Part shown: piece after piece, positions 1-64,000 of the stretch | Numbering within the stretch: the first letter of the stretch is position 1 | How the letters are laid out: each line of letters starts with the position of its first letter | Assembly (NCBI GenBank): GCA_031266915.1 | Contig: JAISAB010000002.1 | Span: 76,738 to 140,737, forward strand | DNA: 64,000 bases | Direction of reading: 5' to 3' | DNA from: Rickettsiales bacterium | Lineage (GTDB): Bacteria > Pseudomonadota > Alphaproteobacteria > Rs-D84 | Notes under the pieces: model-generated | Seen by the model: only the letters and a program-made list of their open reading frames with translations | Databases searched by the model: none | Told to the model about the DNA's origin: nothing | Made by a program: the position numbers and the translations under genes

Positions 1-66
1 TTTTTAAATCTTAAATCTGAATCCAAGTATGCGAGGAACGAGCAATTACGAGGATACGAGAGCAAA

Positions 67-570
67 GTGAGCGAAATCATAAATCTTAAATTATTTATGC
101 TTGTCTTTATCGGAATGGCAACCGTCGTACTGTCCGGGCCGTCACAGGCCGAAATCGCATCCAAGTCTTATGTGGATAGTCTGGCCGCGGCCGGCGGCGG
201 GACCATCGGCGGCGGTTCCGTCCCGTCGTGGGCCGTGCTGAAAGACGCGAACTGGGTATCGCCGAATTGGGGCGATATATGGGAAGTGGTTTCAGCCGAC
301 GGCGCATATAAAGCCGAAGGCGTCGCGGCATGTCTGTCAACAAAAGACAAATCCGGCAACGCCCCGGCTGACAGTGCATTCGGAGCTAATTGCTGGTGCA
401 AAATATTGGCTGTAAATAATGTAATTGTTTCTGGCGCCTGGGTGTTTGCTTACACGGACACCTTAGGGGCTTCGGCTTGCTACGCGCGTTGCGCGTTTGA
501 TTGTTCTTTTTGCGTTCGCAATAACGGAAGCAATTCGTGCACACGCGCCGCGCTGTTCGCCACGCAATGA
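67..570 (+). CDS. hypothetical small secreted cysteine-rich protein
   Basis: 167-aa ORF with an N-terminal hydrophobic signal-like segment (LFMLVFIGMATVVLSGPSQA). The C-terminal third is Cys-rich (CWC, C..C..C). No recognisable family. Confidence 0.5.
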   Translation: MSEIINLKLFMLVFIGMATVVLSGPSQAEIASKSYVDSLAAAGGGTIGGGSVPSWAVLKDANWVSPNWGDIWEVVSADGAYKAEGVAACLSTKDKSGNAPADSAFGANCWCKILAVNNVIVSGAWVFAYTDTLGASACYARCAFDCSFCVRNNGSNSCTRAALFATQ

Positions 571-689
571 TAACAAAGAGTAAAGAATAGAGAATAAAGA
601 ATAGATATGGCGCTATCGCTTGTTTCCTAAAATGGCTTTTTAAAAGCCTTTTTTTATGGTATAATCATTGCAACAAAAGGAGTTTTCCC

Positions 690-1913
690 ATGAGAAAGCA
701 ATTGTCTTTATTTATATGGGCCGTCACGGTTTTCGGAATGTCGCCAGTGTGGGCGGCGACGAACTCGGGCGCGTATGGCGCGTCCAGCGCGGACCTGACC
801 GGCGCGCCGGGAATACGCGAAAAAACAAGCGTCAATTATGAAAAGTATGAAACGCGGACATCGGCCAAGACATATGCGGCCAAGGACGGCAAGGACATTT
901 ATTACACCCAACCCGCGAAAAGAAGCGATTTGTACAAAGAATATTCGTCCAAATCGTCGTCTGCGCAATCGGCATCCGTACGCGCGAATCGCGCGGAAAC
1001 CGTCCGCAGCGAGGCCAAGCGCAAATACTATCTGGCGCATCCGTTCTTCCAGCCTTTGCAAGGCAAGTTCGGTTCCGTAACCGATTTGTCGTACGGGGCG
1101 GGTTCTTATGACTTTGCCATAAACCAGACGTATGTTCCGCCGTTGTCCAGTCCGTTAAGCGACACCGAGGCAAAATGGAAATCCACGCAGCTGTCGGTCA
1201 AAGAAGATTTCAGCTATGGCATAACCGATCGTTTGGCGGTGATGGGCATGCTCCGCTATGATTCGTCCAAGTACAAGATGGATTGGAAAAATCCGGCCAC
1301 ACCGGACGACACCATGTCGGATTCCGGCGTCAACCTGTACGGTTTGGGACTGCAGTGGCGCTTTACGGACAGCGCGGAATGGATTGCGACGCTGTCGGGA
1401 TATTATCAAAAGCATGTCGATGTGGCCAATATCGGCCTGGTGGACCTGAGGGGCGGATACAAGGTCGCGTCTTCCACCATATACGGATTGGCGCGCGGAT
1501 GGATAATCGGCTTTGATGGAAACGCGCACGGCAACGGGATTGAAAAAGGCGATGCCGGTTTGTTCATCGCTTATAAAATGGGCGAAAAAACGGCGACCTA
1601 TATCGAGGGCGGACTGGGAATCTTCAGCGTCCTGGACGAAGATTGGACTCTGAATTTCGAAGGCGTATTCGGAAATTATGACTGGCACAACCAGGCGTCG
1701 CTGAAGGCGGCGATTGGCTGGCAGCCCGGAAATTCGTTCGCCCTGAATCTGTACGGTACGGCCGCCGTTTACGACAGTGTGGACGGTCAAGACTTGGATG
1801 TCTATTGGAAAGAACCAGCCGCAAATATCAACAATTATACGCGCATCGGAACGGCCGCAATCGACAACTATTCAGAATGGACGGTCGGCCTGCAGGCAAC
1901 TTTGTATTTTTAA
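690..1913 (+). CDS. putative outer-membrane beta-barrel protein (signal peptide, C-terminal aromatic residue)
   Basis: 407-aa ORF. The signal peptide MRKQLSLFIWAVTVFGMSPVWAAT is followed by alternating hydrophobic/Gly-Tyr-rich strands, and the protein ends in ...ATLYF, a terminal Phe typical of OMPs. An RBS-like aaaggag lies upstream. Confidence 0.55.
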   Translation: MRKQLSLFIWAVTVFGMSPVWAATNSGAYGASSADLTGAPGIREKTSVNYEKYETRTSAKTYAAKDGKDIYYTQPAKRSDLYKEYSSKSSSAQSASVRANRAETVRSEAKRKYYLAHPFFQPLQGKFGSVTDLSYGAGSYDFAINQTYVPPLSSPLSDTEAKWKSTQLSVKEDFSYGITDRLAVMGMLRYDSSKYKMDWKNPATPDDTMSDSGVNLYGLGLQWRFTDSAEWIATLSGYYQKHVDVANIGLVDLRGGYKVASSTIYGLARGWIIGFDGNAHGNGIEKGDAGLFIAYKMGEKTATYIEGGLGIFSVLDEDWTLNFEGVFGNYDWHNQASLKAAIGWQPGNSFALNLYGTAAVYDSVDGQDLDVYWKEPAANINNYTRIGTAAIDNYSEWTVGLQATLYF

Positions 1914-1966
1914 TTCGCTTCGCCAATTAAAAATACAGTTAACAGATAACAGAGCACAGATAACAA

Positions 1967-2704
1967 ATGGTTTGCGGAACGTTTTTTTTGTCGAAAGTCG
2001 CAAAACAATTATCAATTGTTATCTGTTCATTGTTAATTGTTAATTATTCCAATGCGCAAAGCGCATTGGAATACGACATGGCCGACCCGATGTTTCTGAC
2101 GAAATCCGGCGACATTTGGTCCGATTCCAGCCTGCTGTTCAACAGCGATGTTCTGCGTCTGGCCCAAAAATTGTCGTACGGCGTGGGTGACAAGCTGTCG
2201 ATTGCGGCGGATATAAAATACCAGCAGGATTTTAACGGTCCCGAAGACGGCTTTTCCAATATCGGTGTCGGCGGCGTTTACAGATTATCGGACGTCGGTT
2301 CGAAAATCGTGACCGACGCGTTATTCGGGATAAATTTCGGCGGCGCAAAACGCGTCCGCGAGCCGGATTTCGCCGATACCATTTATCAAGCGGGCGTCCG
2401 GCTGGGGCGCCAGTGGTCCAGACTCACGCTGGCCGGAACAATCAAGACCAGCTGGATTTTTGACGAGAACCGCGGCATGGCATATATCGACGTCATCCCC
2501 GATGTCTACATCCGCCTGACCGACAGCTGGATGACCGGATTCGGGTTTGATATACGCAAATCGACCAATCCGAACTTTGACCGGCAATGGGCGAATTTCA
2601 AATTGGTCCGCCAATACGGCCGCACGCAGTACATGGGCCATGTGGATTATGAATTCGAAAATCGGAACTGGCAGTTCGGCGCAAAGGTCGATATATTGTT
2701 CTAG
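1967..2704 (+). CDS. putative outer-membrane beta-barrel protein (paralog-like of 690..1913)
   Basis: 245-aa ORF with a signal-like N-terminus (...SLLIVNYSNAQSA). It has a similar GxG/YxY-rich composition and ends in ...VDILF. The start codon is uncertain. Confidence 0.45.
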   Translation: MVCGTFFLSKVAKQLSIVICSLLIVNYSNAQSALEYDMADPMFLTKSGDIWSDSSLLFNSDVLRLAQKLSYGVGDKLSIAADIKYQQDFNGPEDGFSNIGVGGVYRLSDVGSKIVTDALFGINFGGAKRVREPDFADTIYQAGVRLGRQWSRLTLAGTIKTSWIFDENRGMAYIDVIPDVYIRLTDSWMTGFGFDIRKSTNPNFDRQWANFKLVRQYGRTQYMGHVDYEFENRNWQFGAKVDILF

Positions 2705-2807
2705 CCGCGGCGCGTTGGTAGTCGGCAATCCGTAATTGCTGGTTCGCGCCATGTTCGTGCTATGAATCGCACGCGCCGATTTGTTCGGCAAAAGCGGATA
2801 AATTTTT

Positions 2808-3046
2808 AAGCTCAACTGACATCGAATGTATCTTTTGTGGTGCCAAAAACTCAAGATTCGTCATACTGGCCACCGGGCCCCGCGAAAAACGACTGTTTTT
2901 CATGGGTGGTCTAAGCTGGTATGACGATGTGTGTTGTTCTCGGTTTTTTTGAAAAACAATAATCAATAGTTTTTCAAAATTCAATGCCGGTATGACGGCA
3001 AGAGAAAAGAATTTCGAAAAAGGTAAATTCGATGTCAGTTGAGCCT
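2808..3046. mobile_element. MITE-like palindromic element, copy A (28-bp terminal inverted repeats gctcaactgaca..gaatg / ..attc..tgtcagttgagc)
   Basis: The termini gctcaactgacatcgaatgtatctttt (2810-) and aaaaaggtaaattcgatgtcagttgagc (-3045) are inverted copies. The internal caagattcgtcatactggc and ccggtatgacggcaag are also inverted. The element is homologous to copies at 41195-41392 and 44649-44838 and to a truncated copy near 12570-12650. Confidence 0.6.
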
Positions 3047-3738
3047 TATAATTGCGGCGTTTTTCTTTTTAGCCCGACAGCCAGCACAATAGAATTCCCA
3101 ATACTTTTCATTTTTTTCTTTATTACAACTTTGTTTATACCATTCAAATAATTATTACTATTATAATGTAAATAGCTATTTACTCTATCCAGCAATTTAT
3201 TTGTCTTTGTTAGTGCACGATGTTCGTTATCAATCGGTGCTGGTTTATTCCGCCAAACATCAACCGGTGACAAATCCCCATTGTCCAAACGTTTTTTATA
3301 GGATTCAAGCTCAATTGTATAATCGGTAAGATTGGCGCCTTGTAATTCCGTATCATTCAGTTTGCTTAGGTATTTCAGCCTGTTCTCTATCATAAGAACT
3401 TCCAAAAGTTCAAACCATCGCTGTGTGGGAAACAAATCGTCTTCCATCAATTTTTTCTTTTTGGCATTTTTCTGCCGTTCTATCAAAATACCCCGTTTTT
3501 CTAATTCGGATTTTTTCAAAAGCCCCATTATTTCTATGCCATTTAAAATCGATGGCCAGTAATCTTTTCCAGAAGCCGGAATATTAAAGTCAGAACGTCT
3601 ATTTAGCTTATCGTTGCTTCTTTGGGAAATATGTGTAAAAAGCCGCTTTGCGTCAGTTATATAATCAACAGGTGTTCCCAATAATTCAATCTCGGATTGG
3701 CCAATAATTTCTTTTTTTGTTTTATTAGTTTTTGACAT
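3046..3738 (-). CDS. hypothetical protein on an AT-rich islet (Lys/Asn-rich)
   Basis: The probable start is MSKTNKTKKE..., 48 codons inside the longer ORF 3046..3882. The region is strongly AT-rich compared with neighbouring genes. The gene abuts the MITE terminus at 3045 and lies downstream of rarA on the same strand. Confidence 0.5.
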   Translation of the reverse strand: MSKTNKTKKEIIGQSEIELLGTPVDYITDAKRLFTHISQRSNDKLNRRSDFNIPASGKDYWPSILNGIEIMGLLKKSELEKRGILIERQKNAKKKKLMEDDLFPTQRWFELLEVLMIENRLKYLSKLNDTELQGANLTDYTIELESYKKRLDNGDLSPVDVWRNKPAPIDNEHRALTKTNKLLDRVNSYLHYNSNNYLNGINKVVIKKKMKSIGNSIVLAVGLKRKTPQL

Positions 3739-3797
3739 ATATAACCTCGTATCTATGTTGGGTCTATTATAGTTCAAAATCACGCAAAAAACAATGT

Positions 3798-5210
3798 TTA
3801 TTTCGCGCCGTTGGATGATATGATTTGGTCCCGAGCCTGGCCCGCCGTCTTCGGGGCCGTTTTCCAGCGCATGGAATCCCAATAATCCAGGCGCTTTTTT
3901 ATTTCGCGCTCGAATCCGATTTCTTTGGGATGATAGAAAGTCTGACGCCCCATTCCATCAGGGAAACAATTTTGGCCGGAAAATCCGGAATCTGTTTCCG
4001 GTTCATAAACATACCCGGAACCGTATCCCAAATTCTTCATCATTTTTGTCGGCGCGTTCAGGATATTCTTCGGCGGCATCAGGCTGCCGGTGGCACCGGC
4101 AGCCGCATAGGCCGATTTTTGCGCTTTGTAATTTCCGGTGCTTTTCGGCGCGGTCCCAAGATAGATGACCAATTGGGTCAGTGCCAAGTCGCCCTCAGGC
4201 GACCCCATTCTTTCGTAAACCTGCCATGCGGCCAGCGCAATCTGCATGGCGCTGGGGTCGGCCAGGCCAATATCCTCCATCGCGAACCGCGTTAGGCGGC
4301 GGAACAGATACATCGGGTCCTGGCCGGACGTCATCATGCGCGCGGTCCAGTAAAGCGCGGCGTCGGTGTCGCTGGCGCGCAGGGACTTGTGAACGGCCGA
4401 AATCAGGTTGTAATGTTCGTCGCCGCTTTTGTCGGATAGCGGCGCGCGCTTTTGAATGGCGTTGTCCAATTCGTCCGGCGACAAATCGTTCTTGAAATTG
4501 GCCGACATCAGATATTCGATGGTGTTCAGCAGGAACCGGGCGTCGCCGTCGGCCATCCGGACCAAGTGAATTCGCGCCTCGGGCGTCAGCGGCAAATGTC
4601 CAACGTTCGAAGCGCAAGATTCAATTTTTGTTTTCTTTTTACCTGCGCTCTGCGCCTTGCGCTCTACGCTCTTTTCGCCTTGCTGCGCGGTGAAATAACG
4701 TTCCGCGCGTTCCATCAGATTCAGCAAATCTTCGGCGGACAGCGGGGTCAATACCCCGATATGACAGCGCGACAGCAACGCGTTGTTCAGATTAAAGCTG
4801 GGGTTTTCGGTGGTCGCGCCGATAAAGACGACCGTTCCGTCCTCTAGATACGGCAGCAGGGTGTCCTGCTGCGTCTTGTTGAATCTGTGGATTTCGTCGA
4901 TAAACAACAGCGTGTTTCGGCCGATTTGACGCCGCATCTTGGCGGCCTCTACCGCCTTTTTAATATCGGCGGTGCCGCTGAAAACCGCGCTCATCGGGAC
5001 GAAGTCCATGTCGACGGAATTCGCCAATGCGCGCGCAATCGTGGTCTTGCCGCATCCCGGCGGCCCCCACAGCAGCAGGTTCGACAGGCGTTTGTTGTCC
5101 ACCATGTGGCGCACCAGGCCGTTTTCCCCCAGCAGGGCGGCTTGGCCCACGATTTCGTCGATGGTGTTCGGACGCATGATGTCCGCAAGCGGTCGGGTCG
5201 ATGGTTCCAT
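3798..5210 (-). CDS. rarA: replication-associated recombination protein A (AAA+ ATPase RarA/MgsA)
   Basis: The N-terminus PLADIMRPNTIDEIVGQAALLGENG, Walker A GPPGCGKTT and the LLFIDEIHRFNK motif are present. The C-terminal MgsA helical domain (ALYWTARMMTSGQDP, YVYEPE) is present. There is an extra ~25-aa Lys-rich segment, discussed in findings. Confidence 0.9.
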   Translation of the reverse strand: MEPSTRPLADIMRPNTIDEIVGQAALLGENGLVRHMVDNKRLSNLLLWGPPGCGKTTIARALANSVDMDFVPMSAVFSGTADIKKAVEAAKMRRQIGRNTLLFIDEIHRFNKTQQDTLLPYLEDGTVVFIGATTENPSFNLNNALLSRCHIGVLTPLSAEDLLNLMERAERYFTAQQGEKSVERKAQSAGKKKTKIESCASNVGHLPLTPEARIHLVRMADGDARFLLNTIEYLMSANFKNDLSPDELDNAIQKRAPLSDKSGDEHYNLISAVHKSLRASDTDAALYWTARMMTSGQDPMYLFRRLTRFAMEDIGLADPSAMQIALAAWQVYERMGSPEGDLALTQLVIYLGTAPKSTGNYKAQKSAYAAAGATGSLMPPKNILNAPTKMMKNLGYGSGYVYEPETDSGFSGQNCFPDGMGRQTFYHPKEIGFEREIKKRLDYWDSMRWKTAPKTAGQARDQIISSNGAK

Positions 5211-5281
5211 TGTTTTACTTTGATTTTACTTGGGCTTTATTTGTGATATAATGACTGTAATATAAAAAACAAGAAAAGAAA

Positions 5282-5662
5282 ATGAAAAATACGAATCATG
5301 AATTACTGGCCGCGACCCGCGAATTTACCCTGGCGGTGGCCAACCTGGCCGCGGCCGCGATGTCCGGCAATCCGGCGATGTCGATGGCGGATGCTGTGCG
5401 GCAGGCGACCGATTCCCTGCGCCGCGCGTCGGTGACGCCCGCCCGGATAAAAGAATCGGTCAGGCCCGATAAGATTCAGTGCTTGGAGGACGAAACCTGG
5501 CACATCATGCTGCGTCGGTATATAAAGCGAAAATTCAACTTGACGCCCGAACAGTATCGCAAGAAATGGGGCCTGGCGGACGATTATCCTTTCGTTGCGC
5601 CGAACTATTCGAAGATGCGTTCGAAAATCGCCAAGAAAACAGGACTTGGAAAGGGGAAATGA
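5282..5662 (+). CDS. mucR: MucR/Ros family transcriptional regulator
   Basis: The C-terminal ...YIKRKFNLTPEQYRKKWGLADDYPFVAPNYSKMRSKIAKK matches the Ros/MucR DNA-binding domain signature (HGLTPeeYRekWgLp.DYPmVAPnY). The zinc ligands are partly degenerate. This family is specific to Alphaproteobacteria. Confidence 0.8.
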   Translation: MKNTNHELLAATREFTLAVANLAAAAMSGNPAMSMADAVRQATDSLRRASVTPARIKESVRPDKIQCLEDETWHIMLRRYIKRKFNLTPEQYRKKWGLADDYPFVAPNYSKMRSKIAKKTGLGKGK

Positions 5663-5665
5663 GCC

Positions 5666-7555
5666 ATGATTAAGAAAACCGTTAGGAAAGCCAGGAATTA
5701 TTTCGACCAATCGAAGACGGTCAAAAAGCTGGGCGCGGGATTTGAAAAAATTCCATCCGGTCTGGGCCGTGCGCGCAGAAAACTGGCGCGCGCGGACGCG
5801 AAAACCTGGTACGGAAAAACGGGAAAATGGACGGGCGCCGGTTTGCTGCTGGCGCTGCAGGCCGCGGCAAAAGTCGTCAAAATTATGGGCGTGGACAATC
5901 TGGTGCTGCGCGCGGTCGAGATTGAGTTCGCGACAATCAAACCCGGGAAAAATAAAAAAGGCAACGACAAGAAGTTCGCCACGTTTATAAAAAAACATCC
6001 GTGGATTCCGGCCTATCTGACAAACTATATGATTATGGCGTCATTTTTGTTCGGCGCCAACGTCGGCGGCATACGCGACGGCGCCGTCGACGGGATAAAA
6101 TCCGGCGTGGAAAGCCTGAAAGACTATTTTTCAAAGGACAAGGAAAGCGGAGAAAAAATAGACATTTCAACCATGAAAATGACCGGCGCCCAGTGGTGCA
6201 AAACGGATTTTGTGAACGCGCTGTGCGTGGCGATTCCGCTGGTGTTCGAAGAATGCTATACGACCGCAAAGCTGACATCTGAACGCGGCGGCGTATATAA
6301 CATCGGATATTGCATGACCCGTATGCCCGCGAATAAAAGCAAACCGTACGGCAAATGGCGCAAGGTCAGAAAAGGGGATACCTGTACCGAGGAACAAGCG
6401 GCCCTGTGGGCGGCCGTTTACAGTCAGAAAAATATTTTCCCGACTATCAGCGAGAAACTGACCGTCGAAGTGTCCTGCGGAATGATTTTGGCGCTGGCGG
6501 ACTTGTCTTATAATGCCGGCGCATTGGGTGTCATGATTGCGCGTTTGAACGACGGCTGGACCGAAGAACGTGTCCTGAACAGGATGTTGGAATACCGATA
6601 TGCGAAAATAAAAAACGAAAAAACAGGCAAAATGGTTCCCATAATTTTGGACGGTCTGATAGTCCGCCGCTGGTGGGATTATGCGGCCGGCCATAATAAA
6701 TTGGATTACGAAAAACTGTTGGACTGCAATCTGACGGCCGTATCGCAAATAGGCAGCGGCAACCTTTATTCGGATAAAGCAAAATACAAACCAATCATAA
6801 CCGATAAAAAAGTCGAACAGGTTTTAACCGCAAGCGTCCCGGGCAAACCAAGCGTCCGCGATATATTCAGCCGAAGCGAAACCGGCAGAAAATACATCGC
6901 GTCGATAGAAAATGCCGATGTCAGCATAGCAAAGACAGCCGAACCGGTTGAGGCAATAGAACAGGATTCGGAAAGCTATCTGGTCAATAATATCGCGTTC
7001 GAGGCGCAGACGGCTTTTGACAAAGGGCACTATAAAATCGCTGCGGACAAATTCAGGAAAATGATTGAACTGGTCCCGGACGCGTATGATTCTTACAATG
7101 ATTTGATATTCACGTTATATAAACTTGGAAATTACGACGAAGGCTTGAAATACGCCAGAATACTGATAGACCTGGGCCACGCCAATGATGTCAGCGAGGA
7201 TAAAATGTTCGGCTCGGCTTATTTTAACGCCGGTCTTTGCCGCGAAGCCAAGGGCGAATTGGAAAAGGCGAGGGCGAATTACGAGACCGCATCGCTTAGA
7301 ATGCCGAACAATATATTCGTAAAAAATGCCTTGGACAGAATTGATAAAAAGATAAAAGAACAAAACGATAAGAAACGTAAAAGCGGCAACAGCGGCAAGA
7401 AAAAAAGCGCTGGGGCGACAACGTCGGCAAAGTCTAAATTCAATCGTGCGTCTTCTAAAATAAAGAACGTGGTCGCAGAGGTCAAACCTGAAAAGGGCAG
7501 CACGTTCGATGCGACGTATTTTTTCATAAACCCCTACGATAATGGCATGGCGTGA
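5666..7555 (+). CDS. membrane-anchored GH24 (phage-type) lysozyme-like domain protein with C-terminal TPR repeats and Lys-rich tail
   Basis: The segment FEECYTTAKLTSERGGVYNIGYCMT...GDTCTEEQAALW...ILALADLSYNAGALG...GLIVRRWWDYAAG aligns motif by motif with T4/lambda lysozyme (catalytic E..D/T-EG-Y.IG.GH, TEEQA, the helix-loop FNvG, GL..RR..E). There is a hydrophobic N-proximal segment (WTGAGLLLALQAAAKVVKIMG). The C-terminal region contains TPR-like repeats (YNDLIFTLYKLGNYDEGLKYA... ELEKARANYETA). Confidence 0.65.
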   Translation: MIKKTVRKARNYFDQSKTVKKLGAGFEKIPSGLGRARRKLARADAKTWYGKTGKWTGAGLLLALQAAAKVVKIMGVDNLVLRAVEIEFATIKPGKNKKGNDKKFATFIKKHPWIPAYLTNYMIMASFLFGANVGGIRDGAVDGIKSGVESLKDYFSKDKESGEKIDISTMKMTGAQWCKTDFVNALCVAIPLVFEECYTTAKLTSERGGVYNIGYCMTRMPANKSKPYGKWRKVRKGDTCTEEQAALWAAVYSQKNIFPTISEKLTVEVSCGMILALADLSYNAGALGVMIARLNDGWTEERVLNRMLEYRYAKIKNEKTGKMVPIILDGLIVRRWWDYAAGHNKLDYEKLLDCNLTAVSQIGSGNLYSDKAKYKPIITDKKVEQVLTASVPGKPSVRDIFSRSETGRKYIASIENADVSIAKTAEPVEAIEQDSESYLVNNIAFEAQTAFDKGHYKIAADKFRKMIELVPDAYDSYNDLIFTLYKLGNYDEGLKYARILIDLGHANDVSEDKMFGSAYFNAGLCREAKGELEKARANYETASLRMPNNIFVKNALDRIDKKIKEQNDKKRKSGNSGKKKSAGATTSAKSKFNRASSKIKNVVAEVKPEKGSTFDATYFFINPYDNGMA

Positions 7556-7995
7556 TGAAAGTCGTAGCAAATTATAATGACAACCGCTGGCGGAAATACA
7601 AAATCGACTTCGCGCGCATCGCGCGCATGGCGGCCAGTTCTATGCGCAAAGATTCCGAGGTTTCGATTATTCTGACCAACGACGTCGAGGTTCGCGCCCT
7701 GAACAAGCGATACCGCGGGATTAACAAGGCGACAAATGTGCTGTCTTTTGAAACGGGCGACGACCAATTGTTGGGCGATATATTTATCTCGTTCGACACG
7801 GTTTCGCGTGAGGCCATGGGCGACGGCAAGACATTCCAAGACCACGCCGCACATATGGTCGTGCACGGCATGTTGCATTTGCTGGGGTATGACCATATGA
7901 ATGATTCTGATGCGGACACGATGGAAAATCTGGAGATTAAAATATTAAGGAAACTGGGCGTGAGTAATCCGTATGAACAAATAAAAGGAACGAGG
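7552..7995 (+). CDS. ybeY: endoribonuclease YbeY domain; no in-frame stop, so it reads through into lnt as a single 704-codon ORF 7552..9666
   Basis: The metal-binding motif HMVVHGMLHLLGYDH and the surrounding YbeY consensus are present. The expected C-terminus (~148 aa) coincides with the start of a palindromic repeat element (7986-8114), and no stop codon precedes lnt. Confidence 0.85.
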
Positions 7996-8114
7996 AACGG
8001 GAACAAGGAACCCGCCTTCGCCAAGGCTACGGCGGGCAGGCGGGAACGTGGAATGGGGCATAATACAAAGTTTCCAGTTCCTTGTTCCTGTTCCTTATTT
8101 CTGTTCCTTATTCC
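7986..8114. repeat. palindromic repeat element (RPE-like), copy 1, at the ybeY/lnt junction, in frame
   Basis: The sequence ggaacgggaacaaggaacccgccttcgccaaggctacggcgggcaggcgggaac ... gtttccagttccttgttcctgttcc has inverted arms and an inner hairpin cccgcc..ggcggg. It is about 85 percent identical to the copy at 8213-8316. Confidence 0.6.
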
Positions 8115-9666
8115 TATTTTATGCGGCGCAGTCGCTGCGCTGGGCTATGCGCCGTTTAATTTATGGTGGGCGACGTTACTCGGAATCGGCGGCATGTATT
8201 ATCTGGTGGTAAAAGGAACAGGAACAAGGAACCCGCCTTCGCCGAGGCTACGGCGGGCAGGCAGGAACTCGGCACAGTGCAAAGTTTCCCATTCCTTGTT
8301 CCCGTTCCTGTTCCCCTACCTGTTCGGCGCGGCATATGCCGTCGGGATGTTCTGGTGGGTCGTCAATTCTATATTCGTCGTCCCGGAATTGGCCGCGCAA
8401 TTCGCGATATTCGCTGCGCCGGCAATTCTGGGTATCGGGCTATTCGGCGGGCTGATATTCGAGATTCCATTCGTGGTAATTCGCTGTATGCGGCCAAATC
8501 ATGCGTATAGGGCGATTTTGTTCGCGTTGTTATGGACAGTTATCCTATGGCTGCGCGAATGGCTGTTGACAGGATTTCCATGGAATCCGGTCGCGAATAT
8601 TTCCATGCCGTTTCCAATCCTTTCCAATTCCATGTCGCTGTGGGGGGCGATGGGGCTGACGTTTGTCATCATCGGCCTGGTTGCGTCCATCGTAGAAATT
8701 ATCCGCAACGTAAAATCCAAGGGCGCATACGTTCAGTTGATTATTTTTTCGGTATTAATGTCTGTCGGAATATTTTTCGGTTATAAAAATATCCAGTCAT
8801 CTAAATTCGAAACTGATGAAAAAACACCAGTTATCCGAATAGTTCAGCCCGCGAGTTCTGCCGAAGACAAGGCCACCCATTCGCGCGAGCAGGCCATCGC
8901 CAACGCCGAGAAAAATATTCAGAATCTGATTCGTCTGGCAACTGAAAATCCGATTAAGCCGGACTTGTACGTTTTTCCGGAAACGGCGTATCCGTACATG
9001 GTTGTCGACGGCTATTTTCCTTTGGCGCAGGTATTGAAGACGCCGACGATTATGGGCGCGATGTCGTACGACGACGGCCGTTTTTACAATTCTTTGCTGA
9101 TTGCAAATCCAGCCGGCCGGATTGAAAAGATATACAGCAAGTCGCATCTGGTGCCGTTCGGCGAATACCGCCCGCTGGGCGATATTATTCCAACGCCCGG
9201 CCAGCTGACGCCTGGCGCCGGTCCTGAGATTCTGCAAGTCGCCGCTGGGGACAAGGCCGCGATTGATTTTGCGCCGGCGATTTGTTACGAGATTATTTTT
9301 TCTGATTCATTGGTGCCGGGCGGCGCGCCGGTCGAACCGGACGTCATCGTCAACATTACGAACGATACATGGTTCGGCAAGACGCCGGGCAGCTATCAGC
9401 ACTTGGACATGGTCCGCCGCTATGCGATTGAATCGGGACTGCCGGTCGTTCGTGCGAACTATTCGGGAATCAGCGCGTTCATCGATTCCGACGGCCGGGT
9501 TGCATCACGGTTGCCAATCGGCGTCGCGGGATATTTGGACGGTCGGATCGGCGGCGGCCATATGACGATTTATCGCCGGATAGGGCGCGATTTGTGGATG
9601 GTTATAATTTTGCTGTTTTCAGCAACCGCCGCAGGATGTATATCCTTATTTCAGAAGAGAGATTAG
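8053..9666 (+). CDS. lnt: apolipoprotein N-acyltransferase
   Basis: The N-terminal TM helices are present. The motif WLLTGFPWNP is present. The C-terminal CN-hydrolase domain carries the catalytic triad context (FPETAYP...; HLVPFGEYRP; ICYEIIF). The candidate start ATG at 8053 lies inside the repeat element and is in frame with ybeY. The true start and any fusion are unresolved. Confidence 0.85.
   Translation: MGHNTKFPVPCSCSLFLFLIPILCGAVAALGYAPFNLWWATLLGIGGMYYLVVKGTGTRNPPSPRLRRAGRNSAQCKVSHSLFPFLFPYLFGAAYAVGMFWWVVNSIFVVPELAAQFAIFAAPAILGIGLFGGLIFEIPFVVIRCMRPNHAYRAILFALLWTVILWLREWLLTGFPWNPVANISMPFPILSNSMSLWGAMGLTFVIIGLVASIVEIIRNVKSKGAYVQLIIFSVLMSVGIFFGYKNIQSSKFETDEKTPVIRIVQPASSAEDKATHSREQAIANAEKNIQNLIRLATENPIKPDLYVFPETAYPYMVVDGYFPLAQVLKTPTIMGAMSYDDGRFYNSLLIANPAGRIEKIYSKSHLVPFGEYRPLGDIIPTPGQLTPGAGPEILQVAAGDKAAIDFAPAICYEIIFSDSLVPGGAPVEPDVIVNITNDTWFGKTPGSYQHLDMVRRYAIESGLPVVRANYSGISAFIDSDGRVASRLPIGVAGYLDGRIGGGHMTIYRRIGRDLWMVIILLFSATAAGCISLFQKRD
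8213..8316. repeat. palindromic repeat element (RPE-like), copy 2, inserted in frame within lnt between TM1 and TM2
   Basis: The sequence is aaaaggaacaggaacaaggaacccgccttcgccgaggctacggcgggcaggcaggaac...gtttcccattccttgttcccgttcctgttcc. It encodes an extra ~30 aa (TRNPPSPRLRRAGRNSAQCKVSHS) that is absent from E. coli Lnt at this position. Confidence 0.6.
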
Positions 9667-9817
9667 AACCATCGCCGCGAACAGCGTCGATGGAATCGAT
9701 AACGGCCGCGACGGACATCCCGTCAGCGTCAGCCATTTTCCGTAACGTGTCCGCGAATTCATTTTCCAGCGAAATGCTGGTCTGGTGTCCCTGCAAAGAT
9801 ACCGATATTTTCTTCAT
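9602..9817 (-). CDS. ribbon-helix-helix domain protein (conserved alphaproteobacterial RHH family)
   Basis: The 71-aa protein MKKISVSLQGHQTSISLENEFADTLRKMADADGMSVAAVIDSIDAVRGDGSNLSSEIRIYIL matches the conserved RHH protein family (MKKRSVSISGHRTS.SLE..F...L..IA...G.S...L..EID..R....NLSSAIR.FVL). Its 3' end overlaps the end of lnt (convergent). Confidence 0.6.
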   Translation of the reverse strand: MKKISVSLQGHQTSISLENEFADTLRKMADADGMSVAAVIDSIDAVRGDGSNLSSEIRIYILRRLLKTAKL

Positions 9818-10252
9818 TCACATTTTTCCCACAATCAAGCAATCGGTCAGCGCATGCCACGGGTCGCTGTATTTGCGCAGGGGGCGCAGCGTCGTATTGT
9901 CCATCATAAAGCATGTGCCGAACGCGTCGAACGCGAACCAGAACAAATCGTTGCGGCCAAAGACGGTCTTGCCGCGCATCTGCGGCAAAGCGGAAATATC
10001 ATTGTTGACCTGCAGAATGCCCGGGACCGGGAATTTCTTGGTGACCCGGTTTTCCGTCGGTCCGAATACATAGGCGTCGCCCAGAACGATGCCGCCGGTC
10101 GTCTTGTACAAATCTATCATGAACATCGGCAGCACGGCCGCGCGCACGGCCTGCAGGCCGTTGCTGGCCAAGGTAATCGCAATATCCGACGCCGCCGGCG
10201 CGAAATGCGCCCCGTTTGATTTCATGGAAGATAAAAAGTTATTCATAGTCAT
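9818..10252 (-). CDS. hypothetical protein
   Basis: 144-aa ORF immediately upstream of the RHH gene on the same strand. It has only a weak resemblance to the SspB-like PFDA..F.DP region, so no confident family. Confidence 0.45.
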   Translation of the reverse strand: MTMNNFLSSMKSNGAHFAPAASDIAITLASNGLQAVRAAVLPMFMIDLYKTTGGIVLGDAYVFGPTENRVTKKFPVPGILQVNNDISALPQMRGKTVFGRNDLFWFAFDAFGTCFMMDNTTLRPLRKYSDPWHALTDCLIVGKM

Positions 10253-10364
10253 ATTAGTAACTAGTGTATAGTGTTTAGTGCTTAGTTAATAGTGCATAGT
10301 GATTTAATTATCAGGTTATAACACTATAAACTATACACTAATCACTATGCACTACTAACTTGTT

Positions 10365-10877
10365 TTATTCCATCCCTCGTTCGGCGGCGATTTGCGCCGC
10401 CATCTGCGATAATCGGTCCTCGGTCGCGTTGCCGCCGTCGCCCCCGCCGGCGGTGTGCGCCGGAACATATACCTTTTTCGCGGGACTTGGCAGCCAGATT
10501 GTCGGATTGCCGGCCTGTTCGATTATAAATCTGTCCATGTTGTGGCTGTGCGGAAACGTGCGGCACAGAAACATGTTCTCGGGTTCCAACCGGCCGCCCC
10601 AAAGCAGCGGCACGCGCAGGCGCAAGGATAAATTGTCGGGCATCCTGCGTCCCGTTATCAGACCCATGAATTCGTCCTGGGATAAATTCATAAAGGCCAA
10701 ATCTTCCACAGAATCAGTCAGCGAGCGCATGAATTCCCGGCGCAGATTCTTGTACCGGACGAACCAGTCAGGGGCCACGGAGGACACCGCCGCAGCAAAT
10801 TCCATTACCGGCAAATCATCCATGAAAAGGTCGGCAAGGCGTTTTTCCGCGGCTGCCTTTCTTATCTGCGCATTCAT
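10365..10877 (-). CDS. hypothetical protein
   Basis: 170-aa ORF with coding-like composition, followed downstream (10262-10360) by a tagt-rich palindromic hairpin. No family recognised. Confidence 0.5.
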   Translation of the reverse strand: MNAQIRKAAAEKRLADLFMDDLPVMEFAAAVSSVAPDWFVRYKNLRREFMRSLTDSVEDLAFMNLSQDEFMGLITGRRMPDNLSLRLRVPLLWGGRLEPENMFLCRTFPHSHNMDRFIIEQAGNPTIWLPSPAKKVYVPAHTAGGGDGGNATEDRLSQMAAQIAAERGME

Positions 10878-10896
10878 TCGTCAGCACCCAAAGTCG

Positions 10897-11769
10897 TTAC
10901 GATTTGTTAAAATAATCCGCCACCGTGTCCACGTATTCGGAATAGGCGTCGAAATCCCCCTTTTCGCTGTCCGTCAATTCGCGATTGCGATGGGCGTCCA
11001 TATAATCGCGCAGCGCGTCGACCGAATCGAACCGTTCGATGTTGTCCGCGTTCGCGGCGTCGCCCGTTTTCGGATTGATGACGAACGCACGGATGTCAAT
11101 CCTGATGTCTTCCAGCGTTTCGGTGAATATTGTATTCAGTTTGTCGGCCGCGGCGGCCAACATTTCGGGCGCGACCCCGACAGCGCCCATCCACAGCGTT
11201 TCATCAGCGCCGACTGCGAACAGGGCCGGCCGCATCCCGCCGATGCGCGGCGGTTTCTTGACCGTGTATCCTGCGGACTTGAATATCTGTTCGATGTCCG
11301 CGAAATTGTCAGGCGTGTTTTCTGGCGCAAATACAGGTGCGGGCGCGGCCATCGGCGCAAAGCTTGGCGCGTCTGTGCCGCGCGGCGCGGCGCCATGACC
11401 GCCCGCCGCCGGCAATTTCAGTCGTGGCGGCCGCGCGTCCGACGCGCTATTCGTTGTCGCCGTGGTTGCGGACGGCTTGGTAGCCGGTTCGACGTTCTCC
11501 GCCGGGCCGGGTTTAAATTTGATTTTTCTGAACCTGGGGCGCGCAATCAGGTACAGGCCCGCCACCATCGCCGCGACAATCACAATCAGCGATATATAGA
11601 ACGACGGCCGGACGGCGGTCCCGGACGCCTGCAGATGGCCCAGATAGCGCCAATGCGCGCCGGAAAACAGATTGAATCCGAACTTGGCGTCGAACCAAAA
11701 GCACGCGCCCAGAGTCGATGCCAGCAGCCACAACAGCCCCAGCAAAAAATGGTCGATTTGTTTTTTCAT
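10897..11769 (-). CDS. hypothetical membrane protein with Pro/Ala-rich linker
   Basis: 290 aa with two N-terminal TM helices (LLGLLWLLASTLGACFWF; ISLIVIVAAMVAGLYLIA). It has a Pro/Ala/Thr-rich low-complexity linker and an acidic C-terminal domain. Confidence 0.5.
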   Translation of the reverse strand: MKKQIDHFLLGLLWLLASTLGACFWFDAKFGFNLFSGAHWRYLGHLQASGTAVRPSFYISLIVIVAAMVAGLYLIARPRFRKIKFKPGPAENVEPATKPSATTATTNSASDARPPRLKLPAAGGHGAAPRGTDAPSFAPMAAPAPVFAPENTPDNFADIEQIFKSAGYTVKKPPRIGGMRPALFAVGADETLWMGAVGVAPEMLAAAADKLNTIFTETLEDIRIDIRAFVINPKTGDAANADNIERFDSVDALRDYMDAHRNRELTDSEKGDFDAYSEYVDTVADYFNKS

Positions 11770-11829
11770 ACCGTTTCAATTGTATCATATTTGTGGTACA
11801 CTGAAAAGAATAAAACAAGATGGGCGAAC

Positions 11830-12525
11830 ATGGTGACGGCATCCGCTTCGGCGCTTTTTGACGAAATAAAAAACATTGCGGCGCTGGACTGTCCGGACGG
11901 CCGGGACTCGGCCGAATTGATTCATATTGCGGAAAAGGCGGCGGCGACCGGCATACCGCTGGTATCCGCCGGACCCGAATCGGTCGAGGCGCTGTGGACA
12001 TGGCTGGAAAAAAAGCCCGCAAAGATACTGGCCAGATTTTTCCTGGCCAATTCCAAAAGCAAGAGCTTTGATTTGGAACGCGAAATATCCGCCTTGTCGC
12101 GGAACGTGAACGGCGTATTAAAAAAGGGCGCGTCCGGCGCGCAGGTCTTTGTTCCCCCAACTGCGCTGGATTCGTTTGTGAACGGACTGCTGCCGGTACG
12201 GGACGGCCTGTTTTTCAACAAGGATTTGGCGATATGCCTGGACATGACCAAAATCGACGCGACGGATTGGCCGGCGCTGCTGGGAAAGTTGAAAAAAATC
12301 CGGGCCGACGCCATGGGGCTGTACCTGCCGGCCGGCAAAAAGGGGCCGCCAGATTTCGTCGGCCGCGTTTACGGATTGCTGGAAAGCTTGGATGATTCGG
12401 AATTCGGCGGAGAATTGCACTTTTTACTGGGCGACGACTTTGAAAAGATAGAGCAGGTTTGGCGTCTGGCGAATAAAATGCGCCCCGACGCCGCGCGCAC
12501 AATAAGGTTCTTCATAGGAATTTAA
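11830..12525 (+). CDS. hypothetical protein (C-terminal part of the long ORF 10360..12525; only this part is non-overlapping)
   Basis: The start MVTASASALFDEIKNIAALD... is at 11830. The first 490 codons of the 721-aa ORF are antisense to two convincing minus-strand genes, so only this C-terminal 231 aa is plausible. Confidence 0.4.
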   Translation: MVTASASALFDEIKNIAALDCPDGRDSAELIHIAEKAAATGIPLVSAGPESVEALWTWLEKKPAKILARFFLANSKSKSFDLEREISALSRNVNGVLKKGASGAQVFVPPTALDSFVNGLLPVRDGLFFNKDLAICLDMTKIDATDWPALLGKLKKIRADAMGLYLPAGKKGPPDFVGRVYGLLESLDDSEFGGELHFLLGDDFEKIEQVWRLANKMRPDAARTIRFFIGI

Positions 12526-12569
12526 TTTATATATTTAAAATTTGCTCAATTAATAGAATATACTTTATT

Positions 12570-12650
12570 TTTTGGCTCCTAAAACTCAATATCAGGGTGA
12601 CGGCAAGCGATAAGAATGTTGAAAAGATACATTTTTGTCACTTGGGCGTT
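12570..12650. repeat. truncated copy of the MITE-like element (internal part only)
   Basis: The sequence aaaactcaatatcagggtgacggcaagcgataagaatgttgaaaagatacattttt matches the MITE internal/3' portion (..aaaacttcaagattcgtcata.. / ..tatgacggcaagagaaaagaatttcgaaaaaggtacatt..) and lies upstream of the autotransporter gene. Confidence 0.4.
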
Positions 12651-12717
12651 AGGATTTAAACCAAATATATGATATAATTCATTGAATTGGTATATATGAA
12701 AAGCAAATTAGCAGGTC

Positions 12718-15576
12718 ATGAGTATATTTAAAAATATTTTTCTGGGTTCGCTGCTGTTGGTCGCGTGCGCTGGCGGCGCATTTGCCATAACTGGGGAGGG
12801 ATTGGTCGAAAATTCGAACGATTCCAGTTCCATGGGGTACGGCGGATATAATAATATAACCATCATGTCCGACGCGTCGCTGATTGTCGACGCCACCAGC
12901 GGCGGATATATAAACGTTACGAACACTTTTTCAGTCGCGAAAAATTTTCTGCACAACGGCAAGGACATTTCAGTATTGACGGGCGACCCAACTTTTTATA
13001 AAAAAGGCGGTTTCGCGTTCACAGGCAGCGATTCCATCGTCACGGCGAAAAATCTGGTGGTCGGCGGTGACTTTATCAACGGCGACGGCGCGTCTGCTTT
13101 GAATTTGGCGCTGAATGTCGATGCAATCAATGTGACTGGAACATTTTATGCCAATCAGAACAGCACGATTGTCGTAACGCCGAATGATTGGTCGGCCAAT
13201 CCGTCCTTGACGGCCGGCGATATTAATGTTGCCGGCAGCGTGTATATGGGCGATTCCGGCACGGGCACCGTTAAAATTGCGTCCGCTGCGGATGATAATG
13301 TTTATAAAATCTCCACGGCCGGAACTTTGGATGTCGACGGCAATATCCAGGCCCAGAAAGGCCGGCTGGTCATCAACGGAGATACGGTCAAAGTGGCAGG
13401 GAATGTAGAGGGCCAGGTGGTAATCGAAAAAGGCGTGGTCGAAGTAGCGGGGAATGTCTTGGGCAAGGTGGATTTCGACGTCGGCAATCTGAACATCGGA
13501 AATCTGACCGTCGATTCGAATGCGTCGCTGGATTGGAAAGACAGATTCACTGATCAAGGAACGGGCGATTTGCTGGCGGACGGAACATTAAATTCGACCG
13601 GCGATATATTAATCGGCGGCACGGTGAACGGCAAGCTGAATATCAAGGGCGACGCCGACATGTGGATTGGCGAAGATTTGCTGGGCTATCTGGGCGTAGA
13701 TGTGGATAATTTGTACGTTTTAGGAAAAATCGAAGGCTCTGGAAACATCAAGGCCGACACAGTGAATGTCGGCGGCAACCTGGCGGGCGGCAGCGGCGGT
13801 CTGGTCGTCGACGCGGGAAAGGTTAACGTCGACGGCGATTTGTCGGGCAATTTGAACATTGACGCCGACGATATTCTGGTCAACCACGATGTATTGGGCG
13901 GAACGAAATTTAGGCCGAATCTGCCGGGCGGCGGCAATACCGGCGACGCCGAGACGCAATTCCACATAAATCCAAACGGCGGCGCGCCCGGCAGTATGTT
14001 CAAGCAGACGGATTTGACGATAGCCGGGACGTACAACTTTGACGACGATTCGTATCTGCAGCTGGTTCTGAATTCCAAAACGGCGAACAGCGACGGAACG
14101 GCCGGGTACAACCCGAATACTGACGATGCGCTGATAACGGTGGGCGTTTTCGATGCGCGCGGCGTCTCGTCGTCGCCGAATTTCCTGAATATGGATTTGC
14201 CGCCCAATATCGAGATACTGGTCGATAATCTGAAAGAAACGATTCCCAAAATCAGGCTGATAAACGTGACCAGCGGAACGATAGACATGGGCGGATTGGA
14301 CTTCGCGGGCCTATGGTTCTATTGGGACAAAGATAACGACGGCGCCGCCGATTTTCGCCTGTTCCAGGAAGCAAGATTGGTCGCGGACGGCAACAATATC
14401 TATGCGATGGTCGCGATGATGAATTCTATCCAGCGTCTGACGCGCGACGCGGCGGGCGCCGTCAGCAACGATATTCAGGCCGCGGGCGCTGTCGACGATT
14501 TGATTCTGCAAAGGCTGCATGGCTATTCGGAATATACCACGGACGATTTAACCAATTATTACACGTCGGTGATGCGCCTGTTGTTTCCGGATTCGGACGT
14601 TTATTACGATTTGATGCTGAACGGCGGCGCTTATCGCGACGCTATGGATGTGATGGTTTCAGAAAATCCGGACTATGCGCTGGGATTTGTGCGCGGCATC
14701 GGACTGGACAGCGTTTCAACAATCAGAAACAAGCTGGAGCTGTCAGGCCGAACGGCCCGCAACGCTGTGTCCGACCAGCTGATGGAAGACTATTCCTGGA
14801 AGCGATATTATGACAAAAGCGTCGCGTGGGTCCGCGTGGGATTCGGGGATGCGCTTATGTCCTTTGACTTCGGCGCTGACACTAGAGTTAACAAAAAGTT
14901 CATCGCAGGATTCAACTTCGGATATAACTTGCTTGATTTCGGCGATTTGGACGGCCGGACGATAAATCTGGGGTTATATGGCGCGTACGACCTGAATGAT
15001 TGGGCGCGCCTGCACGCGAATCTGAATCTGGCGCTCCATTCCGTCGACGCCAAGACGAACAGCATGATTGTCAGGGAAATGAAAACCCATCTGCGCACGG
15101 CGGACACGGTTTTGGATGTCGGCGTCCTGCATAAAATCTTAGACCAGTATGTCACGGGACGCGGATATGTGGCGTTCGGACTGCTGGGGGGATATGAATT
15201 CACGCAAAAGTACAAGGGCAGCGACTTTATGGATGTCGCCGTCGGCAATCGCGTGATTTTGGCGCCGGGATACGAAATCTCGATGGGCAAGGATATATGG
15301 CTATCGGTCGGCGGCTTTGTGCGTCCGTCGTTGAAATTTGGAATCGAATACGATTTGCTGGACGGCGGCAGTCGCAATGTGGACTTCAAATTTTCAGAGG
15401 TCAGCGCTTATCGCACCTGGCAGGCGTCCGATTCCGACAGTTTGTGGCTGCGTTACGGTGCGCAGATTGATTTCTCGTTCATCGTCGGAACGAATATTTC
15501 TGTCGGATACGAAGTGCTGAAAAACGGCGATTTCAAAGCTAATCAATTCAAACTGAACGGGGTGTACAGGTTCTAG
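12718..15576 (+). CDS. autotransporter (type Va) outer-membrane protein with beta-helical Gly/Asn/Val-rich passenger and C-terminal beta-barrel
   Basis: 952 aa with signal peptide MSIFKNIFLGSLLLVACAGGAFA. The passenger has repetitive VNVGGNLAGG/GNVEGQVVIEKG motifs. The C-terminal ~280 aa show alternating amphipathic strands (GFNFGYNLLDFG..., LGLYGAYDLNDWARLHANLNLAL) and end in ...GVYRF. Confidence 0.75.
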   Translation: MSIFKNIFLGSLLLVACAGGAFAITGEGLVENSNDSSSMGYGGYNNITIMSDASLIVDATSGGYINVTNTFSVAKNFLHNGKDISVLTGDPTFYKKGGFAFTGSDSIVTAKNLVVGGDFINGDGASALNLALNVDAINVTGTFYANQNSTIVVTPNDWSANPSLTAGDINVAGSVYMGDSGTGTVKIASAADDNVYKISTAGTLDVDGNIQAQKGRLVINGDTVKVAGNVEGQVVIEKGVVEVAGNVLGKVDFDVGNLNIGNLTVDSNASLDWKDRFTDQGTGDLLADGTLNSTGDILIGGTVNGKLNIKGDADMWIGEDLLGYLGVDVDNLYVLGKIEGSGNIKADTVNVGGNLAGGSGGLVVDAGKVNVDGDLSGNLNIDADDILVNHDVLGGTKFRPNLPGGGNTGDAETQFHINPNGGAPGSMFKQTDLTIAGTYNFDDDSYLQLVLNSKTANSDGTAGYNPNTDDALITVGVFDARGVSSSPNFLNMDLPPNIEILVDNLKETIPKIRLINVTSGTIDMGGLDFAGLWFYWDKDNDGAADFRLFQEARLVADGNNIYAMVAMMNSIQRLTRDAAGAVSNDIQAAGAVDDLILQRLHGYSEYTTDDLTNYYTSVMRLLFPDSDVYYDLMLNGGAYRDAMDVMVSENPDYALGFVRGIGLDSVSTIRNKLELSGRTARNAVSDQLMEDYSWKRYYDKSVAWVRVGFGDALMSFDFGADTRVNKKFIAGFNFGYNLLDFGDLDGRTINLGLYGAYDLNDWARLHANLNLALHSVDAKTNSMIVREMKTHLRTADTVLDVGVLHKILDQYVTGRGYVAFGLLGGYEFTQKYKGSDFMDVAVGNRVILAPGYEISMGKDIWLSVGGFVRPSLKFGIEYDLLDGGSRNVDFKFSEVSAYRTWQASDSDSLWLRYGAQIDFSFIVGTNISVGYEVLKNGDFKANQFKLNGVYRF

Positions 15577-15604
15577 TCAACAAATAACAAAAAACAGATA
15601 ACAA

Positions 15605-16261
15605 ATGATTTTGAAAAAATTATTTTCAATGAAGACGACGCGTGGGATGCTGGTGGCCGTATGTTTGCTGATGATTATCGCGCCGTGCGCGCATGCCGTT
15701 CGCGACGAGACTTTGGATTACTGGTGCCGTCCGCGCTGGGACAAATATATCGTCGATGTCAATGCGACGGACTGGGACAGGGACGCGGTGGCGTGCTATG
15801 ACAAGGACGGCAACGAAATCAGCCCGGCGAAATTATACGGCGCGCCGAAGATGTACGGCGAATACGAGGGCGGCGCGTCGAAGTCAGTCTTGAAGCTGTA
15901 TGGCCCGCAGTCTGCGCCCGCGCCCAAAAAGGCGAATGCCAAGAAAATTGCAAAACCAAAGCCGTTGAAATCAAAGTCGGTCAAATCGAAACCGGCGGCG
16001 CTCGCGCTAATAGCGAAAGCAGAATCCGTCGAAGTGCCATCGCCTGCGTCGATTGCACCAGATTGCGCACCGGCTGCAGCGGCGGCGGCAAGACCCGCGC
16101 CTGATGCCCAGGCGCAGAATATCGCAAAACTTGCGCGCGAAAAAATCGTTACAGAAGAATCGTATTGCACGCAGATTAATCCGGCCGTCAAGGGACCGTT
16201 GCCAAAGGGAATTGTCTTGATGAGGGGGCGGCCTGATTTAATGAATTGTGTAAAAAATTAG
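15605..16261 (+). CDS. hypothetical secreted Lys/Ala/Pro-rich protein
   Basis: Signal-like N-terminus (MKTTRGMLVAVCLLMIIAPCAHA), several cysteines and a KPKPLKSKSVKSKPAA low-complexity region. Confidence 0.5.
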   Translation: MILKKLFSMKTTRGMLVAVCLLMIIAPCAHAVRDETLDYWCRPRWDKYIVDVNATDWDRDAVACYDKDGNEISPAKLYGAPKMYGEYEGGASKSVLKLYGPQSAPAPKKANAKKIAKPKPLKSKSVKSKPAALALIAKAESVEVPSPASIAPDCAPAAAAAARPAPDAQAQNIAKLAREKIVTEESYCTQINPAVKGPLPKGIVLMRGRPDLMNCVKN

Positions 16262-16420
16262 AAAATTAATTTCTGCGGGTGCCTGCTTGTTTTGAATTCC
16301 GGTCATGTACGTTGCGTACACTCCCTGCATTCAAAACCGCGCATTCGTCTCGCATAAATTAATTTTTAGTCTGCGGAATATTTCCCGCCGTCGCACATAA
16401 ATTAATTTTTCAATAAGGTT
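16262..16420. repeat. intergenic repeats bounded by aaattaatttt motifs (family shared with 58818-59030)
   Basis: Two units end in ...cattcgtctcgcataaattaattttt and ...gtcgcacataaattaattttt. They share gtacactcc...cattc(g/a)tctc..ata(a/t)atttaattttt with the tandem units at 58818-59030. Confidence 0.45.
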
Positions 16421-16468
16421 GAACAACCAAAAAAGGCGATGAAAATCGGCGCGGACAGATAAAACGCG

Positions 16469-17140
16469 CTAGCGCGACAAAACTAAATATTTCGGGGCCG
16501 ATGTTTCGGCCTTGTTTTTTTTCTGATAGCGCGTACGGATAATTTCCATTTTCGTTGTTTTGATTTTCAAGTCAGTGTTTTTGACCTGGGCCACAATCCA
16601 ATCGTAGTATTCATGGTGGTCAGTGCCGATAATGATTTGACCGTCCGCATCCAGCCGCGACGCCAGCAGGTTCAGAAAATCGGCGTTCAACAGCCGGCGC
16701 TTTTCATGCCTTGCCTTGGGCCATGGGTCGGGATGCAGGATATAGATAGCAGATAGGAGATACGAGATACGAGATAAGAGTTTTCGCACATCATCAGGCC
16801 AGATACAGATATTTCTATATTCTGGTTTTACTATATCTCCTATCTCTGTTATCGAAGATAACAGAGACGCCACGCCGTTGATAAAGGGCTCGGCGCCGAT
16901 AACGATAGCGTCCGGATTGCCGATTGCGACTTCGCGCAGATGTTCGCCGTTTCCAAAGCCTATTTCCAGGATTTTCTCCCCCCTCAGTGAGTGCGGCACA
17001 GGCAGCAGCACTGGCAACAGATTCTCAACCAGCCACTGCTGGCGCGCTGATAGTTTCTTTCCGTGAACCCGCCCGAATGTGCGGATGGGACCGTAATCGG
17101 CCCCCTGTTCATATTTTCTGATTCCTGATTGATTTTTCAT
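16469..17140 (-). CDS. trmB: tRNA (guanine46-N7)-methyltransferase
   Basis: The SAM-binding EIGFGNGEHL motif and the HPDPWPKARHEKRR motif (FPDPWhKarH in E. coli TrmB) are present. The gene is divergent from gltX. Confidence 0.9.
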   Translation of the reverse strand: MKNQSGIRKYEQGADYGPIRTFGRVHGKKLSARQQWLVENLLPVLLPVPHSLRGEKILEIGFGNGEHLREVAIGNPDAIVIGAEPFINGVASLLSSITEIGDIVKPEYRNICIWPDDVRKLLSRISYLLSAIYILHPDPWPKARHEKRRLLNADFLNLLASRLDADGQIIIGTDHHEYYDWIVAQVKNTDLKIKTTKMEIIRTRYQKKNKAETSAPKYLVLSR

Positions 17141-17343
17141 ATTTTTAATATAGAATTCTTTTTATCAGAAAACAAGGCTTATCGAACATGAGACAGGGAT
17201 TATCACCCGATTTAATTGCGCGCGTATTGGGTGCCGCGCCGAGGTACACGATTGCGCAGCTAGAGGAAAAATTCCCGCCGCGCACCGCCGCGCACGCGCA
17301 AGACGGCGCCGACACCCCCCCGTCGGGTGGGAATTCCGGCGCG

Positions 17344-18930
17344 ATGGTGACGCGCTTCGCGCCAAGCCCCACGGGATTCTTTCATACCGGAAATTTATAT
17401 CCGACGATTATAGACAAAAAGCTGGCCCAGCAGTCCAGCGGCGTGTTCATTCTGCGTATCGAGGATACGGATACCAAACGCGAGGTTCCGGGCGCGGTTG
17501 ACATTATCGTGAATTCACTGGCGAAATTCGGTCTGGGCGTGGACGAGGGCATGATTGGCGACAACAAGGAAATCGGCGCATACGGCCCGTATGTGCAATC
17601 AAAACGCAAAGACATTTATCAATCTGTCGCGGCGGAGCTGATGGCGGCAGGCAAGGCGTATCCGTGTTTTCTGACCGCCGAAGAAATGGATGAAATCCGC
17701 GCCAAACAATCCGCCGGCGGATGGCGAACCGGCATATACGGCGAATGGGCGCGCGACCGTGACCTGACCGTGGAAGAAATCGCGGCGCGTCTGGACAAGG
17801 GCGAAGTTCCATCAATTCGCTTGTATTCCGCCGGCGATTGCAACAGGAAGATTTATTGCAAGGAGGCGATTCGCGGCAGCATCGCTTTTCCCGAAAGCGA
17901 CGAGGATATAGTCATTATAAAATCGAACGACGGATTGCCGACATATCATTTCGCGATGCTTTGCGACGACCATTTTATGCGCATTACGCATGTCGTGCGC
18001 GGAAACGAATATACGGCGAGTCTGCCTCTGCACGCGCAGCTGTTCAACGTGATGGGCTGGACGCCGCCGGTATTCATCCATAACGCGACGATTGATATTC
18101 TGGACGAAGAGACCGGAAACCGGCGCAAGTTGTCCAAGCGCAAGGACAGGGTGGCCAGCGTGGCGCTGCTGCTGGCCGACGGATGGCCGCCGGAATCGGT
18201 GTTGGAATATGTGTTTAATCTGGCTGTTTCCGGATATGAAGAAGCCAAAATGAAGAATCTCGCGCTGACCATTTGGGATTACCCGATAAATATTAAGAAA
18301 TTGCCGGCATCCGGGGCATTGTTCGATATGAAGAAAATGGAATGGTGGGCCAAAGAATTTATCGCGACGCTGCCGGTCGACGAACTGCTGGCCCGGGTTG
18401 TCGCGTGGGCAAACGAATACTCGCCGGACTGGGCGGCTCGGCTGACCCACCCCTCGTCCGTCGCCGCAAGCGGCGCCGGGACACTCCCCCCGCAGGGGGG
18501 GGAGACAAGCCCCCTGGAATATCTGCGCAATATTCTGGCCATCGAGCGCGACAATCCCAAACGAATCAGAAAAGATTTTATCACCTGGTCGCAGACGCTG
18601 GAAGAGGTCGCATATTTCTGGGACGACATATTCGAAAAGGCAGAAGGCAAAAGGCAGAAGGCAGAAGGCATAGAAAACGACGTATATGCACTGTTTCTGA
18701 GGAATTTCGATATAAACGACGACAAGGATACTTGGTGGAACAAGATTGTCGCCATCGCGTCACAACTTGGAATTAAAAACGGTGAGGTCGCAATGGGTCT
18801 GCGCGTGGCCCTGACGGGCCGCACCAACACGCCGGACCTGTATTCCATTATCCAGGTCATGGGCGCGGCCCGCGTCAAAAAGAGAGTGGAGAATGTTCTG
18901 AACCAAAAGGAGCAGTCATGTATCAAATAG
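17344..18930 (+). CDS. gltX: glutamyl-tRNA synthetase (ORF extends upstream to 17188; ATG at 17344 preferred)
   Basis: Class I synthetase motifs are present: RFAPSPTGFFHTGNL (HIGH region), ILRIEDTD and KLSKRKD (KMSKS). The C-terminal anticodon-binding domain is present. Confidence 0.9.
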   Translation: MVTRFAPSPTGFFHTGNLYPTIIDKKLAQQSSGVFILRIEDTDTKREVPGAVDIIVNSLAKFGLGVDEGMIGDNKEIGAYGPYVQSKRKDIYQSVAAELMAAGKAYPCFLTAEEMDEIRAKQSAGGWRTGIYGEWARDRDLTVEEIAARLDKGEVPSIRLYSAGDCNRKIYCKEAIRGSIAFPESDEDIVIIKSNDGLPTYHFAMLCDDHFMRITHVVRGNEYTASLPLHAQLFNVMGWTPPVFIHNATIDILDEETGNRRKLSKRKDRVASVALLLADGWPPESVLEYVFNLAVSGYEEAKMKNLALTIWDYPINIKKLPASGALFDMKKMEWWAKEFIATLPVDELLARVVAWANEYSPDWAARLTHPSSVAASGAGTLPPQGGETSPLEYLRNILAIERDNPKRIRKDFITWSQTLEEVAYFWDDIFEKAEGKRQKAEGIENDVYALFLRNFDINDDKDTWWNKIVAIASQLGIKNGEVAMGLRVALTGRTNTPDLYSIIQVMGAARVKKRVENVLNQKEQSCIK

Positions 18931-19517
18931 TCAGAGGACGCAAAATCCTGTTAAGAGCCGGTTATACGGATGAACAAATCGATTCTATGAAAACCAGTGA
19001 ACGCTGGTCCGCGATTAGCAATATCATCAATGTCGGCGACAAATATGAGACCTTGGAAATAAAAGAAACGGGCAGGGATGTTCGGATTTCGCAATCAAAC
19101 AAGTATAATGTCCAGTATGTTTTTCAGGAAGATTTTCATCCGTTCGGTTTTGCGAGAATGGACGAGAAAATATATGGAAAAGAAACGGTCCTGCATCTGT
19201 CCAGAATTCACATAAATCGCGACAAGGCCCAGGATACCCTGTACAGGATGACCGAGAACCTGGTCGCGCAGTGCAATGCCCCACGCGGGTATGTTATGAC
19301 GAAAGTTTTGGCTTGCTGCATTGGCACCGGGAATATTATAAAAGACGGTTCGCAAATTCTTTTACTGGCAGGTCCAAGCTATCAGAACCCCGTAGATATA
19401 CTGATAAATGCGGATGAAATAAACGCGGTTGTAAATTGCGGGGACATACGTGGAGAGAGGCATAACAAGCCGGAATTGGTTCGCAAAGCACTGGAGGATG
19501 CGTATTATGGAAGATAG
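18918..19517 (+). CDS. hypothetical protein (inserted between gltX and the GNAT gene)
   Basis: 199-aa ORF. Its start overlaps the gltX stop and it uses the RBS aaaaggag inside the gltX 3' end. No family recognised. Confidence 0.5.
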   Translation: MYQIVRGRKILLRAGYTDEQIDSMKTSERWSAISNIINVGDKYETLEIKETGRDVRISQSNKYNVQYVFQEDFHPFGFARMDEKIYGKETVLHLSRIHINRDKAQDTLYRMTENLVAQCNAPRGYVMTKVLACCIGTGNIIKDGSQILLLAGPSYQNPVDILINADEINAVVNCGDIRGERHNKPELVRKALEDAYYGR

Positions 19518-19587
19518 AACATAATCGTGCGCGCGTCCCGCGTTAATAAAAGAGAGTAGAGAATGTTCTGAACCAAAAGGATGAAGT

Positions 19588-19857
19588 ATGGAAGAAATCA
19601 ATTATAAAGAAATAAAGAGAGATAGAAAAATGCACACAAGTGCCTCTCTGCTAGCCGTTGGTGTCTATGTGGTGTTAATAATGGCGCCGGTTGCCTGCGC
19701 ATACAATATTATGAGCGATGGGCTAAGAGCGCGTGATAAAAAAAGCAGGGCAATAAATGCTAACAGGAAATCGTACGACGCTTTGCTGGAAAAGAAAAAG
19801 GCCGCGGAAAAAGAATTAAACGATTCGCTGTCTATATGGACACAAATGGTTAAATAA
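19588..19857 (+). CDS. hypothetical small membrane protein
   Basis: 89 aa with one TM helix (LLAVGVYVVLIMAPVACAY). It is preceded by a duplicated copy of the gltX 3' end, including its RBS. Confidence 0.4.
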   Translation: MEEINYKEIKRDRKMHTSASLLAVGVYVVLIMAPVACAYNIMSDGLRARDKKSRAINANRKSYDALLEKKKAAEKELNDSLSIWTQMVK

Positions 19858-20292
19858 ATGTCTGAAAGTATAATCGTGCGCGCGGCGCAGCAGCAAGATT
19901 TCCAGGCAGTGCAAGTCGTGCAGGCGCAGGGCGGGGACGCGCTGCAGACAAACGGCGATGTTATCGAAATCGCGGATATGGAAATCCAGGCGGCCAGCCC
20001 GAACGGCATTTTCGGCGTGGCGGAGGCTGATGGTAAAATAGTCGGATTTGTTTATGGTGAAAAACTGGTCGCGCGTTGGGCAATGGCGTCTTATTTTACG
20101 GTTGTGCCGGATTTTCGCGGAACGGACGCTTATCGCAGGTTGGGCGACTGGTTCATGAATCAGGCCAAGGCGCTGGGCGCGAAATATGTCCTGTTGTACG
20201 CCGACGCCGATAACAAAAGGCTGATACGTTTTTATGAACATTTTGGTTTCGTACAGGGCGGAAAGTATGCGGAGATGGTAAAAGAAGTATAG
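19858..20292 (+). CDS. GNAT family N-acetyltransferase
   Basis: The acetyl-CoA-binding core pattern R..G.G..L...........G......L.V...N..A..FY...GF is present (RGTDAYRRLGDWFMNQAKALGAKYVLLYADADNKRLIRFYEHFGF). Confidence 0.75.
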   Translation: MSESIIVRAAQQQDFQAVQVVQAQGGDALQTNGDVIEIADMEIQAASPNGIFGVAEADGKIVGFVYGEKLVARWAMASYFTVVPDFRGTDAYRRLGDWFMNQAKALGAKYVLLYADADNKRLIRFYEHFGFVQGGKYAEMVKEV

Positions 20293-20339
20293 ATGATGAA
20301 TTGATTGGTTATTTATAAAACAAAAAAAGGAAAACGAAA

Positions 20340-21110
20340 ATGGCGAAAATTGAAAGACAAAGAAAAAAACAGCTTAAAGACGCGAAGAAAGACAAGATTA
20401 AAATAGTTAAAAATGACGAGCGCGCAAACGGTTTGCTGAAGTTCCTGAAAAGGACAGGATTGTTCCGGTGGGAGCGCCCCAACACCCACAGCGAGGAAAT
20501 ACTGAACATCCTGACTCATGGAATCGGAATCGGCCTGGCGGTTGCGGCGCTGACGCTGCTGGTCGTGTTCGCGGGGCTGAAAGGCGACGCGTGGGCGGTC
20601 GTGTCGTGCGCGATATTCGGACTGACGATGTTCACGCTGTATTTCGGCTCAACCATGTGCCACGCGATGACGGGCCGCAAATCCGAAAGCTTTTTCGAAG
20701 TATGGGACAGCATCGCCATCTATGCCCTGATTGCCGGAACGTATACGCCGTTTCTGTTGGTCAATCTGCGCGGCGGATTGGGCTGGACGGTGTTCGGAAT
20801 TCTGTGGGCGGTTACGATTGCCGGCAGCGTTATGAAAATCCGCAATCCGAAGTACCAGCCGCGCTGGATTGCGCTGCTGTATCTGATTATGGGCTGGACG
20901 ATGGTGTTTATCCTGCCTTGGATGATTAAATACATCCCGGCGCGCGGCATGTGGTTTATTCTGGCGGGCGGACTGTCGTACTCGCTGGGCATTATCTTTT
21001 ACCTGTGGCGGCGGATGAAATTCAGCCACGCCGTCTGGCATCTGTTGGTTATTGGCGGGACTGTCTGCTTTTTCTTCGCGGTATTGTTCGGAACAATCAT
21101 TGATTTTTAA
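20340..21110 (+). CDS. hemolysin III family channel protein (PAQR/YqfA)
   Basis: EEILNILTHGIG precedes 7 predicted TM helices, and His-rich motifs (CHAM, FSHAVWHL) are characteristic of HlyIII. Confidence 0.85.
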   Translation: MAKIERQRKKQLKDAKKDKIKIVKNDERANGLLKFLKRTGLFRWERPNTHSEEILNILTHGIGIGLAVAALTLLVVFAGLKGDAWAVVSCAIFGLTMFTLYFGSTMCHAMTGRKSESFFEVWDSIAIYALIAGTYTPFLLVNLRGGLGWTVFGILWAVTIAGSVMKIRNPKYQPRWIALLYLIMGWTMVFILPWMIKYIPARGMWFILAGGLSYSLGIIFYLWRRMKFSHAVWHLLVIGGTVCFFFAVLFGTIIDF

Positions 21111-21127
21111 CCCGAAATTGCGGTGCT

Positions 21128-21182
21128 TGTGAAAAAGGCCCCTAGTGTACAAGACGTGCACTAGGGGCCTTTTTCACAAGCA
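21128..21182 (+). terminator. long hairpin repeat (terminator-like) downstream of hlyIII; family also at 32186-32242
   Basis: The palindrome cttgtgaaaaaggcccctagtgtacaagacgtgcactaggggcctttttcacaag has a ~17-bp stem, and the flanking ...gcagtcaacccaact is shared with the copy after ftsI. Confidence 0.5.
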
Positions 21183-21564
21183 GTCAACCCAACTTGCAAA
21201 ATTATTTGGCTTTAACAGATGCAGCGTTTGTACACTATGCTGCCCCGAACGCGCACAGTCGGCAAAGTTTATAAAACCGTTCGAATTTTTCCTGAATTTA
21301 TGATGGATCCAAACATTTTCCTTGTATCAGAACTTTGCGCGTATTATGATACAAGCGTCGGCGGGTGTTCCGCCGGCGGGGTATCGAAACCTCCATAAGA
21401 CGCGCGCATGGGCAGTACTGTGCGATGTTCTCCAATCATTTGGTTGGAGGGCTGGTGGAATAAGGCATTACGCTGAATACGCCGCACTATATCTTATGTA
21501 GTTTCGAACCTCCAACCACCTTTTTCGGGTGGTTTTTCATTCGCTGAAAAAAAAGGAGGTTGGA

Positions 21565-22164
21565 ATGAGAAAATTAATGTTTCTTGTTGTTTCGTTTCTG
21601 GTTGTTTTGTCTCTGGCGCCGAGATTGTTCGCCGCCAGTTGCAGCGGCAGCTGCTGCGACAGCGGCAATGTATTGGGAGGTTCTAACATAATGGATTATT
21701 GCATTGGCTCCAGCGTTAGATTTATTGGGTGTTACGACACATATATAGTTTATACATGCGATGCGTGCATATCCGGCTACTATACCAGGTACAAAATCGA
21801 TAGTGATTATCCTGGCGAAATATATGGATGCCATTATGACCCGCCAGCATGCGGCACATGCAACGAAACGGTCACCGACTGGGTAAATGTAGACTCGAGC
21901 CGCCAAAGGCGGACCGTCACCAAAACATGCGCCAGCGGATGCACTTGTACCAATTGCAGCGGCACTGTCACGGAATACCAATGCGGCGCCAATTATTACG
22001 GCACCGCGACCAACAACAGCACCAGTTGTACCAGTTGCCTGAACAACGGGAAGAAAGCAGTGGGCAACGGCGATATAACGGACTGCTATATTCCGGCCGG
22101 TCAGGAAATCAGCGACGACACGGGCAAATTTACATTTGATCAGGACTGCCATTATTCGAAATGA
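21565..22164 (+). CDS. cysteine-rich secreted protein
   Basis: Signal peptide MRKLMFLVVSFLVVLSLAPRLFAA, followed by ~30 Cys in 175 aa (CSGSCCDSG, CTCTNCSG). The RBS is aaggaggt. Confidence 0.6.
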   Translation: MRKLMFLVVSFLVVLSLAPRLFAASCSGSCCDSGNVLGGSNIMDYCIGSSVRFIGCYDTYIVYTCDACISGYYTRYKIDSDYPGEIYGCHYDPPACGTCNETVTDWVNVDSSRQRRTVTKTCASGCTCTNCSGTVTEYQCGANYYGTATNNSTSCTSCLNNGKKAVGNGDITDCYIPAGQEISDDTGKFTFDQDCHYSK

Positions 22165-22381
22165 CGCGAATATGTTGACTTTTTAGTGCCGGGGCGGTAC
22201 AATTGACGGGCGATGAGATATATGTCAGCCATTTTCGCCACAACGACGACCCCGTTTGGGGTATAATTTCTATTGCGGAATTCCGCATCATCAGTATAAT
22301 CAAATAAATTAATTTATGACTTCGGGTTGCCGATTTATGATTTGAATCAGAAATCCGAAGTTCGAAATCAGGAATATAAAA

Positions 22382-24175
22382 ATGTCAGACAACAAATATC
22401 CAATTGAACAGATTCGCCACAGCTTGGCGCATGTCTTGGCGGCAGCGGTTCAAAAATTACATCCGGATGTGAAATTCGGGGGCGGGCCCGCCATCGAGAA
22501 CGGCTTTTACTATGACTTTGACACGGAATACCGTTTTTCCGAATCGGATTTCGCGGCCATCGAAAAGGAAATGAAATCGCTGATTAAATCGGATGGCAGG
22601 TTCGTCCGCCGCGAGGTATCGTTGCCCGAAGCCAAAGAGATATTCAAAGACCAGCCATATAAAATGGAATGGCTGGGCGATATGGATGATGGAAAATGGA
22701 TAAGGGATGATGTAGATTCCATATCATCCATCATCCATCATCCATCATCCATTATATCCGTTTACACATTCCGCGACTTCACGGACCTATGCCGCGGGCC
22801 GCATGTGGAATCTTCCGCCGCGCTGCCGCGCGATTCGTTCAAGATTCGCAGCGTTGCCGGCGCGTACTGGAAGGGCGATTCGAAAAACAAAATGCTGCAG
22901 CGCATCTATGTCGACGCGTTCGCGACCGCGGTTGAGTTGGCGGAATTTCTAAAGATGCAGGAAGAGGCCGCCCAGCGCGACAACCGAAAACTGGGGCGCG
23001 AGATGGACCTGTTCCATTTCGAGCCCGACTATGCCCCGGGCGCCGTGTTCTGGCACGACAAGGGGTTCAGGATTTATCGCCGCCTGATAGACTACGTCCG
23101 CATGCGCCAGGAACAGGCGGGGTACCTGGAAATTTCGACTCCGTCAGTAATGGACCGCAGTTTGTGGGAAAAATCCGGCCACTGGGCCAAATACGGCGAG
23201 CATAATTATTCCGGCAAGACCCAGGATGGCAAGACCTTTTGCGTAAAACCGATGTCCTGTCCGGGCGGCATGCTGGTGTTCGGCCACGGCCAGGTGTCGT
23301 ACAAGGACCTGCCGATGTACGTGGCCGAATTCGGCAAGGTCAACAGGTACGAGGCGGCGGGCGGCCTGTCGGGCCTGATGCGCGTGCGCGAATTCACCCA
23401 GGACGACGCCCATATCTTCTGCACTGAAAATCAGCTGGAGGAAGAGGTCGTCAAAGTCCTGCGCTTTATCAAGGATATTTATGCCAAGTTCGGATTCGAC
23501 AAAATTTCGATGAAACTGGCGACGCGCAAGGAATCTGAATTCCGCATCGGCGACGACGCGATTTGGGACAAGGCCGAGGGCGCGCTGAAATCCGCGCTGG
23601 ATAAAAACGGAATCGAATATGAAATCGCAGAGGGCGACGCGGCGTTCTATGGCCCGAAGATTGATAACTATCTGAAAGATTCCATGGGCCGCGTATGGCA
23701 ATGCGGAACGGTTCAACTGGATATGAATCTGCCCCAGCGCTTTGATTTGTCCTATATCGGCGAAGACGGCGAAAAGCACCGCCCGATTATGCTGCACCGC
23801 GCGATGCTGGGGTCAATCGAACGCTTTATGGGAATCCTGCTGGAATCGACGGGGGGCAATCTGCCACTGTGGCTGTCGCCGGAACCGGTCGTCGTCACGC
23901 CGATTTCCGAAAAGTATCGGGAATACGCCGCGGAAGTCGTTGATATGCTGAAACACGCGGGCGTCCATGCCGCCGGCGATATGCGCGATGAAAAGGTCAA
24001 CTATAAAATCCGCGAACTGTCCCTGGCCAAGACGCCGGTTATCGCCGTTGTCGGCGAAAAGGAACGGGACGACAAGACCGTTACTCTGCGTCATTTGGGC
24101 AGCGAGAAACAGGAAACCGTTTCCCTGGACGCGTTTATAAATCAAATGGCGCAAGCCGTCCAAATGCCGGAGTAA
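22382..24175 (+). CDS. thrS: threonyl-tRNA synthetase (lacks N-terminal TGS domain; contains an in-frame palindromic insertion at ~22679-22757)
   Basis: The second N-terminal domain (HSLAHVLA), class II motifs (FRDFTDLCRGPH, GLMRVREFTQDDAHIF, GPKID, QCGTVQLD) and a C-terminal anticodon-binding domain are present. The protein begins at the position equivalent to E. coli residue ~70. Confidence 0.93.
   Translation: MSDNKYPIEQIRHSLAHVLAAAVQKLHPDVKFGGGPAIENGFYYDFDTEYRFSESDFAAIEKEMKSLIKSDGRFVRREVSLPEAKEIFKDQPYKMEWLGDMDDGKWIRDDVDSISSIIHHPSSIISVYTFRDFTDLCRGPHVESSAALPRDSFKIRSVAGAYWKGDSKNKMLQRIYVDAFATAVELAEFLKMQEEAAQRDNRKLGREMDLFHFEPDYAPGAVFWHDKGFRIYRRLIDYVRMRQEQAGYLEISTPSVMDRSLWEKSGHWAKYGEHNYSGKTQDGKTFCVKPMSCPGGMLVFGHGQVSYKDLPMYVAEFGKVNRYEAAGGLSGLMRVREFTQDDAHIFCTENQLEEEVVKVLRFIKDIYAKFGFDKISMKLATRKESEFRIGDDAIWDKAEGALKSALDKNGIEYEIAEGDAAFYGPKIDNYLKDSMGRVWQCGTVQLDMNLPQRFDLSYIGEDGEKHRPIMLHRAMLGSIERFMGILLESTGGNLPLWLSPEPVVVTPISEKYREYAAEVVDMLKHAGVHAAGDMRDEKVNYKIRELSLAKTPVIAVVGEKERDDKTVTLRHLGSEKQETVSLDAFINQMAQAVQMPE
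22679..22757. repeat. palindromic in-frame insertion inside thrS
   Basis: The arms gatatggatgatggaaaatggataagggatgatg...ccatatcatccatcatccatcatccatcatcc are complementary. It encodes ~16 extra residues (DDGKWIRDDVDSISSIIHHPSS) relative to E. coli ThrRS between the ...SIL and DMCRGPH equivalents. Confidence 0.55.
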
Positions 24176-24240
24176 ATAAATCCCCTTCGCTGGCGAAGGG
24201 GTGGATGCGAGTGAAGCGAGCAGACGGGGTAGTGGTCCTT
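24175..24240. repeat. half-copy of the ccccttcgctggcgaagggg palindromic element (full copy inside gatB)
   Basis: The sequence aaatccccttcgctggcgaaggggtg...cggggtagtgg is identical to the left arm of the gatB element at 53880-53993. Confidence 0.5.
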
Positions 24241-24341
24241 GTATATTGTCCATTATCCTGTTTTGCCATATCAGCAAAAAATCGTAATTCGTGTTGCGAG
24301 GTCGCATAGGATTACTGGGGCAAAAATTTAACAAAAGGTAA

Positions 24342-24491
24342 ATGAAGATGAAAAAATTAATCGCGGTTATGGGATTATGTTCCCTGGTATTGGCGCTGGG
24401 CGCATGCTCGAGAACATGCGAGACCGAGCCGATTGTCGAGCAGAATCACAAACTGATTGTGCCGAAGAATTTCGGCAGCCAGCCGAAATAA
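24342..24491 (+). CDS. small putative lipoprotein (49 aa)
   Basis: MKMKKLIAVMGLCSLVLALGACSR has a lipobox LALGAC. The ORF is below the ORF-track size cutoff and is preceded by the RBS aaaagg. Confidence 0.4.
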   Translation: MKMKKLIAVMGLCSLVLALGACSRTCETEPIVEQNHKLIVPKNFGSQPK

Positions 24492-24543
24492 CCATTAGTA
24501 GTTAGTAACTAGTGGCTAGTTACTAACTACTAGCTACTAATGG
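24488..24543. repeat. tagt-rich perfect-like palindrome (hairpin)
   Basis: aaccattagtagttagtaactagtggctagttactaactactagctactaatggtt; this family is also at 10262-10360, 32262-32395 and 38190-38240. Confidence 0.5.
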
Positions 24544-24574
24544 TTTTTTGTGATACAATGGGCCCGAAGAACAA

Positions 24575-25312
24575 ATGGGGGAAGCGATGAATAACAATGA
24601 ATTGGACGACAGCTTGGATTTGTTGGACCTGGAAGACGACGCGGCTTTGGACACATTGCCCGAGGCCAGTCCCTTTGCGTCCGCGCCCCGGCCCAAGAAG
24701 CCTTGGCTGCTGATGGGGGTCGGGCTGTTGGTCGTTGTGTTGGCGACGTATATCATCGTCCGCACGGTGGGCTCTGATTCTGGGTCTTCGGTGGAAATTG
24801 ATTTGGACGCGCCGGAAGTCGTGACGACGGACACGGGCGCGACGGATACTTTGGTTGTGCCTGACGCGCCGTCTGCGGCGCCATTGCCTGTTCCGGTCGC
24901 CGCGTCGCGCGCGCAGCCGATGGCACCGACGCCGGGCGTGCCTGTGCGCGAAGTGTCCGACCGCCGCGAAGTCACATTTAATCCGGACAAGCCGGCCGCC
25001 AAACCCGCACCCGCGGCGGTTGTCGCAAAACCAAAAGCACCCGCGCCAAAGCCGGCGCCGGCCGCCAAATCGGCATGGTATGCGCAATTCGGCTCGTACA
25101 GCGCGCGCGCGATGGCCGAATCCGCGCAGCGCAGGATTCAAAGCGGCCACGGCGGCCTGTTCGCCGGGAAACAGTTCGTTATTTTGGCGGCCACGCTGCC
25201 TAATGGCGCGACGACGTACAGATTGCGCGTCGGTTTTGCCTCGTCCGGCGAAGCAAACGGATTCTGCCAGAATGCGAAATCCGACGGCCTGGATTGTTAT
25301 GTTGCGAAATAA
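24575..25312 (+). CDS. SPOR domain-containing cell-division protein (single-pass, Pro/Ala-rich linker)
   Basis: There is a TM segment (WLLMGVGLLVVVLATYIIV) and an AKPAPAA-rich linker. The C-terminal WYAQFGSYSARAMAESAQRRIQ...YRLRVGFASSGEANGFCQNAK fits the SPOR peptidoglycan-binding fold. Confidence 0.7.
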   Translation: MGEAMNNNELDDSLDLLDLEDDAALDTLPEASPFASAPRPKKPWLLMGVGLLVVVLATYIIVRTVGSDSGSSVEIDLDAPEVVTTDTGATDTLVVPDAPSAAPLPVPVAASRAQPMAPTPGVPVREVSDRREVTFNPDKPAAKPAPAAVVAKPKAPAPKPAPAAKSAWYAQFGSYSARAMAESAQRRIQSGHGGLFAGKQFVILAATLPNGATTYRLRVGFASSGEANGFCQNAKSDGLDCYVAK

Positions 25313-25399
25313 AAACGTAATTCGTAAATCGTGATTCGTGAATCGCACGATACCGATTTTCGTTTTGCTTGTCTGCTAATCGAATAAGGAGTGTGTGAA

Positions 25400-25666
25400 A
25401 TGAGAGCAGGTTTTTGGGAAATACTTTTAATCGTTATTCTGGTTCTGATTCTGTTCGGACATTCCAAGATTCCGGATTTGATGAAGAATCTGGCCAACGG
25501 CATCAATATCTTTAAAAAAGAATTGAAAGGCAAGGACGATGACGGCGCCAAGGCGAAGCCCGCGCCGAAACTGGCACTCGCCGCGAAAAAAGTGTCCGCA
25601 CCGAAACTGGCTGTGAAAAAGGCTGCGCCGAAAAAATCGGCAAAGCTGGCGGCCAAGAAAAAATAA
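25400..25666 (+). CDS. tatA: twin-arginine translocase subunit TatA/E family
   Basis: MRAGFWEILLIVILVLILFGHSKIPDLMKNLANGINIFKK matches the TatA TM/hinge/amphipathic-helix pattern. The RBS aaggag lies 8 nt upstream, and the tail is Lys/Ala-rich. Confidence 0.7.
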   Translation: MRAGFWEILLIVILVLILFGHSKIPDLMKNLANGINIFKKELKGKDDDGAKAKPAPKLALAAKKVSAPKLAVKKAAPKKSAKLAAKKK

Positions 25667-25858
25667 AAAACGCGGATAAAAATAGTTCGCATCAAAAAAC
25701 AACCCGCAGGCACCACGGCTTGGCGGGTTATTTTTATTCTATGTAGCATTCTGCATCGTCCAAAAAGCATATAAAATCCAATATTGGTAGTTTTATAAAA
25801 ATATTGAAAATTTTGATACCGCGTTATATAATCCCCTTTATAAGAAAGGAATCATAAA

Positions 25859-26722
25859 ATGCCTAAAACAAAAGCGTTCATCGGTACGGATATGGAAGGC
25901 ATATCAGGTACATGTGAATGGGACCATGTTGATGATGATTGCCTAGTTTATAGCCAATTCACACAAATTATGACTGATGAATTAAAAGCGATTTGTGCAA
26001 CAATTGGTAATAATGCAGGTATTACAATCCGCGATGGACATGCGTCAGCAAAAAATGTTATCGCATCACAAATGCCAAATAATGTTAATATGATACAGTA
26101 TTGGAATACCAATCCGCTTAATATGATGTTAGGATTGGACGATAGTTTTAGTTTTGCAATGCTGCACGGGTATCATTCGGCAGGCGGTTCTAATCTTTCG
26201 CCACTGGCACACACGTTCAGCAATGATAATTTTGTTAGTTTTAAATTAAACGACAAACTGGCCGGAGAAGGGACTTTTGCATTATATACCGCCGCATACT
26301 TTGATGTACCAATGATATACATTGTCGGGGATTCCGGATTTGTTGCGGAAATCAAAAAATTAAGCCCAAAAACAGTCGGAACTATAACAAAAGACTTTCC
26401 GAAACAAAAATTATTATCCCCTGAACAAGTTCTGAAAAATATCAAAAACGATTGTAAAAAAGCCGTTATAGGTTTTAATAAAAATCCCAATATGTGCAAA
26501 ATCAAATTACCAAAATCATTTAAACTTGAGATAACGTATGTTGATTCTCGACAAGCCAAGTTGCATGCACAAAAAATTCCAAACATAGAACTTCTAAACT
26601 CTACAACAGTTGGCTATGAAACAAATGACTATTTGGATTTGCTGACCGTCATGCGTCTATTAAAGCTAAAGATTCATCGTCAAAATATATTTTTAAAGAT
26701 TTATCGAAAATTGATAAAATAG
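25859..26722 (+). CDS. M55 family D-aminopeptidase (DppA-like)
   Basis: The N-terminus AFIGTDMEGISGTCEWDHV matches the DppA signature (ISaDMEGisGv..w). The region is AT-rich compared with its flanks. Confidence 0.7.
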   Translation: MPKTKAFIGTDMEGISGTCEWDHVDDDCLVYSQFTQIMTDELKAICATIGNNAGITIRDGHASAKNVIASQMPNNVNMIQYWNTNPLNMMLGLDDSFSFAMLHGYHSAGGSNLSPLAHTFSNDNFVSFKLNDKLAGEGTFALYTAAYFDVPMIYIVGDSGFVAEIKKLSPKTVGTITKDFPKQKLLSPEQVLKNIKNDCKKAVIGFNKNPNMCKIKLPKSFKLEITYVDSRQAKLHAQKIPNIELLNSTTVGYETNDYLDLLTVMRLLKLKIHRQNIFLKIYRKLIK

Positions 26723-26890
26723 TTCAATCACTACATTGACTCGTTCCGTGTATTTAGCGTTTGTCTAGAAATCCTATGTCGGCATGCTCTGCCGACCCCA
26801 AGCAAATATATAAACCAATAATGATAGTTTTATTTACTATTGAAAATTTATCTATTATATTTTACTTTATAAATGTAAAAAGGTCTTTAT

Positions 26891-27304
26891 ATGCAAATAC
26901 GCAAAGCAAAAACATCAGATATTACAGCCGTTATGGAATTATTGAAAACAACGGATTTTATAGACCAAGAAACATCTTATAACAATCCGGAGTATTTTGA
27001 ATATTCGGTTGATAGCGGAATTTTTTTTGTTGCAGAAAGCAATAATGAAGTTATCGGCATGATTCATGGCGAAATACTTATATCAAACGGCGCTGTTATT
27101 TGGTATTTCGTTGTCAAAGAAAATATGCGAAGTGGTGGTATCGGCAAGCAGTTGTTGGCAGCGTTTGAGCAAGACTCAAAAACCAAAGGCGCAAAATGGA
27201 TGTTCGGGTCGGGCGATATAAATTGGAGAACGATGAATTTTTATAAAACTAACGGATATGAATTTGGCGATACTTATATTGAATTTACAAAGGAACTACA
27301 TTAA
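26891..27304 (+). CDS. GNAT family N-acetyltransferase
   Basis: The core motif RSGGIGKQLLAAFEQDSKTKGAKWMF...NFYKTNGYEF is present. The gene lies on the same AT-rich islet as the M55 peptidase gene. Confidence 0.75.
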   Translation: MQIRKAKTSDITAVMELLKTTDFIDQETSYNNPEYFEYSVDSGIFFVAESNNEVIGMIHGEILISNGAVIWYFVVKENMRSGGIGKQLLAAFEQDSKTKGAKWMFGSGDINWRTMNFYKTNGYEFGDTYIEFTKELH

Positions 27305-27412
27305 CTCGTTCTGCGTATATAATGAATATATAATTTTTTGCTACCCCGATACGACTCGTTGTGCCGATACTATAAAAAATCCGCTGGGCGGCGGATTTTT
27401 CTATCGGATTAA

Positions 27413-27841
27413 TTATTTGCGTTTTTCGTATTCTTCGCGCTCTTCGACCGTCATCGTCGCGAATGGGCTGGCCAGCATTCTGGACAGGCCGATTTCGTCG
27501 CCCGAAACCACGCTGTATCCGTACGTGCCGTTTTCCATCCGTGCCAGCGCGGTGTCGATTTTTTTCAACAGGTTGTTACTGCGCTCGGAAAGCCTCAGGT
27601 TCATGGCGATTTCCTGTTCGAATGTTGAATTGTCCGGATCATCGCCGCCGCCGCCAGATTCGTTCTTTTCGGCCAGTTTGATAGAGTTCAAAACAGAATC
27701 GGAATCTTGCATCAATTCATCCCTCTGCGCGACCAACAGTCGGTAAAAGTACGCCAATTGCTCGGCAGACATATATTTCTCCGACTTTTTCGGAACGTAT
27801 TTCGGGTCCAAATCCAAGGTCTTGTAATTCTTTCCTGCCAT
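27413..27841 (-). CDS. dksA: RNA polymerase-binding transcription factor DksA (Cys-less variant)
   Basis: The coiled-coil region with the DxxDxA-like acidic tip (DSDSVLNSIKLAEKNESGGGGDDPD) and the C-terminal globular region are present. The zinc Cys residues are absent, as in some alphaproteobacterial DksA. Confidence 0.8.
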   Translation of the reverse strand: MAGKNYKTLDLDPKYVPKKSEKYMSAEQLAYFYRLLVAQRDELMQDSDSVLNSIKLAEKNESGGGGDDPDNSTFEQEIAMNLRLSERSNNLLKKIDTALARMENGTYGYSVVSGDEIGLSRMLASPFATMTVEEREEYEKRK

Positions 27842-27844
27842 ATC

Positions 27845-28165
27845 TTAATTTCCTTTGAGTTCCGCGACCCACGCCGCCAAAGTCTCGCCGTCCATGACGC
27901 CGGTGCGCGCTTCGACCAATTCGCCGTCCTTGAACGCCAGGACGCTGGGAATGCTGCGTATGCCGTACTGTGCGGGGGTGCGGCGATTGGCATCGTCGAT
28001 TTCGAATTTCAAAAAGGTCGCGTCCGCGATTTTTGCGGCGGTCGCCTCGAAAATAGGGCCGAACATCTGGCACGGACCGCACCACGACGCCCAAAAGTCA
28101 ACCAAAGTAATACCTTTGGCGATTTTGTCCGAAAAGTTCGCGTCAGCAACATGTTCCAAAGCCAT
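27845..28165 (-). CDS. trxA: thioredoxin
   Basis: The WCGPC active site, 106 aa and the canonical fold pattern are present. Confidence 0.92.
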   Translation of the reverse strand: MALEHVADANFSDKIAKGITLVDFWASWCGPCQMFGPIFEATAAKIADATFLKFEIDDANRRTPAQYGIRSIPSVLAFKDGELVEARTGVMDGETLAAWVAELKGN

Positions 28166-28357
28166 TTCTTTCTCCTTGATTATGAATATTAGACAACCAT
28201 ATTACAATGGTGGTAAAAGTCAAGGAAAAATGCCGTGCGTTCCCCTAATTCGTCGTGTATTTATTCATATGGATTTTACCCATCGCGCGATAATATTTCG
28301 TTGGAAAATCGCGAAATATATGGGATAATCCAGCATCACGCAGCAAAGGCGGCACGA

Positions 28358-29491
28358 ATGAGCGAAATCATATATCTGGACAGCGCGGCCAGCAGTCTGA
28401 AACCGAAATCCGTCATAGACGCCGAGGTTGATTTCCTGGCTAATCGATACGCCAACGCGGGGCGGGGAATCTGCGCACGCAGCGTCGCCGTCGACAAGAT
28501 GGTGGATTCGGCCCGCGCGCGCGTCGCAAAATTCATAAATGCGTCCACGGACAATATCGTTTTCACATCCGGCGCGACGGACGGGCTGAATCGAATCGTT
28601 CGGATGATAAGCGAATCGAATCTGTTGAACGAAAATATGGTCGCGATGGTGTCAGACCTGGACCATCACTCGGCGCGCATGCCATGGCAGCGGGCCGCCC
28701 GCCGTGGCGACGTTCGATTCGCGGTGTGCCCGCTGGATTCGGAATTCAATTTGGACATCTGCAAAATGCCGCGCGCGGACGTGTTCGTTATCACCGCCAT
28801 GTCCAACGTGCTGGGCCGGGCCCAAGACGTCAAAAAAATAATCTCCGCGGCGCGTGCGCTGAATCCCGATGTCGTGACAATCGTGGACGCGGCACAATAT
28901 ATCGCGCACCGGTCAATCGACGTTGCGGACTGGGATTGCGATTTCCTGTGTTTTTCAGCCCATAAAATCGGCGCCGACACCGGGCTGGGCGTGATGTACG
29001 TCAAAGAGCCCGAGAAATGGCGGCCCGACAAGTTCGGCGGCGGAATGGTTGCCAGGATACAGGCCGGCCCGTCTGCCACGGACGACATCGAATGGATTCT
29101 GGCGGATGGCCCCGCGCGGTTCGAGGCCGGAACGCTGCCGCTGACGCAAATCGCGGGATTGGCGCCGGCAATCGACTATTTGGAAAGTCACAGGCCGAAT
29201 CATAGGCTGATAAAATATCTGCACGGCGAATTGTCGCGGATAAAGGGACTGACGATTCTGACGAAACCTGACGACGCGCTGCTGACGTTCGTAGTCGACG
29301 GCATGCATTGTCTGGATTTTGGCGCCCTGATGGGCGCGCGCGGCGTTTGTCTGCGCGTCGGAAATATGTGCGCGACCTGGATGTATAACGTGCTGGGGTA
29401 TGCGGGCTCTATCCGCATATCGGTCGGTCCGTGGAATACGATGGACGAGATGGAGCGCGTTGCCGATATAATAAATAAGATAATAAAATGA
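28358..29491 (+). CDS. sufS: cysteine desulfurase / class V aminotransferase (SufS-like)
   Basis: The N-terminus MSEIIYLDSAASS and the PLP-lysine region FSAHKIGADTGLGVMY are present. It is followed by sufT and sufE. The ORF extends to 28235 but the ATG at 28358 matches family N-termini. Confidence 0.8.
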   Translation: MSEIIYLDSAASSLKPKSVIDAEVDFLANRYANAGRGICARSVAVDKMVDSARARVAKFINASTDNIVFTSGATDGLNRIVRMISESNLLNENMVAMVSDLDHHSARMPWQRAARRGDVRFAVCPLDSEFNLDICKMPRADVFVITAMSNVLGRAQDVKKIISAARALNPDVVTIVDAAQYIAHRSIDVADWDCDFLCFSAHKIGADTGLGVMYVKEPEKWRPDKFGGGMVARIQAGPSATDDIEWILADGPARFEAGTLPLTQIAGLAPAIDYLESHRPNHRLIKYLHGELSRIKGLTILTKPDDALLTFVVDGMHCLDFGALMGARGVCLRVGNMCATWMYNVLGYAGSIRISVGPWNTMDEMERVADIINKIIK

Positions 29492-29823
29492 ATGATACAA
29501 ATGCAATGGATTCCCGCCTGCGCGGGAATATTATCGAAGCGCTGAAAACCGTCTATGACCCGGAAATCCCCGTAAACATATGGGATTTGGGATTGGTTTA
29601 TGGCGTCGATATTGCCAACGGCCGCATAGTCGTCACGATGACTTTTACCAGTCCGACATGTCCCATGATGGAGGAATTGCTGGCCATGGTCAAGTTGGCG
29701 GCGGAATCCGCCGCGGGCGTGGGCAACGTCGACGTAGAGTTGGTCTGGGACCCGCCCTGGGACATATCCAGGATGTCCGAAGCGGCCCGGCTTGAACTGG
29801 ATTTGACAGAGCAGGGCTGGTAA
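29488..29823 (+). CDS. sufT: Fe-S assembly protein SufT (DUF59/MIP18 family)
   Basis: YDPEIPVNIWDLGLVYGVDI...VTMTFTSPTCPM matches the DUF59 signature. The start overlaps the sufS stop. Confidence 0.8.
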   Translation: MNDTNAMDSRLRGNIIEALKTVYDPEIPVNIWDLGLVYGVDIANGRIVVTMTFTSPTCPMMEELLAMVKLAAESAAGVGNVDVELVWDPPWDISRMSEAARLELDLTEQGW

Positions 29824-29842
29824 CGCGCTGCACGGGGGTAAA

Positions 29843-30205
29843 ATGGAATACGACGAGATTAAAAAGATTCTGCTGGCGATACCTGACCCGGTCGAGAAAC
29901 TGGAAACGGTCATGGATTTCAGCCGGCACTTGGCGCCGATACCCCAGTCCGCCGCATGCGCCGAGATTTCCGGATGCGCGTCCCGGGTCCGCATATGTCG
30001 CGCGGACAACCGTTTTTACGGTTGGGCGGATTCGGCGCTGGTTCGCGGCGTCGTCGCCATAATCATTTCCATGGTCGATGGAAAAACGCCCGCGCAAATC
30101 AAGGAAACTGACATCGGCGCCGAATTCGCGGCGCTGCGGCTGGACCTGGGGGCGGGTCGGATGAACGGCGTCAATTCTATGATTCGTTTTTTGCGGAATT
30201 TATGA
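29843..30205 (+). CDS. sufE: cysteine desulfuration protein SufE
   Basis: The active-site region EISGCASRVRI (GC.S.VW in SufE) and the overall length fit SufE. Confidence 0.8.
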   Translation: MEYDEIKKILLAIPDPVEKLETVMDFSRHLAPIPQSAACAEISGCASRVRICRADNRFYGWADSALVRGVVAIIISMVDGKTPAQIKETDIGAEFAALRLDLGAGRMNGVNSMIRFLRNL

Positions 30206-30242
30206 TAGACTGGAAGCAAAACGGCAAAGGGGGATTCAAACC

Positions 30243-30533
30243 ATGGATGACGAAAGCGAACAGATGTTTCATTGGGGCTTGGGACTGGCGATGGCCGTGC
30301 TGATGCTGACCGCCGGCCTGCAGGTGTGCTATCGCGTCCAGGACAAGACCCGCGCCCGCATTCGTGCGGAAATCGTCAAGACACAACAGGAAACATCCGC
30401 CGCCGCCGCGAATTTCGCGTCGTTCGTCAGGCCTGAAATCCTGCGCAATCTGGTGACCAGCATTTATCCAAAGGCCGAGGTCGTCAGCTTTAAAAAATCC
30501 GTCGCAATCGACGAACTGCCGGTTATTGAATAA
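30243..30533 (+). CDS. FtsL-like small bitopic protein preceding ftsI
   Basis: 96 aa with a single TM helix (WGLGLAMAVLMLTAGLQVCY). The stop overlaps the ftsI start. The assignment rests on position only. Confidence 0.4.
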   Translation: MDDESEQMFHWGLGLAMAVLMLTAGLQVCYRVQDKTRARIRAEIVKTQQETSAAAANFASFVRPEILRNLVTSIYPKAEVVSFKKSVAIDELPVIE

Positions 30534-32158
30534 TGTTCGAAGTCGGAAAAGATGTTTTAAAGAACGGTTTTAAAGTCTCGGGCGCGGACGGGACGGGGCG
30601 CCGACGCCTGCAGATAATCTATTCGTTGTTCGTTATCGCTTTCGTAGTATTCGTCATCCGGACGCTGTCGCTGGGGGTTCAGGGAACGGACCGCGCGCGC
30701 CGCGGCAACGGCGCGGGCGCGTGGACCGTATCGCGCGCTGATATTGTCGACCGCAACGGCGACATCTTGGCCAAAAACGTCATGTCAGGGCACATCGTTT
30801 TGCGCCCCGCCCAAGTTGGTGACAGGGACGCGGTCGCCGCGCTGATTCATGACACTCTGCCCGCCGAATATACTGTGGCGGACGCGCTGAGGCTGATGGA
30901 TTCCGGCCGCCGCTTTATCTATGTCAAGAAACTGGCGTCGCCGCGCCAGCGCGAATCGATTATGACCGCGAAATTGCCGGGCCTGGATGTCGAGCAGGTC
31001 CAGACGCGCAAGTATCCTAAACGCCGGCTGTTCTCGCATATCGTGGGATTCGTCGGCAACGACGGTCGCGGACTGGAAGGGGCAGAGAGAATCTATGACA
31101 GCTATCTGGGCGAGAATAAAGACCCGCTGCGCTTGTCGCTGGATTCGCGCATTCAGTCCGTGTTCTACGAGCAGCTGTCCGTCGCCATGCAGAAATACCG
31201 GGCTGTGGCGGCGATGGGCATGCTGATGAATTCGCGCACCGGCGAAATGGTGGCGATTGTATCGCTGCCGGATTACGACCCGGAAAACCTGAATTCGGAC
31301 CCGGCCGCCAGCCGCATGTTCATGCCGCTGCGCGGTGTTTTCGAAATGGGTTCCATTTTCAAGATATTCAATACGGCGATGGCATATGAATACGGCATCG
31401 ACAAGGAATTCTATATTGAAAAGCCGTACAAAGTACTGGACAAGTTCGGCCGGACGGCGGCGACCATCAGCGATGTCCGCAGCTTTAAGCCACCGCGGCC
31501 GTATCTGTCCGTGGCGGAAATCATGCTGCATTCGTCAAATCCGGGCTCTGCGCAGATTGCGCTGGAATTGCCGGACGGCGCTCAGCGCGAATTCTTTGGG
31601 CGCGTTCATATGGACCAGGCGCTGCAATTGGAATTCGGCCGGACAGAAAAGCCTTTGATGCCGCAGAAATGGGGTCCGGTGGAAAAGGCGACGGTCGCGT
31701 TCGGACACGGAATTTCCGTGACGCCGATGCATACGCTGCTGGCGGTCAACGCGATGACGAACGGCGGCATATATATCTATCCTACATTGCAAAAGCGCGC
31801 GGTCGGCGCGGTCAGCGGCGGGCGCGTGATGTCTCCGGCAATATCCGAAATACTGCGCGGAATCATGTTCCGCGTGGCCGAAGAAACCAGCGCCAAGCAG
31901 GCCCGCATCGCCGGAATCAACATCGGCGGCAAAACGGCCACCGCGGAAAAGCGCGTGAATGGGATAATCGACCACAAAAAGAATCTGACCGCGTTCATCG
32001 GCGCATTTCCAATCGAAGCGCCGCAGTACACTATTCTAGTCGTTCTGGACGAGCCGCAGGGCACGGTCGAGACATGGAACCTGAGAACCGCCGCATGGAA
32101 TGCCGTGCCGACCACGGGCAAGATTTTGGACAGTATCTTGCCGCTGCTGTTCGATTGA
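30533..32158 (+). CDS. ftsI: peptidoglycan D,D-transpeptidase (class B PBP, FtsI-like)
   Basis: The N-terminal TM helix, the dimerisation domain and the transpeptidase motifs SIFK (SxxK), SSN and KTG (GGKTATAE) are present. Confidence 0.85.
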   Translation: MFEVGKDVLKNGFKVSGADGTGRRRLQIIYSLFVIAFVVFVIRTLSLGVQGTDRARRGNGAGAWTVSRADIVDRNGDILAKNVMSGHIVLRPAQVGDRDAVAALIHDTLPAEYTVADALRLMDSGRRFIYVKKLASPRQRESIMTAKLPGLDVEQVQTRKYPKRRLFSHIVGFVGNDGRGLEGAERIYDSYLGENKDPLRLSLDSRIQSVFYEQLSVAMQKYRAVAAMGMLMNSRTGEMVAIVSLPDYDPENLNSDPAASRMFMPLRGVFEMGSIFKIFNTAMAYEYGIDKEFYIEKPYKVLDKFGRTAATISDVRSFKPPRPYLSVAEIMLHSSNPGSAQIALELPDGAQREFFGRVHMDQALQLEFGRTEKPLMPQKWGPVEKATVAFGHGISVTPMHTLLAVNAMTNGGIYIYPTLQKRAVGAVSGGRVMSPAISEILRGIMFRVAEETSAKQARIAGINIGGKTATAEKRVNGIIDHKKNLTAFIGAFPIEAPQYTILVVLDEPQGTVETWNLRTAAWNAVPTTGKILDSILPLLFD

Positions 32159-32185
32159 AATTAATTTTCCACCCGGAATTGCATT

Positions 32186-32242
32186 GCACGTAAAAAATGC
32201 CCCTCATGTACGCCTTGTACACTACGGGGCATTTTTTACGTG
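32186..32242 (+). terminator. long hairpin repeat downstream of ftsI (same family as 21128-21182)
   Basis: cacgtaaaaaatgcccctcatgtacgccttgtacactacggggcattttttacgtg, followed by gcagtcaacccaact. Confidence 0.5.
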
Positions 32243-32261
32243 CAGTCAACCCAACTGATAA

Positions 32262-32395
32262 AATTAAAATAATCATTAGTCATTAGTTATTAGTGCTTAG
32301 TGATTAGTTGATAGTGCATAGTTAACTAGTTCACTAATAACTAAGCACTATGCACTATACACTAATGGTTATTGACTATGGACTAATGATTATTT
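32262..32395. repeat. tagt-rich imperfect palindrome (~130 bp)
   Basis: ttagtgcttagtgattagttgatagtgcatag...cactaataactaagcactatgcactatacactaatgg has complementary arms. Confidence 0.45.
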
Positions 32396-32434
32396 CCTTG
32401 CTATAATCGGAGCGAGAATAAAAAAGAGATTGCG

Positions 32435-34183
32435 TTGAAAACGATAGTGGAAAAATCCATGCTAGGCAGGGCCTGGGTTGTGGATTCTGGGGCGGATTCC
32501 ACTCCGTCCCTGACAGATGCTTCGGGCGATGATTTGGTCGGGCGGATATTGGCGCGCCGCGGTGTCACAACGCCGGGCGACATCGAAAAATTCCTGAACC
32601 CCAGCGTCAAGGAATACATGCCAGACCCCAGCCATCTGATGGATATGGACAATGCTGCGCGCATCATCGCCGACAATATCGTTCAAGAGAATAAGATCGC
32701 AATCTATGGCGATTATGACGTCGACGGAATAACTTCCACCGCGATTTTTGTGAAATACCTGCGGGAACTGGGCGCCGACGTCATATGGCATCTGCCTACG
32801 CGCGAGGGCGAGGGATACGGATTAAACTGCGAGGCCATCAATGCCATCGGCGCCGAGGGCGCGAAACTGATAATCACCGTGGATTGCGGAATCAGCGGCG
32901 TGAACGAGGTCGACTGCGCGAAGAAAAGGGGAATGCAGGTCGTCGTGACCGACCATCATTTGCCGGATTCGGTTTTGCCGTCCGCGGACGCGATTGTGAA
33001 TCCAAAACGCGACGGGGACACATCGGATTTGTCTTATCTGGCGGGTGTGGGCGTCGCGTTTCTGGCGCTGGTCGCGGTCAGCCGCGAATTGCGCCGGCGC
33101 GGCGGATTCCCGGAAATAAATCTGATGAATTATCTGGACTTGGTGGCGCTGGGGACAATATGCGACACGATGCCGCTGGTCGGGTTGAACCGCGCGTTCG
33201 TCGCGACGGGGTTGAAAGTGCTGTCGCTGCGCCGGAATATGGGCCTGAGGGTTTTGATGGAAATCGCCGGCATCAAAAAAACATCCGTTTACGCCGCCGG
33301 ATTCGCAATCGGCCCCAGGTTGAACGCCGCGGGGCGGCTGGATTCGGCCTCGCCGGCGCTGGAATTATTGCTGACGGACAATATACTGGTCGCGCACGAT
33401 TTGGCGAACAAGCTGCATCGGATGAACCAGGAACGCATAGACATTCAGAACGTCATCATGCTGCAGGCGACCGAGATGGCGGAAAAATGCCGCCAATCGG
33501 GAAAGTGCAGCCTGTTCGTCTGCGGCGACAACTGGCACGGCGGGGTAATGGGAATCATAGCCGGCCGGTTAAAGGATAAATTCAATCTGCCGTGCTGCGT
33601 CGCGACGAAATCAGACGGCGTGATAAACGGGTCGGGCCGTTCCATCGCGGGCGTCGATTTGGGAAAAATAATTCACGACGCCTTGGCGGCCGGCATAGTA
33701 TCCGAGGGCGGCGGCCACGCGGCGGCCGCGGGCTTTACATTGAACGCAGAAAACGAAGTGGCGTTTTGCGAATTTCTGGAACGCGCCGTCAATGACCAGT
33801 TGAACGGCGAAATACCGACCCGGGAAATTATGGTCGACGCCGAAATCGACGCGGGCGCGGCGGACATGAGGCTGGTTGAAAAACTGGCGTCGCTGGAACC
33901 GTTCGGCCAGGAAAATCCGGAACCGACGCTGGCGCTGCACGGCGCGACGCTGCGGTTCGCGTCGGTCATGGGCGGCGGGGCGCATCTGCGCGGAACGGTC
34001 GCGACCAGCCGCGGGACGCAACTGGCGTTTGTCGGGTTTAACCTGAGCGGTACGCCAATCGGCGATTTTTTGCTGGACGATGCCAACACAAACACTAAAA
34101 TGACAATGTTGGGCAAGCTGAAAGAAAACGAATACAACGGCCGGGTGTCGGCGCAATTCGTTTTGGAAGACTTGTTCGTGTAA
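32435..34183 (+). CDS. recJ: single-stranded-DNA-specific exonuclease RecJ
   Basis: DHH motifs (IYGDYDVDGITS, VTDHH), a DHHA1 region (GGGHAAAAGF) and a C-terminal OB-fold domain are present. The start is TTG at 32435 or ATG at 32459. Confidence 0.9.
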   Translation: MKTIVEKSMLGRAWVVDSGADSTPSLTDASGDDLVGRILARRGVTTPGDIEKFLNPSVKEYMPDPSHLMDMDNAARIIADNIVQENKIAIYGDYDVDGITSTAIFVKYLRELGADVIWHLPTREGEGYGLNCEAINAIGAEGAKLIITVDCGISGVNEVDCAKKRGMQVVVTDHHLPDSVLPSADAIVNPKRDGDTSDLSYLAGVGVAFLALVAVSRELRRRGGFPEINLMNYLDLVALGTICDTMPLVGLNRAFVATGLKVLSLRRNMGLRVLMEIAGIKKTSVYAAGFAIGPRLNAAGRLDSASPALELLLTDNILVAHDLANKLHRMNQERIDIQNVIMLQATEMAEKCRQSGKCSLFVCGDNWHGGVMGIIAGRLKDKFNLPCCVATKSDGVINGSGRSIAGVDLGKIIHDALAAGIVSEGGGHAAAAGFTLNAENEVAFCEFLERAVNDQLNGEIPTREIMVDAEIDAGAADMRLVEKLASLEPFGQENPEPTLALHGATLRFASVMGGGAHLRGTVATSRGTQLAFVGFNLSGTPIGDFLLDDANTNTKMTMLGKLKENEYNGRVSAQFVLEDLFV

Positions 34184-34202
34184 CGACGGAAAGGTTTTTT
34201 AT

Positions 34203-34826
34203 ATGAGAAAAATATTCGCTTTGTGTTCGGTTGTTTTCGCCCTGTGCGCCGCCTGCGCGGCGCGCGGCGCGCCGGACAAGAATCTGGTGGCAGCGGCCGA
34301 AACTTATCTGAATTCGATTACCGGGCTGTCCGGAAATTTCAACCAGACGGCAAACGGCAAAAAAAATTCAGGAACGTTTTCCATGCTGCGCCCAGGCAAG
34401 GTCCGCCTGGATTACCGGGATATGCCGGTACAGCTGATTTCGGACGGCAAGGATTTGTATTTCTTTGACCGGTCTCTGGACCAAATCACGACCGTGCCGC
34501 TGACCAGCACGCCGGCCGGCATTCTGGTTCGTAAGAATATAAACCTGCACAATTCCGATATTGTGGTGACCGAATCCAAGCAGAACAAAGACACTTTTTC
34601 GCTGGCAATGCATATGAAAGACAACGAGGGCGCCGGCCATATGATTGTCGCGTTCGACAACGCGCCGGTAAAGCTGAATTCGTGGACAGTTATGGACGCG
34701 ACCGGCAACAAGACCGACGTCGCGTTCGACGGGCTGAAAGCAAAGACGGATTTCGCAAAGAATTATTTCCAAATCCAGCGCCACAAGACCGTGTCGACCG
34801 CCGGGGGCGATTCGTATTATGATTAG
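34203..34826 (+). CDS. lolA: outer-membrane lipoprotein carrier protein LolA
   Basis: Signal peptide, the F.Q pattern (SGNFNQTANG), GTFSMLRPGKVRLDY and the overall LolA beta-barrel pattern are present. Confidence 0.75.
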   Translation: MRKIFALCSVVFALCAACAARGAPDKNLVAAAETYLNSITGLSGNFNQTANGKKNSGTFSMLRPGKVRLDYRDMPVQLISDGKDLYFFDRSLDQITTVPLTSTPAGILVRKNINLHNSDIVVTESKQNKDTFSLAMHMKDNEGAGHMIVAFDNAPVKLNSWTVMDATGNKTDVAFDGLKAKTDFAKNYFQIQRHKTVSTAGGDSYYD

Positions 34827-35301
34827 GATAACGCGACAAGATTTGGAATTTATGTCCCGGGCGATAGGCTTGTCGGCGCGCAGCGCGAAAAAGCGCCGGC
34901 CTGACGGCGGTCCATTCGGCGCGGTCGTCGTCAGGGGTAGAAAAATTATCGGGCGGGGATTCAATCGTGTCTTGGCCGATAATGACCCAACGGCGCACGG
35001 CGAGGTAATGGCAATCAGGGACGCGTGCAGAAAAATAAAGAGTTTCGATTTATCGGGCTGCGTTCTTTATACCAGCTGCAAGCCATGCCCAATGTGTTTG
35101 GCGGCCTGCCAATGGGCGAACATTGCGCAAGTGTTTTACGCGGCCGAATCGCGCGATGCGGCCAAATTGGGATTCCGGGATTCGATAATGTACAAGGAAT
35201 TCGAAAAGCCCAATGCCGGCGTTAAAATAAAATCCTGCGCGAAACAGGCAGCGGAAGCCATGCATGCATGGCATGAAAAGTTCGCAAAGGAAATATATTA
35301 A
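34819..35301 (+). CDS. nucleoside/tRNA deaminase (CDA fold, TadA/GuaD-like)
   Basis: The zinc-binding motifs HGEVMAI and CKPCPMC (HAE...PC..C) are present. Confidence 0.8.
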   Translation: MIRITRQDLEFMSRAIGLSARSAKKRRPDGGPFGAVVVRGRKIIGRGFNRVLADNDPTAHGEVMAIRDACRKIKSFDLSGCVLYTSCKPCPMCLAACQWANIAQVFYAAESRDAAKLGFRDSIMYKEFEKPNAGVKIKSCAKQAAEAMHAWHEKFAKEIY

Positions 35302-35302
35302 A

Positions 35303-35626
35303 ATGTTCGGGATTAGCTGGGCGGAACTCTTGGTCGTATTGTTGGTGGCGGTGCTGGTTATCCCAGTGAAGCACTGGCCCGATGTCGCCCGTTTCGTGGC
35401 GCGTTGCGTGAAATTCGTCCGCGATTTGATTTGGAAAATTTCCGACGCGACCGAGAATATCAAAGAGCAAATCGATTTGGAAAAGCCTATCGATGACTTG
35501 ATTAAACATACGACGGAAGATGTTCTGGCCAATTTTTCCGACGCGCTGCCAAAGAAAGCGAAGCCGGCCGTTAAAAAGAAAACGTCCAGTGCAAATCTGA
35601 AATCCAAAGCAAGGGGCGCGAAATGA
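35303..35626 (+). CDS. tatB: twin-arginine translocase subunit TatB-like (TatA/B family)
   Basis: MFGISWAELLVVLLVAVLVIPVKHWPDVARFV is an N-terminal TM helix plus amphipathic helix. The gene is immediately upstream of, and overlapping, tatC. Confidence 0.7.
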   Translation: MFGISWAELLVVLLVAVLVIPVKHWPDVARFVARCVKFVRDLIWKISDATENIKEQIDLEKPIDDLIKHTTEDVLANFSDALPKKAKPAVKKKTSSANLKSKARGAK

Positions 35627-36369
35627 GAACAACCGCGATTTCCCAAAAAAATAACGCGATGTCAAAAAACATGACGCTGATGCAGCATTTCACTGAACTG
35701 CGCCGGCGCGTTTTGTGGACGCTGCTTATATTCGCCGCGGCGTTCGGGCTGGGCTGGTTCGTGGCGCCGTACATCCAGGAATTTTTGACACAACCCCTGA
35801 TGGCCGTCTGGCCGGATGGGGCGATGCTGTACACGGGGCTGGCCGACGGCTTGCTGATACAGTTTTCACTTTCGACGCTGGTTGCGATTATAATTGCGCT
35901 GCCGGCGGCGCTGTGGCACGTCTGGGCGTTCGTGTCGCCGGGGCTGCATAAAAACGAAAGGCGGCTGATTCTGCCGGTTTTGTTTCTGTCGCCGCTGTTG
36001 TTCCTGACGGGCGCGGCGTTCGCGTTTTATATCCTGTTCCCGGTGGCGTTCAAGTTTTTTGTGGCGATGAATCAATCGTCGCTGGTGCCGGCCGTGCTGC
36101 TGCCGGCAGCCCGTGATTACCTGTCGTTCGCAATCGGATTGCTGAAGGTCTTTGGCATCGCGTTTCAAATGCCGCTGGTGCTGGTGCTGCTGAACAGGGC
36201 GGGAATCCTGCCGCGGGCCGCGGCGGTTCGGGCGCGCCGCTATGCGATTGTGGCGATATTTATCGTCGCCGCCATTTTGACGCCGCCGGATGTCGTGTCG
36301 CAATGCCTGTTGGCGATTCCGATGTGGGGATTGTTCGAGTTAAGCATTCTGTTTATGAAAAAGCCGTGA
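35623..36369 (+). CDS. tatC: twin-arginine translocase subunit TatC
   Basis: MTLMQHFTELRRRVLW is followed by 6 TM helices in the TatC pattern. Confidence 0.9.
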   Translation: MRTTAISQKNNAMSKNMTLMQHFTELRRRVLWTLLIFAAAFGLGWFVAPYIQEFLTQPLMAVWPDGAMLYTGLADGLLIQFSLSTLVAIIIALPAALWHVWAFVSPGLHKNERRLILPVLFLSPLLFLTGAAFAFYILFPVAFKFFVAMNQSSLVPAVLLPAARDYLSFAIGLLKVFGIAFQMPLVLVLLNRAGILPRAAAVRARRYAIVAIFIVAAILTPPDVVSQCLLAIPMWGLFELSILFMKKP

Positions 36370-36440
36370 ACCGATATTTAGACACTAGTGACTGAAAAAA
36401 GTATGTTGTTTTTTGTTTGAAAACCTGCTAAAATGCGTAA

Positions 36441-36698
36441 CGAATCCATTGGGAATGGGTTCGGGGTCTCAAAAGCCCATAGATAAACGGCGATGTAAAA
36501 ATCGTTGTATCCCGCACAATAAAATCGCGGGCGAAAGCCCGATTTTTTTATTGAATCCTCGCCAGTTGGTCGGGGAAGCTGCCGGTATATAAAACAGCCT
36601 CGGCGCCATTTATGGCGACGGGCGAAAACTGGCGGGGTCATTTTTATCTATGATTTTTGAACTCCCCGACCGCCAATTCCCATGGCGGTCTTTTTATT
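36441..36698 (+). ncRNA. structured ~255-nt 5' leader with antiterminator/terminator alternative; candidate riboswitch or attenuator L1, homologous to 43325-43580
   Basis: A sigma70-like promoter (TTGTTT-17-TAAAAT, ~36406-36434) precedes it. The 5' block gaatccattgggaatgggttcggggtctcaaaagcccatagataaacggc is conserved. ggtcgggga (36578-) is complementary to tccccgacc, which overlaps the 5' arm of the terminator gaccgcca-N7-tggcggtc plus tttttatt. The terminator ends at the ATG of the downstream gene. Confidence 0.5.
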
Positions 36699-37154
36699 AT
36701 GAAAAAATGCCTGTGTATATTTTTATCGATTATATTTGTTGCGCCATCGCCGGCGGCAACATCGCGCGGTCGCGCAAATTACAATGTTGTCCAAAATCCG
36801 CGCGCAACGGCAACGAATATTCAATCCGCGCCTGTGTCGCAGGCGCCTGAATCGGAAACTATTGAACCGCAGAAAACAATCGCTGATATTGAAGATGCGG
36901 CTGTGTCCGCGGCATCTGAAGATAATTCGTCGCAGATTTTGGAATTAAACGCCGCTATTCGTGAACTGGAAGACGAAATGTTCAAAATGGATTCCGAATT
37001 GCGTCGTTGCGACCGCATGCGCCGCGACTGGCGCACGGCGACAATTATCGGCGGAATCGGCGTCGTTGGAACCGCCACCGGGGCGATTATTCAGGCAGCG
37101 CAAATATCCAAACAGAAAAAAGAAAATACAAAAACGGATGCGCCCCAGGAATGA
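36699..37154 (+). CDS. secreted coiled-coil protein with C-terminal hydrophobic anchor (paralog A)
   Basis: The signal peptide MKKCLCIFLSIIFVAPSPAA is followed by an acidic region, a coiled-coil (LELNAAIRELEDEMFKMDSELRRCDRMRR) and a Gly-zipper TM (TIIGGIGVVGTATGAIIQAA). Confidence 0.55.
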   Translation: MKKCLCIFLSIIFVAPSPAATSRGRANYNVVQNPRATATNIQSAPVSQAPESETIEPQKTIADIEDAAVSAASEDNSSQILELNAAIRELEDEMFKMDSELRRCDRMRRDWRTATIIGGIGVVGTATGAIIQAAQISKQKKENTKTDAPQE

Positions 37155-37510
37155 GAATCGCAACGGCATTTTTATTTTATTCGTTTTTTATCGGCGCGTG
37201 TCCGGCGGCGCATGATGTTCAGGTCCAAATGCTGGCCGCGCGATTGGAATCTTTGCAGTCGGAACGCGACCACAAAGCCGCGGAACTGCGCGATTGCGAA
37301 AAAAATGTCAAGGGATTCAAGGTGGCAGGTATTGCGACCCTATCCGCAACTGGCATCGGAATCGGCATAAATGTTGCCTTGGCAAGCAAACTGGCGGCGA
37401 CGAAATCCGGCGGTTCAAACGGTGCGCGCGGCGGTGCGGCGGCGGATATGCGTTCATCCGAACAGGTATCACAAGACAACGCGGATTTATTCGCGGAGCT
37501 TGGGATTTAA
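37151..37510 (+). CDS. secreted coiled-coil protein with C-terminal hydrophobic anchor (paralog B)
   Basis: MRIATAFLFYSFFIGACPAA, then a coiled-coil (LAARLESLQSERDHKAAELRDCEKNVK) and a Gly-zipper TM (VAGIATLSATGIGIGINVALA). The architecture matches the upstream gene, and the start overlaps its stop (ATGA). Confidence 0.5.
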   Translation: MRIATAFLFYSFFIGACPAAHDVQVQMLAARLESLQSERDHKAAELRDCEKNVKGFKVAGIATLSATGIGIGINVALASKLAATKSGGSNGARGGAAADMRSSEQVSQDNADLFAELGI

Positions 37511-37541
37511 CAAAACAACAACCAAACCAAAAGGAAAGAAC

Positions 37542-38111
37542 ATGAAAAACAAAATGATGATCGGCGCAATGGCGGCAATGCTGGCTGCAACATCCGCGAA
37601 TGCGTATAACCAGGCGGATAAAGACCGCTGTCTGGCGAATCCTGACAAAGTTGTGTGGGTGGAATCCAAGGGCGCATGCGTACCAAAAAATCCGTGCGAT
37701 GGGAAATATGATTATAAATATATAGCTTATTGTTCCGAAAAGTTCGGGTCTGTGGTTGTAGATAGTGTTGATACAGCGATAAATATGGTTAAATCGTTTC
37801 ATGCAACTTCAATGAACGTACCCTGTAATAAAGCAGCCTATGTAATTGATTCTGCCGCCGATGTCTCTTGTTTTACAGGACCATATAATGAGTATTTCGT
37901 ATATGCTTTTTCTGGAGTTATGTCGTCTGGTATTACAACCAATATACTAAATGAAGATATATCTTTTTGCAGAAAATATAACTGCGGGTATGACGTTTCT
38001 TACAAAAAAGTATTTCAATGCGATTGTACCAACAATGATGCCAATTATGACGGTATAAAAAAAGTAGAAAAAGTTGAATGCGGCGAGGGCTATTGTGAAG
38101 TAAAACGCTAA
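37542..38111 (+). CDS. cysteine-rich secreted protein
   Basis: Signal peptide MKNKMMIGAMAAMLAATSANA with an RBS aaaggaaag upstream, and 20 Cys in the mature part. The 3' half is AT-rich. Confidence 0.55.
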   Translation: MKNKMMIGAMAAMLAATSANAYNQADKDRCLANPDKVVWVESKGACVPKNPCDGKYDYKYIAYCSEKFGSVVVDSVDTAINMVKSFHATSMNVPCNKAAYVIDSAADVSCFTGPYNEYFVYAFSGVMSSGITTNILNEDISFCRKYNCGYDVSYKKVFQCDCTNNDANYDGIKKVEKVECGEGYCEVKR

Positions 38112-38538
38112 ACTTTTGTTTAGTTGGCTGGACGTTATAACCGAAAACAAACCCGCAGGCGCAAAGACTTGCTGGTTTGTTTTGATTAGGTTCAGGGACA
38201 GCGTATAGTCAATAGTCGTTAGTCTATAGTTAGCAGTTCAAATTGTCGCCGTCGCGAAACGATGCGGACAAAACCGCATGCTGCGGCGTCAAACTGTCTT
38301 GCCGTATTAATATATGCCTTCGCCAGTTTTCCTGACATCATGCGATTTTCTCTCGCATCGTGCGTCTGAATTTAATGAGCCCTGACCCTAGTAAAACAGT
38401 TGATATAAGACAATGCACCAATCATTATCGATTATTGACCAACGACTATTGACAATTTTCTGGCATTTTATGAATCACGGTTTCCCCAAATCCAACAAAC
38501 GTTTTATTTATACCTGGTTTTGTGATACAATTTATACT

Positions 38539-39846
38539 GTGAAAAAGGTATTTGGATTTTTGGGTCTGGCTGTCGTGCTGATTTTATCGGCGTGCGATTT
38601 GCAGCCCGGAATTGTCAGCCTGCCCGATTCCGTCGGGGACTTTATTTCGACCCGGTATCCGGCCCTGTTGGCCGACCCGGCGACCCAGCCTGAAATCTAT
38701 AACTCGGCCGCCGCCGACTATGGCGTCTATGCGTCGCCCGACATGTACGGCGCGTCCGCGATGGACGATTATATCCTGTACGCCAGTGTCGACGACTATG
38801 CGCTGCCGCCGACCACCGCACCCGCGCAATCTCCTGTTTACGGCGGCACGCCGGTTGCGAACATTACGTCCGCGACACCGGACGATTATCTGATGATTCC
38901 TGTTTATGACGCCGCCGCGCACGCCCAACTGCAGCAGGTTGAAATTACCGTTCAGCAGGGCGACACGTTATATTCGCTGTCCAAAAGATATTCTCTGTCC
39001 GTCGACGATTTGGCCGGGATGAACAAATTGTCTGCGCCGTATAGTCTGGCGGTCGGCCAGAAATTAAAAGTCGCCAAGCCGAAAGAACTGGTCACGGCCG
39101 AGACCAAGGCCGAAATCAAAGGCGAACCAGTCAAAGCCCAACTGATTGACGTGACGGTCGGCGGTGGCGATACGCTGTATTCAATATCGCGTAAATTTTC
39201 GGTCCCGGTCAATGAACTGGCGGTGCTGAATAAATTGTCGGCTCCGTTTGTATTGTCAATCGGTCAGAATCTGAAAATCCCGGTCGTCGTTGTGGACAAA
39301 CCGGCTGCAACGCCGGTACGCGCCGCCGTGCCGGTCCAATCTGTGACACCAGTCATCGCGTCACCTGCGGCACCGTCGACACCGGTCGCGCCAACATCCG
39401 TCGTCGTGCCAAAGCAAAAGATTTCATCCGACCCGGCCAAGACGCTGCCCGCGATTGCGAAACGCTCGTCGGCAAAGTTCAGCTGGCCTGTGCGCGGTGC
39501 TATACTGTCTTCATATGGCGCCAAGAACAACGGCCTGTTCAACGACGGCGTTAATATCAGTGTCAAGGCGGGAACCAAGGTCGGCGCCGCCGAAAACGGC
39601 GTGGTCGCCTATGCCGGCAACGAGGTCAAAGGTATGGGCAATCTGGTCATTGTCCAGCACAGCGACGGCTGGATGACCGTATATGCCCATATGGACAAAA
39701 TGTCCGTCCGCCGCGGCGTCAAGGTAACGGTCGGCCAGCAAATCGGCACGGTCGGCCAGACAGGCAAGGTCGACAGTCCGCAGCTGCACTTTGAAATCCG
39801 CAAGGGAACCAAGGCTTATGACCCATCCAGCTATCTGAAGAAGTAA
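38539..39846 (+). CDS. nlpD: LysM-domain M23-family peptidase lipoprotein (NlpD-like murein hydrolase activator)
   Basis: There is a lipobox (VVLILSAC) and two LysM repeats (GDTLYSLSKRYSLSVDDLAGMNKL; GDTLYSISRKFSVPVNELAVLNKL). The C-terminal M23 domain reads ...VAYAGNEVKGMGNLVIVQHSDGWMTVYAHM....GQQIGTVGQTG. The start is GTG at 38539 or upstream (ORF from 38413). Confidence 0.8.
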   Translation: MKKVFGFLGLAVVLILSACDLQPGIVSLPDSVGDFISTRYPALLADPATQPEIYNSAAADYGVYASPDMYGASAMDDYILYASVDDYALPPTTAPAQSPVYGGTPVANITSATPDDYLMIPVYDAAAHAQLQQVEITVQQGDTLYSLSKRYSLSVDDLAGMNKLSAPYSLAVGQKLKVAKPKELVTAETKAEIKGEPVKAQLIDVTVGGGDTLYSISRKFSVPVNELAVLNKLSAPFVLSIGQNLKIPVVVVDKPAATPVRAAVPVQSVTPVIASPAAPSTPVAPTSVVVPKQKISSDPAKTLPAIAKRSSAKFSWPVRGAILSSYGAKNNGLFNDGVNISVKAGTKVGAAENGVVAYAGNEVKGMGNLVIVQHSDGWMTVYAHMDKMSVRRGVKVTVGQQIGTVGQTGKVDSPQLHFEIRKGTKAYDPSSYLKK

Positions 39847-40022
39847 TGTATATACGTCGTGTATATACAAGCAAAAAAGGAATGGTATCCGCCAGATTGC
39901 CAAAGAATTAAAAATCGTTGCGGCGCCGTCTGCTGTTTGTAAAACATGGCCGATAAAAAGCCTTGCAAAATATCAAAATGCATATATAATCTGCGGGTCT
40001 TACAAGACGAATACAATGACCC

Positions 40023-40098
40023 GGGTGCGTAGCTCAGTTGGTAGAGCAACTGACTCTTAATCAGTGGGTCTGGGGTTCGAATCCCCACGCGCCCACCA
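40023..40098 (+). tRNA. tRNA-Lys (anticodon CTT)
   Basis: The cloverleaf is acceptor gggtgcg/cgcgccc, D arm gctc-agttggta-gagc, anticodon arm actga-ctCTTaa-tcagt, T arm tgggg-ttcgaat-cccca, and an encoded CCA. Confidence 0.9.
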
Positions 40099-40109
40099 AT
40101 TTGAAACCG

Positions 40110-40215
40110 TTGGATTTCCGGCGGTTTTTCATTTAATTTGATTCAGTTATATTCACGAAAATGTTTGCTGTCAGGCGTTTTTTGTCCCGTTTTTGCCCCC
40201 GGGTGGTGTGAAAAT
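40110..40215. repeat. ~100-bp direct repeat, left copy (flanks AT-rich islet next to tRNA-Lys)
   Basis: ggcggtttttcatttaatttgattcagttatattcacgaaaatgtttgctgtcaggcgttttttgtcccgtttttgcccc...gtgtgaaaatggcgaatttc is about 85 percent identical to 41040-41145. Confidence 0.55.
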
Positions 40216-40472
40216 GGCGAATTTCTGCCGCATACAGCGTTTATTGTCGTGGGTTTGCCTTAGATTTGCTCTGTCCGCGTCTTAGAATAGCATAGAACAA
40301 ACAAGGGAGTTCATAAATGATATGAATACCATTGTTGGGCTGTTTTCTTATGCTTGCCTTATTCCGCGTGCAGTTCAAAGGCCTAATTCTGAAAATTCAC
40401 AAAATTTAGCCCCATTTCGAACATGATTTAAATAATGTATTTAATTTCTTTTTTTTGATATAATCACAACAT

Positions 40473-40955
40473 ATGCAAGCAAGGATTTGTACTATGACTA
40501 AGAAAAAAGATTTTGACACAGCGATTAAACAGATAAAAGAAAACACCAAAAGCAAAATCATAATTTCTAAAAAACTAGAAAAGGCTTGGGATGTTTCGCC
40601 ATTGGTTCCAACAGCGCAGCAAATGAAGTCATTCTTGGAAGAAATTATGTCAGTAAAAAATAAATTACAACAGAATATCGGTTCCATTGACCTGTCAAAA
40701 AAATCAAAAAATGCAGTATGGGGATTAAACGGCGGCGAACTGGTAAAGGATAAGGTTCCAGGTATTGAAGAAGATATGAAAAACTTGGACAAGTTGGTTA
40801 ATTCTTTGAATATTAAGTCGAATTCAAACGAGATTAGGTTCGTATTGGAAAAGATGACCTCGTTAGAACAAAGGGTCAGAGAACTGTTAATTGTGCAAAA
40901 TCAATCTCGTTTTCATAATTTCTTTCACGCAAATTTTCCTATTTTTGTAAGATAG
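40473..40955 (+). CDS. hypothetical protein on tRNA-Lys-adjacent AT-rich islet
   Basis: 160-aa ORF (alternative ATG at 40494). It is Lys/Asn-rich with low GC, and a -10-like gatataat lies just upstream. Confidence 0.45.
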   Translation: MQARICTMTKKKDFDTAIKQIKENTKSKIIISKKLEKAWDVSPLVPTAQQMKSFLEEIMSVKNKLQQNIGSIDLSKKSKNAVWGLNGGELVKDKVPGIEEDMKNLDKLVNSLNIKSNSNEIRFVLEKMTSLEQRVRELLIVQNQSRFHNFFHANFPIFVR

Positions 40956-41039
40956 TTTGTGTCGAAATTTTGAATTTGTCTTGCTAATCCTTGAAAATCG
41001 TCCCATATTCTCCAACATAAGATACAGCCGTCGCTACTT

Positions 41040-41145
41040 GCGGTGGTTTTTCATTTGATTCATTTATATTCACGAAAAGGTTTGTTGCAAGGCGTTTTTT
41101 GTCCCGTTTTTGCCCCAGAAAAGTGTGAAAATCAGCATTTCAGAA
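41040..41145. repeat. ~100-bp direct repeat, right copy
   Basis: ggtggtttttcatttgattcatttatattcacgaaaaggtttgttgcaaggcgttttttgtcccgtttttgccccagaaaagtgtgaaaatcagcatttc. Confidence 0.55.
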
Positions 41146-41194
41146 GTATTTCAGGTCATTGTTAATGAATTTAAGCTGAAATTATATGCCCTTG

Positions 41195-41392
41195 AAAACA
41201 ATCGTTCAACCGACAGGAATGTACCTTTATCGACATTCTTTTCACTTGCCGTCACCCCAGCCACCGCGGGGGTCCAATGTGTTTATCATACATGTATTGT
41301 TCACAGCTTGAATACAATGGATGCCGTCCTGCGACGTCATGACGAGTCTTGAGTTTTTGAGGCCAAAAAGGTACATTCCTGTCAGTTGAGCT
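41195..41392. mobile_element. MITE-like palindromic element, copy B (plus a solo terminal repeat at 41404-41422)
   Basis: The termini are cgttcaaccgacaggaatgtaccttt ... aaaaaggtacattcctgtcagttgagc. The interior is the reverse complement of the copy C interior (ggtccaatgtgtttatcata..gttcacagcttgaatacaatggat). It is followed by ccattcctgtcagctgaac. Confidence 0.6.
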
Positions 41393-41423
41393 ATTATATT
41401 AAAGCCATTCCTGTCAGCTGAAC

Positions 41424-42971
41424 TTATCGTATCGTATGATAAGTATTTCCCGAATAGTTGACATTTATCGCATTGCTGGCCGAACCATTGCCCAGGCTGG
41501 CGTAGCATACGGTTCCTGATGCGCTTTTTATATTTATGGATGGAATTGTGTTCTTGACAGCGTACAGAGGAATGATAAGACTTCCCGCGCGCAGGGTGGC
41601 GAATCCTGCGGCGCACATCTGCGCGCACCCACCGGCGTCCGTCTGCGAATACCCTGAATCGCAATCCCACGGGCAATTATTTCCGGTCACGCCTGCGCTG
41701 TTGCTATAACTGGAATTTGCCGGCTTGTTGGTGCAGTTGTTGCACGATGTCTGACCGGTCAGATTCTGATAGGTTCCCGCGGCGCACGCATCGCAGGAAT
41801 AGTGCCCGCTGCCGCCGGTATCGTATATCACCGTTCCGTCGTAAAGCGCCTCGCTGCCCGATACGCCGTAATGACCCGCAGGGCACGGAACGCACGAGTT
41901 AAGAAAGTCGGGGCCTTCTGGAATATCGACGGTGTAATATCCGCTGGCGCATTCGCCCCAATATCTCTTCTGGCAATTGTCGAAATTACTGCCGCCCCAC
42001 CAGCAAGTGCCGGATATGGAACTTTGTTCCGTCCAAAAGCCCGTTCCGGACCAATACCAGAAATTTCCCTTCGTATGGCAGTCGGTCGAATCATCAGAGC
42101 CAGAATCGGATGTGACTTTTGTGCTATTAGCCGCATGTCCCGGTATAAGGTCCTGACATGAATATCTGGCGGAACCATAAGAAATACCAGGACAGTAATA
42201 GCCTTGCTCGCACATGACACATTGCCCGTCAGACAGATAATATCCTTTGTCGCAGCTGACCGCGCAACCGGACGTCGCGCCCCAGGTATAGCACCCGCTG
42301 ACCCCGTTCTTGGTCGCGTTGCATGTCTGGGTGCCGTTGATTGTTCCGTTTGCAACGCTGCCGCAGCTGGCTGTCTGCGAAGTGTTGTACGTGCAGTCGC
42401 TGGTGCATGTGGCGACAGCGGGGCACGCGGTTCCGCCTGCGCAGGTGTATCCGCTGCCGTAATCCGAGCATGGCCGGCACAGCCTGGCATCCGAATTTGG
42501 GGTGCATATTGTCTGACTTGGGCTGGGCGCCATGTAGTATCCGGCTTCGCAAGTCTGCGGCACGCAAGCCCCCCAATCGTCGCCATAGGAACAGTTGTTG
42601 AAGCCGTAGTAGCTGCTGCAGTCGCCGACCAGGGTGATGCGGGATTGCTTTCCGACGCCGTTGGCTATCGCGCAGTTCTGCGATGGCGCCAAATTATCAC
42701 AACTGCATGTGTTGACGGCGCCTGGAACGCATCCTGCATTTTCTGGCCAGTCGCATATTTCCAGAGACCAATTCCAAAAAAGACCATCGGGGCAACTTAT
42801 TCTTTGATTAACAAAAGCCCCGCAAATATAAAGCGACTGACAGTCGTTGAAATCGGGAGTATAAACGGGATTTTCATCCACAAAAAACTTCTCCGAGCAG
42901 GCAGGCACTCCATAGGCCATATTGGTCGCGCATTGCACGCAAAATATGATGATAAATATAAATTTTCTCAA
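41424..42971 (-). CDS. large cysteine-rich secreted protein with Ephrin-receptor-like / VSP-like CxxC...GxY repeats
   Basis: It has a TTG start and the signal peptide MRKFIFIIIFCVQCATNMA. It contains ~70 Cys with repeated units (CVPCPAGHYGVSG; CDACAAGTYQNLTGQTSCNNC; CRPCSDYGSGYTCAGGTAC) that resemble eukaryotic GCC2/GCC3 (Ephrin-receptor-like) or Giardia VSP repeats. The antisense ORFs here are GC artefacts. Confidence 0.6.
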   Translation of the reverse strand: MRKFIFIIIFCVQCATNMAYGVPACSEKFFVDENPVYTPDFNDCQSLYICGAFVNQRISCPDGLFWNWSLEICDWPENAGCVPGAVNTCSCDNLAPSQNCAIANGVGKQSRITLVGDCSSYYGFNNCSYGDDWGACVPQTCEAGYYMAPSPSQTICTPNSDARLCRPCSDYGSGYTCAGGTACPAVATCTSDCTYNTSQTASCGSVANGTINGTQTCNATKNGVSGCYTWGATSGCAVSCDKGYYLSDGQCVMCEQGYYCPGISYGSARYSCQDLIPGHAANSTKVTSDSGSDDSTDCHTKGNFWYWSGTGFWTEQSSISGTCWWGGSNFDNCQKRYWGECASGYYTVDIPEGPDFLNSCVPCPAGHYGVSGSEALYDGTVIYDTGGSGHYSCDACAAGTYQNLTGQTSCNNCTNKPANSSYSNSAGVTGNNCPWDCDSGYSQTDAGGCAQMCAAGFATLRAGSLIIPLYAVKNTIPSINIKSASGTVCYASLGNGSASNAINVNYSGNTYHTIR

Positions 42972-42991
42972 TTTTTAACCAGCTAATTTAA

Positions 42992-43081
42992 ACGTCCCTT
43001 TGGATTAGGCAACGCTTCTGCTTTCAATAATCCCTGATTTCCGCTGCTTTCTCTCTCTACGTTTTGCCTAATCCAAAGGGA
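42992..43081. promoter_or_regulatory. 21-bp perfect inverted repeat in the divergent promoter region of the two Cys-rich genes
   Basis: aaacgtccctttggattaggc (42992-43012) pairs with gcctaatccaaagggacgttt (43061-43081). It lies ~20 nt upstream of the TTG start of the minus-strand gene and shares aatccaaaggga with the start of leader L2. Confidence 0.4.
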
Positions 43082-43324
43082 CGTTTGAATCAGGCATGGC
43101 AATATGCTTATTTACGTTTTGAATTATCTCGTATATTCATCTTTCTGTCAATGAAAAAAATGGCGTCTTTAGATATTTATATTCGGATTGTATTTCTGCA
43201 GGAGTATGTTTTGCAATCCTGGCGCGGCGAAACCATCACGAGCGGTGGTTATAAAATAGAGCATGGCCATAAAAATCAATTAATTTTTCTTTGAAAAAAT
43301 TTAGTTTTAGTTTACAATACATGT

Positions 43325-43580
43325 GAATCCAAAGGGATTTGGGTTCGGGGCCTTCAAAAAGCCCATATAAGAACGGCATTGTAAATGTCGAAATCCGCAT
43401 GATAAGACACGGCGCGGATGCGCCTTTTGTTTTATCATGAATGCCCCGCAAAGGTCGGGGGGCCGCCGGTTATGCAACAGGGTTATCCCAAAGGCCAGCG
43501 GGGTCATTTTCTTATATGATTTTTTGAACTCCCCGACCGCCATTTTCTTGGCGGTTTTTTATATAAAAAAAGGAAATCAT
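43325..43580 (+). ncRNA. structured ~255-nt 5' leader with antiterminator/terminator alternative, L2, homologous to 36441-36698
   Basis: A promoter TTGAAA-16-TACAAT (43291-43318) precedes it. The conserved 5' block is gaatccaaagggatttgggttcggggccttcaaaaagcccatataagaacggc. ggtcgggg (43455-) is complementary to ccccgacc, which overlaps the terminator gaccgcca-ttttctt-ggcggt plus tttttt (43533-43562). The RBS aaaggaaa and the ATG follow. Confidence 0.5.
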
Positions 43581-44642
43581 ATGAAAAAAACAATCCGCAT
43601 GTTATTCTTCCTGGCATGCGTCTTTTGCGCGCTGGACGCGCGCGCCGGATGCAAAGGCACCGAATGGACGTACAAGCGGAACAATCACGGCAACAACGGC
43701 AACGCCATAGGATGTGACTGCAGCGAGAAATCCAGCGGATACCGAATATACGAGCGCGGATACAACTCTAAAGCGTTTGTTGACGGCAACAAGACCAGAT
43801 GCAACTTTCCAAATCGCAGCTATTGCCATGATACCAGCGGCGCCCGCGACACGTGGGAGAACTGTACCGGAAAAATCATATATTCCGGAACTCCGTCAAG
43901 CCATGATTCCAGCGGTCTGGGGCATCAGATTCCGGCGGACGTTCTTTTCGAAGTGTCGTCGCTGCCGCTGAACAGCACGGCACGGCCGCACCTAAATGAC
44001 GGCGGCGACGAGAGCAACTGCAAACAGGACGGCAAAAATGGCGAGTGCGGATGGGTCGCATTTTGCAACAGCGGATTCGAATGGAATTCGACACACAAAA
44101 AGTGCGTTTGCCCCGCTGGCCGGGTCTCGTCTCCGGATGGCAAATCGTGCGTGACAATCGCCGAATGCGAATCGGATTCCAGCTATGAGGCAACGGACGG
44201 CGCCTGCATCACGTCGAAATGGTGCAGCCCGGAATGGAGGACCAGCTTCGACAACGCGCAACACGCGACGAAACTCGTCAACAACTGCGACGAATTCCGA
44301 TGCATAGACGGATACGGATTCAAATCGGCGTCGGACAAGTCCTGTGTGCCGGCCGAGGGCGACAAGTTCGGCGGCCAATACCCTGATTCGACAACCGGGA
44401 TTATGAAAAATTGCATGAAAACGCAAAAAGTGAGAATAACCAAAAGCGGCGATACTTCGGAATATTCGTGCGCAGAGGCCGATTATAAGGCGTCCGACGA
44501 CGAAATGAAGAAATGCTTTCGCTGCGAGGAAACCGAAGATTTCAAAAATTGCATAAAATTCCAAGGCAAAGACGGGATAAACGGAGTTTTGCTGAAATGT
44601 GCGAAATGTATGGAGTTAGACGCGATGCCGTGCTGGGAATAA
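43581..44642 (+). CDS. cysteine-rich secreted protein
   Basis: Signal peptide MKKTIRMLFFLACVFCALDARA, then ~40 Cys in 330 aa with EGF/TNFR-like spacing (CVCPAG, CNSGFEWNSTHKKC). Confidence 0.6.
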   Translation: MKKTIRMLFFLACVFCALDARAGCKGTEWTYKRNNHGNNGNAIGCDCSEKSSGYRIYERGYNSKAFVDGNKTRCNFPNRSYCHDTSGARDTWENCTGKIIYSGTPSSHDSSGLGHQIPADVLFEVSSLPLNSTARPHLNDGGDESNCKQDGKNGECGWVAFCNSGFEWNSTHKKCVCPAGRVSSPDGKSCVTIAECESDSSYEATDGACITSKWCSPEWRTSFDNAQHATKLVNNCDEFRCIDGYGFKSASDKSCVPAEGDKFGGQYPDSTTGIMKNCMKTQKVRITKSGDTSEYSCAEADYKASDDEMKKCFRCEETEDFKNCIKFQGKDGINGVLLKCAKCMELDAMPCWE

Positions 44643-44648
44643 AATAAG

Positions 44649-44838
44649 GCTCAACTGACAGGAATGCACCTTTTTTGCCCCAAAACTTCAAGATTCGTCA
44701 TACCGGCGCCAGCTGGTATCCATTGTATTCAAGCTGTGAACAATACCCGTATGATAAACACATTGGACCCCGTCCTGCGACGGGGTGACGCCAAGTGAGA
44801 AGAATATCGAAAAAGGTACATTCCTATCGGTTGAGCGA
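44649..44838. mobile_element. MITE-like palindromic element, copy C
   Basis: The termini are gctcaactgacaggaatgcaccttttttg ... aaaaaggtacattcctatcggttgagc. The interior has caagattcgtcataccgg and the same sequence as the copy B interior in inverted orientation. Confidence 0.6.
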
Positions 44839-44901
44839 AAATAAATATAAGTCGATTTCGAACTTTTTTAATGCGAATTTGGATTTAGTATTATAGAATA
44901 T

Positions 44902-45444
44902 ATGAATCAAAGAGAATCCGTAATGACACGAATAATAGCAGGTTTTGGCGGTGTTGGCAAAACGACACTTGCGAAAAAATATAAAAATGTTTTGGATTTA
45001 GAGTCTACTCCATATAAATATCTTATTGATAATTATAAAAGATTGGATTCCGAGGCCATAAAAGGCGAAGGAATCACTGACAAAAAGCTACATCCTGATT
45101 TTCCAAATAATTATATTTCTGCAATAAAAAACAATATGGATAAATACGATTATATCTTGGTGTGGTGTCACCCGGAAGAGATATTGCCTCACTTTGATAG
45201 AAATGGTATTGACTATGAGCTTTTTATTCCGACCAGAGATGCGTTGGATGAATATCGGCAACGATTTATCAACCGTGGCAACACGGAAGAATATGTAAAT
45301 CGTGTCAGCAGTAAAGAAGGTTATGACGTGCGCTTGCCACAATTTCAAGCCACTGGAAAACCAATCGTATTTTTAAAAAGTGGCGAGACATTGGAAAGTT
45401 ATTTCAAGAACAATAGTGATTATCCGCCGCTGTTGGCTGCTTGA
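44902..45444 (+). CDS. small P-loop NTPase with NB-ARC-like Walker A (GFGGVGKTTLA)
   Basis: MTRIIAGFGGVGKTTLAKKY, a Walker B-like hydrophobic stretch plus acidic residues (YDYILVWCHPEE), 180 aa, and an AT-rich islet location. Confidence 0.5.
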   Translation: MNQRESVMTRIIAGFGGVGKTTLAKKYKNVLDLESTPYKYLIDNYKRLDSEAIKGEGITDKKLHPDFPNNYISAIKNNMDKYDYILVWCHPEEILPHFDRNGIDYELFIPTRDALDEYRQRFINRGNTEEYVNRVSSKEGYDVRLPQFQATGKPIVFLKSGETLESYFKNNSDYPPLLAA

Positions 45445-45618
45445 TATTATTTATAAAGATTCGAATGTTTTGTATGTAAAGCGCGACAGACGGGGGAATT
45501 CCCGTGCGCCTGCACAAGCCGACAGCAATCAAATCCAGTTCGTGACGCATGATGTTCAAATATTGATTTCTGCCGATACCGCGGTATAATAACTGTGTAA
45601 AAACGCGAGGAACATGAA

Positions 45619-46515
45619 ATGGCATTCGATAAATTTCTTCAAGAAGACAAAGCGGCGCTGTACATAGAAGGTCGATCCGAGGCTTGGGCGCATCCGTTCG
45701 ACGATTGGAGGGAATCGTTAAAAATCGCCTTCGCCATTTTGATTTACTGCGCCGAGAACGGATTAAAAATCTCATACGCTGGATTGGGAAGAATATCCAA
45801 TATGCCGGAACAATATACCACGACGGGCCGTCAGGCCCTGGGCATTGTCGCCGGATATATGTTGGAATGCATAGGCAGATATTGTCAAACTTTGCCGAGC
45901 AAGCCCAGGCTGACTTCGTTATGTGTTTCGTATGTTTCTGGATTTCCGGGCGGCAGGTACTACGAGTTTTTCGACCCGGAAAACGCGAATAAGTCGCTTG
46001 AGCGGCAAAAGCAAATTCTACTTGAACTGTTCAGGGTTTTGCAAGAATACGACTGGGGCGATGTAAAGCACGACTTGGGTGTAAATATTGACGGTATGGC
46101 GGAAAAGATTAATGCTGAGACGTTTGCCCAGGACAATTTTTATATTCCCAAAAATCAGCGGGACTTAGACGAAAAAGTCGCACAATTAAAGGAAGAGGCA
46201 AAGTACGATCCGGATAAAATAGAGGAAATCGACGCGGATGCGAAAGAGGAAAGCAGAAAGTTGTCGGGGGACGACAGACGATTCGAACAAGATACGGATT
46301 TAAAAAAATTCGAGGCGTATTTTGTGGCCGGATTCATATCAGTTTGGTCTGTCGCCGTATTGGTGATTTTATGCTCGGATTACTGGTCTGGCGGCGAGAA
46401 TATCCCGACGTCGGTATACATCACGCTTTTCGCGACGACTTTGGTGGAAGTTTTCGGGTTGCAATGGCTGGTGCTGAAGCACCTGTTTCCGAACGGTCAA
46501 AAGTCTAAAAAATAG
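45619..46515 (+). CDS. hypothetical protein with C-terminal double TM segment
   Basis: 298 aa. The soluble N-domain is followed by an acidic coiled region (EEAKYDPDKIEEIDADAKEESRK) and two C-terminal TM helices (FVAGFISVWSVAVLVILC; VYITLFATTLVEVFGLQWLVL). It lies on the same AT-rich islet as the P-loop gene. Confidence 0.5.
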   Translation: MAFDKFLQEDKAALYIEGRSEAWAHPFDDWRESLKIAFAILIYCAENGLKISYAGLGRISNMPEQYTTTGRQALGIVAGYMLECIGRYCQTLPSKPRLTSLCVSYVSGFPGGRYYEFFDPENANKSLERQKQILLELFRVLQEYDWGDVKHDLGVNIDGMAEKINAETFAQDNFYIPKNQRDLDEKVAQLKEEAKYDPDKIEEIDADAKEESRKLSGDDRRFEQDTDLKKFEAYFVAGFISVWSVAVLVILCSDYWSGGENIPTSVYITLFATTLVEVFGLQWLVLKHLFPNGQKSKK

Positions 46516-46559
46516 CACGACCGTTTCAGTGCGGCGCTGGTGAAACAAGGGCTTGGAAA

Positions 46560-47021
46560 ATGAAATTAAAAATAAAGTTCGCATCAGATTATGTCCGACA
46601 GATTTATCAGAAATCCGAAAAACGCGGAATAGAATGGTCGCGCGGGGATTCCGGAATAGACCTGCGCTCGGTCGAAGATGATTTAATATTACAGCCCGGT
46701 GAAACAAAGATTATTGATTCCGGCGTTGCGTGCGAAATATCCGATTGCGACGGCGATTGTTATGAAATCCAATTGCGGCCGCGCTCTGGTTTAACCAAGG
46801 CCGGCATATTGGGGCATTTTGGAACAATCGATTTCGCCTATCGCGGATTCATCGGAATGAGCGTCACGAATATTTCCGGCGCACCGTTTGAAATCAAAAA
46901 GGGTGAAAGAATTAAACAAATGATAGTCGCCCCTATACTGAAACCGGTGATTGAATTCTGCGATGATTTATCCAATACCGAACGCGGCGCCGGCGGATTC
47001 GGTTCGACAGGGCGGGCGTGA
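46560..47021 (+). CDS. dut: dUTP diphosphatase
   Basis: All five dUTPase motifs are present (GDSGIDLRS; RPRSGL; GTIDFAYRG; ERI.Q; TERGAGGFGSTG). Confidence 0.9.
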   Translation: MKLKIKFASDYVRQIYQKSEKRGIEWSRGDSGIDLRSVEDDLILQPGETKIIDSGVACEISDCDGDCYEIQLRPRSGLTKAGILGHFGTIDFAYRGFIGMSVTNISGAPFEIKKGERIKQMIVAPILKPVIEFCDDLSNTERGAGGFGSTGRA

Positions 47022-47108
47022 CGGCGCAAGGTCCCATGTCGATAAATAAAAAATATGGAAATATAATATACTGATAAAACCAATATGGTTTTTTCTGCAA
47101 TCAGAATC

Positions 47109-47140
47109 GCTGTATATGCATGATTTCATGCATATACAGC
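47109..47140 (+). terminator. perfect 14-bp-stem hairpin between convergent dut and atl, followed by a T-run
   Basis: gctgtatatgcatga-tttc-atgcatatacagc, then cgttttt. Confidence 0.6.
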
Positions 47141-47146
47141 CGTTTT

Positions 47147-47512
47147 TCAAAATACCAGCGGCGCGTCTTTCAGGTCTTCGGGACGGATGGATATTTCGGT
47201 CGCGCCGGACCATTGATGTTGTTCCAATTTCACTTTTTTGTCGCGCGTGAACGCGACGCCCTCGGCACGCAGGGACTTGTACTGCTCGTTCGTCCAGCCG
47301 GACGAATCGGGGCACAAACTGCCGTCCTTGAACACGACGCGATGCCACGGCAGATGCCACATTTTCTGATTATTGGATGCGAATCCGACGAATCGCGCCA
47401 TGCGCGGCCGGCCAATCATGCGCGCGATTTGGCCATAGGTCGCGACCTTTCCTGACGGGATTTTTTCCACGATGTCATAAACTTGCTCGTTAAATGTTTT
47501 CATAATTTTCAT
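47147..47512 (-). CDS. atl: alkyltransferase-like protein (MGMT-fold DNA-binding domain without the active-site Cys)
   Basis: The HTH region YGQIARMIGRPRMARFVG and PWHRVV, with Trp replacing Cys in the PCHRV motif, are the hallmark of ATL proteins (E. coli YbaZ). Confidence 0.75.
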   Translation of the reverse strand: MKIMKTFNEQVYDIVEKIPSGKVATYGQIARMIGRPRMARFVGFASNNQKMWHLPWHRVVFKDGSLCPDSSGWTNEQYKSLRAEGVAFTRDKKVKLEQHQWSGATEISIRPEDLKDAPLVF

Positions 47513-47634
47513 TCTATAGCATAAAACATTTTATTCAACGATAATCTTTCCAAGCGTCGCATCCCAGAATCGAGACAGGGCAGTCGTCCAAATAATCGCG
47601 GATTCAAAAGCGCGTGAAACAAACTATCAATCAT

Positions 47635-47666
47635 CTGTATATGCATGATTTAGTGCATATACAGAC
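47635..47666. repeat. hairpin of the same family as 47109-47140
   Basis: tctgtatatgca-tgatttag-tgcatatacaga, on the other side of atl. Confidence 0.5.
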
Positions 47667-47669
47667 GAT

Positions 47670-48506
47670 TTAACTATTCCTGTTATGACCGTTGCAGTAA
47701 CAAATTCCGTGCGCCGTCAGAATATTTTTCAGGGTTTCTTTGGACCGTCCGACTGTGCGCGAAAGCTCGCTTATATTATCGTACAGCGCCGCTTTTTCGA
47801 TAATGACCTGTTCTTCCTGCTCAGATATGGTTTTCCGTTTGCCTCCTGTCCGAGTTTTGAAAATATTGAGGGTTTTGTTCCAGCAGTACAGAGTTCGGTA
47901 ATTCAGACCGTGTTTTTTCGACACGACCATGACCCCTTTGCAATTTCCATGAAAGATATTGTAATCGCGAACTTCCCGCAGAATGACGGCGCGCTGCGCG
48001 GACGGAATCGCCTTGGGATTCTTTTTCGCTTTGAATATATGCAGCGGCTCGTTCCATTCGGAAATGGTTACGTTATTGATGTTGAAGCGGCGGCTGGCTG
48101 CCATAATGCCGTTGCGGGCGGCATATGACAGAATCGCTATTTTTTCGGAATGCGTGTAAGTTTTGCGTTTTTTGACATCCAGTATTTTCAAAATGCCGTT
48201 GTGGTATTTTAATTTATTCAGATTAAATTCTGGATTTTCCCGCGCAATATCGGAAAGGCTTTTATTGTTTTCTTTCGCCCGGATTAAAAGTTGTTCGATT
48301 TTTTTCGCGTTTTTGCCGTCTTGTTCCAGTTTCTGCAAATAATCCGGGTCGGATTTGAAACGTTTGTTCCAATACTTTACGGATTTATAACTGTATTCGG
48401 TATAGTGGCTGGCGACGTAGGTCAGCGGCTGTCCCGCCGCTTTTGCCTGGGCCAGCAGGTCTTTTAATTTAACAAGCTGTTCGTATGTCAAAGTATTATC
48501 GGTCAT
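47670..48506 (-). CDS. transposase-related protein with two HTH domains (possible IS630/Tc1-type or IS3-orfA-type N-terminal remnant; no DDE domain)
   Basis: HTH-like segments (SEKIAILSYAARNGIMAASRRFNINNVTISEW; ISEQEEQVIIEKAALYDNISELSRTVGRSKETLKNIL) are present. The gene is AT-rich, with no catalytic domain downstream. Confidence 0.4.
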   Translation of the reverse strand: MTDNTLTYEQLVKLKDLLAQAKAAGQPLTYVASHYTEYSYKSVKYWNKRFKSDPDYLQKLEQDGKNAKKIEQLLIRAKENNKSLSDIARENPEFNLNKLKYHNGILKILDVKKRKTYTHSEKIAILSYAARNGIMAASRRFNINNVTISEWNEPLHIFKAKKNPKAIPSAQRAVILREVRDYNIFHGNCKGVMVVSKKHGLNYRTLYCWNKTLNIFKTRTGGKRKTISEQEEQVIIEKAALYDNISELSRTVGRSKETLKNILTAHGICYCNGHNRNS

Positions 48507-48811
48507 AATTGTATCCTATTGATTTATACACCGTATTATAATTGACTTTAATGATATTTGTCAAATAAAAAATAACTATAAAATATTAACATCGGGGCTT
48601 GTCAAATTCGCGCGCGCGGCGGCGGAATTCAACAATCCCGGAATTCGGCCGGCGAATTGCCGCCATAGTTTTTTACAGATACGCCGGTATGCGATAAAAA
48701 TCGCCGTATGCGGCGAATTCGGCTTTATTCCTAGGAAATCAAACCGGGCGGCGAATCGTCGAAAGTGCGATACAATGGCTGACGCTGCAAAAGCAAAAAA
48801 AGGAGACATAA

Positions 48812-49360
48812 ATGAAAAACTTGATAAGAAATTTTTTAACGTTTGCATCCGTTTTAAGCGTTGCGGGGATGCTGGCGGCCTGTTCGTCCGATTCCAAGAC
48901 GACACAAGCCGATTCGAACGATGGCGTGGAATACTATCAGACTCGGGAAAAATCTGACGTGAGAAGAGTAAGCGCGAAAATGTACACGCGCGGCGCCGCC
49001 GGCGAATCGCGAATGGGAGAGATTAGATTCCACGAAACGGAATCCGGCTTGAAGATGGATGTCGATTTGAAAGACATGCGTCCGGGCGTCGATTATTCGA
49101 TAAATGTCTATCGGTTCGACTGTCCGAAGATGAAAGAAATGAAAAAAATGAAAGACAAGAAAAACGGGGATAAAACCTGCGCCAAGGAAAAGATGTCCGT
49201 TAATTTGCCAACGCTGCGCGCGGACGCATCGGGCGCGGTAAAGGAAACGTTCATGATTCACGGATTTTCTGCAAAGCAGCTGAAGAACGCGAAGATAGTA
49301 TTGTCGCGCGACGGCAATGATAAAGCGGCGTGGGGCAGGGCGGAAAAGACCTTATTCTAG
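48812..49360 (+). CDS. lipoprotein, possibly degenerate Cu/Zn-SOD-like beta-sandwich
   Basis: The lipobox is MLAACSS. GEIRFHETESGLKMDVDLKDMRPGVDYSINVYRFDC loosely parallels the SodC G.v.F.q...l.gL.pG.HGFHVHe.GdC region, but the metal-binding His residues are replaced. Confidence 0.4.
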   Translation: MKNLIRNFLTFASVLSVAGMLAACSSDSKTTQADSNDGVEYYQTREKSDVRRVSAKMYTRGAAGESRMGEIRFHETESGLKMDVDLKDMRPGVDYSINVYRFDCPKMKEMKKMKDKKNGDKTCAKEKMSVNLPTLRADASGAVKETFMIHGFSAKQLKNAKIVLSRDGNDKAAWGRAEKTLF

Positions 49361-49601
49361 GGTTCGAGACCGATTGAATTCAATCGCGCTCGGCGGATGA
49401 TTTCATCCGCCGGGCCCCCGCGGGAACAAAGTTTTCGCGCGGTGGGATTTTTCCTGAAACCGGCGTTGTCCGCATTGCCGTACGGGCAAGGCCGATGATG
49501 CCGCGGCGGGCGGCACCAACACCCGCCGCCGCGCCGCCGGTTTTTACACAGAAAGAACCCCTGGGGATGCCCGGGGGTTCGCGTTTTGCAATCCAGCCGA
49601 A

Positions 49602-50054
49602 TCAGCGATTGTATTTTTCTTTGGTTTTAAAGTTTTTTATCTGTTCGGAATAAACGGCGTGAAATCGTTTGGCGCCATCTTTGATTATTTTGCGTTCGTC
49701 CCGCGACAGGACGCGAATCAGACCCTCGCGTTTAATGTCTTGAATAGAGCACATATCGACAGCGTATTTTTCATCGGCGGACAACGCGCCGCCGGGCCCC
49801 TTGGCGCCAAGCAAATCTTTGGCCGCGTGTTCGGCGCGTTTGCGAATTGTGTCGATATTTCTGATGACCGATTCCACCAGCGCCCTGGTTTCCCGCAGTA
49901 TCCGGTCATCGCCCAGGTCGATGGCAATCCCTTTGGTTTTTTTGATTCTGGCGCTGTTTAGTTCCGATTTTATAGCCGCCTTTAAGAAGTCTATCACGAT
50001 ATTCAAGTCATTTTTAACAAACAGTTTGCCATTCGCTTTTCTGAATAAATTCAT
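49602..50054 (-). CDS. hypothetical protein
   Basis: 150-aa basic protein with no recognised family. It is convergent with the lipoprotein gene, across a GC-rich hairpin-rich spacer. Confidence 0.45.
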   Translation of the reverse strand: MNLFRKANGKLFVKNDLNIVIDFLKAAIKSELNSARIKKTKGIAIDLGDDRILRETRALVESVIRNIDTIRKRAEHAAKDLLGAKGPGGALSADEKYAVDMCSIQDIKREGLIRVLSRDERKIIKDGAKRFHAVYSEQIKNFKTKEKYNR

Positions 50055-50198
50055 GGTTTTTCTCCTTGTTCCAAATAATATGTAGGTCGTTTGGGATTTT
50101 TTTCAAGCGTCCGGAAATCTTAAATTTTTCATCTTGACGAAGAAATAATAAATAACCGCTTGTATTGACATGAATTCGCTTCAAGAAATGATTCCTAT

Positions 50199-51788
50199 TT
50201 GTTAATCTCAATCACGGAGATGAGAAACCTAATCACATATTTTTTAATGGGATATATTTCGACCATGACTTTTGCAGCGGCCGGGCCGCTGCCCATCGAT
50301 TCGGTCGTCAGCGGTCCTGTTTGGAATGTTTATCAAGATGTTTTCATTTCCGAGCGCGCGATTGTGGATGTGGGCCGGATTGATATTGCCGAACCCGTCT
50401 ATATCGAAAACGAGGGCAGTATTTCCGGCAACATGTTTCTTTGTGACATATGTTCCGTCAAAATTCGCAACGCCGGCGAGATAAACGGGAGAATATATGT
50501 GCCCGACGGGGCCGGGCTGGTTCAGGTCATCAATACCCAAGACGATATAACGAAGTTAAAGGTGCAGGCTTTGGATTTTTCCATTTTTGTCAGCAGCGCC
50601 ACGCCCCTGAATTTGTCCGACATTATGAAAATATCTGGCAATGCGGAAAAAATCGTGTTGGGCGATTCGTTCATAATTCTGGGGTCTGCCGTAAACATTC
50701 AGCCGCTGGGGCGGACGCCGCCCGAAATCGAATTGGCCGGAACCGTAGTAATGGAAATTGATGACATCGCAACACTGGACGGTGAACGTATATTGTCGAA
50801 CGTATCCGGCGACGGCATAGTCATGGTCGCGTCCAAAAACATTGACCCTTTGCATGTCGTGCGAACTAGCGTGGACAACGGCGGCCTTTATGCGTCCATA
50901 GTGCGCGAAACGGATTATCGGAAATTTCTGGGCGACGGGTTGGGCGGATTCCTGAACAAATTGAGAATATCCGACCCGGACAATCCGACGCTGCGGGCGA
51001 TGGATGGCGCCGCCAGCATGTCCGAACTGAACGATGTGATGGGCAAATCTGTTTCGCTGAATCCGATAAAGCTGATGGCGCCAGTCGCGGCATTCGAGAA
51101 TTTCGAAATGAATTCTGCCAAGGAAATGTCCGATTCGAAAAATATCAATTTCGAAGCGACACATATTTTTTCCGGCGCGTACGGGCTGTATGCGGTAAAG
51201 ACGTCTTGGTCGGCCCGTGCCGGCGATGCGGCGGCCAGCGCATCCGCGTACCTTGGCGCGTTTGAAAACAACGGCGATTTGAACGAATTTTCAGGAATGA
51301 TGTACGGTGCGAACCTTTACGGTCGTTATTCCGGCAAAAGCCTGTGGATGGACGCCAGTCTGGGGTTCACGGTTTCTGATTTCAAGACAGGCATGATTTT
51401 CGATGGAAAAAATGTCCGCCGCGACCCAACTGGAATTTCCATATACGAAGCCGGCGACGCCGGAATGAAATTCGAAATCGACGACGATTTCCGCGTGTCG
51501 CCGTTCATCGGAATCGGCGGCCGACACGCGCGCGTCCTTCATCAATCCGAAAACGATATTTTTGTCCGCGGCGGCGCAGTCGCGGAATTCAGCGCCGAGG
51601 CCGCCGGCATCAGAAATGATTATCGGATTTCCGTAACCGCGTACGACGCCGGCGCCTATGCTGCGGACATTGGGATGAAATTCTTTTCTATATCCGATAT
51701 GGCCGGCGGCGGGATTTCCTATGGAATAATCAATGACCGCAACGGCATAAGCCACAAAATATCCGCCACCGCGCGTTTTGATTTTTAG
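50199..51788 (+). CDS. autotransporter-like outer-membrane protein (probable start at 50220)
   Basis: The signal peptide is MRNLITYFLMGYISTMTFAAAG. The C-terminal ~250 aa have alternating beta-strand patterns (YGANLYGRYSG, GFTVSDFKTGMIF, VSPFIGIGGRHARV) and end in ...ATARFDF. Confidence 0.6.
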   Translation: MLISITEMRNLITYFLMGYISTMTFAAAGPLPIDSVVSGPVWNVYQDVFISERAIVDVGRIDIAEPVYIENEGSISGNMFLCDICSVKIRNAGEINGRIYVPDGAGLVQVINTQDDITKLKVQALDFSIFVSSATPLNLSDIMKISGNAEKIVLGDSFIILGSAVNIQPLGRTPPEIELAGTVVMEIDDIATLDGERILSNVSGDGIVMVASKNIDPLHVVRTSVDNGGLYASIVRETDYRKFLGDGLGGFLNKLRISDPDNPTLRAMDGAASMSELNDVMGKSVSLNPIKLMAPVAAFENFEMNSAKEMSDSKNINFEATHIFSGAYGLYAVKTSWSARAGDAAASASAYLGAFENNGDLNEFSGMMYGANLYGRYSGKSLWMDASLGFTVSDFKTGMIFDGKNVRRDPTGISIYEAGDAGMKFEIDDDFRVSPFIGIGGRHARVLHQSENDIFVRGGAVAEFSAEAAGIRNDYRISVTAYDAGAYAADIGMKFFSISDMAGGGISYGIINDRNGISHKISATARFDF

Positions 51789-53083
51789 GCGACGATTTCC
51801 CCGCGCAGGCACGACTTGTTCGCGCCCGTGATTTTAACGTCGACCATTGCGCCGATTTCAAAGTCCGGCCTGGACACGATACATTGCTGCATATGCGGCG
51901 TGCGGCATAATAAATTATCGCCGCTTTTGTCTGGGCCTTCCAACAAACAGGCGACGGTCTTGCCGACAAACGATTCGTTAAATTCGCGCTGGACCTCGTT
52001 CAAATAATCATCCAGGATTTTAAGGCGCTGTTTCTTGATATTTTCAGGAATCTGATTTTTCATTCCGATGGCGGCCGTATGCGGTCGCGGCGAATATTTG
52101 AATGAATACGAATTTATGTATCCTACGCGCCGGGCGATTTCCATAGTCTGGGCGAAGTCCGCGTCTGTTTCCCCAGGAAAGCCCACGATAAAGTCGCTGG
52201 ATATTCGGATGTCCGGACGCGCTGCGCGCAGCCGGTCGACAATATCCATATACAGTTCGATGGAATAGGGCCGGTTCATCGCCGCCAATATATCCGGCGA
52301 GCCGCTTTGGACCGGCATGTTCAAGAACGGCAGCAGTTTCGGCTCGGTCTTGAATAATTCGATTAAATCGAACGTCATCTCGGTCGGATAGCTGGATGTA
52401 AAGCGTATGCGTTTGACGGCGTCCAGTTTGGCCGCTGCGCGTATCAAATCGGCCAGATTGTACCGTTTGCCGCTGTCGTCCATATATCTGTATCCGTTGA
52501 CGTTCTGGCCCAGAAAACAAATCTCGACCGCGCCGGTTTTCGCGGCGTGGGCCGCGTCACGGATAACGTCGCCGAACGGGCGCGATATTTCGCGGCCGCG
52601 GGTATAAGGCACAATGCAATAAGTGCAGTTGTGATTGCAGCCCTCTTGTATCGGGATATACGCGATTGTGGGCGAGGTTTCCATCCGCGGCAATTCATCG
52701 AATTTTTCCAATCCGCCCAGGTCGATGTTCAGCAATTTGCTTTCTGGGTTTTCCAAAATGTCCGGCAATTTGTGATAGCTCTGCGGTCCCAGGACGAAGT
52801 TGAGTTCTGGGATGCGCAGGAAAGCATCGGCGCCGGACTCGCGCGCGACGCAGCCGACAATGCCGAACAGGGCGCCGGGCTTTTTCGCGCGGCGGATGCG
52901 GCCCAATGCGCTGAAGACTTTGTTGGTGGCCTTTTCGCGAACGCTGCATGTGTTCAGGATAATCAAATCGGCGTCCGTTAATTCTTCGGTCGGCGTCCAG
53001 CACATGCCCGTCAGCATGGACGCGATTCGTTGTCCGTCATATACATTCATCTGGCAGCCAAAGGTCTGGATATGGAACTTCAA
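51785..53083 (-). CDS. miaB: tRNA-i6A37 methylthiotransferase MiaB
   Basis: An MTTase N-domain (TFGCQMN), the radical-SAM motif CNHNCTYC and a C-terminal TRAM domain are present. Confidence 0.92.
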   Translation of the reverse strand: MKFHIQTFGCQMNVYDGQRIASMLTGMCWTPTEELTDADLIILNTCSVREKATNKVFSALGRIRRAKKPGALFGIVGCVARESGADAFLRIPELNFVLGPQSYHKLPDILENPESKLLNIDLGGLEKFDELPRMETSPTIAYIPIQEGCNHNCTYCIVPYTRGREISRPFGDVIRDAAHAAKTGAVEICFLGQNVNGYRYMDDSGKRYNLADLIRAAAKLDAVKRIRFTSSYPTEMTFDLIELFKTEPKLLPFLNMPVQSGSPDILAAMNRPYSIELYMDIVDRLRAARPDIRISSDFIVGFPGETDADFAQTMEIARRVGYINSYSFKYSPRPHTAAIGMKNQIPENIKKQRLKILDDYLNEVQREFNESFVGKTVACLLEGPDKSGDNLLCRTPHMQQCIVSRPDFEIGAMVDVKITGANKSCLRGEIVA

Positions 53084-53529
53084 GTTATCCTCCTGTGGAG
53101 GAGTACCGGCGCATCCGGGTAGGTGGTTAGAGAATTAATAAATAATAAAGAATAGAGAATAAAGAATAAATAATCAGAGCTTAATCTAAAAGTCTCGAAC
53201 CACCCCGTCATGCTTCGCATGCCACCCCTCCGCCGGATGTGAACAGTTCTCCTCCTGTGTAGGGGTACGTTGCCGCATAGCAAGAATTTGCCGCAGGTCA
53301 GCTTATCTGCCATTATCTTTTCTTCCGGTAAATCTGTTTTGTTTTTGCGCACGAATTTGCCGTTGGCCGGTTATGGGCGGATATTTTTCTGAAACTTTGT
53401 TCTGTGGCAATTCCTGTCCTGTGGGCTGCGTGAAGTCGAATCGGCATATTCCTGTTATTTCATAAGTCGCGTCTTTGATGACTTTTACTGCTTTCATATT
53501 TTTTCCTTTAAGGTTCATTCTCTCTCGCG

Positions 53530-55131
53530 CTATCCTAATTTCTTTTTCAAAATTTCATTCACGGTTGCGGGGTTGGCGCTGCCGCCGGTGGCCTTCATGA
53601 TCTGGCCGACAAAGAATCCCATCAGGCCGACCTTGCCGCTGCGATACTGTTCCAGCGGTCCCTGGTTGGCGGCGATAACGTCGTCGACGGCTTTTTCAAT
53701 CGCGCTAGTATCCGTGATTTGCTTCATGCCGAATTTGTCCGCGATTGCACGTGGTGAACCTGTTTCGCCGTCCAGCATTTTGATAAAGATGTCTTTGGCC
53801 TGTTTGCCGTTGACGTCGGCCGCGGCAATCATATCGACCAATTCGGCCAAGTCGTCGGGCGTGATTATTCGCGGTGGCAAATCCCCTTCGCTGGCGAAGG
53901 GGTGCCCGCAGGGCGGGGTAGTGGTTGCCGAATCATTTTCAACTACCCCGTCCGGCTTCGCCGGCCACCCCTTCGCCAGCGAAGGGGAATAATTCTCGGG
54001 GTGCGCGAACAGTTCGCTTATCAGCCAATTCGCAATCGGCTTGGCGCGCACCGGTTTGTCGCCGACGGCCGATTCGAACCATTTGGAAATATCGACGCTT
54101 TCGGTCAGACGCGCCGCGTCGTATTCGGATAATCCCAGTTCGTCGATATAGCGCGTGCGCCGCGCGGACGGCAATTCCGGCAGGGTCGCGCGAATGCGCT
54201 CAATCGTTTCGTCTTCAATCACCAGCGGCAATAAATCCGGGTCCGGAAAGTAACGGTAATCCAGCGCGTCTTCTTTGCTGCGCGCAACCGATGTTGTGCC
54301 GGAATCTTGATTATAATGCATTGTATCCTGGGACACCGTGCCGCCATTTTCATAGATTTCGATTTGACGGCGGGCCTCGTATTCAATGGCTGTCTTGATA
54401 AACTTGAAAGACACCATGTTTTTTGTCTCGGTGCGGGTTCTGAATTCAGTGCTGCCGGCGGGGCGGACCGATACGTTGACGTCGGCGCGCATGCTGCCTT
54501 CCTCCATATTCGCCTTGGACACATTCAGGGCGCGCGCGATTTCGCGAATCTGGCGCAGATAGCGCTCAGCTTCATCGGGACTGGTTATGTAGGAATTATT
54601 TTCCGGATTTTTCACATCCAGAAACGTCACGATTTCCAACAGCATGACCCCGCTGCGATTCAAGTCCACAAAAGTTTTTGTCGGATGCGCATCGTGCTTG
54701 TTTTTTGCGGCGTCTTGCTCCATGTGCGCGCGTTCGATATATATTTTTTTCGGTTCGCCGTCATCCGACATGATTTCAAGCCATCCGCGGCCGACGACGG
54801 GCGGCTCTTCGGCGGGCTGTGAAATCTGGTATCCCTGGGGCAGGTCGGGATAGAAATATTGCTTGCGCGCGAATTTGCTGACGCGCGAAATTTCAGCGTT
54901 TATCCCCAGGCCGAAGCGAATCGTCTGTTCGACGCAGAATTCATTCAGCACCGGCAGCATGCCCGGCATGGCGGCGTCGACCATCGACACCTGGGTGTTG
55001 GGCGGCACGGTCGGGTTATAGTCCGCGGACGCGCCGCTGAACAATTTTGATTCAGATAAAACCTCTATATGGGTTTCCAGTCCGATGACCAGTTCCCAAT
55101 CGCCCGTTTTACCCTTGATAGTGTATGTCAT
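53530..55131 (-). CDS. gatB: aspartyl/glutamyl-tRNA(Asn/Gln) amidotransferase subunit B (with in-frame palindromic insertion)
   Basis: The N-terminus MTYTIKGKTGDWELVIGLETHIEV and the GatB core and tail domains are present. There is an extra ~35-aa segment encoded by a palindromic element (53880-53993). Confidence 0.92.
   Translation of the reverse strand: MTYTIKGKTGDWELVIGLETHIEVLSESKLFSGASADYNPTVPPNTQVSMVDAAMPGMLPVLNEFCVEQTIRFGLGINAEISRVSKFARKQYFYPDLPQGYQISQPAEEPPVVGRGWLEIMSDDGEPKKIYIERAHMEQDAAKNKHDAHPTKTFVDLNRSGVMLLEIVTFLDVKNPENNSYITSPDEAERYLRQIREIARALNVSKANMEEGSMRADVNVSVRPAGSTEFRTRTETKNMVSFKFIKTAIEYEARRQIEIYENGGTVSQDTMHYNQDSGTTSVARSKEDALDYRYFPDPDLLPLVIEDETIERIRATLPELPSARRTRYIDELGLSEYDAARLTESVDISKWFESAVGDKPVRAKPIANWLISELFAHPENYSPSLAKGWPAKPDGVVENDSATTTPPCGHPFASEGDLPPRIITPDDLAELVDMIAAADVNGKQAKDIFIKMLDGETGSPRAIADKFGMKQITDTSAIEKAVDDVIAANQGPLEQYRSGKVGLMGFFVGQIMKATGGSANPATVNEILKKKLG
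53880..53993. repeat. palindromic element inserted in frame in gatB
   Basis: The outer arms are aaatccccttcgctggcgaaggggtg ... caccccttcgccagcgaaggggaata, and the inner arms are ggggtagtggttg...caactaccccg. It encodes SLAKGWPAKPDGVVENDSATTTPPCGHPFASEGDLPP, which is absent from other GatB proteins. Confidence 0.55.
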
Positions 55132-55475
55132 TTTGTTATACCTTTTTCCAGTTTCAAAGCAAAAATCATATCTTTTTTAATTTGTTTTTTCCATGTTCTT
55201 GGGAATTTATTGTAAAGTCCGAATCTGTGAAGACGCCCGGAAGAACCGATGACAGCCGCGCCCTGGTTAAAATAAGTCGATACCACAGCGACGTGCTCAC
55301 CGATTTGATATTCCAGTTTTCTTTTGGTTAGCGAAATGAATCCGCCTGCGGCGGTTTTAACGCCCGAAAAGCTCGGTATTTCCGGCGCGCCTTGATACAA
55401 GCCGTAATCTATGGCGCCAACAAGGTCGGGTTCGTAGCAATATTCGCCCGTATGAACTTTATATTTATAATTCAT
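55128..55475 (-). CDS. hypothetical protein between tRNA-Phe and gatB
   Basis: 115-aa ORF. Its stop overlaps the gatB start (ATGA) and it lies where gatA-gatB are normally contiguous. Confidence 0.4.
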   Translation of the reverse strand: MNYKYKVHTGEYCYEPDLVGAIDYGLYQGAPEIPSFSGVKTAAGGFISLTKRKLEYQIGEHVAVVSTYFNQGAAVIGSSGRLHRFGLYNKFPRTWKKQIKKDMIFALKLEKGITK

Positions 55476-55675
55476 TTTTGTTTTGCCTTGCTAAATTTAT
55501 AATGAGAATTTCGACCATGTTTGGATTCATGGTCTTGAATATTCGCCACACCCAGCCAAAAAGGGGCGATGTTCCGCCAATTTTCACGATTTTTAATTTC
55601 AAAAGATGCATCAAGCTTTGAAAGAGTCATTTTTCCTTGCTTTTTTGTTTCACGTGCCCTAATATCGCGACTGTC

Positions 55676-55751
55676 GGCCAGGTAGCTCAGTTGGTAGAGC
55701 AAGGGACTGAAAATCCCTGTGTCGGCGGTTCGATTCCGTCCCTGGCCACCA
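55676..55751 (+). tRNA. tRNA-Phe (anticodon GAA)
   Basis: The cloverleaf is acceptor ggccagg/cctggcc, D arm gctc-agttggta-gagc, anticodon arm aggga-ctGAAaa-tccct, T arm ggcgg-ttcgatt-ccgtc, and an encoded CCA. It is followed by the hairpin cccctcctgcggagggg. Confidence 0.9.
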
Positions 55752-55865
55752 GTAAATTCCCCTCCTGCGGAGGGGTGATTTTTTGCATATAATGCAAAAA
55801 ATCGGGGAGGGTTCCGTCCGCGCCGCGCGAAGCGCAAATCCCTGTGTCGCTTGGTGGACAGTGTT

Positions 55866-57350
55866 TTACTTCCCCATTATTTTACTCGGGCGGTTGTCCA
55901 ACCCTGCGAATTTTTCAATATGTTTTGCCAGTTGCAAAACGCGCACATCGTCGAATTTGTTTCCGACGACCTGCATGCCCAATGGCAATCCGTTTTCCGC
56001 CAATCCGCACGGAACGCTGCACGCCGGAATTCCCGCCAAATTCATCGCGACCGTAAACAAATCCAATGCGTAATATTCCAACGGCGTCAAATCCGAATTC
56101 AGCGGCATCGCCGGGCCGGCCCCCGACGGGCATAGAATCAAATCGCATTCGGCGAACGCGCGGTCGAACGCGTCCGCAATCAGGCGGCGAACGCGCGCGG
56201 CCTGCATGAAATAAACCTCGTAACTTTCCGACGACAGCACGGCCGTGCCGACAACCATGCGGCGCTGGACCTCGGTCCCGAAGCCGGCCGCGCGGGTTTT
56301 CTTGTACGTGTCATTCAAATCGACGCCGTCCACCCGCAGGCCGTAACGCATGCCGTCATATCGGGCCAGGTTCGACGATGCCTCGGCCGGCGCGATGACA
56401 TAATAAGCGGCCAGGGCGTCCAAGACATTCGGAATTGAAACATCGACAATCTCGGCGCCCGCGGCGCGCAGGTCGGCGACGCGCGCGTCGAATAATTTTT
56501 TCATATCGGCGGAAATTTCAACGTCGGCGAATTCGCTGATAATGCCGATTTTTAAGCCATGCAGGGCGCAAGTATGCGCCCCTACGAATTCGCGCAATTG
56601 TGCCGCAACTTCATCAGATTCTGGCGCGGACGTGGAATCCTTGTCGTCATTGCCCGCCATAACCGACAGCAGCAGCGCCGCGTCGTCGACCGTGCGCGCA
56701 ATCGGGCCCGGCGTGTCCAGGCTGGACGCGAAAGCCACGCAGCCCCAGCGGCTGCACAATCCATAGGTCGGCTTCATCCCGACCAGGCCCGTAATCGCCG
56801 CTGGAAAACGGATGGAGCCGCCCGTGTCCGTTCCTGTGCCGCCGATGGCCAGGCCGCCCGCGATGGCGGCCGTCGCGCCGCCGGACGAGCCGCCCGCGGT
56901 CAATTTGTGTTCCCGCTGCCACGGATTAATCGGCGCGCCGAAATAGCTGGTCTTGGAAAAGGTTCCCATCGCGAATTCGTCCAGATTCGTCTTGCCCAGC
57001 AAAACGGTGCCGGCATCGATGAATTTCTGCGAAACGGTCGATTCGTATTCCGGAACAAAATTTTCCAGCATCTTGCTGGCCGCCGTCGTGCGGATGCCGC
57101 GCGTGGCGAACAAATCTTTCATCCCAATCGGAATCCCGTCCAGCGCCCGCGGTTCGCCCGCGCCGTAGCGTTCGTCCGCCGCCGCCGCGTCGGCCAATGC
57201 GCGTTCGGGTGTTACGGTGATATAGCAATTCAATTCATCGCCGAATTTTTCGATGCGTTCCAAATAGGCCCGCGTCAATTCCACCGACGTAATTTCGCCG
57301 GACTTTAATTTCGCCAATGCTTCGGCAATGGTCAGGTCTGTCAAGTTCAT
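55866..57350 (-). CDS. gatA: glutamyl-tRNA(Gln) amidotransferase subunit A
   Basis: The amidase signature (GGSSGGATAAIAGG), the Ser-cisSer-Lys triad context and the N-terminus MNLTDLTIAEAL are present. Confidence 0.92.
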   Translation of the reverse strand: MNLTDLTIAEALAKLKSGEITSVELTRAYLERIEKFGDELNCYITVTPERALADAAAADERYGAGEPRALDGIPIGMKDLFATRGIRTTAASKMLENFVPEYESTVSQKFIDAGTVLLGKTNLDEFAMGTFSKTSYFGAPINPWQREHKLTAGGSSGGATAAIAGGLAIGGTGTDTGGSIRFPAAITGLVGMKPTYGLCSRWGCVAFASSLDTPGPIARTVDDAALLLSVMAGNDDKDSTSAPESDEVAAQLREFVGAHTCALHGLKIGIISEFADVEISADMKKLFDARVADLRAAGAEIVDVSIPNVLDALAAYYVIAPAEASSNLARYDGMRYGLRVDGVDLNDTYKKTRAAGFGTEVQRRMVVGTAVLSSESYEVYFMQAARVRRLIADAFDRAFAECDLILCPSGAGPAMPLNSDLTPLEYYALDLFTVAMNLAGIPACSVPCGLAENGLPLGMQVVGNKFDDVRVLQLAKHIEKFAGLDNRPSKIMGK

Positions 57351-57385
57351 AATTTATCCGTTTGTTTTTGCACTGTGTGGAATCG

Positions 57386-57679
57386 TTATTCGTCCATAAC
57401 CTTGGGTACGGCGAAATAACCGCGGGACACGCCGGCGTCATCGGGCGCGTTTTTCAAAACCAAATCGCGGATGTTCCCGTCGGTCACGATGTCCCTGCGC
57501 CGCGGCAGGGCGTGTTCGACCGGCGACAGCATCGGGCTGACCCCGGCCGTGTCAATCTGTTGCAATTTGTCCAGCCACTCGATGATAGAGTCGATGTTCA
57601 TTTCGGATAGTTTTTCGTCGCTGATTTCAATCCGGATAAGATTGGCGAATTTCTGCAATTGCTGCTTGCTAAATGACAT
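57386..57679 (-). CDS. gatC: glutamyl-tRNA(Gln) amidotransferase subunit C
   Basis: 97 aa, MSFSKQQLQKFANLIRIEISDEKL... matching the GatC pattern, immediately upstream of gatA. Confidence 0.85.
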   Translation of the reverse strand: MSFSKQQLQKFANLIRIEISDEKLSEMNIDSIIEWLDKLQQIDTAGVSPMLSPVEHALPRRRDIVTDGNIRDLVLKNAPDDAGVSRGYFAVPKVMDE

Positions 57680-57727
57680 AATGGGTCCTATGATTCAAAT
57701 AATTTAACATCAGCGGGGAATTGTACC

Positions 57728-58177
57728 ATGGTTTTGACAGATTTCAAGAATTTTCCGCATGTTGGAAAGATTTTGGGAATAGATTGGGGCGCGCGGCGCA
57801 TCGGGCTGGCGATTTCCGACGCGGGTCGGGAATTTTTCTTTGTCCGTCCGATAATGGAAAATAAACCGCGGCCGGCAAACGCGGCGGCCGATGTCGCCGC
57901 CGTGGCCCGGGCAGAGGGGGTCGCGGGCATTGTCGTCGGACTGCCGCTGCGCGGGGACGGCTGCGAATCTGATACTACGCGGGCCGTGCGCCGGTTCGCC
58001 GATGAGTTGGCGTCCATAATCGATTTGCCGATTGTTTTCATCAACGAAAACCTGACCAGCGTCGAGGCCCAAGAAAGGCAGAAGGCAAAAGGCAAAAGGC
58101 AGAAGTATATCGATTCCGAGAGTGCAAGGGTTATACTGGAAAACGCCGCGGCGATGATTCGTCGTAGTGCGAAATAA
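57728..58177 (+). CDS. ruvX: YqgF/RuvC-like putative pre-16S rRNA nuclease
   Basis: ILGIDWGARRIGLAISD, VVGLPL and ENLTSVEA motifs are present. Confidence 0.85.
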   Translation: MVLTDFKNFPHVGKILGIDWGARRIGLAISDAGREFFFVRPIMENKPRPANAAADVAAVARAEGVAGIVVGLPLRGDGCESDTTRAVRRFADELASIIDLPIVFINENLTSVEAQERQKAKGKRQKYIDSESARVILENAAAMIRRSAK

Positions 58178-58186
58178 AGAAAAAAG

Positions 58187-58819
58187 ATGATGAGCATGAA
58201 TATTATTTATCTTCAGGAAGATTTGTCGGACGCCCAAGCCGCCGCGCTGATGGCATCGCCCGAGCTGGCCGTCGACACGGAACTGACGGGCCTGGAAATT
58301 CACAACGACAACCTGTGCCTGGTGCAGCTGCGCGCGCGCGACAGCGACGACTTTTATCTGGTCCAGGTTCGTGACAACAAGGATTATCCGAATCTGGCGC
58401 GCGTTCTGTCCAATCCGAACAGCATCAAGATTTTCCATTACGCCCGCATGGATTTGTTGATGATATACAAGCGTCTGGGCGTCTGGGCCGCGCCGGTGTT
58501 CTGCACCAAAATCGGCGTCTTGCTGGCGCGGCCGAAAAAAGGGCACACGCTACAGAACGCCTTGCGCGAAATTTTCAAAATCGAAATCGAAAAGGACGAA
58601 TGCCTGTCGGACTGGACCAAGAAACTGAATTCCAAACAGCAGAAATACGCCGCTAACGATGTCCTGTACCTGCACATGTTAAAGGATTATCTGACCGACA
58701 CCCTGGCCGATAAAAACAGAACGCATCTGGCGCAAAAATGTTTCGAGTTTCTGCCGACCCGCTGCCAGCTGGATATGGACTGGGGCGAGCGGGACATCTT
58801 CGGATACAACCCGAAATAA
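58187..58819 (+). CDS. rnd: ribonuclease D-like 3'-5' exonuclease (DEDDy domain only)
   Basis: Exo motifs LAVDTELTGL, FHYARMDL and the Y..D motif KYAANDVLYLHML are present. It is the short single-domain form. Confidence 0.8.
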   Translation: MMSMNIIYLQEDLSDAQAAALMASPELAVDTELTGLEIHNDNLCLVQLRARDSDDFYLVQVRDNKDYPNLARVLSNPNSIKIFHYARMDLLMIYKRLGVWAAPVFCTKIGVLLARPKKGHTLQNALREIFKIEIEKDECLSDWTKKLNSKQQKYAANDVLYLHMLKDYLTDTLADKNRTHLAQKCFEFLPTRCQLDMDWGERDIFGYNPK

Positions 58820-59030
58820 AAATTAATTTCTATGGACGACTGTCGCGTTCACATCCCCTCGCGTAACATTTGTACGCGTCGGGTCTGCGAAACGCCTCCA
58901 TTCATCTCATATAAATTAATTTTGTATTCAAACTATGGATGCCTGCTTGCGTTAACCGCCGAGTCGTGAACGTCTTTGTACACTCCCCTTTGGTTAATGC
59001 GGTGCATTCATCTCATATAATTTAATTTTT
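58818..59030. repeat. two tandem ~105-bp repeat units ending in cattcatctcatata(a)atttaattttt
   Basis: Unit 1 is 58818-58923 and unit 2 is 58924-59030. Both contain gtacgcgtc.../gtacactccc and end in the aattaattt(t) motif shared with 16262-16420. Confidence 0.45.
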
Positions 59031-59134
59031 GAAATAATTTTATAAAAAATCCCGGAAACAATGCATATAGCAGACGGCAGGGTTATCTATGCTCTGTTAA
59101 TTGTTAACTGAATAAAAACGCCCATCGGGCGTTT

Positions 59135-60169
59135 TTATTCGTCGCGTTTGTCCGGGATTTCGCCGTTCGCGCTCAGCAATACCGCTATCCATCGCGTGGA
59201 ATCGAACTGGGCGGTGATGATGAACGTCGCCACCAGCAGCGGCACGCTGAAGAACATTCCCGCCACGCCCCACAGCATTCCCCAGAACACCAGGTTGATT
59301 AAAATCGCCAGCGTCGACAGGTTCAGCGTCTTGCCGGTCAGCTTTGGTTCCAGGATGTTTCCGAACACTACCTGCAGGCCGATTAATCCGACCGCGACCA
59401 GAATCGGCATATTCATCGAATCGGCCGTAACCAGCGAATACAGTATCGGCAGCGAGCACGCGACAATCGCGCCGATTGTCGGAATATAGCTGACTATGAA
59501 CACGATGAATGCCCAGACGCCCGCGAATTCCAGTCCCAGAAAATGCAGCCAGAAATAAGACACCAATGCCGTGACGGCGGAAATGAACGTCTTCATGAAC
59601 ATGTATTTCTTCATGTTTTCGTCGATGCTGGCGAAGATATAGCGCATCTTTTTCGACTGGGTCTTGTTCGGGAACAAGGCGGCGAACTTTTTGTGGAACG
59701 TGCTTTGTTCGATGAACATAAAGAAGATGTATACCAGAACCATCCCCAGGGTCGCCGCAAGCCCCGTGACGGACGATCCGATGCCGGCCGCGATGCTTGT
59801 TATGTTCGGCACGGCGCCCGGCGACAGCGACCCGCCGAAATACCCGGTGATGTAATCGGTCAGCAATGTCAGCTTGCTCTGGATTTCAGGCATGCGCGCC
59901 ATCAATTCCGAAAACATCGGGCGGACCTGGGTGACGAACAGATAAGTTAGCCCGGCGAATGTCGCCAACGACAATGCGCCCGATAGCCAGTCGAAAACGA
60001 TGTGCGGGACTTTGCCGTCTTTTTTTCTGAACGGCATGGCCTTGCGGTAATAGGCCGAAATGGCGTTAATCAGGTACCATAAAAACGCGGCGATAACGAC
60101 CGGGATGAAAATAGGACGCCCCAGCCACAAGACAAAGATTATACCGACAAAAAGAATCAAACCGTTCAT
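59135..60169 (-). CDS. AI-2E family transporter (PerM/YhhT, UPF0118)
   Basis: 8 TM helices and the conserved C-terminal region ...GLIGLQVVFGNILEPKLTGKTLNLSTLAILINLVFWGMLWGVAGMFFSVPL are present. Confidence 0.8.
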   Translation of the reverse strand: MNGLILFVGIIFVLWLGRPIFIPVVIAAFLWYLINAISAYYRKAMPFRKKDGKVPHIVFDWLSGALSLATFAGLTYLFVTQVRPMFSELMARMPEIQSKLTLLTDYITGYFGGSLSPGAVPNITSIAAGIGSSVTGLAATLGMVLVYIFFMFIEQSTFHKKFAALFPNKTQSKKMRYIFASIDENMKKYMFMKTFISAVTALVSYFWLHFLGLEFAGVWAFIVFIVSYIPTIGAIVACSLPILYSLVTADSMNMPILVAVGLIGLQVVFGNILEPKLTGKTLNLSTLAILINLVFWGMLWGVAGMFFSVPLLVATFIITAQFDSTRWIAVLLSANGEIPDKRDE

Positions 60170-60238
60170 ATTCGCGCCTTTTGCATACGGATGAATCGCA
60201 AACCGTTCCCGGGCGATAGAGCCATGGGAACAGGCGGG

Positions 60239-61237
60239 CTATTCATTCGCCTCAGTTTCTTCTATTTCCAAAGACACAGCGCCGCCGTTCGCGTCAACCA
60301 GCTGAATCCCGTCGGGCGACATATAGTCGGCGTTGTTTTGCGCCCGCTGTGAAAACATCGCGAACAGGCCGACGCACAGAAGGATAATCGCAATGTTCAG
60401 CGCGCCCGCGACGGTGGAATACATACCGCCGATGTTCTTTTGGAATTTCTTTGTGCCCGCAATCAGCAGCCACACAGCGAATATCGCGCCGAAGAACAAT
60501 TCAAACAGCGCGGCGTAGATGTTGGAACACAGCGCCGTAATCGCTATCATCACCAGAAACGCCAGAAACGCGTTCAGGGGTTTGGCGACGACCCAGTCCG
60601 TCAATTTCGAATACCATTTTGCATGAATAGCGACTGCCGGCTTGGCCTTGGAATCATCCGCCAGCAGATACCCCGGAAACCAGAACATGATGGCGGCAAA
60701 TGGCATGGCCAGCAGCGCCTTGAATCTTGATACGCCCATGGTCAGCGCGCGGCGATATGTCGCGCACAAGCCGGCGATGAACAGGCCGATGATATAAAGG
60801 CCCGCGACAAGTACGGCGACGCCTGGTAACAAGAACCACAACAACAGTGTCGACACGCTGTGATACGGCATCCACATCGCGTACATCATTAATTCAAGCG
60901 CGCGGCTGGCGACAAAGACGGCGAACAGCACGACCACCGCGCAATATACGAACGCCAGTCCATTACTGACGGCGACGAAGCTTTTTCTGTCCAGATTTTC
61001 CTTGGGCAGCCATCCGATGTATTTGCGTATTGAGAAAATCATTGCCGCCGCCATCAGGGTGGCGGCCGCCCAATGCGACAAATCCGCGCCCGGGCCGGCG
61101 GCGATGCGCGTAATCAATGCGTAAATCAGAACAAGCCCGACCATCAGTCCCAGGGACAGAAGGGCGAATTTCACCGGCGCTTTGAAAAACCAAGACATCA
61201 ATTTCGATTTGTTCCCGGCGGTTGGTTTTTGTGCCAT
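60239..61237 (-). CDS. hypothetical polytopic membrane protein (occupies the position downstream of sufC where sufD is usually found)
   Basis: 332 aa with ~8 hydrophobic helices and no SufD similarity. Confidence 0.5.
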   Translation of the reverse strand: MAQKPTAGNKSKLMSWFFKAPVKFALLSLGLMVGLVLIYALITRIAAGPGADLSHWAAATLMAAAMIFSIRKYIGWLPKENLDRKSFVAVSNGLAFVYCAVVVLFAVFVASRALELMMYAMWMPYHSVSTLLLWFLLPGVAVLVAGLYIIGLFIAGLCATYRRALTMGVSRFKALLAMPFAAIMFWFPGYLLADDSKAKPAVAIHAKWYSKLTDWVVAKPLNAFLAFLVMIAITALCSNIYAALFELFFGAIFAVWLLIAGTKKFQKNIGGMYSTVAGALNIAIILLCVGLFAMFSQRAQNNADYMSPDGIQLVDANGGAVSLEIEETEANE

Positions 61238-61267
61238 TATATACTCCTTCAGTTTATAATGTTCAGA

Positions 61268-61951
61268 TTATATCACAATTTTGCCAGACGACAAAGTCGT
61301 AGTTTGACTTGGGCAAACCAGCCGAGTGAAGTTTTCCTGATGGCTGATAAACAGGAATGTCGTCCCCTGCATTTCATTCATAATGTCGGCAATCATTTTT
61401 TGAACGGATGCGTCCGCGCCGGAATCCGGTTCGTCCAAAATCGCCAATTTCGGCGGCGTCATCAGCAATCGCAGCAGCATCAGCCTTTTCCGCTCGCCGC
61501 CGGAAAATCCGACGTTGACGCCGCGGTTCAGCCATTCCTTTGGGATGTCCAGCCGCGCCCGCGCTGTTTCCAAATCGGCCAGGAATTCGCCCATGGACAA
61601 ATCCTTGCCGGTTTGAAAGTGCCTGTGCGCGGCAGCGGAATGCTTTAAAAAGCTCATCACGGTCAGGCCCGGAATTTCCGGCACGTTCTGCGCGCCCAGA
61701 AATATCCCCAACAGCGCGCGCGTCGTCGCGTTTTCATCCGTTACGTTGCGGCCGTCGAAAATAATCCGGCCGCCGCCGATGGTGTAATCGGGATTGCCCG
61801 CGATGGTCTGGGCCAGCGTGGATTTGCCGCTGCCGTTGTGCCCGGACAGCAGATGCCGCGCACCGGCGCCGACGGACAAGTTTATGCCGTCCAACAATTT
61901 CCTGTCGCCTAAATTTACGGTCAGATTTTGTATTTCTAATATATTGCTCAT
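61268..61951 (-). CDS. sufC: Fe-S cluster assembly ATPase SufC
   Basis: Walker A GHNGSGKST, ABC signature FSGGERKR, Walker B LAILDEPDSG and the SufC-type Q-loop are present. Confidence 0.9.
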   Translation of the reverse strand: MSNILEIQNLTVNLGDRKLLDGINLSVGAGARHLLSGHNGSGKSTLAQTIAGNPDYTIGGGRIIFDGRNVTDENATTRALLGIFLGAQNVPEIPGLTVMSFLKHSAAAHRHFQTGKDLSMGEFLADLETARARLDIPKEWLNRGVNVGFSGGERKRLMLLRLLMTPPKLAILDEPDSGADASVQKMIADIMNEMQGTTFLFISHQENFTRLVCPSQTTTLSSGKIVI

Positions 61952-61979
61952 TCCTGATTCCTAATTTCTGATTTCTTTA

Positions 61980-63320
61980 TTACTCTTTGCTTAACGCCAT
62001 TTTGATCAGCTGTTTCGATTCAACCAGAAATTCCATCGGCAGGCGGCTGATTATCGGCGACGCCATGCCGGCGATAATTAGCGCGGTCGCCTCGTCCTCT
62101 TCCATTCCGGACTGCCGCAGATACAGCAGGGACGCCGCGTCGATTGCGCCGGTCGTCGCCTCGTGGCTTTGTTCGTTTTCGCCGTTGGCGTGGACAATTG
62201 TCGGCAATGTGTTCGCGACGCATTTGTCCCCGATTAGCCGGCTGTCGCATTTGCAGGCGTTTTTGCCGCCGGTGCCCGCAAAGCTGACCAGGCTGCGATA
62301 AGTCTGCGTCGATTCCTCCAATGCGACGCCGTATGATACGATATTGGATTTGGTGTCATTTCCGATATGGAGCATTTTGGTGCCGGTGTCGGCCTGCTGC
62401 CGGCCGCGCGTGATGGTCAATGAATAAAAGTCGCTGGCGGCGCCGTTGCCCTTTAAAATCGTCGACGGATATTTCCAGGTCATGGCGCTGCCGATTTCGA
62501 CCTGGGTCCAGTCCAGCCGGGCGTCGGCGTGGCAGATTCCGCGCTTGGTCACAAAATTCAATATCCCGCCGACCCCATCAGAATCGCCGGTGTACCAGTT
62601 CTGAACGGTCGCGTATTTGACGACCGCATCGTCCATCGCGATTACTTCGACCACGCCGCTGTGCAGCTGGTGATTGGGACGGCGCGGTGCGCTGCAACCC
62701 TCGAGATACGAAAGCTGGGCGCCAGAGTCAGCGACAATCAGCGTGCGTTCGAACTGGCCGATTTTTGCCGTTTCGATTCTGAAATAGCTGGCCAAATCAA
62801 TCGGGCATTTCGTGTCTCGTGGAACGTAGACAAATGTGCCGTCGGAAAACACGGCCGCGTTCAGCGCGGCGAAGAAATTGTCGGCCGCCGGCACGACCGA
62901 GCCCAGATATTTCCTGACCAGGTCGGGATGTTTTTCAACCGCCTCGGAAAACGGCAGAAAGATGATGCCAAGACGTTCCAGCTGGGCGGTGTAGGACGTG
63001 TGGACGCTGCGGCTGTCGACGACGGTGTCGGTCGCCATGCCAAGCAGGGCGCGCTGTTCGCTTTCCGGCAGACCCATTTTGTCATAGGCGGCCTTTAAAT
63101 CGGAATTGTCAATCGGCGCCGGTTCCTTGTAATAATCCAGCGCGTCGTAATCAATCGGGTCGTATTCGATTTCTGCCCAGTGGGGCTCTTTCATTTTTCG
63201 CCAGGCGTCGAAAGCATCCAGCCGCCATTGCAGCAGCCAATCCGGCTCGTTCCGGCGGTGCGATATTTCCAAAATTGTGTCTCTGTTCAACATGGATGCA
63301 ATTATAGCTGAAAAAATCAT
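61980..63320 (-). CDS. sufB: Fe-S cluster assembly protein SufB
   Basis: The conserved SufB core is present (DTGTKMLHIGNDTKSNIVSYG; SDFYSLTITRGRQQ; LYLRQSGMEEDEA). Confidence 0.88.
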   Translation of the reverse strand: MIFSAIIASMLNRDTILEISHRRNEPDWLLQWRLDAFDAWRKMKEPHWAEIEYDPIDYDALDYYKEPAPIDNSDLKAAYDKMGLPESEQRALLGMATDTVVDSRSVHTSYTAQLERLGIIFLPFSEAVEKHPDLVRKYLGSVVPAADNFFAALNAAVFSDGTFVYVPRDTKCPIDLASYFRIETAKIGQFERTLIVADSGAQLSYLEGCSAPRRPNHQLHSGVVEVIAMDDAVVKYATVQNWYTGDSDGVGGILNFVTKRGICHADARLDWTQVEIGSAMTWKYPSTILKGNGAASDFYSLTITRGRQQADTGTKMLHIGNDTKSNIVSYGVALEESTQTYRSLVSFAGTGGKNACKCDSRLIGDKCVANTLPTIVHANGENEQSHEATTGAIDAASLLYLRQSGMEEDEATALIIAGMASPIISRLPMEFLVESKQLIKMALSKE

Positions 63321-63475
63321 AAACGCAAATTAGCTGGCAATTAACAGAGCACAGATAACGGTTAATGGATGATGTATGAGGGATAATTTGAGTATTAAAG
63401 CTGAATAAATCTTAAATCATAAATCTTCAATCTTAAATAAAAGAAACTGCGTGTTAAGCATAATAGCTCTTTTTC

Positions 63476-64000
63476 TTATTCCCCGGCCGCCAATTGCTTG
63501 GCCTGGGCGAAAAAGGTCAGCGACTGGCCCAGCAGTCCGTCTGTGAACGTCGCGGACAGAATTCCGTTCGGCTCGGTCGCGGTCAGGTGGCTTAAAAATC
63601 CGTCGGCGCGGTTCAGATAATTGTCGACGCTGCGCGCGACTTCGCCGTCCAGCTTGATGGCGCGGCGCATTTTTTCCAGCGCGAATGGATTTTTCGCGTA
63701 CTCGTCCATAATTCCGCCCAGCGCGCGCCACAGGGGATGCTCGGCCGTGGCGCGCGGCATGATGTCGATGGCCGCCATGATAGGAATCAGATTCTGCAGC
63801 AGGTCCTGGTAAATCATCTCGGCGTTTTCGGTGACGACGTTCGTCGCGTATTTGCTTTTCAGCACGGACTGCATCTTAACAATCAGGGCATACTGGTGGG
63901 ACAGGGTTTGCGCGATGGTTTTTATCTTGGCATTTATACCGAACGCGGCGACGCCGACGGCAATCAGGCCGCAAATAATCACTATTATGGAAATTAGGAT
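63476..64000 (-). CDS. hypothetical protein, partial (continues beyond window end)
   Basis: The ORF is open to the window edge and has no family assignment. Confidence 0.3.
   Translation of the reverse strand: MLISIIVIICGLIAVGVAAFGINAKIKTIAQTLSHQYALIVKMQSVLKSKYATNVVTENAEMIYQDLLQNLIPIMAAIDIMPRATAEHPLWRALGGIMDEYAKNPFALEKMRRAIKLDGEVARSVDNYLNRADGFLSHLTATEPNGILSATFTDGLLGQSLTFFAQAKQLAAGE

Follow-up and report, generated by a model that had tools for sequence, protein, structure and literature searches.

The c-di-GMP-I (GEMM-I) RNA is present many times per genome, ahead of genes for adhesins, pili, secreted proteins and glycosyltransferases, and docks a GNRA loop onto a receptor helix. Antitermination regulons of the RfaH/UpxY/LoaP type comprise gene sets similar to those found downstream of the leader family described here. 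Furthermore, sRNA-Xcc1 has been located upstream of the accessory genes symE, BRO and ORF6N (bioRxiv 10.1101/2025.06.18.660453; bioRxiv 10.1101/2020.03.17.996009).

Herein, a leader RNA found in the window (the whole stretch of 64,000 nucleotides analysed) is compared with these systems. Neither the window nor any of 18 homolog loci contained a match to an Rfam family at its gathering score; within the window, this applies to T-box, known riboswitch and other Rfam cis-regulatory models, in agreement with a sequence-only reading of the same DNA, which had recognized neither a T-box nor any known aptamer. A resemblance exists below threshold, however, between the 3' half and sRNA-Xcc1 (RF02221). 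E-value scans of copies 1 and 2 returned sRNA-Xcc1 together with chance-level matches only, at 40.0 bits for copy 1 and 37.4 bits for copy 2 against a gathering score of 53. Homologs scored 36.3-43.2 bits and none of the 18 loci passed, compared with 72.6 bits for a genuine sRNA-Xcc1 member. In the opposite direction, model R1 of the leader family matched a genuine Xcc1 (L004:1494-1575) on the correct strand and over the full length, at a weak 21.5 bits (E = 0.02 in 1.5 Mb). The Xcc1-type architecture, consisting of a G/C-rich closing helix, two hairpins and a U-rich junction strand, is met, and these helices covary in the leader family.

Copies in the window and their flanking genes

Copies 1 (36441-36698) and 2 (43325-43562) are paralogous, with 76% column identity in their alignment, and have in common a 5' block and the 3' block TTTTTGAACTCCCCGACCGCC. 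A shared 23-mer occurs at just these two sites in the whole window, with 0 expected by chance, and each of the two RNAs folds much better than its shuffled versions (z = -5.6 and -6.8). The sequence-only reading had described two regions of conserved architecture; their coordinates and shared blocks are retained, but the count rises to three with a diverged copy at about 21356-21539. It had also called both promoters strong and sigma70-like, which is overstated for copy 1, where the site went unreported by the consensus scan; the copy 2 site passes that scan. The features of the three copies are as follows.

Copy 1
36406-36434, + strand: promoter-like TTGTTT-17-TAAAAT, read from sequence, below promoter-scan threshold, -35 hexamer 3/6
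36442-36462, + strand: P1 hairpin GAAUCCAUU-GGG-AAUGGGUUC (family consensus loop GGGA)
36464-36478, + strand: P2 hairpin GGGU/GCCC, whose loop CUCAAAA contains PK1a
36469-36474, + strand: PK1a UCAAAA, within the P2 loop
36478-36487, + strand: PK2a CAUAGAUAAA, partner of 36643-36652
36488-36509, + strand: P3 hairpin, 5/7 pairs changed on both sides
36517-36553, + strand: P4, variable extended hairpin; core 36528-36541 plus T-run resembles an internal terminator
36557-36561, + strand: C1 CCUCG, weak form of the family AUCCCCGAC, able to pair with G2 (anti-antiterminator)
36568-36577, + strand: G2 GGUCGGGGAA, antiterminator 5' strand
36579-36635, + strand: Pa stem CUGCCGGU/ACUGGCGG with conserved internal loop UAUAAAACAG...AAA and apical hairpin
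36636-36655, + strand: Pb hairpin GGUCAU/AUGAUU with PK2b (36643-36652) in its loop; 4/5 Pb pairs covary
36655-36660, + strand: PK1b UUUUGA, partner of the P2 loop
36662-36671, + strand: C2 CUCCCCGACC, antiterminator 3' strand; its last 4 nt begin the terminator stem
36668-36698, + strand: intrinsic terminator GACCGCCA-loop-UGGCGGUC and U-run (hairpin 36668-36690)
36699-37154, + strand: downstream gene, 151 aa, signal-peptide-like N-terminus, no Pfam match

Copy 2
43291-43318, + strand: promoter-like TTGAAA-16-TACAAT, 10/12 in the consensus scan
43325-43452, + strand: 5' domain (P1, P2, PK2a, P3, P4, C1)
43325-43346, + strand: P1
43348-43364, + strand: P2, with PK1a in its loop
43364-43373, + strand: PK2a
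43411-43424, + strand: P4 terminator-like core
about 43443-43449, + strand: C1
43453-43538, + strand: domain II (G2, Pa, Pb, PK2b, PK1b, C2), R1 84.5 bits, Rfam sRNA-Xcc1 37.4 bits
43453-43462, + strand: G2
43529-43538, + strand: C2
43535-43562, + strand: intrinsic terminator (hairpin 43535-43556, then T-run)
43581-44642, + strand: downstream gene, 353 aa, signal peptide, Cys-rich, no Pfam match

Copy 3
21356-21539, + strand: whole copy, R1 28.3 bits, E = 2.6e-5 in the window
21356-21378, + strand: P1
21379-21392, + strand: P2, loop AUCGAA
21430-21437, + strand: C1 CUCCAAUC
21442-21450, + strand: G2 GGUUGGAGG
21502-21507, + strand: PK1b UUUCGA
21509-21517, + strand: C2 CCUCCAACC
21514-21534, + strand: terminator hairpin, detected independently, U-run to 21539
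21565-22164, + strand: downstream gene, 199 aa, signal peptide, Cys-rich, AAGGAGG before the start

The genes following copies 1 and 2 had been proposed to encode signal-peptide proteins, and both N-termini are indeed signal-peptide-like. Likewise, ATG 36699 lies directly after the copy 1 T-run without a Shine-Dalgarno sequence, as had been remarked; ATG 43581 of the copy 2 gene has AGGAAA upstream. None of the ORFs inside copy 1 (36413-36592 and others) is matched by an ORF in copy 2, and a leader-peptide attenuator, against which the sequence-only reading had argued on similar grounds, was rejected. No conserved short ORF was found in a leader-peptide test, the alignment displaying indels and compensatory changes rather than codon conservation.

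Conserved fold and long-range pairings

Covariation supports the hairpins P1, P2, P3, Pa and Pb as well as the long-range pairings PK1 and PK2. Over 58 sequences, the covariation score was 0.359 against 0.175 in shuffles, none of 500 shuffles scoring as high, and slid controls gave 0.06-0.11. In domain II (87 sequences), pairing extended to 96.7% of cells, and both sides had changed in 21 of 26 pairs. For individual hairpins, such two-sided changes were found at 8/9 pairs of P1 (58 sequences), where AUU/AAU in copy 1 against AAA/UUU in copy 2 is a compensatory change, and at all 8 stem pairs and all 3 apical pairs of Pa. All four P2 pairs covary, with 97% of cells paired (58 sequences), and the P2 arms vary among homologs as GGAGC/GCUCU, GGGAC/GUCCU and GGUGC/GCAC. 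The P3 and P4 hairpins resemble each other, with GUUAU after each of them, and the GGGA loop of P1 co-occurs with a particular Pa internal loop.

PK1 joins the P2 loop UCAnnA to n'n'UGA immediately 5' of the C-rich strand. It is paired in at least 99% of cases at six positions, the first variable pair (n1) being AU in 41, UA in 16, CG in 11 and GC in 9 sequences, and pairing is kept in the rarer variants UAAGAA/UUCUUA, UAGCAA/UUGCUA, UUCGUC/GACGAA and UCGAAA/UUUCGA. PK2 joins the variable stretch after P2 (J2/3) to the Pb loop; its mean longest Watson-Crick run across the family is 8.4, compared with 6.0 +/- 0.1 for permuted partners, and in copy 2 it consists of CAUAUAAGAA/UUCUUAUAUG, unlike in copy 1. 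Although PK2 and Pb both covary, in 72 of 77 members PK2b either borders on the 3' arm of Pb or overlaps it, and PK2 and Pb are therefore probably alternatives.

Several other pairings were considered. Plain minimum-free-energy folds pair the 5' GGGG with the CCCC of C2 and leave P2 open; given the covariation of P2 and the PK1 formed by its loop, they were rejected as the conserved structure. A pairing between C1 and the 5' arm of P2 was likewise rejected, since arm variants (GGAGC etc.) are compensated within P2 and not in C1. In addition, complementarity between the Pb region and the downstream start region, as in genuine Xcc1, was marginal (6.33 vs 5.91 +/- 0.11) and was not adopted.

Competing helices at the terminator

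G2 GGUCGGGGAG and C2 CUCCCCGACC form a helix, the proposed antiterminator, that overlaps the terminator stem. In copies 1 and 2, GGTCGGGG (36568-36575; 43453-43460) is complementary to CCCCGACC (36664-36671; 43531-43538), which overlaps the 5' arm of hairpins 36668-36690 and 43535-43556, each followed by a T-run, as the sequence-only reading had described. The overlap recurs across the family: a hairpin of at least 5 bp beginning at GACC of C2 and followed by at least 5 U in 8 nt is present in 60 of 78 non-redundant members. All three window terminators (36668-36690, 43535-43556 and 21514-21534) were detected independently, each with a T-run after it. Members without a U-run keep the hairpin beside a Shine-Dalgarno sequence.

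The G2:C2 helix is 99.5% paired, and 6 of its 10 pairs are changed on both sides in diverged copies through compensatory substitutions such as GGUUGGAGG/CCUCCAACC and UGUCGGGAAG/CUUCCCGACA. This evidence comes from about 8 diverged copies, whose alignment was fitted to the model; the invariance of G2 and C2 in most other members was imposed by the collection pattern, which required both strings. In copy 3, the copy's own G2 forms 10 bp with C2, compared with 4 for canonical G2. C1 also tracks G2, its pairing with the copy's own versus canonical G2 being 12 vs 7 in copy 3 and 9 vs 6, 11 vs 8 and 9 vs 7 in three other diverged loci (L045, L038 and L030, respectively); across the family, C1:G2 runs average 7.6 against 6.1 for shuffles. 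Three helices compete, namely C1:G2 as anti-antiterminator, G2:C2 as antiterminator, and the terminator itself.

When folding was constrained to the terminator state, 63 of 78 members had G2 paired to the C1 region that precedes it. A nested energy model favoured the terminator state by about 12 kcal/mol; such a model cannot score pseudoknots and therefore says little about the equilibrium, so that the ON/OFF difference is unusable. A terminator-like P4 hairpin lies inside the leader in 33 of 78 members, and an antiterminator for it found no support (3.79 vs 3.27).

Distribution and gene context of the family

One pattern scan of species-representative genomes yielded about 85 homologs, almost all in Alphaproteobacteria and often several per genome, with leader RNAs of about 190-260 nt; R1 added 9 further diverged copies. 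The family occurs in Ca. Enterousia, RF32-like and Rickettsiales lineages, which are uncultured gut- or insect-associated Alphaproteobacteria, and in cultivable Microvirga spp. With these homologs, their strong covariation and a G2:C2 helix kept in diverged copies, the test that the sequence-only reading had set itself, further homologs carrying compensatory changes, was passed. What that reading had missed are the P2 hairpin, PK1 and PK2, the competition of C1 for G2, copy 3 and the sub-threshold kinship with sRNA-Xcc1.

The leader is always oriented like the downstream gene, whose start lies 5-150 nt further on, usually without room for a second promoter in between; an ORF of 60 aa or more begins on the same strand within 200 nt in 71 of 78 non-redundant members. 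Upstream, -10-like hexamers cluster 34-37 nt before the P2 loop (28 of 45 sequences vs 15 expected). The 71 downstream proteins include 31 Pfam families, most proteins having no Pfam match, and comprise secreted and outer-membrane proteins, outer-membrane barrels, autotransporters, several glycosyltransferase families, LicD, Stealth, DNA methylases, HTH proteins and others. Among these 71 proteins, Pfam revealed no coherent single-ligand pathway, and given this diversity the signal cannot be inferred.

One family copy (L003) lies on a viral contig, and two scans of viral contigs with a combined 5'+3' pattern found nothing beyond it. BLASTN of copy 1 against plasmid and phage collections gave no match, a full-text literature search for the G2 and C2 strings retrieved unrelated primers only, and a search for riboswitch-candidate papers retrieved nothing relevant.

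Proposed mechanism and alternative explanations

The family represents a genuine cis-regulatory switch RNA that is probably new, and a candidate for an orphan riboswitch or attenuator whose ligand or protein partner is unproven. Two features of riboswitches in general are present: a conserved structured domain with covariation, and mutually exclusive helices that include a terminator or a Shine-Dalgarno sequence. The idea of a structured leader in which an antiterminator opposes an intrinsic terminator, first raised in the sequence-only reading, is supported, without proof of small-molecule binding. Each copy is likely to be a 5' leader, transcribed as part of the mRNA of the following gene, and to switch that gene in cis by transcription attenuation. 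Sequences, conservation, helix covariation, terminator features and gene co-orientation were established directly; folding order, switch direction and the existence and nature of a signal are inferred, there being no ligand, protein-partner or expression data.

Under the attenuation model, transcription would start a few nt before P1, and the elements would emerge in the order P1, P2, J2/3, P3, (P4), C1, G2, Pa, Pb, PK1b, C2, terminator 3' arm and U-run. C1:G2 would be a local hairpin (anti-antiterminator), G2:C2 (10 bp) would close an sRNA-Xcc1-like three-way junction and act as antiterminator, and the terminator would pair the last 4 nt of C2 and the following GCC... with its 3' arm. In the presumed default state, C1:G2 would form first during transcription, leaving C2 free for the terminator and stopping transcription before the gene; in the presumed ON state, G2 would pass from C1 to C2. 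The 5' domain is predicted to touch the strand before C2, the P2 loop doing so via PK1, with J2/3 reaching the Pb loop via PK2; owing to this contact it is read as the sensor that decides antiterminator formation. The trigger would most likely be a small molecule or second messenger (an ON riboswitch), although binding is an inference, and next most likely a dedicated RNA-binding protein. In lineages without a U-run (Microvirga, Rickettsia-type), the switch may act on translation instead; there, the C2 sequence AACUCCC is complementary to the Shine-Dalgarno region GGGAGUU of the gene.

Some observations sit uneasily with an attenuation switch: the downstream genes share no pathway, unlike those of most metabolite riboswitches, C1 is weak in copy 1 and the copy 1 gene lacks a Shine-Dalgarno sequence. 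The additional P4 hairpin is left unexplained. The terminated leader could also double as a stable small RNA.

The P4 hairpin bears directly on an explanation in which the leader serves antitermination dependent on a protein or on RNA polymerase. A dedicated antiterminator or NusG-type paralog, or the polymerase itself as with put or EAR RNAs, would allow read-through of the 3' and P4 terminators and coordinate a surface, polysaccharide and DNA-modification regulon. Processive antitermination would account for a second terminator-like hairpin without its own antiterminator, the similar P3 and P4 hairpins with their GUUAU could be repeated protein sites, and the glycosyltransferases, LicD, Stealth, outer-membrane proteins, autotransporters and DNA methylases resemble RfaH/UpxY/LoaP-type regulons. 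However, the covarying three-way competition between C1:G2, G2:C2 and the terminator would be superfluous for such a process, no candidate protein gene is consistently adjacent, and two pseudoknots, a GNRA-type loop and a three-way junction exceed known protein-binding leaders, so that this explanation appears unlikely. Even less probable is that the units are independent, possibly trans-acting sRNA-Xcc1-like small-RNA genes, with the promoter-to-terminator unit as the product and the downstream genes as mere neighbours. In favour of this, the unit combines a promoter-like site of its own with a strong terminator, there is no space for a Shine-Dalgarno sequence after copy 1, and the sRNA-Xcc1 that the 3' half resembles has been described as a trans-acting sRNA (PMC2996969; bioRxiv 10.1101/2025.06.18.660453). 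Against this stand the invariable co-orientation and the 5-150 nt spacing that usually excludes another promoter, a conserved alternative helix overlapping the terminator, the hairpin retained beside the Shine-Dalgarno sequence where the U-run is missing, and the genuine Xcc1 example, which itself lies directly on the ribosome-binding site of a gene.

A miniature mobile element or repeated promoter cassette (MITE, Correia or RPE-like) without selected RNA function would fit the many copies per genome in unrelated intergenic regions between housekeeping genes, the inverted repeats and the copy on a viral contig. This reading is scarcely credible and was rejected: copies within one genome are diverged (76% identity, copy 3 far less) with helices kept by compensatory changes, orientation to the gene is invariant, and BLASTN of copy 1 gave no match in the phage and plasmid collections. 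In addition, the G2-C2 segment is inverted in 0 of 78 members, which also led to rejection of DNA inversion between the inverted repeats G2 and C2.

Returning to the switch reading, a more specific version can be offered only tentatively and remains doubtful. It posits a new riboswitch class in which an Xcc1-like three-way junction is clamped by a 5' sensor domain via two pseudoknots and senses a global signal, e.g., a second messenger or host-derived metabolite. The regulon would consist of surface proteins, surface-sugar enzymes and DNA-modification/restriction genes in host-associated Alphaproteobacteria, and by extension the plant-pathogen Xcc1 would represent this device in a minimal, cis-regulatory form; small-molecule binding is unproven here as well.

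Significance

The leaders form a widespread, so far uncatalogued family of folded RNAs that appears to turn an internal transcription terminator on or off ahead of genes for surface and secreted proteins, sugar transferases and DNA methylases. If the switch is real, it provides a handle on the control of surface proteins, surface glycans and DNA modification in uncultured gut- and insect-associated Alphaproteobacteria; in the Ca. Enterousia, RF32-like and Rickettsiales lineages, almost no regulation of such genes is known, and the switch may decide their expression. It would also add a large pseudoknotted orphan leader to the few widespread structured RNAs without a known signal, and would suggest that sRNA-Xcc1, which is annotated in many genomes of plant pathogens and prophages as a trans-acting sRNA, forms the core of an element that regulates in cis. 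The cultivable Microvirga hosts make reporter assays and ligand screens feasible.

Comparison with known systems

With T-box and other transcriptional riboswitch leaders, the family shares a structured leader close to the promoter, helices that exclude one another and end in an intrinsic terminator immediately ahead of the gene, a long-range pseudoknot between a loop and a strand that joins sensor and expression platform, and the apparent use of a translational platform in other lineages. It differs from them in having no known aptamer or T-box match and heterogeneous downstream genes, and its 190-260 nt with two long-range pairings make it larger than most riboswitch classes. The co-occurrence of the P1 GGGA loop with a particular Pa internal loop and the similar gene set recall GEMM-I, whereas no sequence or structure match to GEMM models exists and nothing links the leader RNA to cyclic dinucleotides.

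The P1/P7 c4 antisense RNA is embedded in a leader, and its loops can pair with sites of its own transcript. Similarly, two segments of the present leader (P2 loop and J2/3) show complementarity to parts of a folded domain further downstream on the same transcript, namely to a loop and a junction segment; in genuine Xcc1, the complementary partner is a ribosome-binding site. In contrast to c4, the partners in the leader family are located upstream and none is a ribosome-binding site, the downstream start region shows no more than marginal complementarity (6.33 vs 5.91), and the Rfam C4 model does not match.

Xcc1 is described as a trans-acting sRNA of Xanthomonas and other Proteobacteria, whereas the leader family is alphaproteobacterial, mostly ends in an intrinsic terminator and carries an additional 5' domain (P1-P4, C1; about 100-130 nt) that pairs with the second-hairpin loop and the junction strand. 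Beyond these differences, the 3' half of the leader, G2 through C2, can be aligned over the full 87 nt of the sRNA-Xcc1 model (positions 1-87). Common to both are the closing helix GUCGGG(G)AG/CUCC(C)CGAC, two hairpins, of which the first bears an AUA(C/A)AA internal loop and a small apical hairpin, and then UUnnUGA ahead of the closing strand. Furthermore, both are multi-copy and upstream of accessory genes, and a loop of the genuine Xcc1 example is complementary to the downstream ribosome-binding site, so that it too is cis-regulatory in appearance.

Leader copies in the window and their neighbouring genes

The two paralogous leader regions described by the sequence-only reading were recovered at 36441-36698 (copy 1) and 43325-43562 (copy 2), with 76% identity across about 340 aligned columns, and pairwise alignment confirmed that they have a 5' block and a 3' block in common. 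Within the window, a 23-mer around CCCCGACC was found in these two copies only. The two RNAs form considerably more stable folds than shuffled controls (z = -5.6 and -6.8), and terminator-like hairpins with T-runs are located at 36668-36690 and 43535-43556. Of the two promoters claimed to be strong, that of copy 2 passed a consensus scan, whereas that of copy 1 has a weak -35 hexamer and does not merit the term. A further copy was detected by R1, a covariance model of domain II (the segment from G2 to C2), at 21439-21520 with E = 2.6e-5 within the window.

Further features of the window copies
21356-21539, + strand: copy 3, a strongly diverged leader with compensated C1, G2 and C2 and its own terminator
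21565-22164, + strand: Cys-rich gene with a signal peptide, downstream of copy 3
36528-36541 (copy 1) and 43411-43424 (copy 2): P4 hairpin with T-run, bidirectional in appearance and resembling a second, internal intrinsic terminator
43515-43523: 3' arm of Pb in copy 2, AUAUGAUUU, complementary to AAAUCAUAU at 43575-43583

Copy 1 is preceded by lolA, a deaminase gene, tatB and tatC, while copy 3 and its gene are flanked by an HlyIII-family gene and thrS. As had been read from the sequence, signal-peptide ORFs follow copies 1 and 2, neither with a Pfam match; small secreted proteins, mostly Cys-rich, are encoded after all three copies, set between housekeeping genes. In copy 2, AAAUCAUAU covers the spacer and start codon of the downstream gene, and downstream complementarity of this kind is barely above chance family-wide. 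Separately, a 515-aa ORF at 41424-42971 (- strand) carries the eukaryote-like domains CBM_14 (peritrophin-A chitin binding) and ephrin-receptor-like Cys-rich repeats, which fits an animal- or insect-associated bacterium.

Distribution of the family

Species-representative genomes were scanned once with the pattern GGTCGGGGAGTTCA-N(55-85)-CCCCRACC, returning 99 loci, of which about 85 are true homologs and about 15, G+C-rich, are chance matches within coding regions. The true homologs are almost all alphaproteobacterial, from gut and rumen MAGs (Ca. Enterousia, 'Azospirillum sp. 51_20'), Rickettsiales MAGs, Microvirga species and Rickettsia tamurae, with three or four copies in several MAGs. 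A 17-mer scan of viral contigs yielded one true homolog (L003), in which the conserved blocks are kept and the long-range pairing differs through compensatory changes. The L003 and R. tamurae copies are alike even in the sequence after the 3' hairpin.

L003, about 2010-2250, - strand: homolog on an IMG/VR contig of 5.6 kb, beside RuvC-like and exonuclease genes
L018:2228-2481: R. tamurae homolog, between an ABC transporter gene and gyrA

Homologs also occur in assemblies labelled Muribaculaceae and Bacteroides fragilis (L065, L074); since both leaders have the usual alphaproteobacterial form, the contigs are probably mis-binned. The R. tamurae locus additionally contains sub-threshold, WsnRNA46-like palindromic matches (L018:1927-2056 and L018:5647-5775), and a Rhodospirillaceae locus a bona fide suhB/mmgR sRNA (L084:188-263).

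Conserved fold and covariation

From 5' to 3', the elements are P1, P2, J2/3, P3, P4 (variable), C1, G2, Pa, Pb, PK1b, C2 and the terminator. Covariation, on which the sequence-only reading had made its claim depend, was strong in P1, P2, P3, Pa and the Pa apical hairpin of a MAFFT alignment of 58 sequences, with a score of 0.359 compared to 0.175 when shuffled; this was reached by none of 500 shuffles, and slid controls gave 0.06-0.11. An unbiased mutual-information scan placed at its top the P2 loop and the strand directly 5' of C2. This interaction (PK1) is predicted to be an H-type pseudoknot, with loop UCA-n1-n2-n3 facing n3'-n2'-n1'-UGA, at least 99% paired when scored per sequence and with four pair types at n1. 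Pairing is also kept in the rarer variants UAAGAA/UUCUUA, UAGCAA/UUGCUA, UUCGUC/GACGAA and UCGAAA/UUUCGA. J2/3 is hypervariable in sequence, yet each member preserves its complementarity to the Pb loop (PK2), the longest Watson-Crick run averaging 8.4 versus 6.0 +/- 0.1 with permuted partners. The Pb stem covaries too, and in 72 of 77 cases the PK2 strand adjoins this stem's 3' arm or overlaps it, so that, by inference from pseudoknot geometry, PK2 and the Pb stem are probably alternatives. The P1 loop is usually GGGA (GNRA-type; 36451-36454 in the window) and was found with the Pa internal loop AUAnAAnA (36587-36596) in 44 sequences; 21 combine a non-GGGA loop with AUGUnCA, and 13 are mixed. 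This co-occurrence may reflect either a tetraloop-receptor (tertiary) contact or merely a lineage effect.

The proposed switch and its possible triggers

The search pattern itself imposed the invariance of G2 (GGUCGGGGAG) and C2 (CUCCCCGACC), and R1 was therefore built and searched against all loci, revealing nine copies unseen by the pattern, window copy 3 included. In pattern-missed copies, the two strands that had been proposed to pair were found to change together (GGUUGGAGG/CCUCCAACC, UGUCGGGAAG/CUUCCCGACA, GUCGGGUGU/ACGCCCGAC, UGUCGGGGUG/CACCCCGACA), with both-side changes in 6 of 10 pairs and 99.5% pairing. C1, a C-rich segment 2-12 nt upstream of G2, changes with G2 in the same diverged copies, and the two are complementary across the family, with runs averaging 7.6 versus 6.1 for shuffles. 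This compensatory evidence comes from few diverged copies in an alignment fitted to the model, and the energy calculations left pseudoknots out. In 60 of 78 members, a U-run comes after a hairpin that opens with the GACC of C2; the remainder (Microvirga, Rickettsia-type, L084 and others) retain the hairpin without the U-run, and in Microvirga AACUCCC of C2 is complementary to the Shine-Dalgarno region GGGAGUU. Altogether, these patterns place three overlapping helices under selection, as inferred from sequence comparison, and the family apparently has two kinds of expression platform.

A cis-acting attenuation switch is the best-supported reading. Its default state would be termination, with the 5' domain governing whether G2 leaves C1 to pair with C2. 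An independent sRNA gene or a mobile repeat is unlikely because orientation to the gene is invariant, the terminator overlaps an alternative helix and evolution is compensatory. In 71 of 78 members, an ORF of 60 aa or more starts on the same strand within 200 nt. The encoded proteins include DNA methylases (4), GmrSD, HTH proteins, outer-membrane barrels, OmpA-like domains, autotransporter and YadA anchors, and many glycosyltransferase families (GT2, GT8, GT61, Stealth, LicD, TupA-like); over half lack a Pfam match, and roughly 40% have the appearance of secreted proteins. Taken together, the genes belong to accessory, surface and defence functions rather than to a metabolic pathway.

For the attenuation switch, the evidence, which includes no expression or binding data, does not tell apart a small molecule, a protein and the polymerase itself as the trigger. 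Fold complexity favours a riboswitch, for which no binding data exist. Protein-mediated or processive antitermination is kept alive by the nature of the downstream genes and by the additional terminator-like P4, present in 33 of 78 homologs, for which no antiterminator was found.

Relation to sRNA-Xcc1

No Rfam family beyond two tRNAs reached its gathering score in the whole window. The leaders, which the sequence-only reading could assign to no riboswitch class it knew, gave one meaningful match in sensitive scans, sub-threshold, to sRNA-Xcc1 (RF02221). End to end, the 3' halves of copies 1 and 2 scored 40.0 and 37.4 bits (gathering score 53); none of 18 homolog loci passed the threshold, and the three homologs scanned at E-value level scored 36-43 bits, compared to 72.6 bits for a genuine sRNA-Xcc1 (L004, P. 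aeruginosa plasmid NZ_CP093017.1). This Xanthomonas sRNA is known from integron cassettes and prophages, where a symE, BRO or ORF6N gene follows it (bioRxiv 10.1101/2025.06.18.660453; 10.1101/2020.03.17.996009).

L004:1544-1554: second hairpin loop of the genuine sRNA-Xcc1, CCTCTGCTTGG, complementary to L004:1599-1609

All 11 nt of the loop are complementary to the Shine-Dalgarno region of a BRO-family gene, which starts 9 nt later. This match, from one genuine sRNA-Xcc1 only, suggests that sRNA-Xcc1 may itself be a cis-regulator, acting on the downstream BRO-family gene. The leader 3' domain matches sRNA-Xcc1 in architecture, and each model scores the other family below threshold; on these model scores and predicted folds, a distant relationship between the two is very probable. 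The leaders fail the membership threshold and possess a 5' domain, pseudoknots and a terminator switch that are absent from sRNA-Xcc1 as described.

Follow-up and report, generated by a model that had tools for sequence, protein, structure and literature searches.

A family of short, palindromic, transposase-less repeats is present in the genome of an uncultured alphaproteobacterium, as confirmed here in a 64-kb window (the whole stretch of DNA analyzed). The family is MITE-like and had not been described before; elements of its kind are well known. Two full copies, B and C, form an inverted bracket around a divergent pair of genes for Cys-rich proteins. On balance, we favor the view that the family resides at gene 3′ ends, that B and C are probably independent insertions, and that the gene pair is accessory by way of a variable region beside tRNA-Lys. 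The original prediction held the arrangement to be consistent with B and C mobilizing or recombining the 3.2-kb cassette between them. That more exciting claim, of MITEs mobilizing surface-protein genes, has been removed, and the main value of the analysis is one of annotation: it defines a MITE-like family that is found in a lineage of uncultured Alphaproteobacteria and also on two other metagenome contigs. The family also accounts for odd assembly and ORF-end behavior around the elements.

The host MAG is labeled 'Rickettsiales bacterium' (locus tags LBJ73_). Its TatC is 70-85% identical to those of many MAGs labeled Alphaproteobacteria and, judged from such sequence matches, its relatives appear to be Alphaproteobacteria of gut type and not Rickettsia.

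Architecture and occurrence of the elements

The window, 64 kb of a 151-kb contig, contains three full copies, one decayed copy and one solo end. All of the repeats named in the original prediction were found, with coordinates that agree to within a few bases. Copy A (2810-3044, plus strand) is complete at 235 nt, carries an additional hairpin in its interior, and was matched by nhmmer at 2809-3046 (E 1e-48). Copy B (41204-41391, minus strand) is a full element downstream of the gene for the 515-aa Cys-rich protein, and copy C (44649-44836, plus strand) is a full element 3′ of the gene for the 353-aa Cys-rich protein. The solo terminal repeat, GTTCAGCTGACAGGAATGGC, lies at 41404-41423 on the minus strand. 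Copy D had been described as truncated. It was matched by nhmmer at 12595-12648 (E 9e-8). Its full extent is 12544-12647 (plus strand), about 104 nt, and both ends are present (left end GCTCAATTAATAGAATATAC, degenerate; right end CGCCCAAGTGACAAAAATGTATCTTTT), so that it represents a short element that has decayed. It lies between a 721-aa ORF (stop at 12525) and a 952-aa ORF (start at 12718). The latter, at 12718-15576, had been called an autotransporter gene, a label for which we found no autotransporter Pfam match at E ≤ 0.01.

The predicted terminal inverted repeats are present, but they measure 26-27 bp rather than 28. The terminal repeat GCTCAACTGACAGGAATGTACCTTTT has four matches in the window at ≤3 mismatches, compared to 0.00 expected from 100 shuffles. 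Once one indel is allowed, seven ends are seen in the window, and three further ends occur on metagenome contigs L042 and L043; the chance expectation for these ends is 0. In the element consensus, the end GCTCAACTGACAGGAATGTACCTTTT is followed by a hairpin, GTCATACCGGC. The proposed internal inverted module was also recovered: segments 41311-41344 and 44757-44790 match directly, even though B and C themselves are inverted, and the family model matches both strands of B and both strands of C. These two observations imply that the whole element is an imperfect palindrome. A long hairpin is predicted for every full copy (z-scores -8.5, -5.7 and -9.0), and the internal hairpins are GC-rich.

Copy length ranges from 104 to 235 nt, with full elements of about 190-235 nt. 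Within the elements there is no self-contained ORF, and only spurious read-through ORFs overlap B. All copies in the window are intergenic or at gene ends, within segments of about 40% GC. A prokaryotic MITE has been defined as an element of <500 bp with no coding capacity and terminal inverted repeats of ~4-30 bp (PMC10969869). The elements here are likewise <500 bp and non-coding, have terminal inverted repeats, occupy AT-rich intergenic sites and form a stable stem-loop, features given for MITEs in the same source. The term MITE-like thus stands, as the elements are short, non-coding and present in several copies within the window, with 26-27-bp terminal inverted repeats, AT-rich intergenic locations, stable hairpins and ends that recur on other contigs. 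No Rfam family covers them.

No DDE transposase is encoded within the 64-kb window; the nearest transposase-like match there is a 278-aa multi-HTH protein with weak matches to HTH_28 and HTH_Tnp_1. An autonomous IS carrying the element's ends was likewise not found in the window, and plasmids and viral contigs gave no match. Hence, we infer transposition from architecture alone, and the elements would owe their origin to a transposase acting on their ends.

Target-site duplications had been suggested as a check. None is consistently present around either B or C, and none surrounds the B-to-C unit. Possible duplications appear only when 1 nt is added to each end, namely a 7-nt AAAATAA for C and TTA for A. 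For B and the L043 copy, direct repeats at the flanks were looked for and none was found, and TA…TA flanks of the Correia type were not seen at the copies. Target duplications are known to decay in old MITE copies (PMC10969869).

Elements with the same ends and different interiors occur on the two metagenome contigs, L043 (full element at 830-1029) and L042. These two solitary elements were all that the metagenome scan yielded, with no MITE pair, in a limited search space. They adjoin FtsK/HAD and SPOR/DAC genes, which are housekeeping rather than surface-protein genes. No other entry of the protein collection exceeds 76% identity to the FtsK of L042, and the window itself encodes no FtsK for comparison with it. 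Among FtsK relatives we found no empty site for the L042 element; gene order differs. A scan of species-representative genomes with the internal core TGACGSCAAGNGANAAGAAT gave 40 matches in unrelated taxa, about 35 being expected by chance, and nhmmer identified no element around any of the 40. This absence holds for core TGACGSCAAGNGANAAGAAT, which is specific to the subfamily of this MAG and is lacking in L043; TCAACYGAYAGGAATGYACCTTT is an alternative query for host range in these genomes. A literature search for the terminal-repeat string returned only unrelated primers. Separately, a Logan contig break inside C (44753/44762) was considered as proof of further copies and rejected, because these contigs also break in unique sequence. 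Logan contigs followed for sequence beyond the window proved to lie inside it.

Element ends and stop codons

In four cases the distance between an element end and a stop codon is 0-6 nt, and once the stop falls inside the end. A minus-strand gene at 3046-3738 (a gene call made in L051) ends in a TAA (3046-3048) that is 1 nt away from the right end of A. The solo end directly abuts (0 nt) the TAA stop (41424-41426) of the 515-aa gene, and C begins 6 nt past the TAA at 44640-44642 that terminates the 353-aa gene. On L042, the TGA stop of the HAD gene is located within the terminal repeat. Overall, TAA is found 0-1 nt outside 6 of 12 ends, compared to a background of 4.8% (binomial P = 9e-6). 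Both this value and the adjacency to stop codons are post hoc and come from 12 ends only. The terminal repeat itself includes a TGA that can be in frame (CAAC-TGA-CAGG). With TAA often just outside the end and TGA within the repeat, ORFs entering an element stop at or just before it.

Placement at gene 3′ ends is a tendency rather than an absolute rule. The L043 element is flanked on both sides by the starts of divergently oriented genes, and D is upstream of a gene. The coincidence of ends and stop codons is a modest regularity; if it proves genome-wide, it would inform target choice by, or selection on, MITE insertions.

These features suggest how the bracket could have formed. The elements would be non-autonomous MITE-like palindromes of about 190-235 bp, in an uncultured alphaproteobacterium, that insert into, or are tolerated only in, AT-rich DNA at gene 3′ ends. 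With stop codons adjoining element ends, a divergent pair such as the two Cys-rich genes would acquire an inverted bracket automatically; B and C probably represent two old, independent insertions, one behind each gene.

The Cys-rich gene pair and its variable region

The 515-aa protein is encoded by cys515 (41424-42971, minus strand; TTG start; annotated by NCBI as 485 aa, MDR1337609.1) and contains CBM_14 chitin-binding and Ephrin_rec_like domains. The 353-aa protein, a secreted protein or lipoprotein, is encoded by cys353 (43581-44642, plus strand; MDR1337610.1). It matches no Pfam family and belongs to a rare one: 1.84 billion representatives include just 14 homologs of it, all distant. 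That both products are Cys-rich was borne out (46/515 = 8.9% and 28/353 = 7.9%), and both N-termini are signal-peptide-like. BLASTP detected no similarity between the two proteins, indicating that they are not paralogs, and the idea that the locus arose by inverted duplication of a gene-plus-MITE module was rejected on this basis. GC content is 53.5% for cys515 and 52.7% for cys353. These values (53%) are core-gene-like, whereas neighboring island genes range from 33 to 47%. Proteins of the window are singletons at 90% identity.

Between the genes lies a divergent regulatory region (42972-43580), with a 30-nt inverted repeat in the 5′UTR of cys515 and three occurrences of AATCCAAAGGGA. A structured leader of ~255 nt precedes cys353 and consists of an sRNA-Xcc1-like domain followed by a terminator hairpin. 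Such sRNA-Xcc1-like leaders with terminators are seen at 36569-36678 and 43453-43546.

The gene pair had been predicted to be accessory, with the B-to-C cassette as the variable unit. The first part holds, in that the pair is absent from L044, but the unit that varies is an 8.7-kb region (40099-48811) extending from the 3′ side of tRNA-Lys(CTT) (40023-40098, plus strand) to lip182. This region has no counterpart in L044. It contains orf160, B, both Cys-rich genes, C, a P-loop 180-aa gene, a 298-aa gene, dut, ogt and the 278-aa HTH gene (hth278). L044, the only relative locus that spans the interval, lacks everything from tRNA-Lys to hth278. In its place, at 12.2-15.6 kb of L044 (corresponding to 40.1-48.8 kb of the window), other genes lie 3′ of an inverted tRNA-Lys(CTT). 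On the conserved sides, TatC and LysM-M23 are found in relatives, and lip182, h150, p529 and p432 in L044. The contigs of two closer relatives (L046 and L048) end at tRNA-Lys. Gene content thus varies directly 3′ of a tRNA gene, as in a tRNA-linked island. No integrase family match was obtained in the window, and BLAST of the tRNA flank revealed no repeat of the tRNA 3′ end, only a 64-nt repeat at 41053-41116, downstream of the tRNA. The only direct repeat in the region (40116-40215 and 41038-41132) surrounds one small ORF. On the reading favored here, the accessory nature of the gene pair comes from its place inside the variable region at tRNA-Lys, and not from any movement by MITEs.

When aligned as an inverted pair, B (41202-41391) and C (44649-44838) are identical at 159 of 190 positions (83.7%), the longest stretch without a mismatch being 29 nt. 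No repeat is common to their outer flanks, …GAAAACAAT and AAAATAAAT…. The claim that B and C mobilize or recombine the cassette is not supported, given this 16% divergence, the absence of a duplication and of a transposase in the window, and the 8.7-kb size of the variable unit. It is also countered by a second accessory insertion (36370-38412), which has the same 5′ leader and no MITE, by L052, the locus of the best cys515 homolog in another genome, where no element lies within 10 kb, and by the metagenome copies beside housekeeping genes.

These data bear on several alternatives. A composite MITE-flanked transposon, in which a transposase supplied in trans acted on the outer ends of B and C to bring in the two-gene cassette, would explain why two inverted copies flank genes, and is consistent with the rarity of the cys353 family and the absence of the region from a relative. 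There is precedent in the MITE-flanked integrons of Acinetobacter (PMC10969869), but copies in known examples are identical rather than 84% identical, and the outer flanks here, GCCCTTGAAAACAAT and AAAATAAATATAAGT, have no common duplication. Core-like GC next to AT-richer island genes, a variable region of 8.7 rather than 3.6 kb, the element-free L052 locus and the lack of a transposase in the window all argue against this origin, and other copies abut stop codons equally, yet form no brackets; we regard it as unlikely. A variant, which we consider very unlikely, casts B and C as the eroded termini of a former MITE-flanked unit, by which genes for eukaryote-like adhesins (CBM14 chitin-binding and ephrin-receptor-like repeats) reached the tRNA-Lys island of an uncultured alphaproteobacterial symbiont; the family would then spread between bacterial hosts, with stop codons (TAA, TGA) in the termini allowing harmless docking at gene 3′ ends. 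Recombination is a different matter. MITEs are known recombination hotspots (PMC10969869), and the 29-nt exact run in inverted copies could let B × C exchange flip the cassette, or other copies delete it, thereby generating variation in surface-protein genes. However, inversion would not switch expression, as the two promoters would turn with the segment, copies of 190 nt that are 84% identical make a poor RecA substrate, and contigs L001 and L055, from Logan data of the same sample, agree with the orientation in the window. We deem this scenario highly improbable.

A further possibility concerns function rather than movement and is compatible with a MITE origin. The hairpins may have been exapted at gene 3′ ends, as terminators or as barriers to RNase III or 3′-exonucleases, to tune the upstream gene. 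Folding is very stable, element ends abut stops, and in an alignment of B, C, L043 and A, 6 of 47 predicted pairs keep pairing despite two-sided changes, although the terminal-repeat stems are nearly invariant and hence uninformative on structural selection. A T-rich tract, GATTGTTTTC, follows the B hairpin on the transcript strand, but the tail after C on the cys353 strand is A-rich, and a scan for terminators picks out a single hairpin in the element interior, a weak one at 44700-44719. Correia and ERIC elements do affect mRNA processing (PMC10969869). The L043 and D copies, which speak against this role, are positioned upstream of genes. Any effect of the elements on mRNA 3′ ends would be deduced from these features, and we view exaptation as possible but doubtful. 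Independent insertion of B and C, within a region that varies for other reasons, thus remains our preferred reading, and we infer it from their divergence and flanks.

Comparison with known systems

Correia elements of Neisseria (CREE/NEMIS) have terminal inverted repeats of about 26 bp and, as a defining feature, a TA target duplication. Like them, the elements described here are small, non-coding palindromes that lie in intergenic DNA near gene ends, can give hairpin transcripts and may supply regulatory or stop signals through their ends (PMC10969869). Unlike Correia elements, they show no TA duplication, are 190-235 bp in length and have GC-rich internal hairpins, a comparison made by description only.

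For RPE (Rickettsia palindromic elements), the likeness is that of palindromes in genomes labeled Rickettsiales that can contribute to ORF ends. RPE are typically in-frame inside ORFs and about 100-150 bp long, whereas copies here are intergenic or at the very 3′ end, a distinction again drawn from description. For RUP, an IS630-type partner and TA duplication are known, neither of which was seen here. ERIC/IRU and RUP/BOX/SPRITE MITEs are imperfect palindromes in transcribed intergenic DNA, and their insertion at 3′ ends can alter mRNA stability (PMC10969869). As described, they are of the same palindromic kind as our elements, in other hosts.

MITE pairs bracket accessory genes in class 1 integrons of Acinetobacter and in the icm/dot region of Coxiella (QMITE2); in Acinetobacter, the two MITEs of an integron do not differ from each other, and the pair recurs around other cargo in several species (PMC10969869). 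Here, in contrast, the copies are 16% diverged, the unit has no target duplication and no second instance was found in the limited space searched. The region itself, although without an integrase or a tRNA 3′-end repeat, resembles tRNA-linked genomic islands: variable genes, AT-rich ones included, lie directly 3′ of the tRNA, and assemblies of relatives break at that tRNA.

Copies of the repeat, their ends and fold

A repeat search of the window returned an inverted pair of 190 nt, 84% complementary (41202-41391 versus 44649-44838). A profile made from copies A, B and C of the MITE-like repeat matched all three with E values within 1e-48 to 1e-62 (A, 2809-3045, plus strand; B, 41203-41392, minus; C, 44649-44837, plus) and gave a partial match at 12595-12648 (E 9e-8). 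At ≤3 mismatches, the window contains four matches to the terminal repeat GCTCAACTGACAGGAATGTACCTTTT, compared to none in 100 shuffles; seven ends are found once one indel is permitted. A solo end on the minus strand (41404-41423) was placed by the profile search and by reading of the sequence. On this evidence, the repeats described in the original prediction exist. The copy that it called truncated (D, 12544-12647) is also real, but is short and decayed, with both ends kept. Copies A, B, C and D have the sub-terminal block GTGACGGCAAGNGANAAGAATNTCGA in common.

The full copies are imperfect palindromes along their whole length, and the profile matches both strands of B and C. The predicted internal inverted module was confirmed, as 41311-41344 and 44757-44790 match in direct orientation even though B and C are inverted. 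When the full copies are folded as single strands, the terminal repeats pair to close one long stem, and two or three GC-rich hairpins form inside it (–76.7, –75.3 and –94.9 kcal/mol; z = –8.5, –5.7 and –9.0, respectively). When B, C, A and a copy from a metagenome contig (L043) are aligned, the terminal stems are nearly unchanging and hence carry no information on structure; 6 of the 47 predicted pairs still pair despite changes on both sides.

Several ends lie at stop codons. The minus-strand gene 3046-3738 has its TAA stop 1 nt from the right end of A, the 515-aa Cys-rich gene (cys515; 41424-42971, minus) has its TAA stop directly against the solo end, and C starts 6 nt past the TAA stop of the 353-aa Cys-rich gene (cys353; 43581-44642, plus). 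Overall, 6 of 12 ends have a TAA 0-1 nt beyond them, compared to a 4.8% background in the AT-rich stretches of the window (binomial 9e-6, post hoc). TAA occurs at both ends only in copy A, in inverted form (TAA...TTA), and so looks less like a duplication than like a terminal-repeat extension or target preference. At the flanks of the element copies, no consistent target-site duplication was seen.

Two contigs were recovered when metagenomes were scanned with the terminal repeat. In L043, a complete element (830-1029) shares the ends and the GTCATACCGGC hairpin with the window copies, the rest of its interior being different; it sits between two divergently transcribed genes, with SPOR and DAC genes nearby. 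In L042, the element is cut by the contig start and adjoined by HAD and FtsK genes, and the TGA stop of the HAD gene is the TGA within the repeat (CAAC-TGA-CAGG). Nothing else in the protein collection exceeds 76% identity to the FtsK fragment, which is ∼60% identical to other alphaproteobacterial FtsK; the 64-kb window encodes no FtsK. A genome-collection scan with the internal core, a subfamily-specific pattern, gave chance matches only, and no copies occur in ∼57 kb of sequence from four relatives defined by their TatC (77-85% identical).

A second, different kind of repeat also occurs in this genome: long hairpins in intergenic DNA, with arms built of tandemly repeated oligomers whose unit (TAGTGNT-type, GGAAC-type, ATGGATG-type or AAGGCAG tandem) differs by site. 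These lie at 10253-10370, 24486-24549 and 32254-32395; 7972-8116 and 8214-8281; 22682-22752; and 18636-18681 and 58074-58105. The PBP-RecJ spacer is just 40-90 nt in relatives, which marks the hairpin at 32.3 kb as an insertion. Between ybeY and lnt (7552-9666), the GGAAC-repeat hairpin (7972-8116) keeps the frame open by chance, so that the two genes read as a single ORF of 704 aa; a Logan contig ends inside this repeat, at 8029. For the 952-aa ORF at 12718-15576, originally labelled an autotransporter, Pfam gives no autotransporter match at E ≤ 0.01 and only a weak Bactofilin-type match.

The Cys-rich gene pair and its leader

The cys515 product matches the NCBI entry MDR1337609.1 ('MAG: chitin binding domain-containing protein [Rickettsiales bacterium]') at 100% identity; that entry lies on a contig of 151,421 bp. 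At 90% identity, each of the 10 window proteins tested is a singleton or clusters only with itself. Both Cys-rich proteins (8.9% Cys in the 515-aa and 7.9% in the 353-aa protein) have signal-peptide-like N-termini, and there is no similarity between them. The larger carries CBM_14 and Ephrin_rec_like domains; the smaller has no family in Pfam or NCBIfam and only 14 homologs, all distant, in 1.84 billion representatives. No element lies within 10 kb of the best 515-aa homolog (35% identity). Both genes have a GC content of 53%, as in core genes; several neighbours, including orf160 and a P-loop 180-aa gene, are at 33-37%.

A conserved leader of ∼280 nt (77% identity) precedes two unrelated secreted-protein genes, cys353 (leader 43290-43580) and the gene starting at 36699 (leader 36420-36698), and is not seen in relatives' loci. 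Both copies contain full-length matches to Rfam sRNA-Xcc1 (36569-36678, 40 bits; 43453-43546, 37.4 bits) that fall below the gathering score of 53. The leader fold has a z-score of –6.8, and an inner stem shows compensatory differences between copies. A terminator hairpin sits immediately ahead of the RBS, and its 5' arm overlaps the outer-stem 3' strand of the sRNA-Xcc1-like domain, CCCCGACC. This layout resembles that of an ON-type riboswitch and may deserve follow-up. The divergent promoter region has three copies of the 12-mer AATCCAAAGGGA (42995-43006, minus; 43070-43081, plus; 43326-43337, plus), compared to 0.49 expected in the whole window (≤1 mismatch); the motif may be an operator. 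Two of these copies make up the arms of an inverted repeat of 30 nt (42983-43012/43064-43093), likely in the cys515 5'UTR, and the third opens the cys353 leader.

Extent of the variable region

Gene order in relatives is RecJ-LolA-M23-TatB-TatC-LysM/M23. tRNA-Lys(CTT) follows directly in one relative (L048) and after a small NUDIX gene in another (L046), and both contigs stop there. In a third (L044, GCA_031555055.1), orthologs of lip182, h150, p529 and p432 come next. The Cys-rich pair is absent from L044, as the idea of a variably present cassette would have it, but what is missing is everything from tRNA-Lys to lip182 (40.1-48.8 kb), and hence the accessory unit is the whole 8.7-kb tRNA-adjacent region rather than the B-to-C interval. 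In L044 (12152-15628), the tRNA-Lys and adjoining variable segment are inverted relative to 40023-48811, with SodC, Tag, a 126-aa gene and alginate lyase 3' of the tRNA, where the window has dut, ogt and the Cys-rich pair. The 8.7-kb region lacks an integrase, and the tRNA-Lys 3' end is not repeated in it.

Within this region, a direct repeat of ∼90-100 nt (40116-40215 and 41038-41132; 87% identity), each copy opened by a terminator-like hairpin, flanks the AT-rich orf160 (33.5% GC) immediately 3' of tRNA-Lys; it is not found in relatives' loci. The 30-nt palindrome CTGTATATGCATGATTTCATGCATATACAG lies on either side of the methyltransferase gene ogt (47110-47139, 47635-47664). A second accessory insertion, of 2 kb (36370-38412), separates TatC from LysM/M23, which are adjacent in four of four relatives. 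Among its contents are genes for small secreted proteins, one of 189 aa with 6.3% Cys; the insertion shares the cys353 5' leader and contains no MITE.

Origin of the bracket

The original prediction read the arrangement as consistent with mobilisation or recombination, by B and C, of a 3.2-kb cassette containing the Cys-rich pair. B and C agree at 83.7% of positions and their longest exact match is 29 nt, whereas known MITE-flanked units have identical MITEs, which recur with different cargo (PMC10969869). The B-to-C unit has no duplication common to both flanks, and no transposase is encoded in the window. A composite transposon is therefore unlikely, and, given also that the variable unit is 8.7 kb, mobilisation of the cassette by B and C is not supported.

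The most parsimonious account consists of four parts. The family is MITE-like and non-autonomous, and a transposase presumably mobilises it in trans; it would land, or be tolerated, at extreme gene 3' ends; and two old insertions, each behind one of two divergently transcribed genes, would have produced the B/C bracket. Finally, the hairpins possibly have an additional role in 3'-end formation or mRNA stability, to which a terminator scan lends weak backing. A literature search gave no match to the terminal repeat, and the family is a new one of a known bacterial MITE kind. The element works like bacterial MITEs of the Correia, ERIC or RUP type, a likeness of kind.

Follow-up and report, generated by a model that had tools for sequence, protein, structure and literature searches.

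A cysteine-rich protein with an N-terminal CBM14-type module and a conserved C-terminal domain of novel-looking fold in an uncultured alphaproteobacterium

Results

The gene and its genomic setting

The window (the whole 64,000-nucleotide stretch of DNA analysed here) contains a complete open reading frame encoding a cysteine-rich protein, with 46 cysteines (8.9%), located exactly where the earlier note had placed it (Table 1). This ORF was 100% identical to NCBI entry MDR1337609.1 ([quoted passage not shown]), which comes from a 151-kb contig and is 485 amino acids long, having been annotated from an internal start (residue 31). A JGI/Logan call of 498 amino acids, starting at residue 18, was also 100% identical. 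The gene is real and intact, and was recovered in both the NCBI MAG and the Logan assembly. The signal peptide is lost with either of these starts, and the first cysteine of the chitin-binding module is also lost with the NCBI one; hence, the TTG at 42971 was taken as the better start codon, because it restores both.

The N-terminal sequence, MRKFIFIIIFCVQCATNMAYG, has a basic n-region, a hydrophobic core and the residues A-Y-G, an A-x-G cleavage site, preceding V22, and looks like a Sec signal peptide. The protein was called secreted in the earlier note; the signal-peptide-like N-terminus, as read by eye, is consistent with that description, and export of the protein is probable. The full-length organization is as follows: signal peptide, CBM14 module, Cys-rich variable region, CTNKPxNSxY module and C-terminal domain. 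Neither a membrane anchor nor a lipobox or a beta-barrel could be detected in the 515-amino acid protein.

The gene is part of a mosaic stretch that starts at a tRNA-Lys (40023-40098) and contains low-GC ORFs, one of them flanked by an 84-nt direct repeat, and an HTH transposase-like ORF. A sigma-70-like promoter pattern was found upstream of the gene, together with an inverted repeat in the presumed 5' leader, and a MITE-like element lies directly at its 3' side. A second copy of this element (44638-44850) lies on the 3' side of the divergently transcribed Cys-rich gene, and partial copies were located at 2807-3049 and 12595-12633. The rest of the window encodes diderm housekeeping functions (TatC, LolA, Lnt, PBP, an M23/LysM peptidase, GluRS, ThrRS, GatA/B and SufB/C) and an autotransporter.

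The four additional Cys-rich ORFs of the secreted type that the earlier note had listed in the window all exist and start with signal-peptide-like sequences (Table 1). None of them gave a Pfam or NCBIfam match above threshold. They were rejected as paralogs or family members, being unrelated to the 515-amino acid protein and to each other and lacking its C-terminal domain.

Table 1. Features of the 515-amino acid protein gene and of its surroundings in the window.
Feature	Coordinates	Strand	Description and basis
Complete CDS	41424..42971	-	515 aa + stop, TTG start; ORF list
Signal-peptide-like N-terminus	42909..42971	-	Residues 1-21; sequence read by eye
CBM14 / peritrophin-A module	42708..42908	-	Residues 22-88, Cys 25, 44, 50, 60, 73, 81; Pfam PF01607, PDB sequence matches
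Cys-rich variable region	41736..42707	-	Residues 89-412, short CxxG(Y/F)(Y/F) and CxxCx(A/P)GxY units; motif enrichment, AF2, Foldseek
Ephrin_rec_like borderline stretch	41727..41813	-	Residues 387-415; Pfam PF07699
CTNKPxNSxY...CPWxCxxGY module	41649..41735	-	Residues 413-441; alignments A1, A2, A4, A6
C-terminal domain	41427..41627	-	Residues 449-515, CAQMCAAG...PLY...CY..L..G...INV...G.TYHTIR; HMM search, AF2
Promoter-like site	43123..43151	-	TTGACA-17-GATAAT (sigma-70-like), upstream of the gene; consensus scan, 11/12 matches, pattern match only
Inverted repeat	42983..43093		30 nt, 93% complementary, 51 nt apart; presumed 5' leader; repeat search
MITE-like element	41191..41404		~200 nt with terminal inverted repeats of ~38 nt; immediately 3' of the gene; repeat search + blastn
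Cys-rich ORF	67..570		8 Cys (4.8%); signal-peptide-like N-terminus
Cys-rich ORF	21565..22164		19 Cys (9.5%); signal-peptide-like N-terminus
Cys-rich ORF	37542..38111		12 Cys (6.3%); signal-peptide-like N-terminus
Cys-rich ORF	43581..44642		28 Cys (7.9%); signal-peptide-like N-terminus; divergently transcribed from the 515-aa gene

The N-terminal CBM14 (peritrophin-A) module

The best-supported eukaryote-type element of the protein is an N-terminal CBM14 module, which was absent from the earlier note. With the Pfam model PF01607 (53 positions, of which 8-53 were aligned), residues 37-81 scored 30.3 bits (E=4.6e-7), above the cut-off of 22.1. Peritrophins follow the cysteine consensus CX(11-24)CX5CX(9-14)CX12CX(6-7)C, and the six cysteines of the module agree with it (C25-x18-C44-x5-C50-x9-C60-x12-C73-x7-C81). 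When the module was compared with the sequences of the PDB, matches were obtained to horseshoe crab tachycitin (1dqc, E=6.9e-6), the CBM14 of an insect chitinase (5wus, E=2.1e-4), a fungal Avr4-type CBM14 protein (4z4a, E=4.6e-4) and a chitinase of the nematode Trichuris (6g9c, E=6.1e-4). A CDWP...GC stretch is common to the module and tachycitin, and a close variant (CDWPEN..GC) occurs in the insect chitinase. By every sequence criterion tested the protein is thus a CBM14 member, resembling tachycitin, the insect peritrophins and chitinase modules and fungal Avr4 in its six canonically spaced cysteines and in a score above the Pfam cut-off, and the module would be expected to bind chitin.

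Unlike the animal and fungal CBM14 proteins, this one is encoded by a bacterium, and its module is fused to a long bacterial Cys-rich region and a bacterial C-terminal domain. The GC3 of the CBM14 segment was 0.43, compared with 0.65 in the rest of the gene (0.66-0.73 in the housekeeping genes), which would fit a grafted module. Pfam detected CBM14 in only one of the 85 sampled family members, namely the window protein. In the full-length AF2 model residues 1-137 were at pLDDT<50, the alignment containing no homologs that covered the CBM14 region. In a passage of PMC5122149, which cites Chang & Stergiopoulos 2015, CBM14 is described as occurring mainly in animals and fungi, the few bacterial cases being interpreted as horizontal transfer.

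The cysteine-rich region

The earlier note described this protein as a repeat protein built of C-x2-C-x-(A/P)-G-x-Y units. Both strings quoted there are present, CVPCPAGHY at residue 360 and CDACAAGTYQNLTGQTSCNNC at residue 393. When the mature sequence was shuffled 20,000 times, no shuffle reached the observed count of either the strict unit CxxCx[AP]Gx[YF] (2 observed, 0.005 expected) or a looser one, CxxG[YFH][YFW] (5 observed, 0.055 expected). The units therefore occur well above chance, but the strict form is found only twice, and self-BLAST of the 515-amino acid protein revealed no long internal repeats; the term "repeat protein" holds at the level of a ~10-amino acid motif only. Plain CxxC was not enriched in the same shuffles (5 observed, 3.8 expected).

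The likeness to the Ephrin-receptor (GCC2/GCC3) domain, also claimed in the earlier note, proved real but marginal. PF07699 matched one stretch on model positions 5-33 (29 of 48; E=3.9e-5) at 23.8 bits, just above the gathering score of 23.1, whereas the VSP, TNFR_c6 and EGF models gave no match at E<=1 in the Pfam scan of the 515-amino acid protein, and TNFR_c6 or EGF-like membership was rejected on this basis. Quality varied along the full-length AF2 model, whose mean pLDDT was 62.8 (77-91 over residues ~190-300), and a Foldseek search with it against the PDB gave no match at E<=1e-3. The top matches, none of them significant, were uniformly eukaryotic cysteine ladders (maximum probability 0.97, maximum TM 0.45): Chlamydomonas mastigoneme, 4-1BB, DR4/DR5, OX40, the EphA2/EphA4 CRD and thyroglobulin. 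The EphA2 CRD reached a probability of up to 0.96-0.97 with TMt up to 0.45, and the TNFR members gave E=0.03-0.5. These results are consistent with a resemblance to Ephrin_rec_like, TNFR and ELAPOR ladders in the short CxxCx(A/P)GxY and CxxGYY hairpin units, and fall short of establishing membership. Unlike the proteins of those families, the window protein has a single partial detected copy, lacks the Eph/TNFR ligand-binding context and belongs to a surrounding family that is bacterial.

A variant surface protein of the Giardia type, to which the earlier note had likened the protein, was rejected, since there was no VSP profile match, CxxC was not enriched, and in place of a transmembrane tail the protein closes with a soluble beta domain whose last residues are YHTIR.

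Segments of this region recur in other family members. Residues 140-247 matched one of them (P0149) with E=4.8e-40, the identity in alignment A5 being 69%. Another (P0067) was matched by residues 240-514 with E=2e-50; modules are thus shuffled from member to member. The region is followed by the CTNKPxNSxY module, which is found ahead of the C-terminal domain in most members and occurs more than once within some of them. In the family alignment C413, P417 and C433 of this module are nearly invariant and C437 is invariant.

The C-terminal domain and its family

The last ~70 residues of the protein were common to all first-round homologs. Word-indexed homolog searches had returned only 9, 6 and 6 proteins, greatly understating the size of the family in comparison with an exhaustive profile search over 1.84 billion cluster representatives. 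In the latter, the HMM of the tail matched at least 580 representatives at E<=1e-3, 370 of them at E<=1e-10, and the window protein (P0001) scored 137.7 bits. The domain is strictly terminal: in 161 of the 170 collected proteins no more than 3 residues follow it, and in the window protein none. The proteins that carry it span 75 to 2832 amino acids. Positions Cys437, Cys449, Cys453, Gly456, Cys489 and Tyr511 are invariant in the family (alignments A2 and A4). Those members whose source was named were labelled as Alphaproteobacteria, Rickettsiales or Proteobacteria MAGs, and the signature of the family is this bacterial domain.

AF2 modelling of the 67-residue tail from an 80-sequence alignment gave an all-beta structure of seven short strands (pLDDT 94.5, pTM 0.81). 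Foldseek found no match for it in the PDB (best E=2.3), and in BFVD only a marginal one (E=0.19, probability 0.97, TMq 0.38), with an uncharacterised protein of a myovirus. A profile search against PDB sequences found no relative, no Pfam or NCBIfam model matched the tail in the window protein or in 85 relatives, and patterns derived from the tail alignment found nothing in viral and metagenome contigs. The predicted fold is thus a confident one and looks novel. The precomputed annotation of the 515-amino acid protein lists PF26010 (DUF8003), which is probably not the tail domain, because short members consisting only of the tail have no precomputed Pfam match.

Several known anchors were considered and rejected. 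A membrane beta-barrel or a YadA-like anchor does not agree with strands of 4-8 residues, which are too short for a membrane, with the conserved cysteines or with a last residue that is not aromatic. No Pfam or NCBIfam profile and no PDB fold matched the tail that would indicate a T9SS CTD, an autotransporter barrel or a YadA-type anchor.

The regions that precede the tail are hypervariable. The Pfam modules detected there in 85 members were Ephrin_rec_like (6, best E=1.5e-7), Flg_new (5), F5_F8_type_C (3), TNFR_ELAPOR1_6th (3), Laminin_G_3 (1) and CBM_14 (1). A signal-peptide-like N-terminus was present in 85 of 122 full-length members, according to a crude count of hydrophobic stretches. Some complete short proteins contain little beyond a signal peptide and the tail (P0012, 119 aa; P0158, 137 aa; P0097, 166 aa; P0087, 167 aa), which suggests that the tail has a function of its own and is not a mere sorting tag.

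Secretin genes and divergence between sister genomes

In two sister genomes, whose SufB is 77-78% identical to that of the window, a family gene lies directly after genes for a TcpQ-like protein and a lipoprotein secretin of the PilN type IVb family. To the left of this pair the sister genomes carry an AI-2E transporter, SufC, SufB and a 170-amino acid ORF. The same order is found in the window at 59135-63982, and the last ORF of the window is 76% identical to that of the sister genome. Because of this conserved order, the genome of the window probably has the secretin just past position 64000; a TcpQ-like gene, and possibly a second family gene, would be predicted there as well.

The family protein of the ortholog pair from the sister genomes was 44% identical, with large indels, versus 78% for SufB and 87% for the secretin. 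Such a divergence would be typical of a protein that is exposed and evolves fast.

A scan of metagenome contigs yielded 168 relatives of the secretin, and 80 loci were kept, ~55 of which had a readable downstream ORF. A family gene was located downstream in only 4 of the 80 loci (~5 if one truncated look-alike is included), and the same slot was occupied in the others by unrelated genes or by none. A strict link between the family and the secretin, which had been seen next to members P0002 and P0005, was rejected, given the 4 of 80 loci and the many unrelated genes that fill the slot. No secretin was found near the family genes of three other loci (L004, L008 and L012) or within the window. 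The adjacency is a hint, not a rule.

Discussion

We propose, and would give this reading an even chance of being right, that the 515-amino acid protein is a surface-displayed chitin adhesin, exported by Sec and oxidised in the periplasm, whose tail meets a bacterial partner for export or anchoring. According to this model, the uncultured alphaproteobacterium (a Rickettsiales MAG by its NCBI label) would export the protein through Sec and cleave the signal peptide, and folding in the periplasm would take place with about 22 disulfides. The N-terminal CBM14 would then form a distal tip that binds chitin, most likely that of an arthropod or nematode peritrophic matrix or cuticle, or of a fungal wall. 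The ~320 residues that follow, made up of small hairpins stapled by disulfides, would serve as a stiff spacer that resists proteases, and the last 67 residues would contact a conserved bacterial partner, either for passage through the outer membrane or for attachment to it. In this way the protein would come to be displayed at the surface.

The observations counted in favour of the adhesin were the intact gene, the CBM14 score and cysteine spacing, the reported horizontal transfer of CBM14 to bacteria, the occurrence of the tail in 580 clusters and its terminal position, the hypervariable passengers with binding-type modules, the signal-peptide-like starts, the 44% identity of the orthologs, the location of several members downstream of TcpQ-like and secretin genes, the sigma-70-like promoter and the contrast in GC3. 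Counted against it were the stand-alone tail proteins, which are the main counter-evidence, the lack of generality of the secretin link, the presence of CBM14 in a single member of 85 and the low pLDDT of this module. An adhesin function, which the earlier note had put forward together with a eukaryote-associated lifestyle, is plausible; as for the lifestyle, it is the chitin module, and only this element, that suggests it.

The same chitin module would also suit a soluble factor that is released to the medium and coats or crosslinks chitin, shielding or modifying it, as a bacterial counterpart of peritrophins, Avr4 and tachycitin, with the tail serving for oligomerisation or as a further binding module. 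CBM14 proteins of the Avr4 type act as soluble shields of chitin (PMC6128652), no anchor of the types searched for was detected in the protein, and the stand-alone proteins made of signal peptide and tail argue for an autonomous function of the latter. However, a strictly terminal conserved domain on hypervariable passengers is the pattern of a sorting or anchoring domain, and soluble binders of this class are usually small, whereas here there is a spacer of ~320 residues; we regard this possibility as rather unlikely. The autonomy of the tail would likewise be accounted for if the C-terminal domain were the working head (a lectin, a toxin or a receptor-binding knob), and the Cys-rich region and CBM14 served only to tether or target it. 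Its confident compact fold, its invariant Cys, Tyr and His positions, the minimal proteins and the weak structural match to the myovirus protein speak for such a role. Heads directed at variable targets tend to diversify, whereas in these proteins conservation is highest in the tail and the variation lies in the rest, and neither Foldseek nor the profile search against the PDB found similarity to a known lectin or toxin fold, so that we consider a head of this kind unlikely.

The Cys-rich region, in turn, could be thought to imitate or engage eukaryotic signalling receptors or their ligands, as the host mimicry of the earlier note implied. The borderline Ephrin_rec_like match, the occurrence of this model and of TNFR_ELAPOR1_6th in other members and the TNFR and Eph CRDs among the top Foldseek matches point in that direction, and bacterial Ephrin_rec_like domains have been read before as horizontal transfer (PMC6993872). 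Nevertheless, the match covers part of the model at a threshold score, the fold matches are not significant, no Eph/TNFR-type ligand-binding domain was found, the VSP, TNFR_c6 and EGF models were unmatched, and such cysteine ladders are generic extracellular scaffolds. The results give receptor mimicry no specific support, and it seems very unlikely to us.

Returning to the surface-displayed chitin adhesin, a functional analogy is offered by bacterial chitin-binding colonisation factors such as GbpA of Vibrio cholerae, also a secreted modular protein with a chitin-binding module and a proposed role in attachment to chitinous host surfaces. GbpA is exported by the type II system and has AA10 and CBM5/12-type modules; the window protein carries instead a eukaryote-type CBM14 and a cysteine ladder. 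Host-associated bacteria are known to secrete proteins assembled from eukaryote-type modules. Taken alone, the 515-amino acid protein is no surprise, bacterial CBM14 having already been reported as a rare transfer. The significance would lie in the tail, a confidently folded domain without structural or profile match that is found on at least 580 diverged clusters of hypervariable Cys-rich proteins, apparently exported, from never-cultured lineages. Should this domain turn out to act in sorting or anchoring, it would define the set of cargo proteins and give access to an export route not yet described, and the CBM14 member would in that case be a concrete example of bacterial attachment to chitinous host linings.

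A more far-reaching and rather doubtful proposal is that the tail is the recognition or anchoring tag of an undescribed surface-display or secretion pathway of uncultured Alphaproteobacteria, perhaps operating through an orphan TcpQ/PilN-type secretin, and that this pathway would serve to display rapidly shuffled disulfide-rich binding modules, including a chitin module captured from a eukaryote. In its overall logic, with a conserved domain closing variable exported passengers, the protein resembles the CTD-tagged cargo of other secretion systems, although it matches none of them. The analogy with the type IX cargo of Bacteroidota is architectural only, and lies in an all-beta extreme C-terminus of ~70 residues on varied, signal-peptide-bearing, adhesin-like proteins. 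It differs from that cargo in the lack of a sequence or fold match, in its alphaproteobacterial lineage and in the conserved disulfide cysteines of the tail. As with the type IX cargo, the family genes are scattered around the genome; two members were found within one 14-kb locus.

5′ leader and annotated start of the Cys-rich protein gene

The gene for the 515-aa Cys-rich secreted protein (41424–42971, minus strand) has an inverted repeat, with arms 93% complementary and 51 nt apart, in its presumed 5′ leader, and a promoter-like site (43123–43151) was located upstream of this repeat. In the public annotations, the start of this gene (region 42882–42971) is placed at residue 31 by NCBI (485 aa) and at residue 18 by JGI/Logan (498 aa). 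The signal peptide is lost with either start, and with the NCBI start the first cysteine of the CBM14 domain is lost as well.

Repeats and RNA-like matches in the window
Feature	Position	Orientation	Remarks
sRNA-Xcc1 (RF02221)-like matches	36569–36678; 43453–43546	both +	Rfam, 40 and 37.4 bits
84-nt direct repeat	40132–40215; 41049–41132		copies 87% identical
MITE-like element, full copies	41191–41404; 44638–44850	opposite	repeat search and sequence comparison
MITE-like element, partial copies	2807–3049; 12595–12633		elsewhere in the window
30-nt inverted repeat	42983–43012 / 43064–43093		presumed 5′ leader

Mobile-element-like and cassette-like sequences

One full copy of a MITE-like element, which within the window is about 200 nt long with terminal inverted repeats of about 38 nt, lies directly 3′ of each of the two divergent Cys-rich genes (the above gene and ORF 43581–44642); these copies are 84% identical to each other. 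Both sRNA-Xcc1-like matches score below the Rfam gathering threshold (53), though they are full-length, and each is followed shortly downstream by an ORF for a secreted protein. The DNA adjoining them (43498–43571 and 36632–36707) showed 86% identity. Integron cassettes are a known association of sRNA-Xcc1. The 84-nt direct repeat encloses a low-GC ORF (40473–40955, GC 0.34), situated immediately after tRNA-Lys, and this arrangement resembles what the insertion of a cassette would leave behind.

Synteny and a possible second group of Cys-rich proteins

The region 59135–63982 encodes an AI-2E transporter, SufC, SufB and a 168-aa ORF, in the same order as in two sister genomes (L005 and L013). 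Next in the sister genomes, at a position that would fall beyond 64000 here, come a TcpQ-like gene, a gene for a type IVb secretin lipoprotein of the PilN family and a 'cargo' slot whose content varies. Comparison of 80 related loci, kept from 168 metagenome-contig relatives of the secretin, revealed that the content of this slot is hypervariable. Three large ORFs of the window, 690–1913 (407 aa), 10360–12525 (721 aa) and 12718–15576 (952 aa), had no Pfam match at E≤1e-3. The C-terminal motif ...DCY.....D.TG.F.(F/Y)D.DC(H/Y)Y is common to the Cys-rich ORF 21565–22164 and a small ORF for a secreted protein in another Rickettsiales MAG (5586–6035 of locus L002). In locus L032 the slot next to the secretin encodes a C-terminus of similar sequence. 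These likenesses hint that there is a second, small family of Cys-rich proteins.
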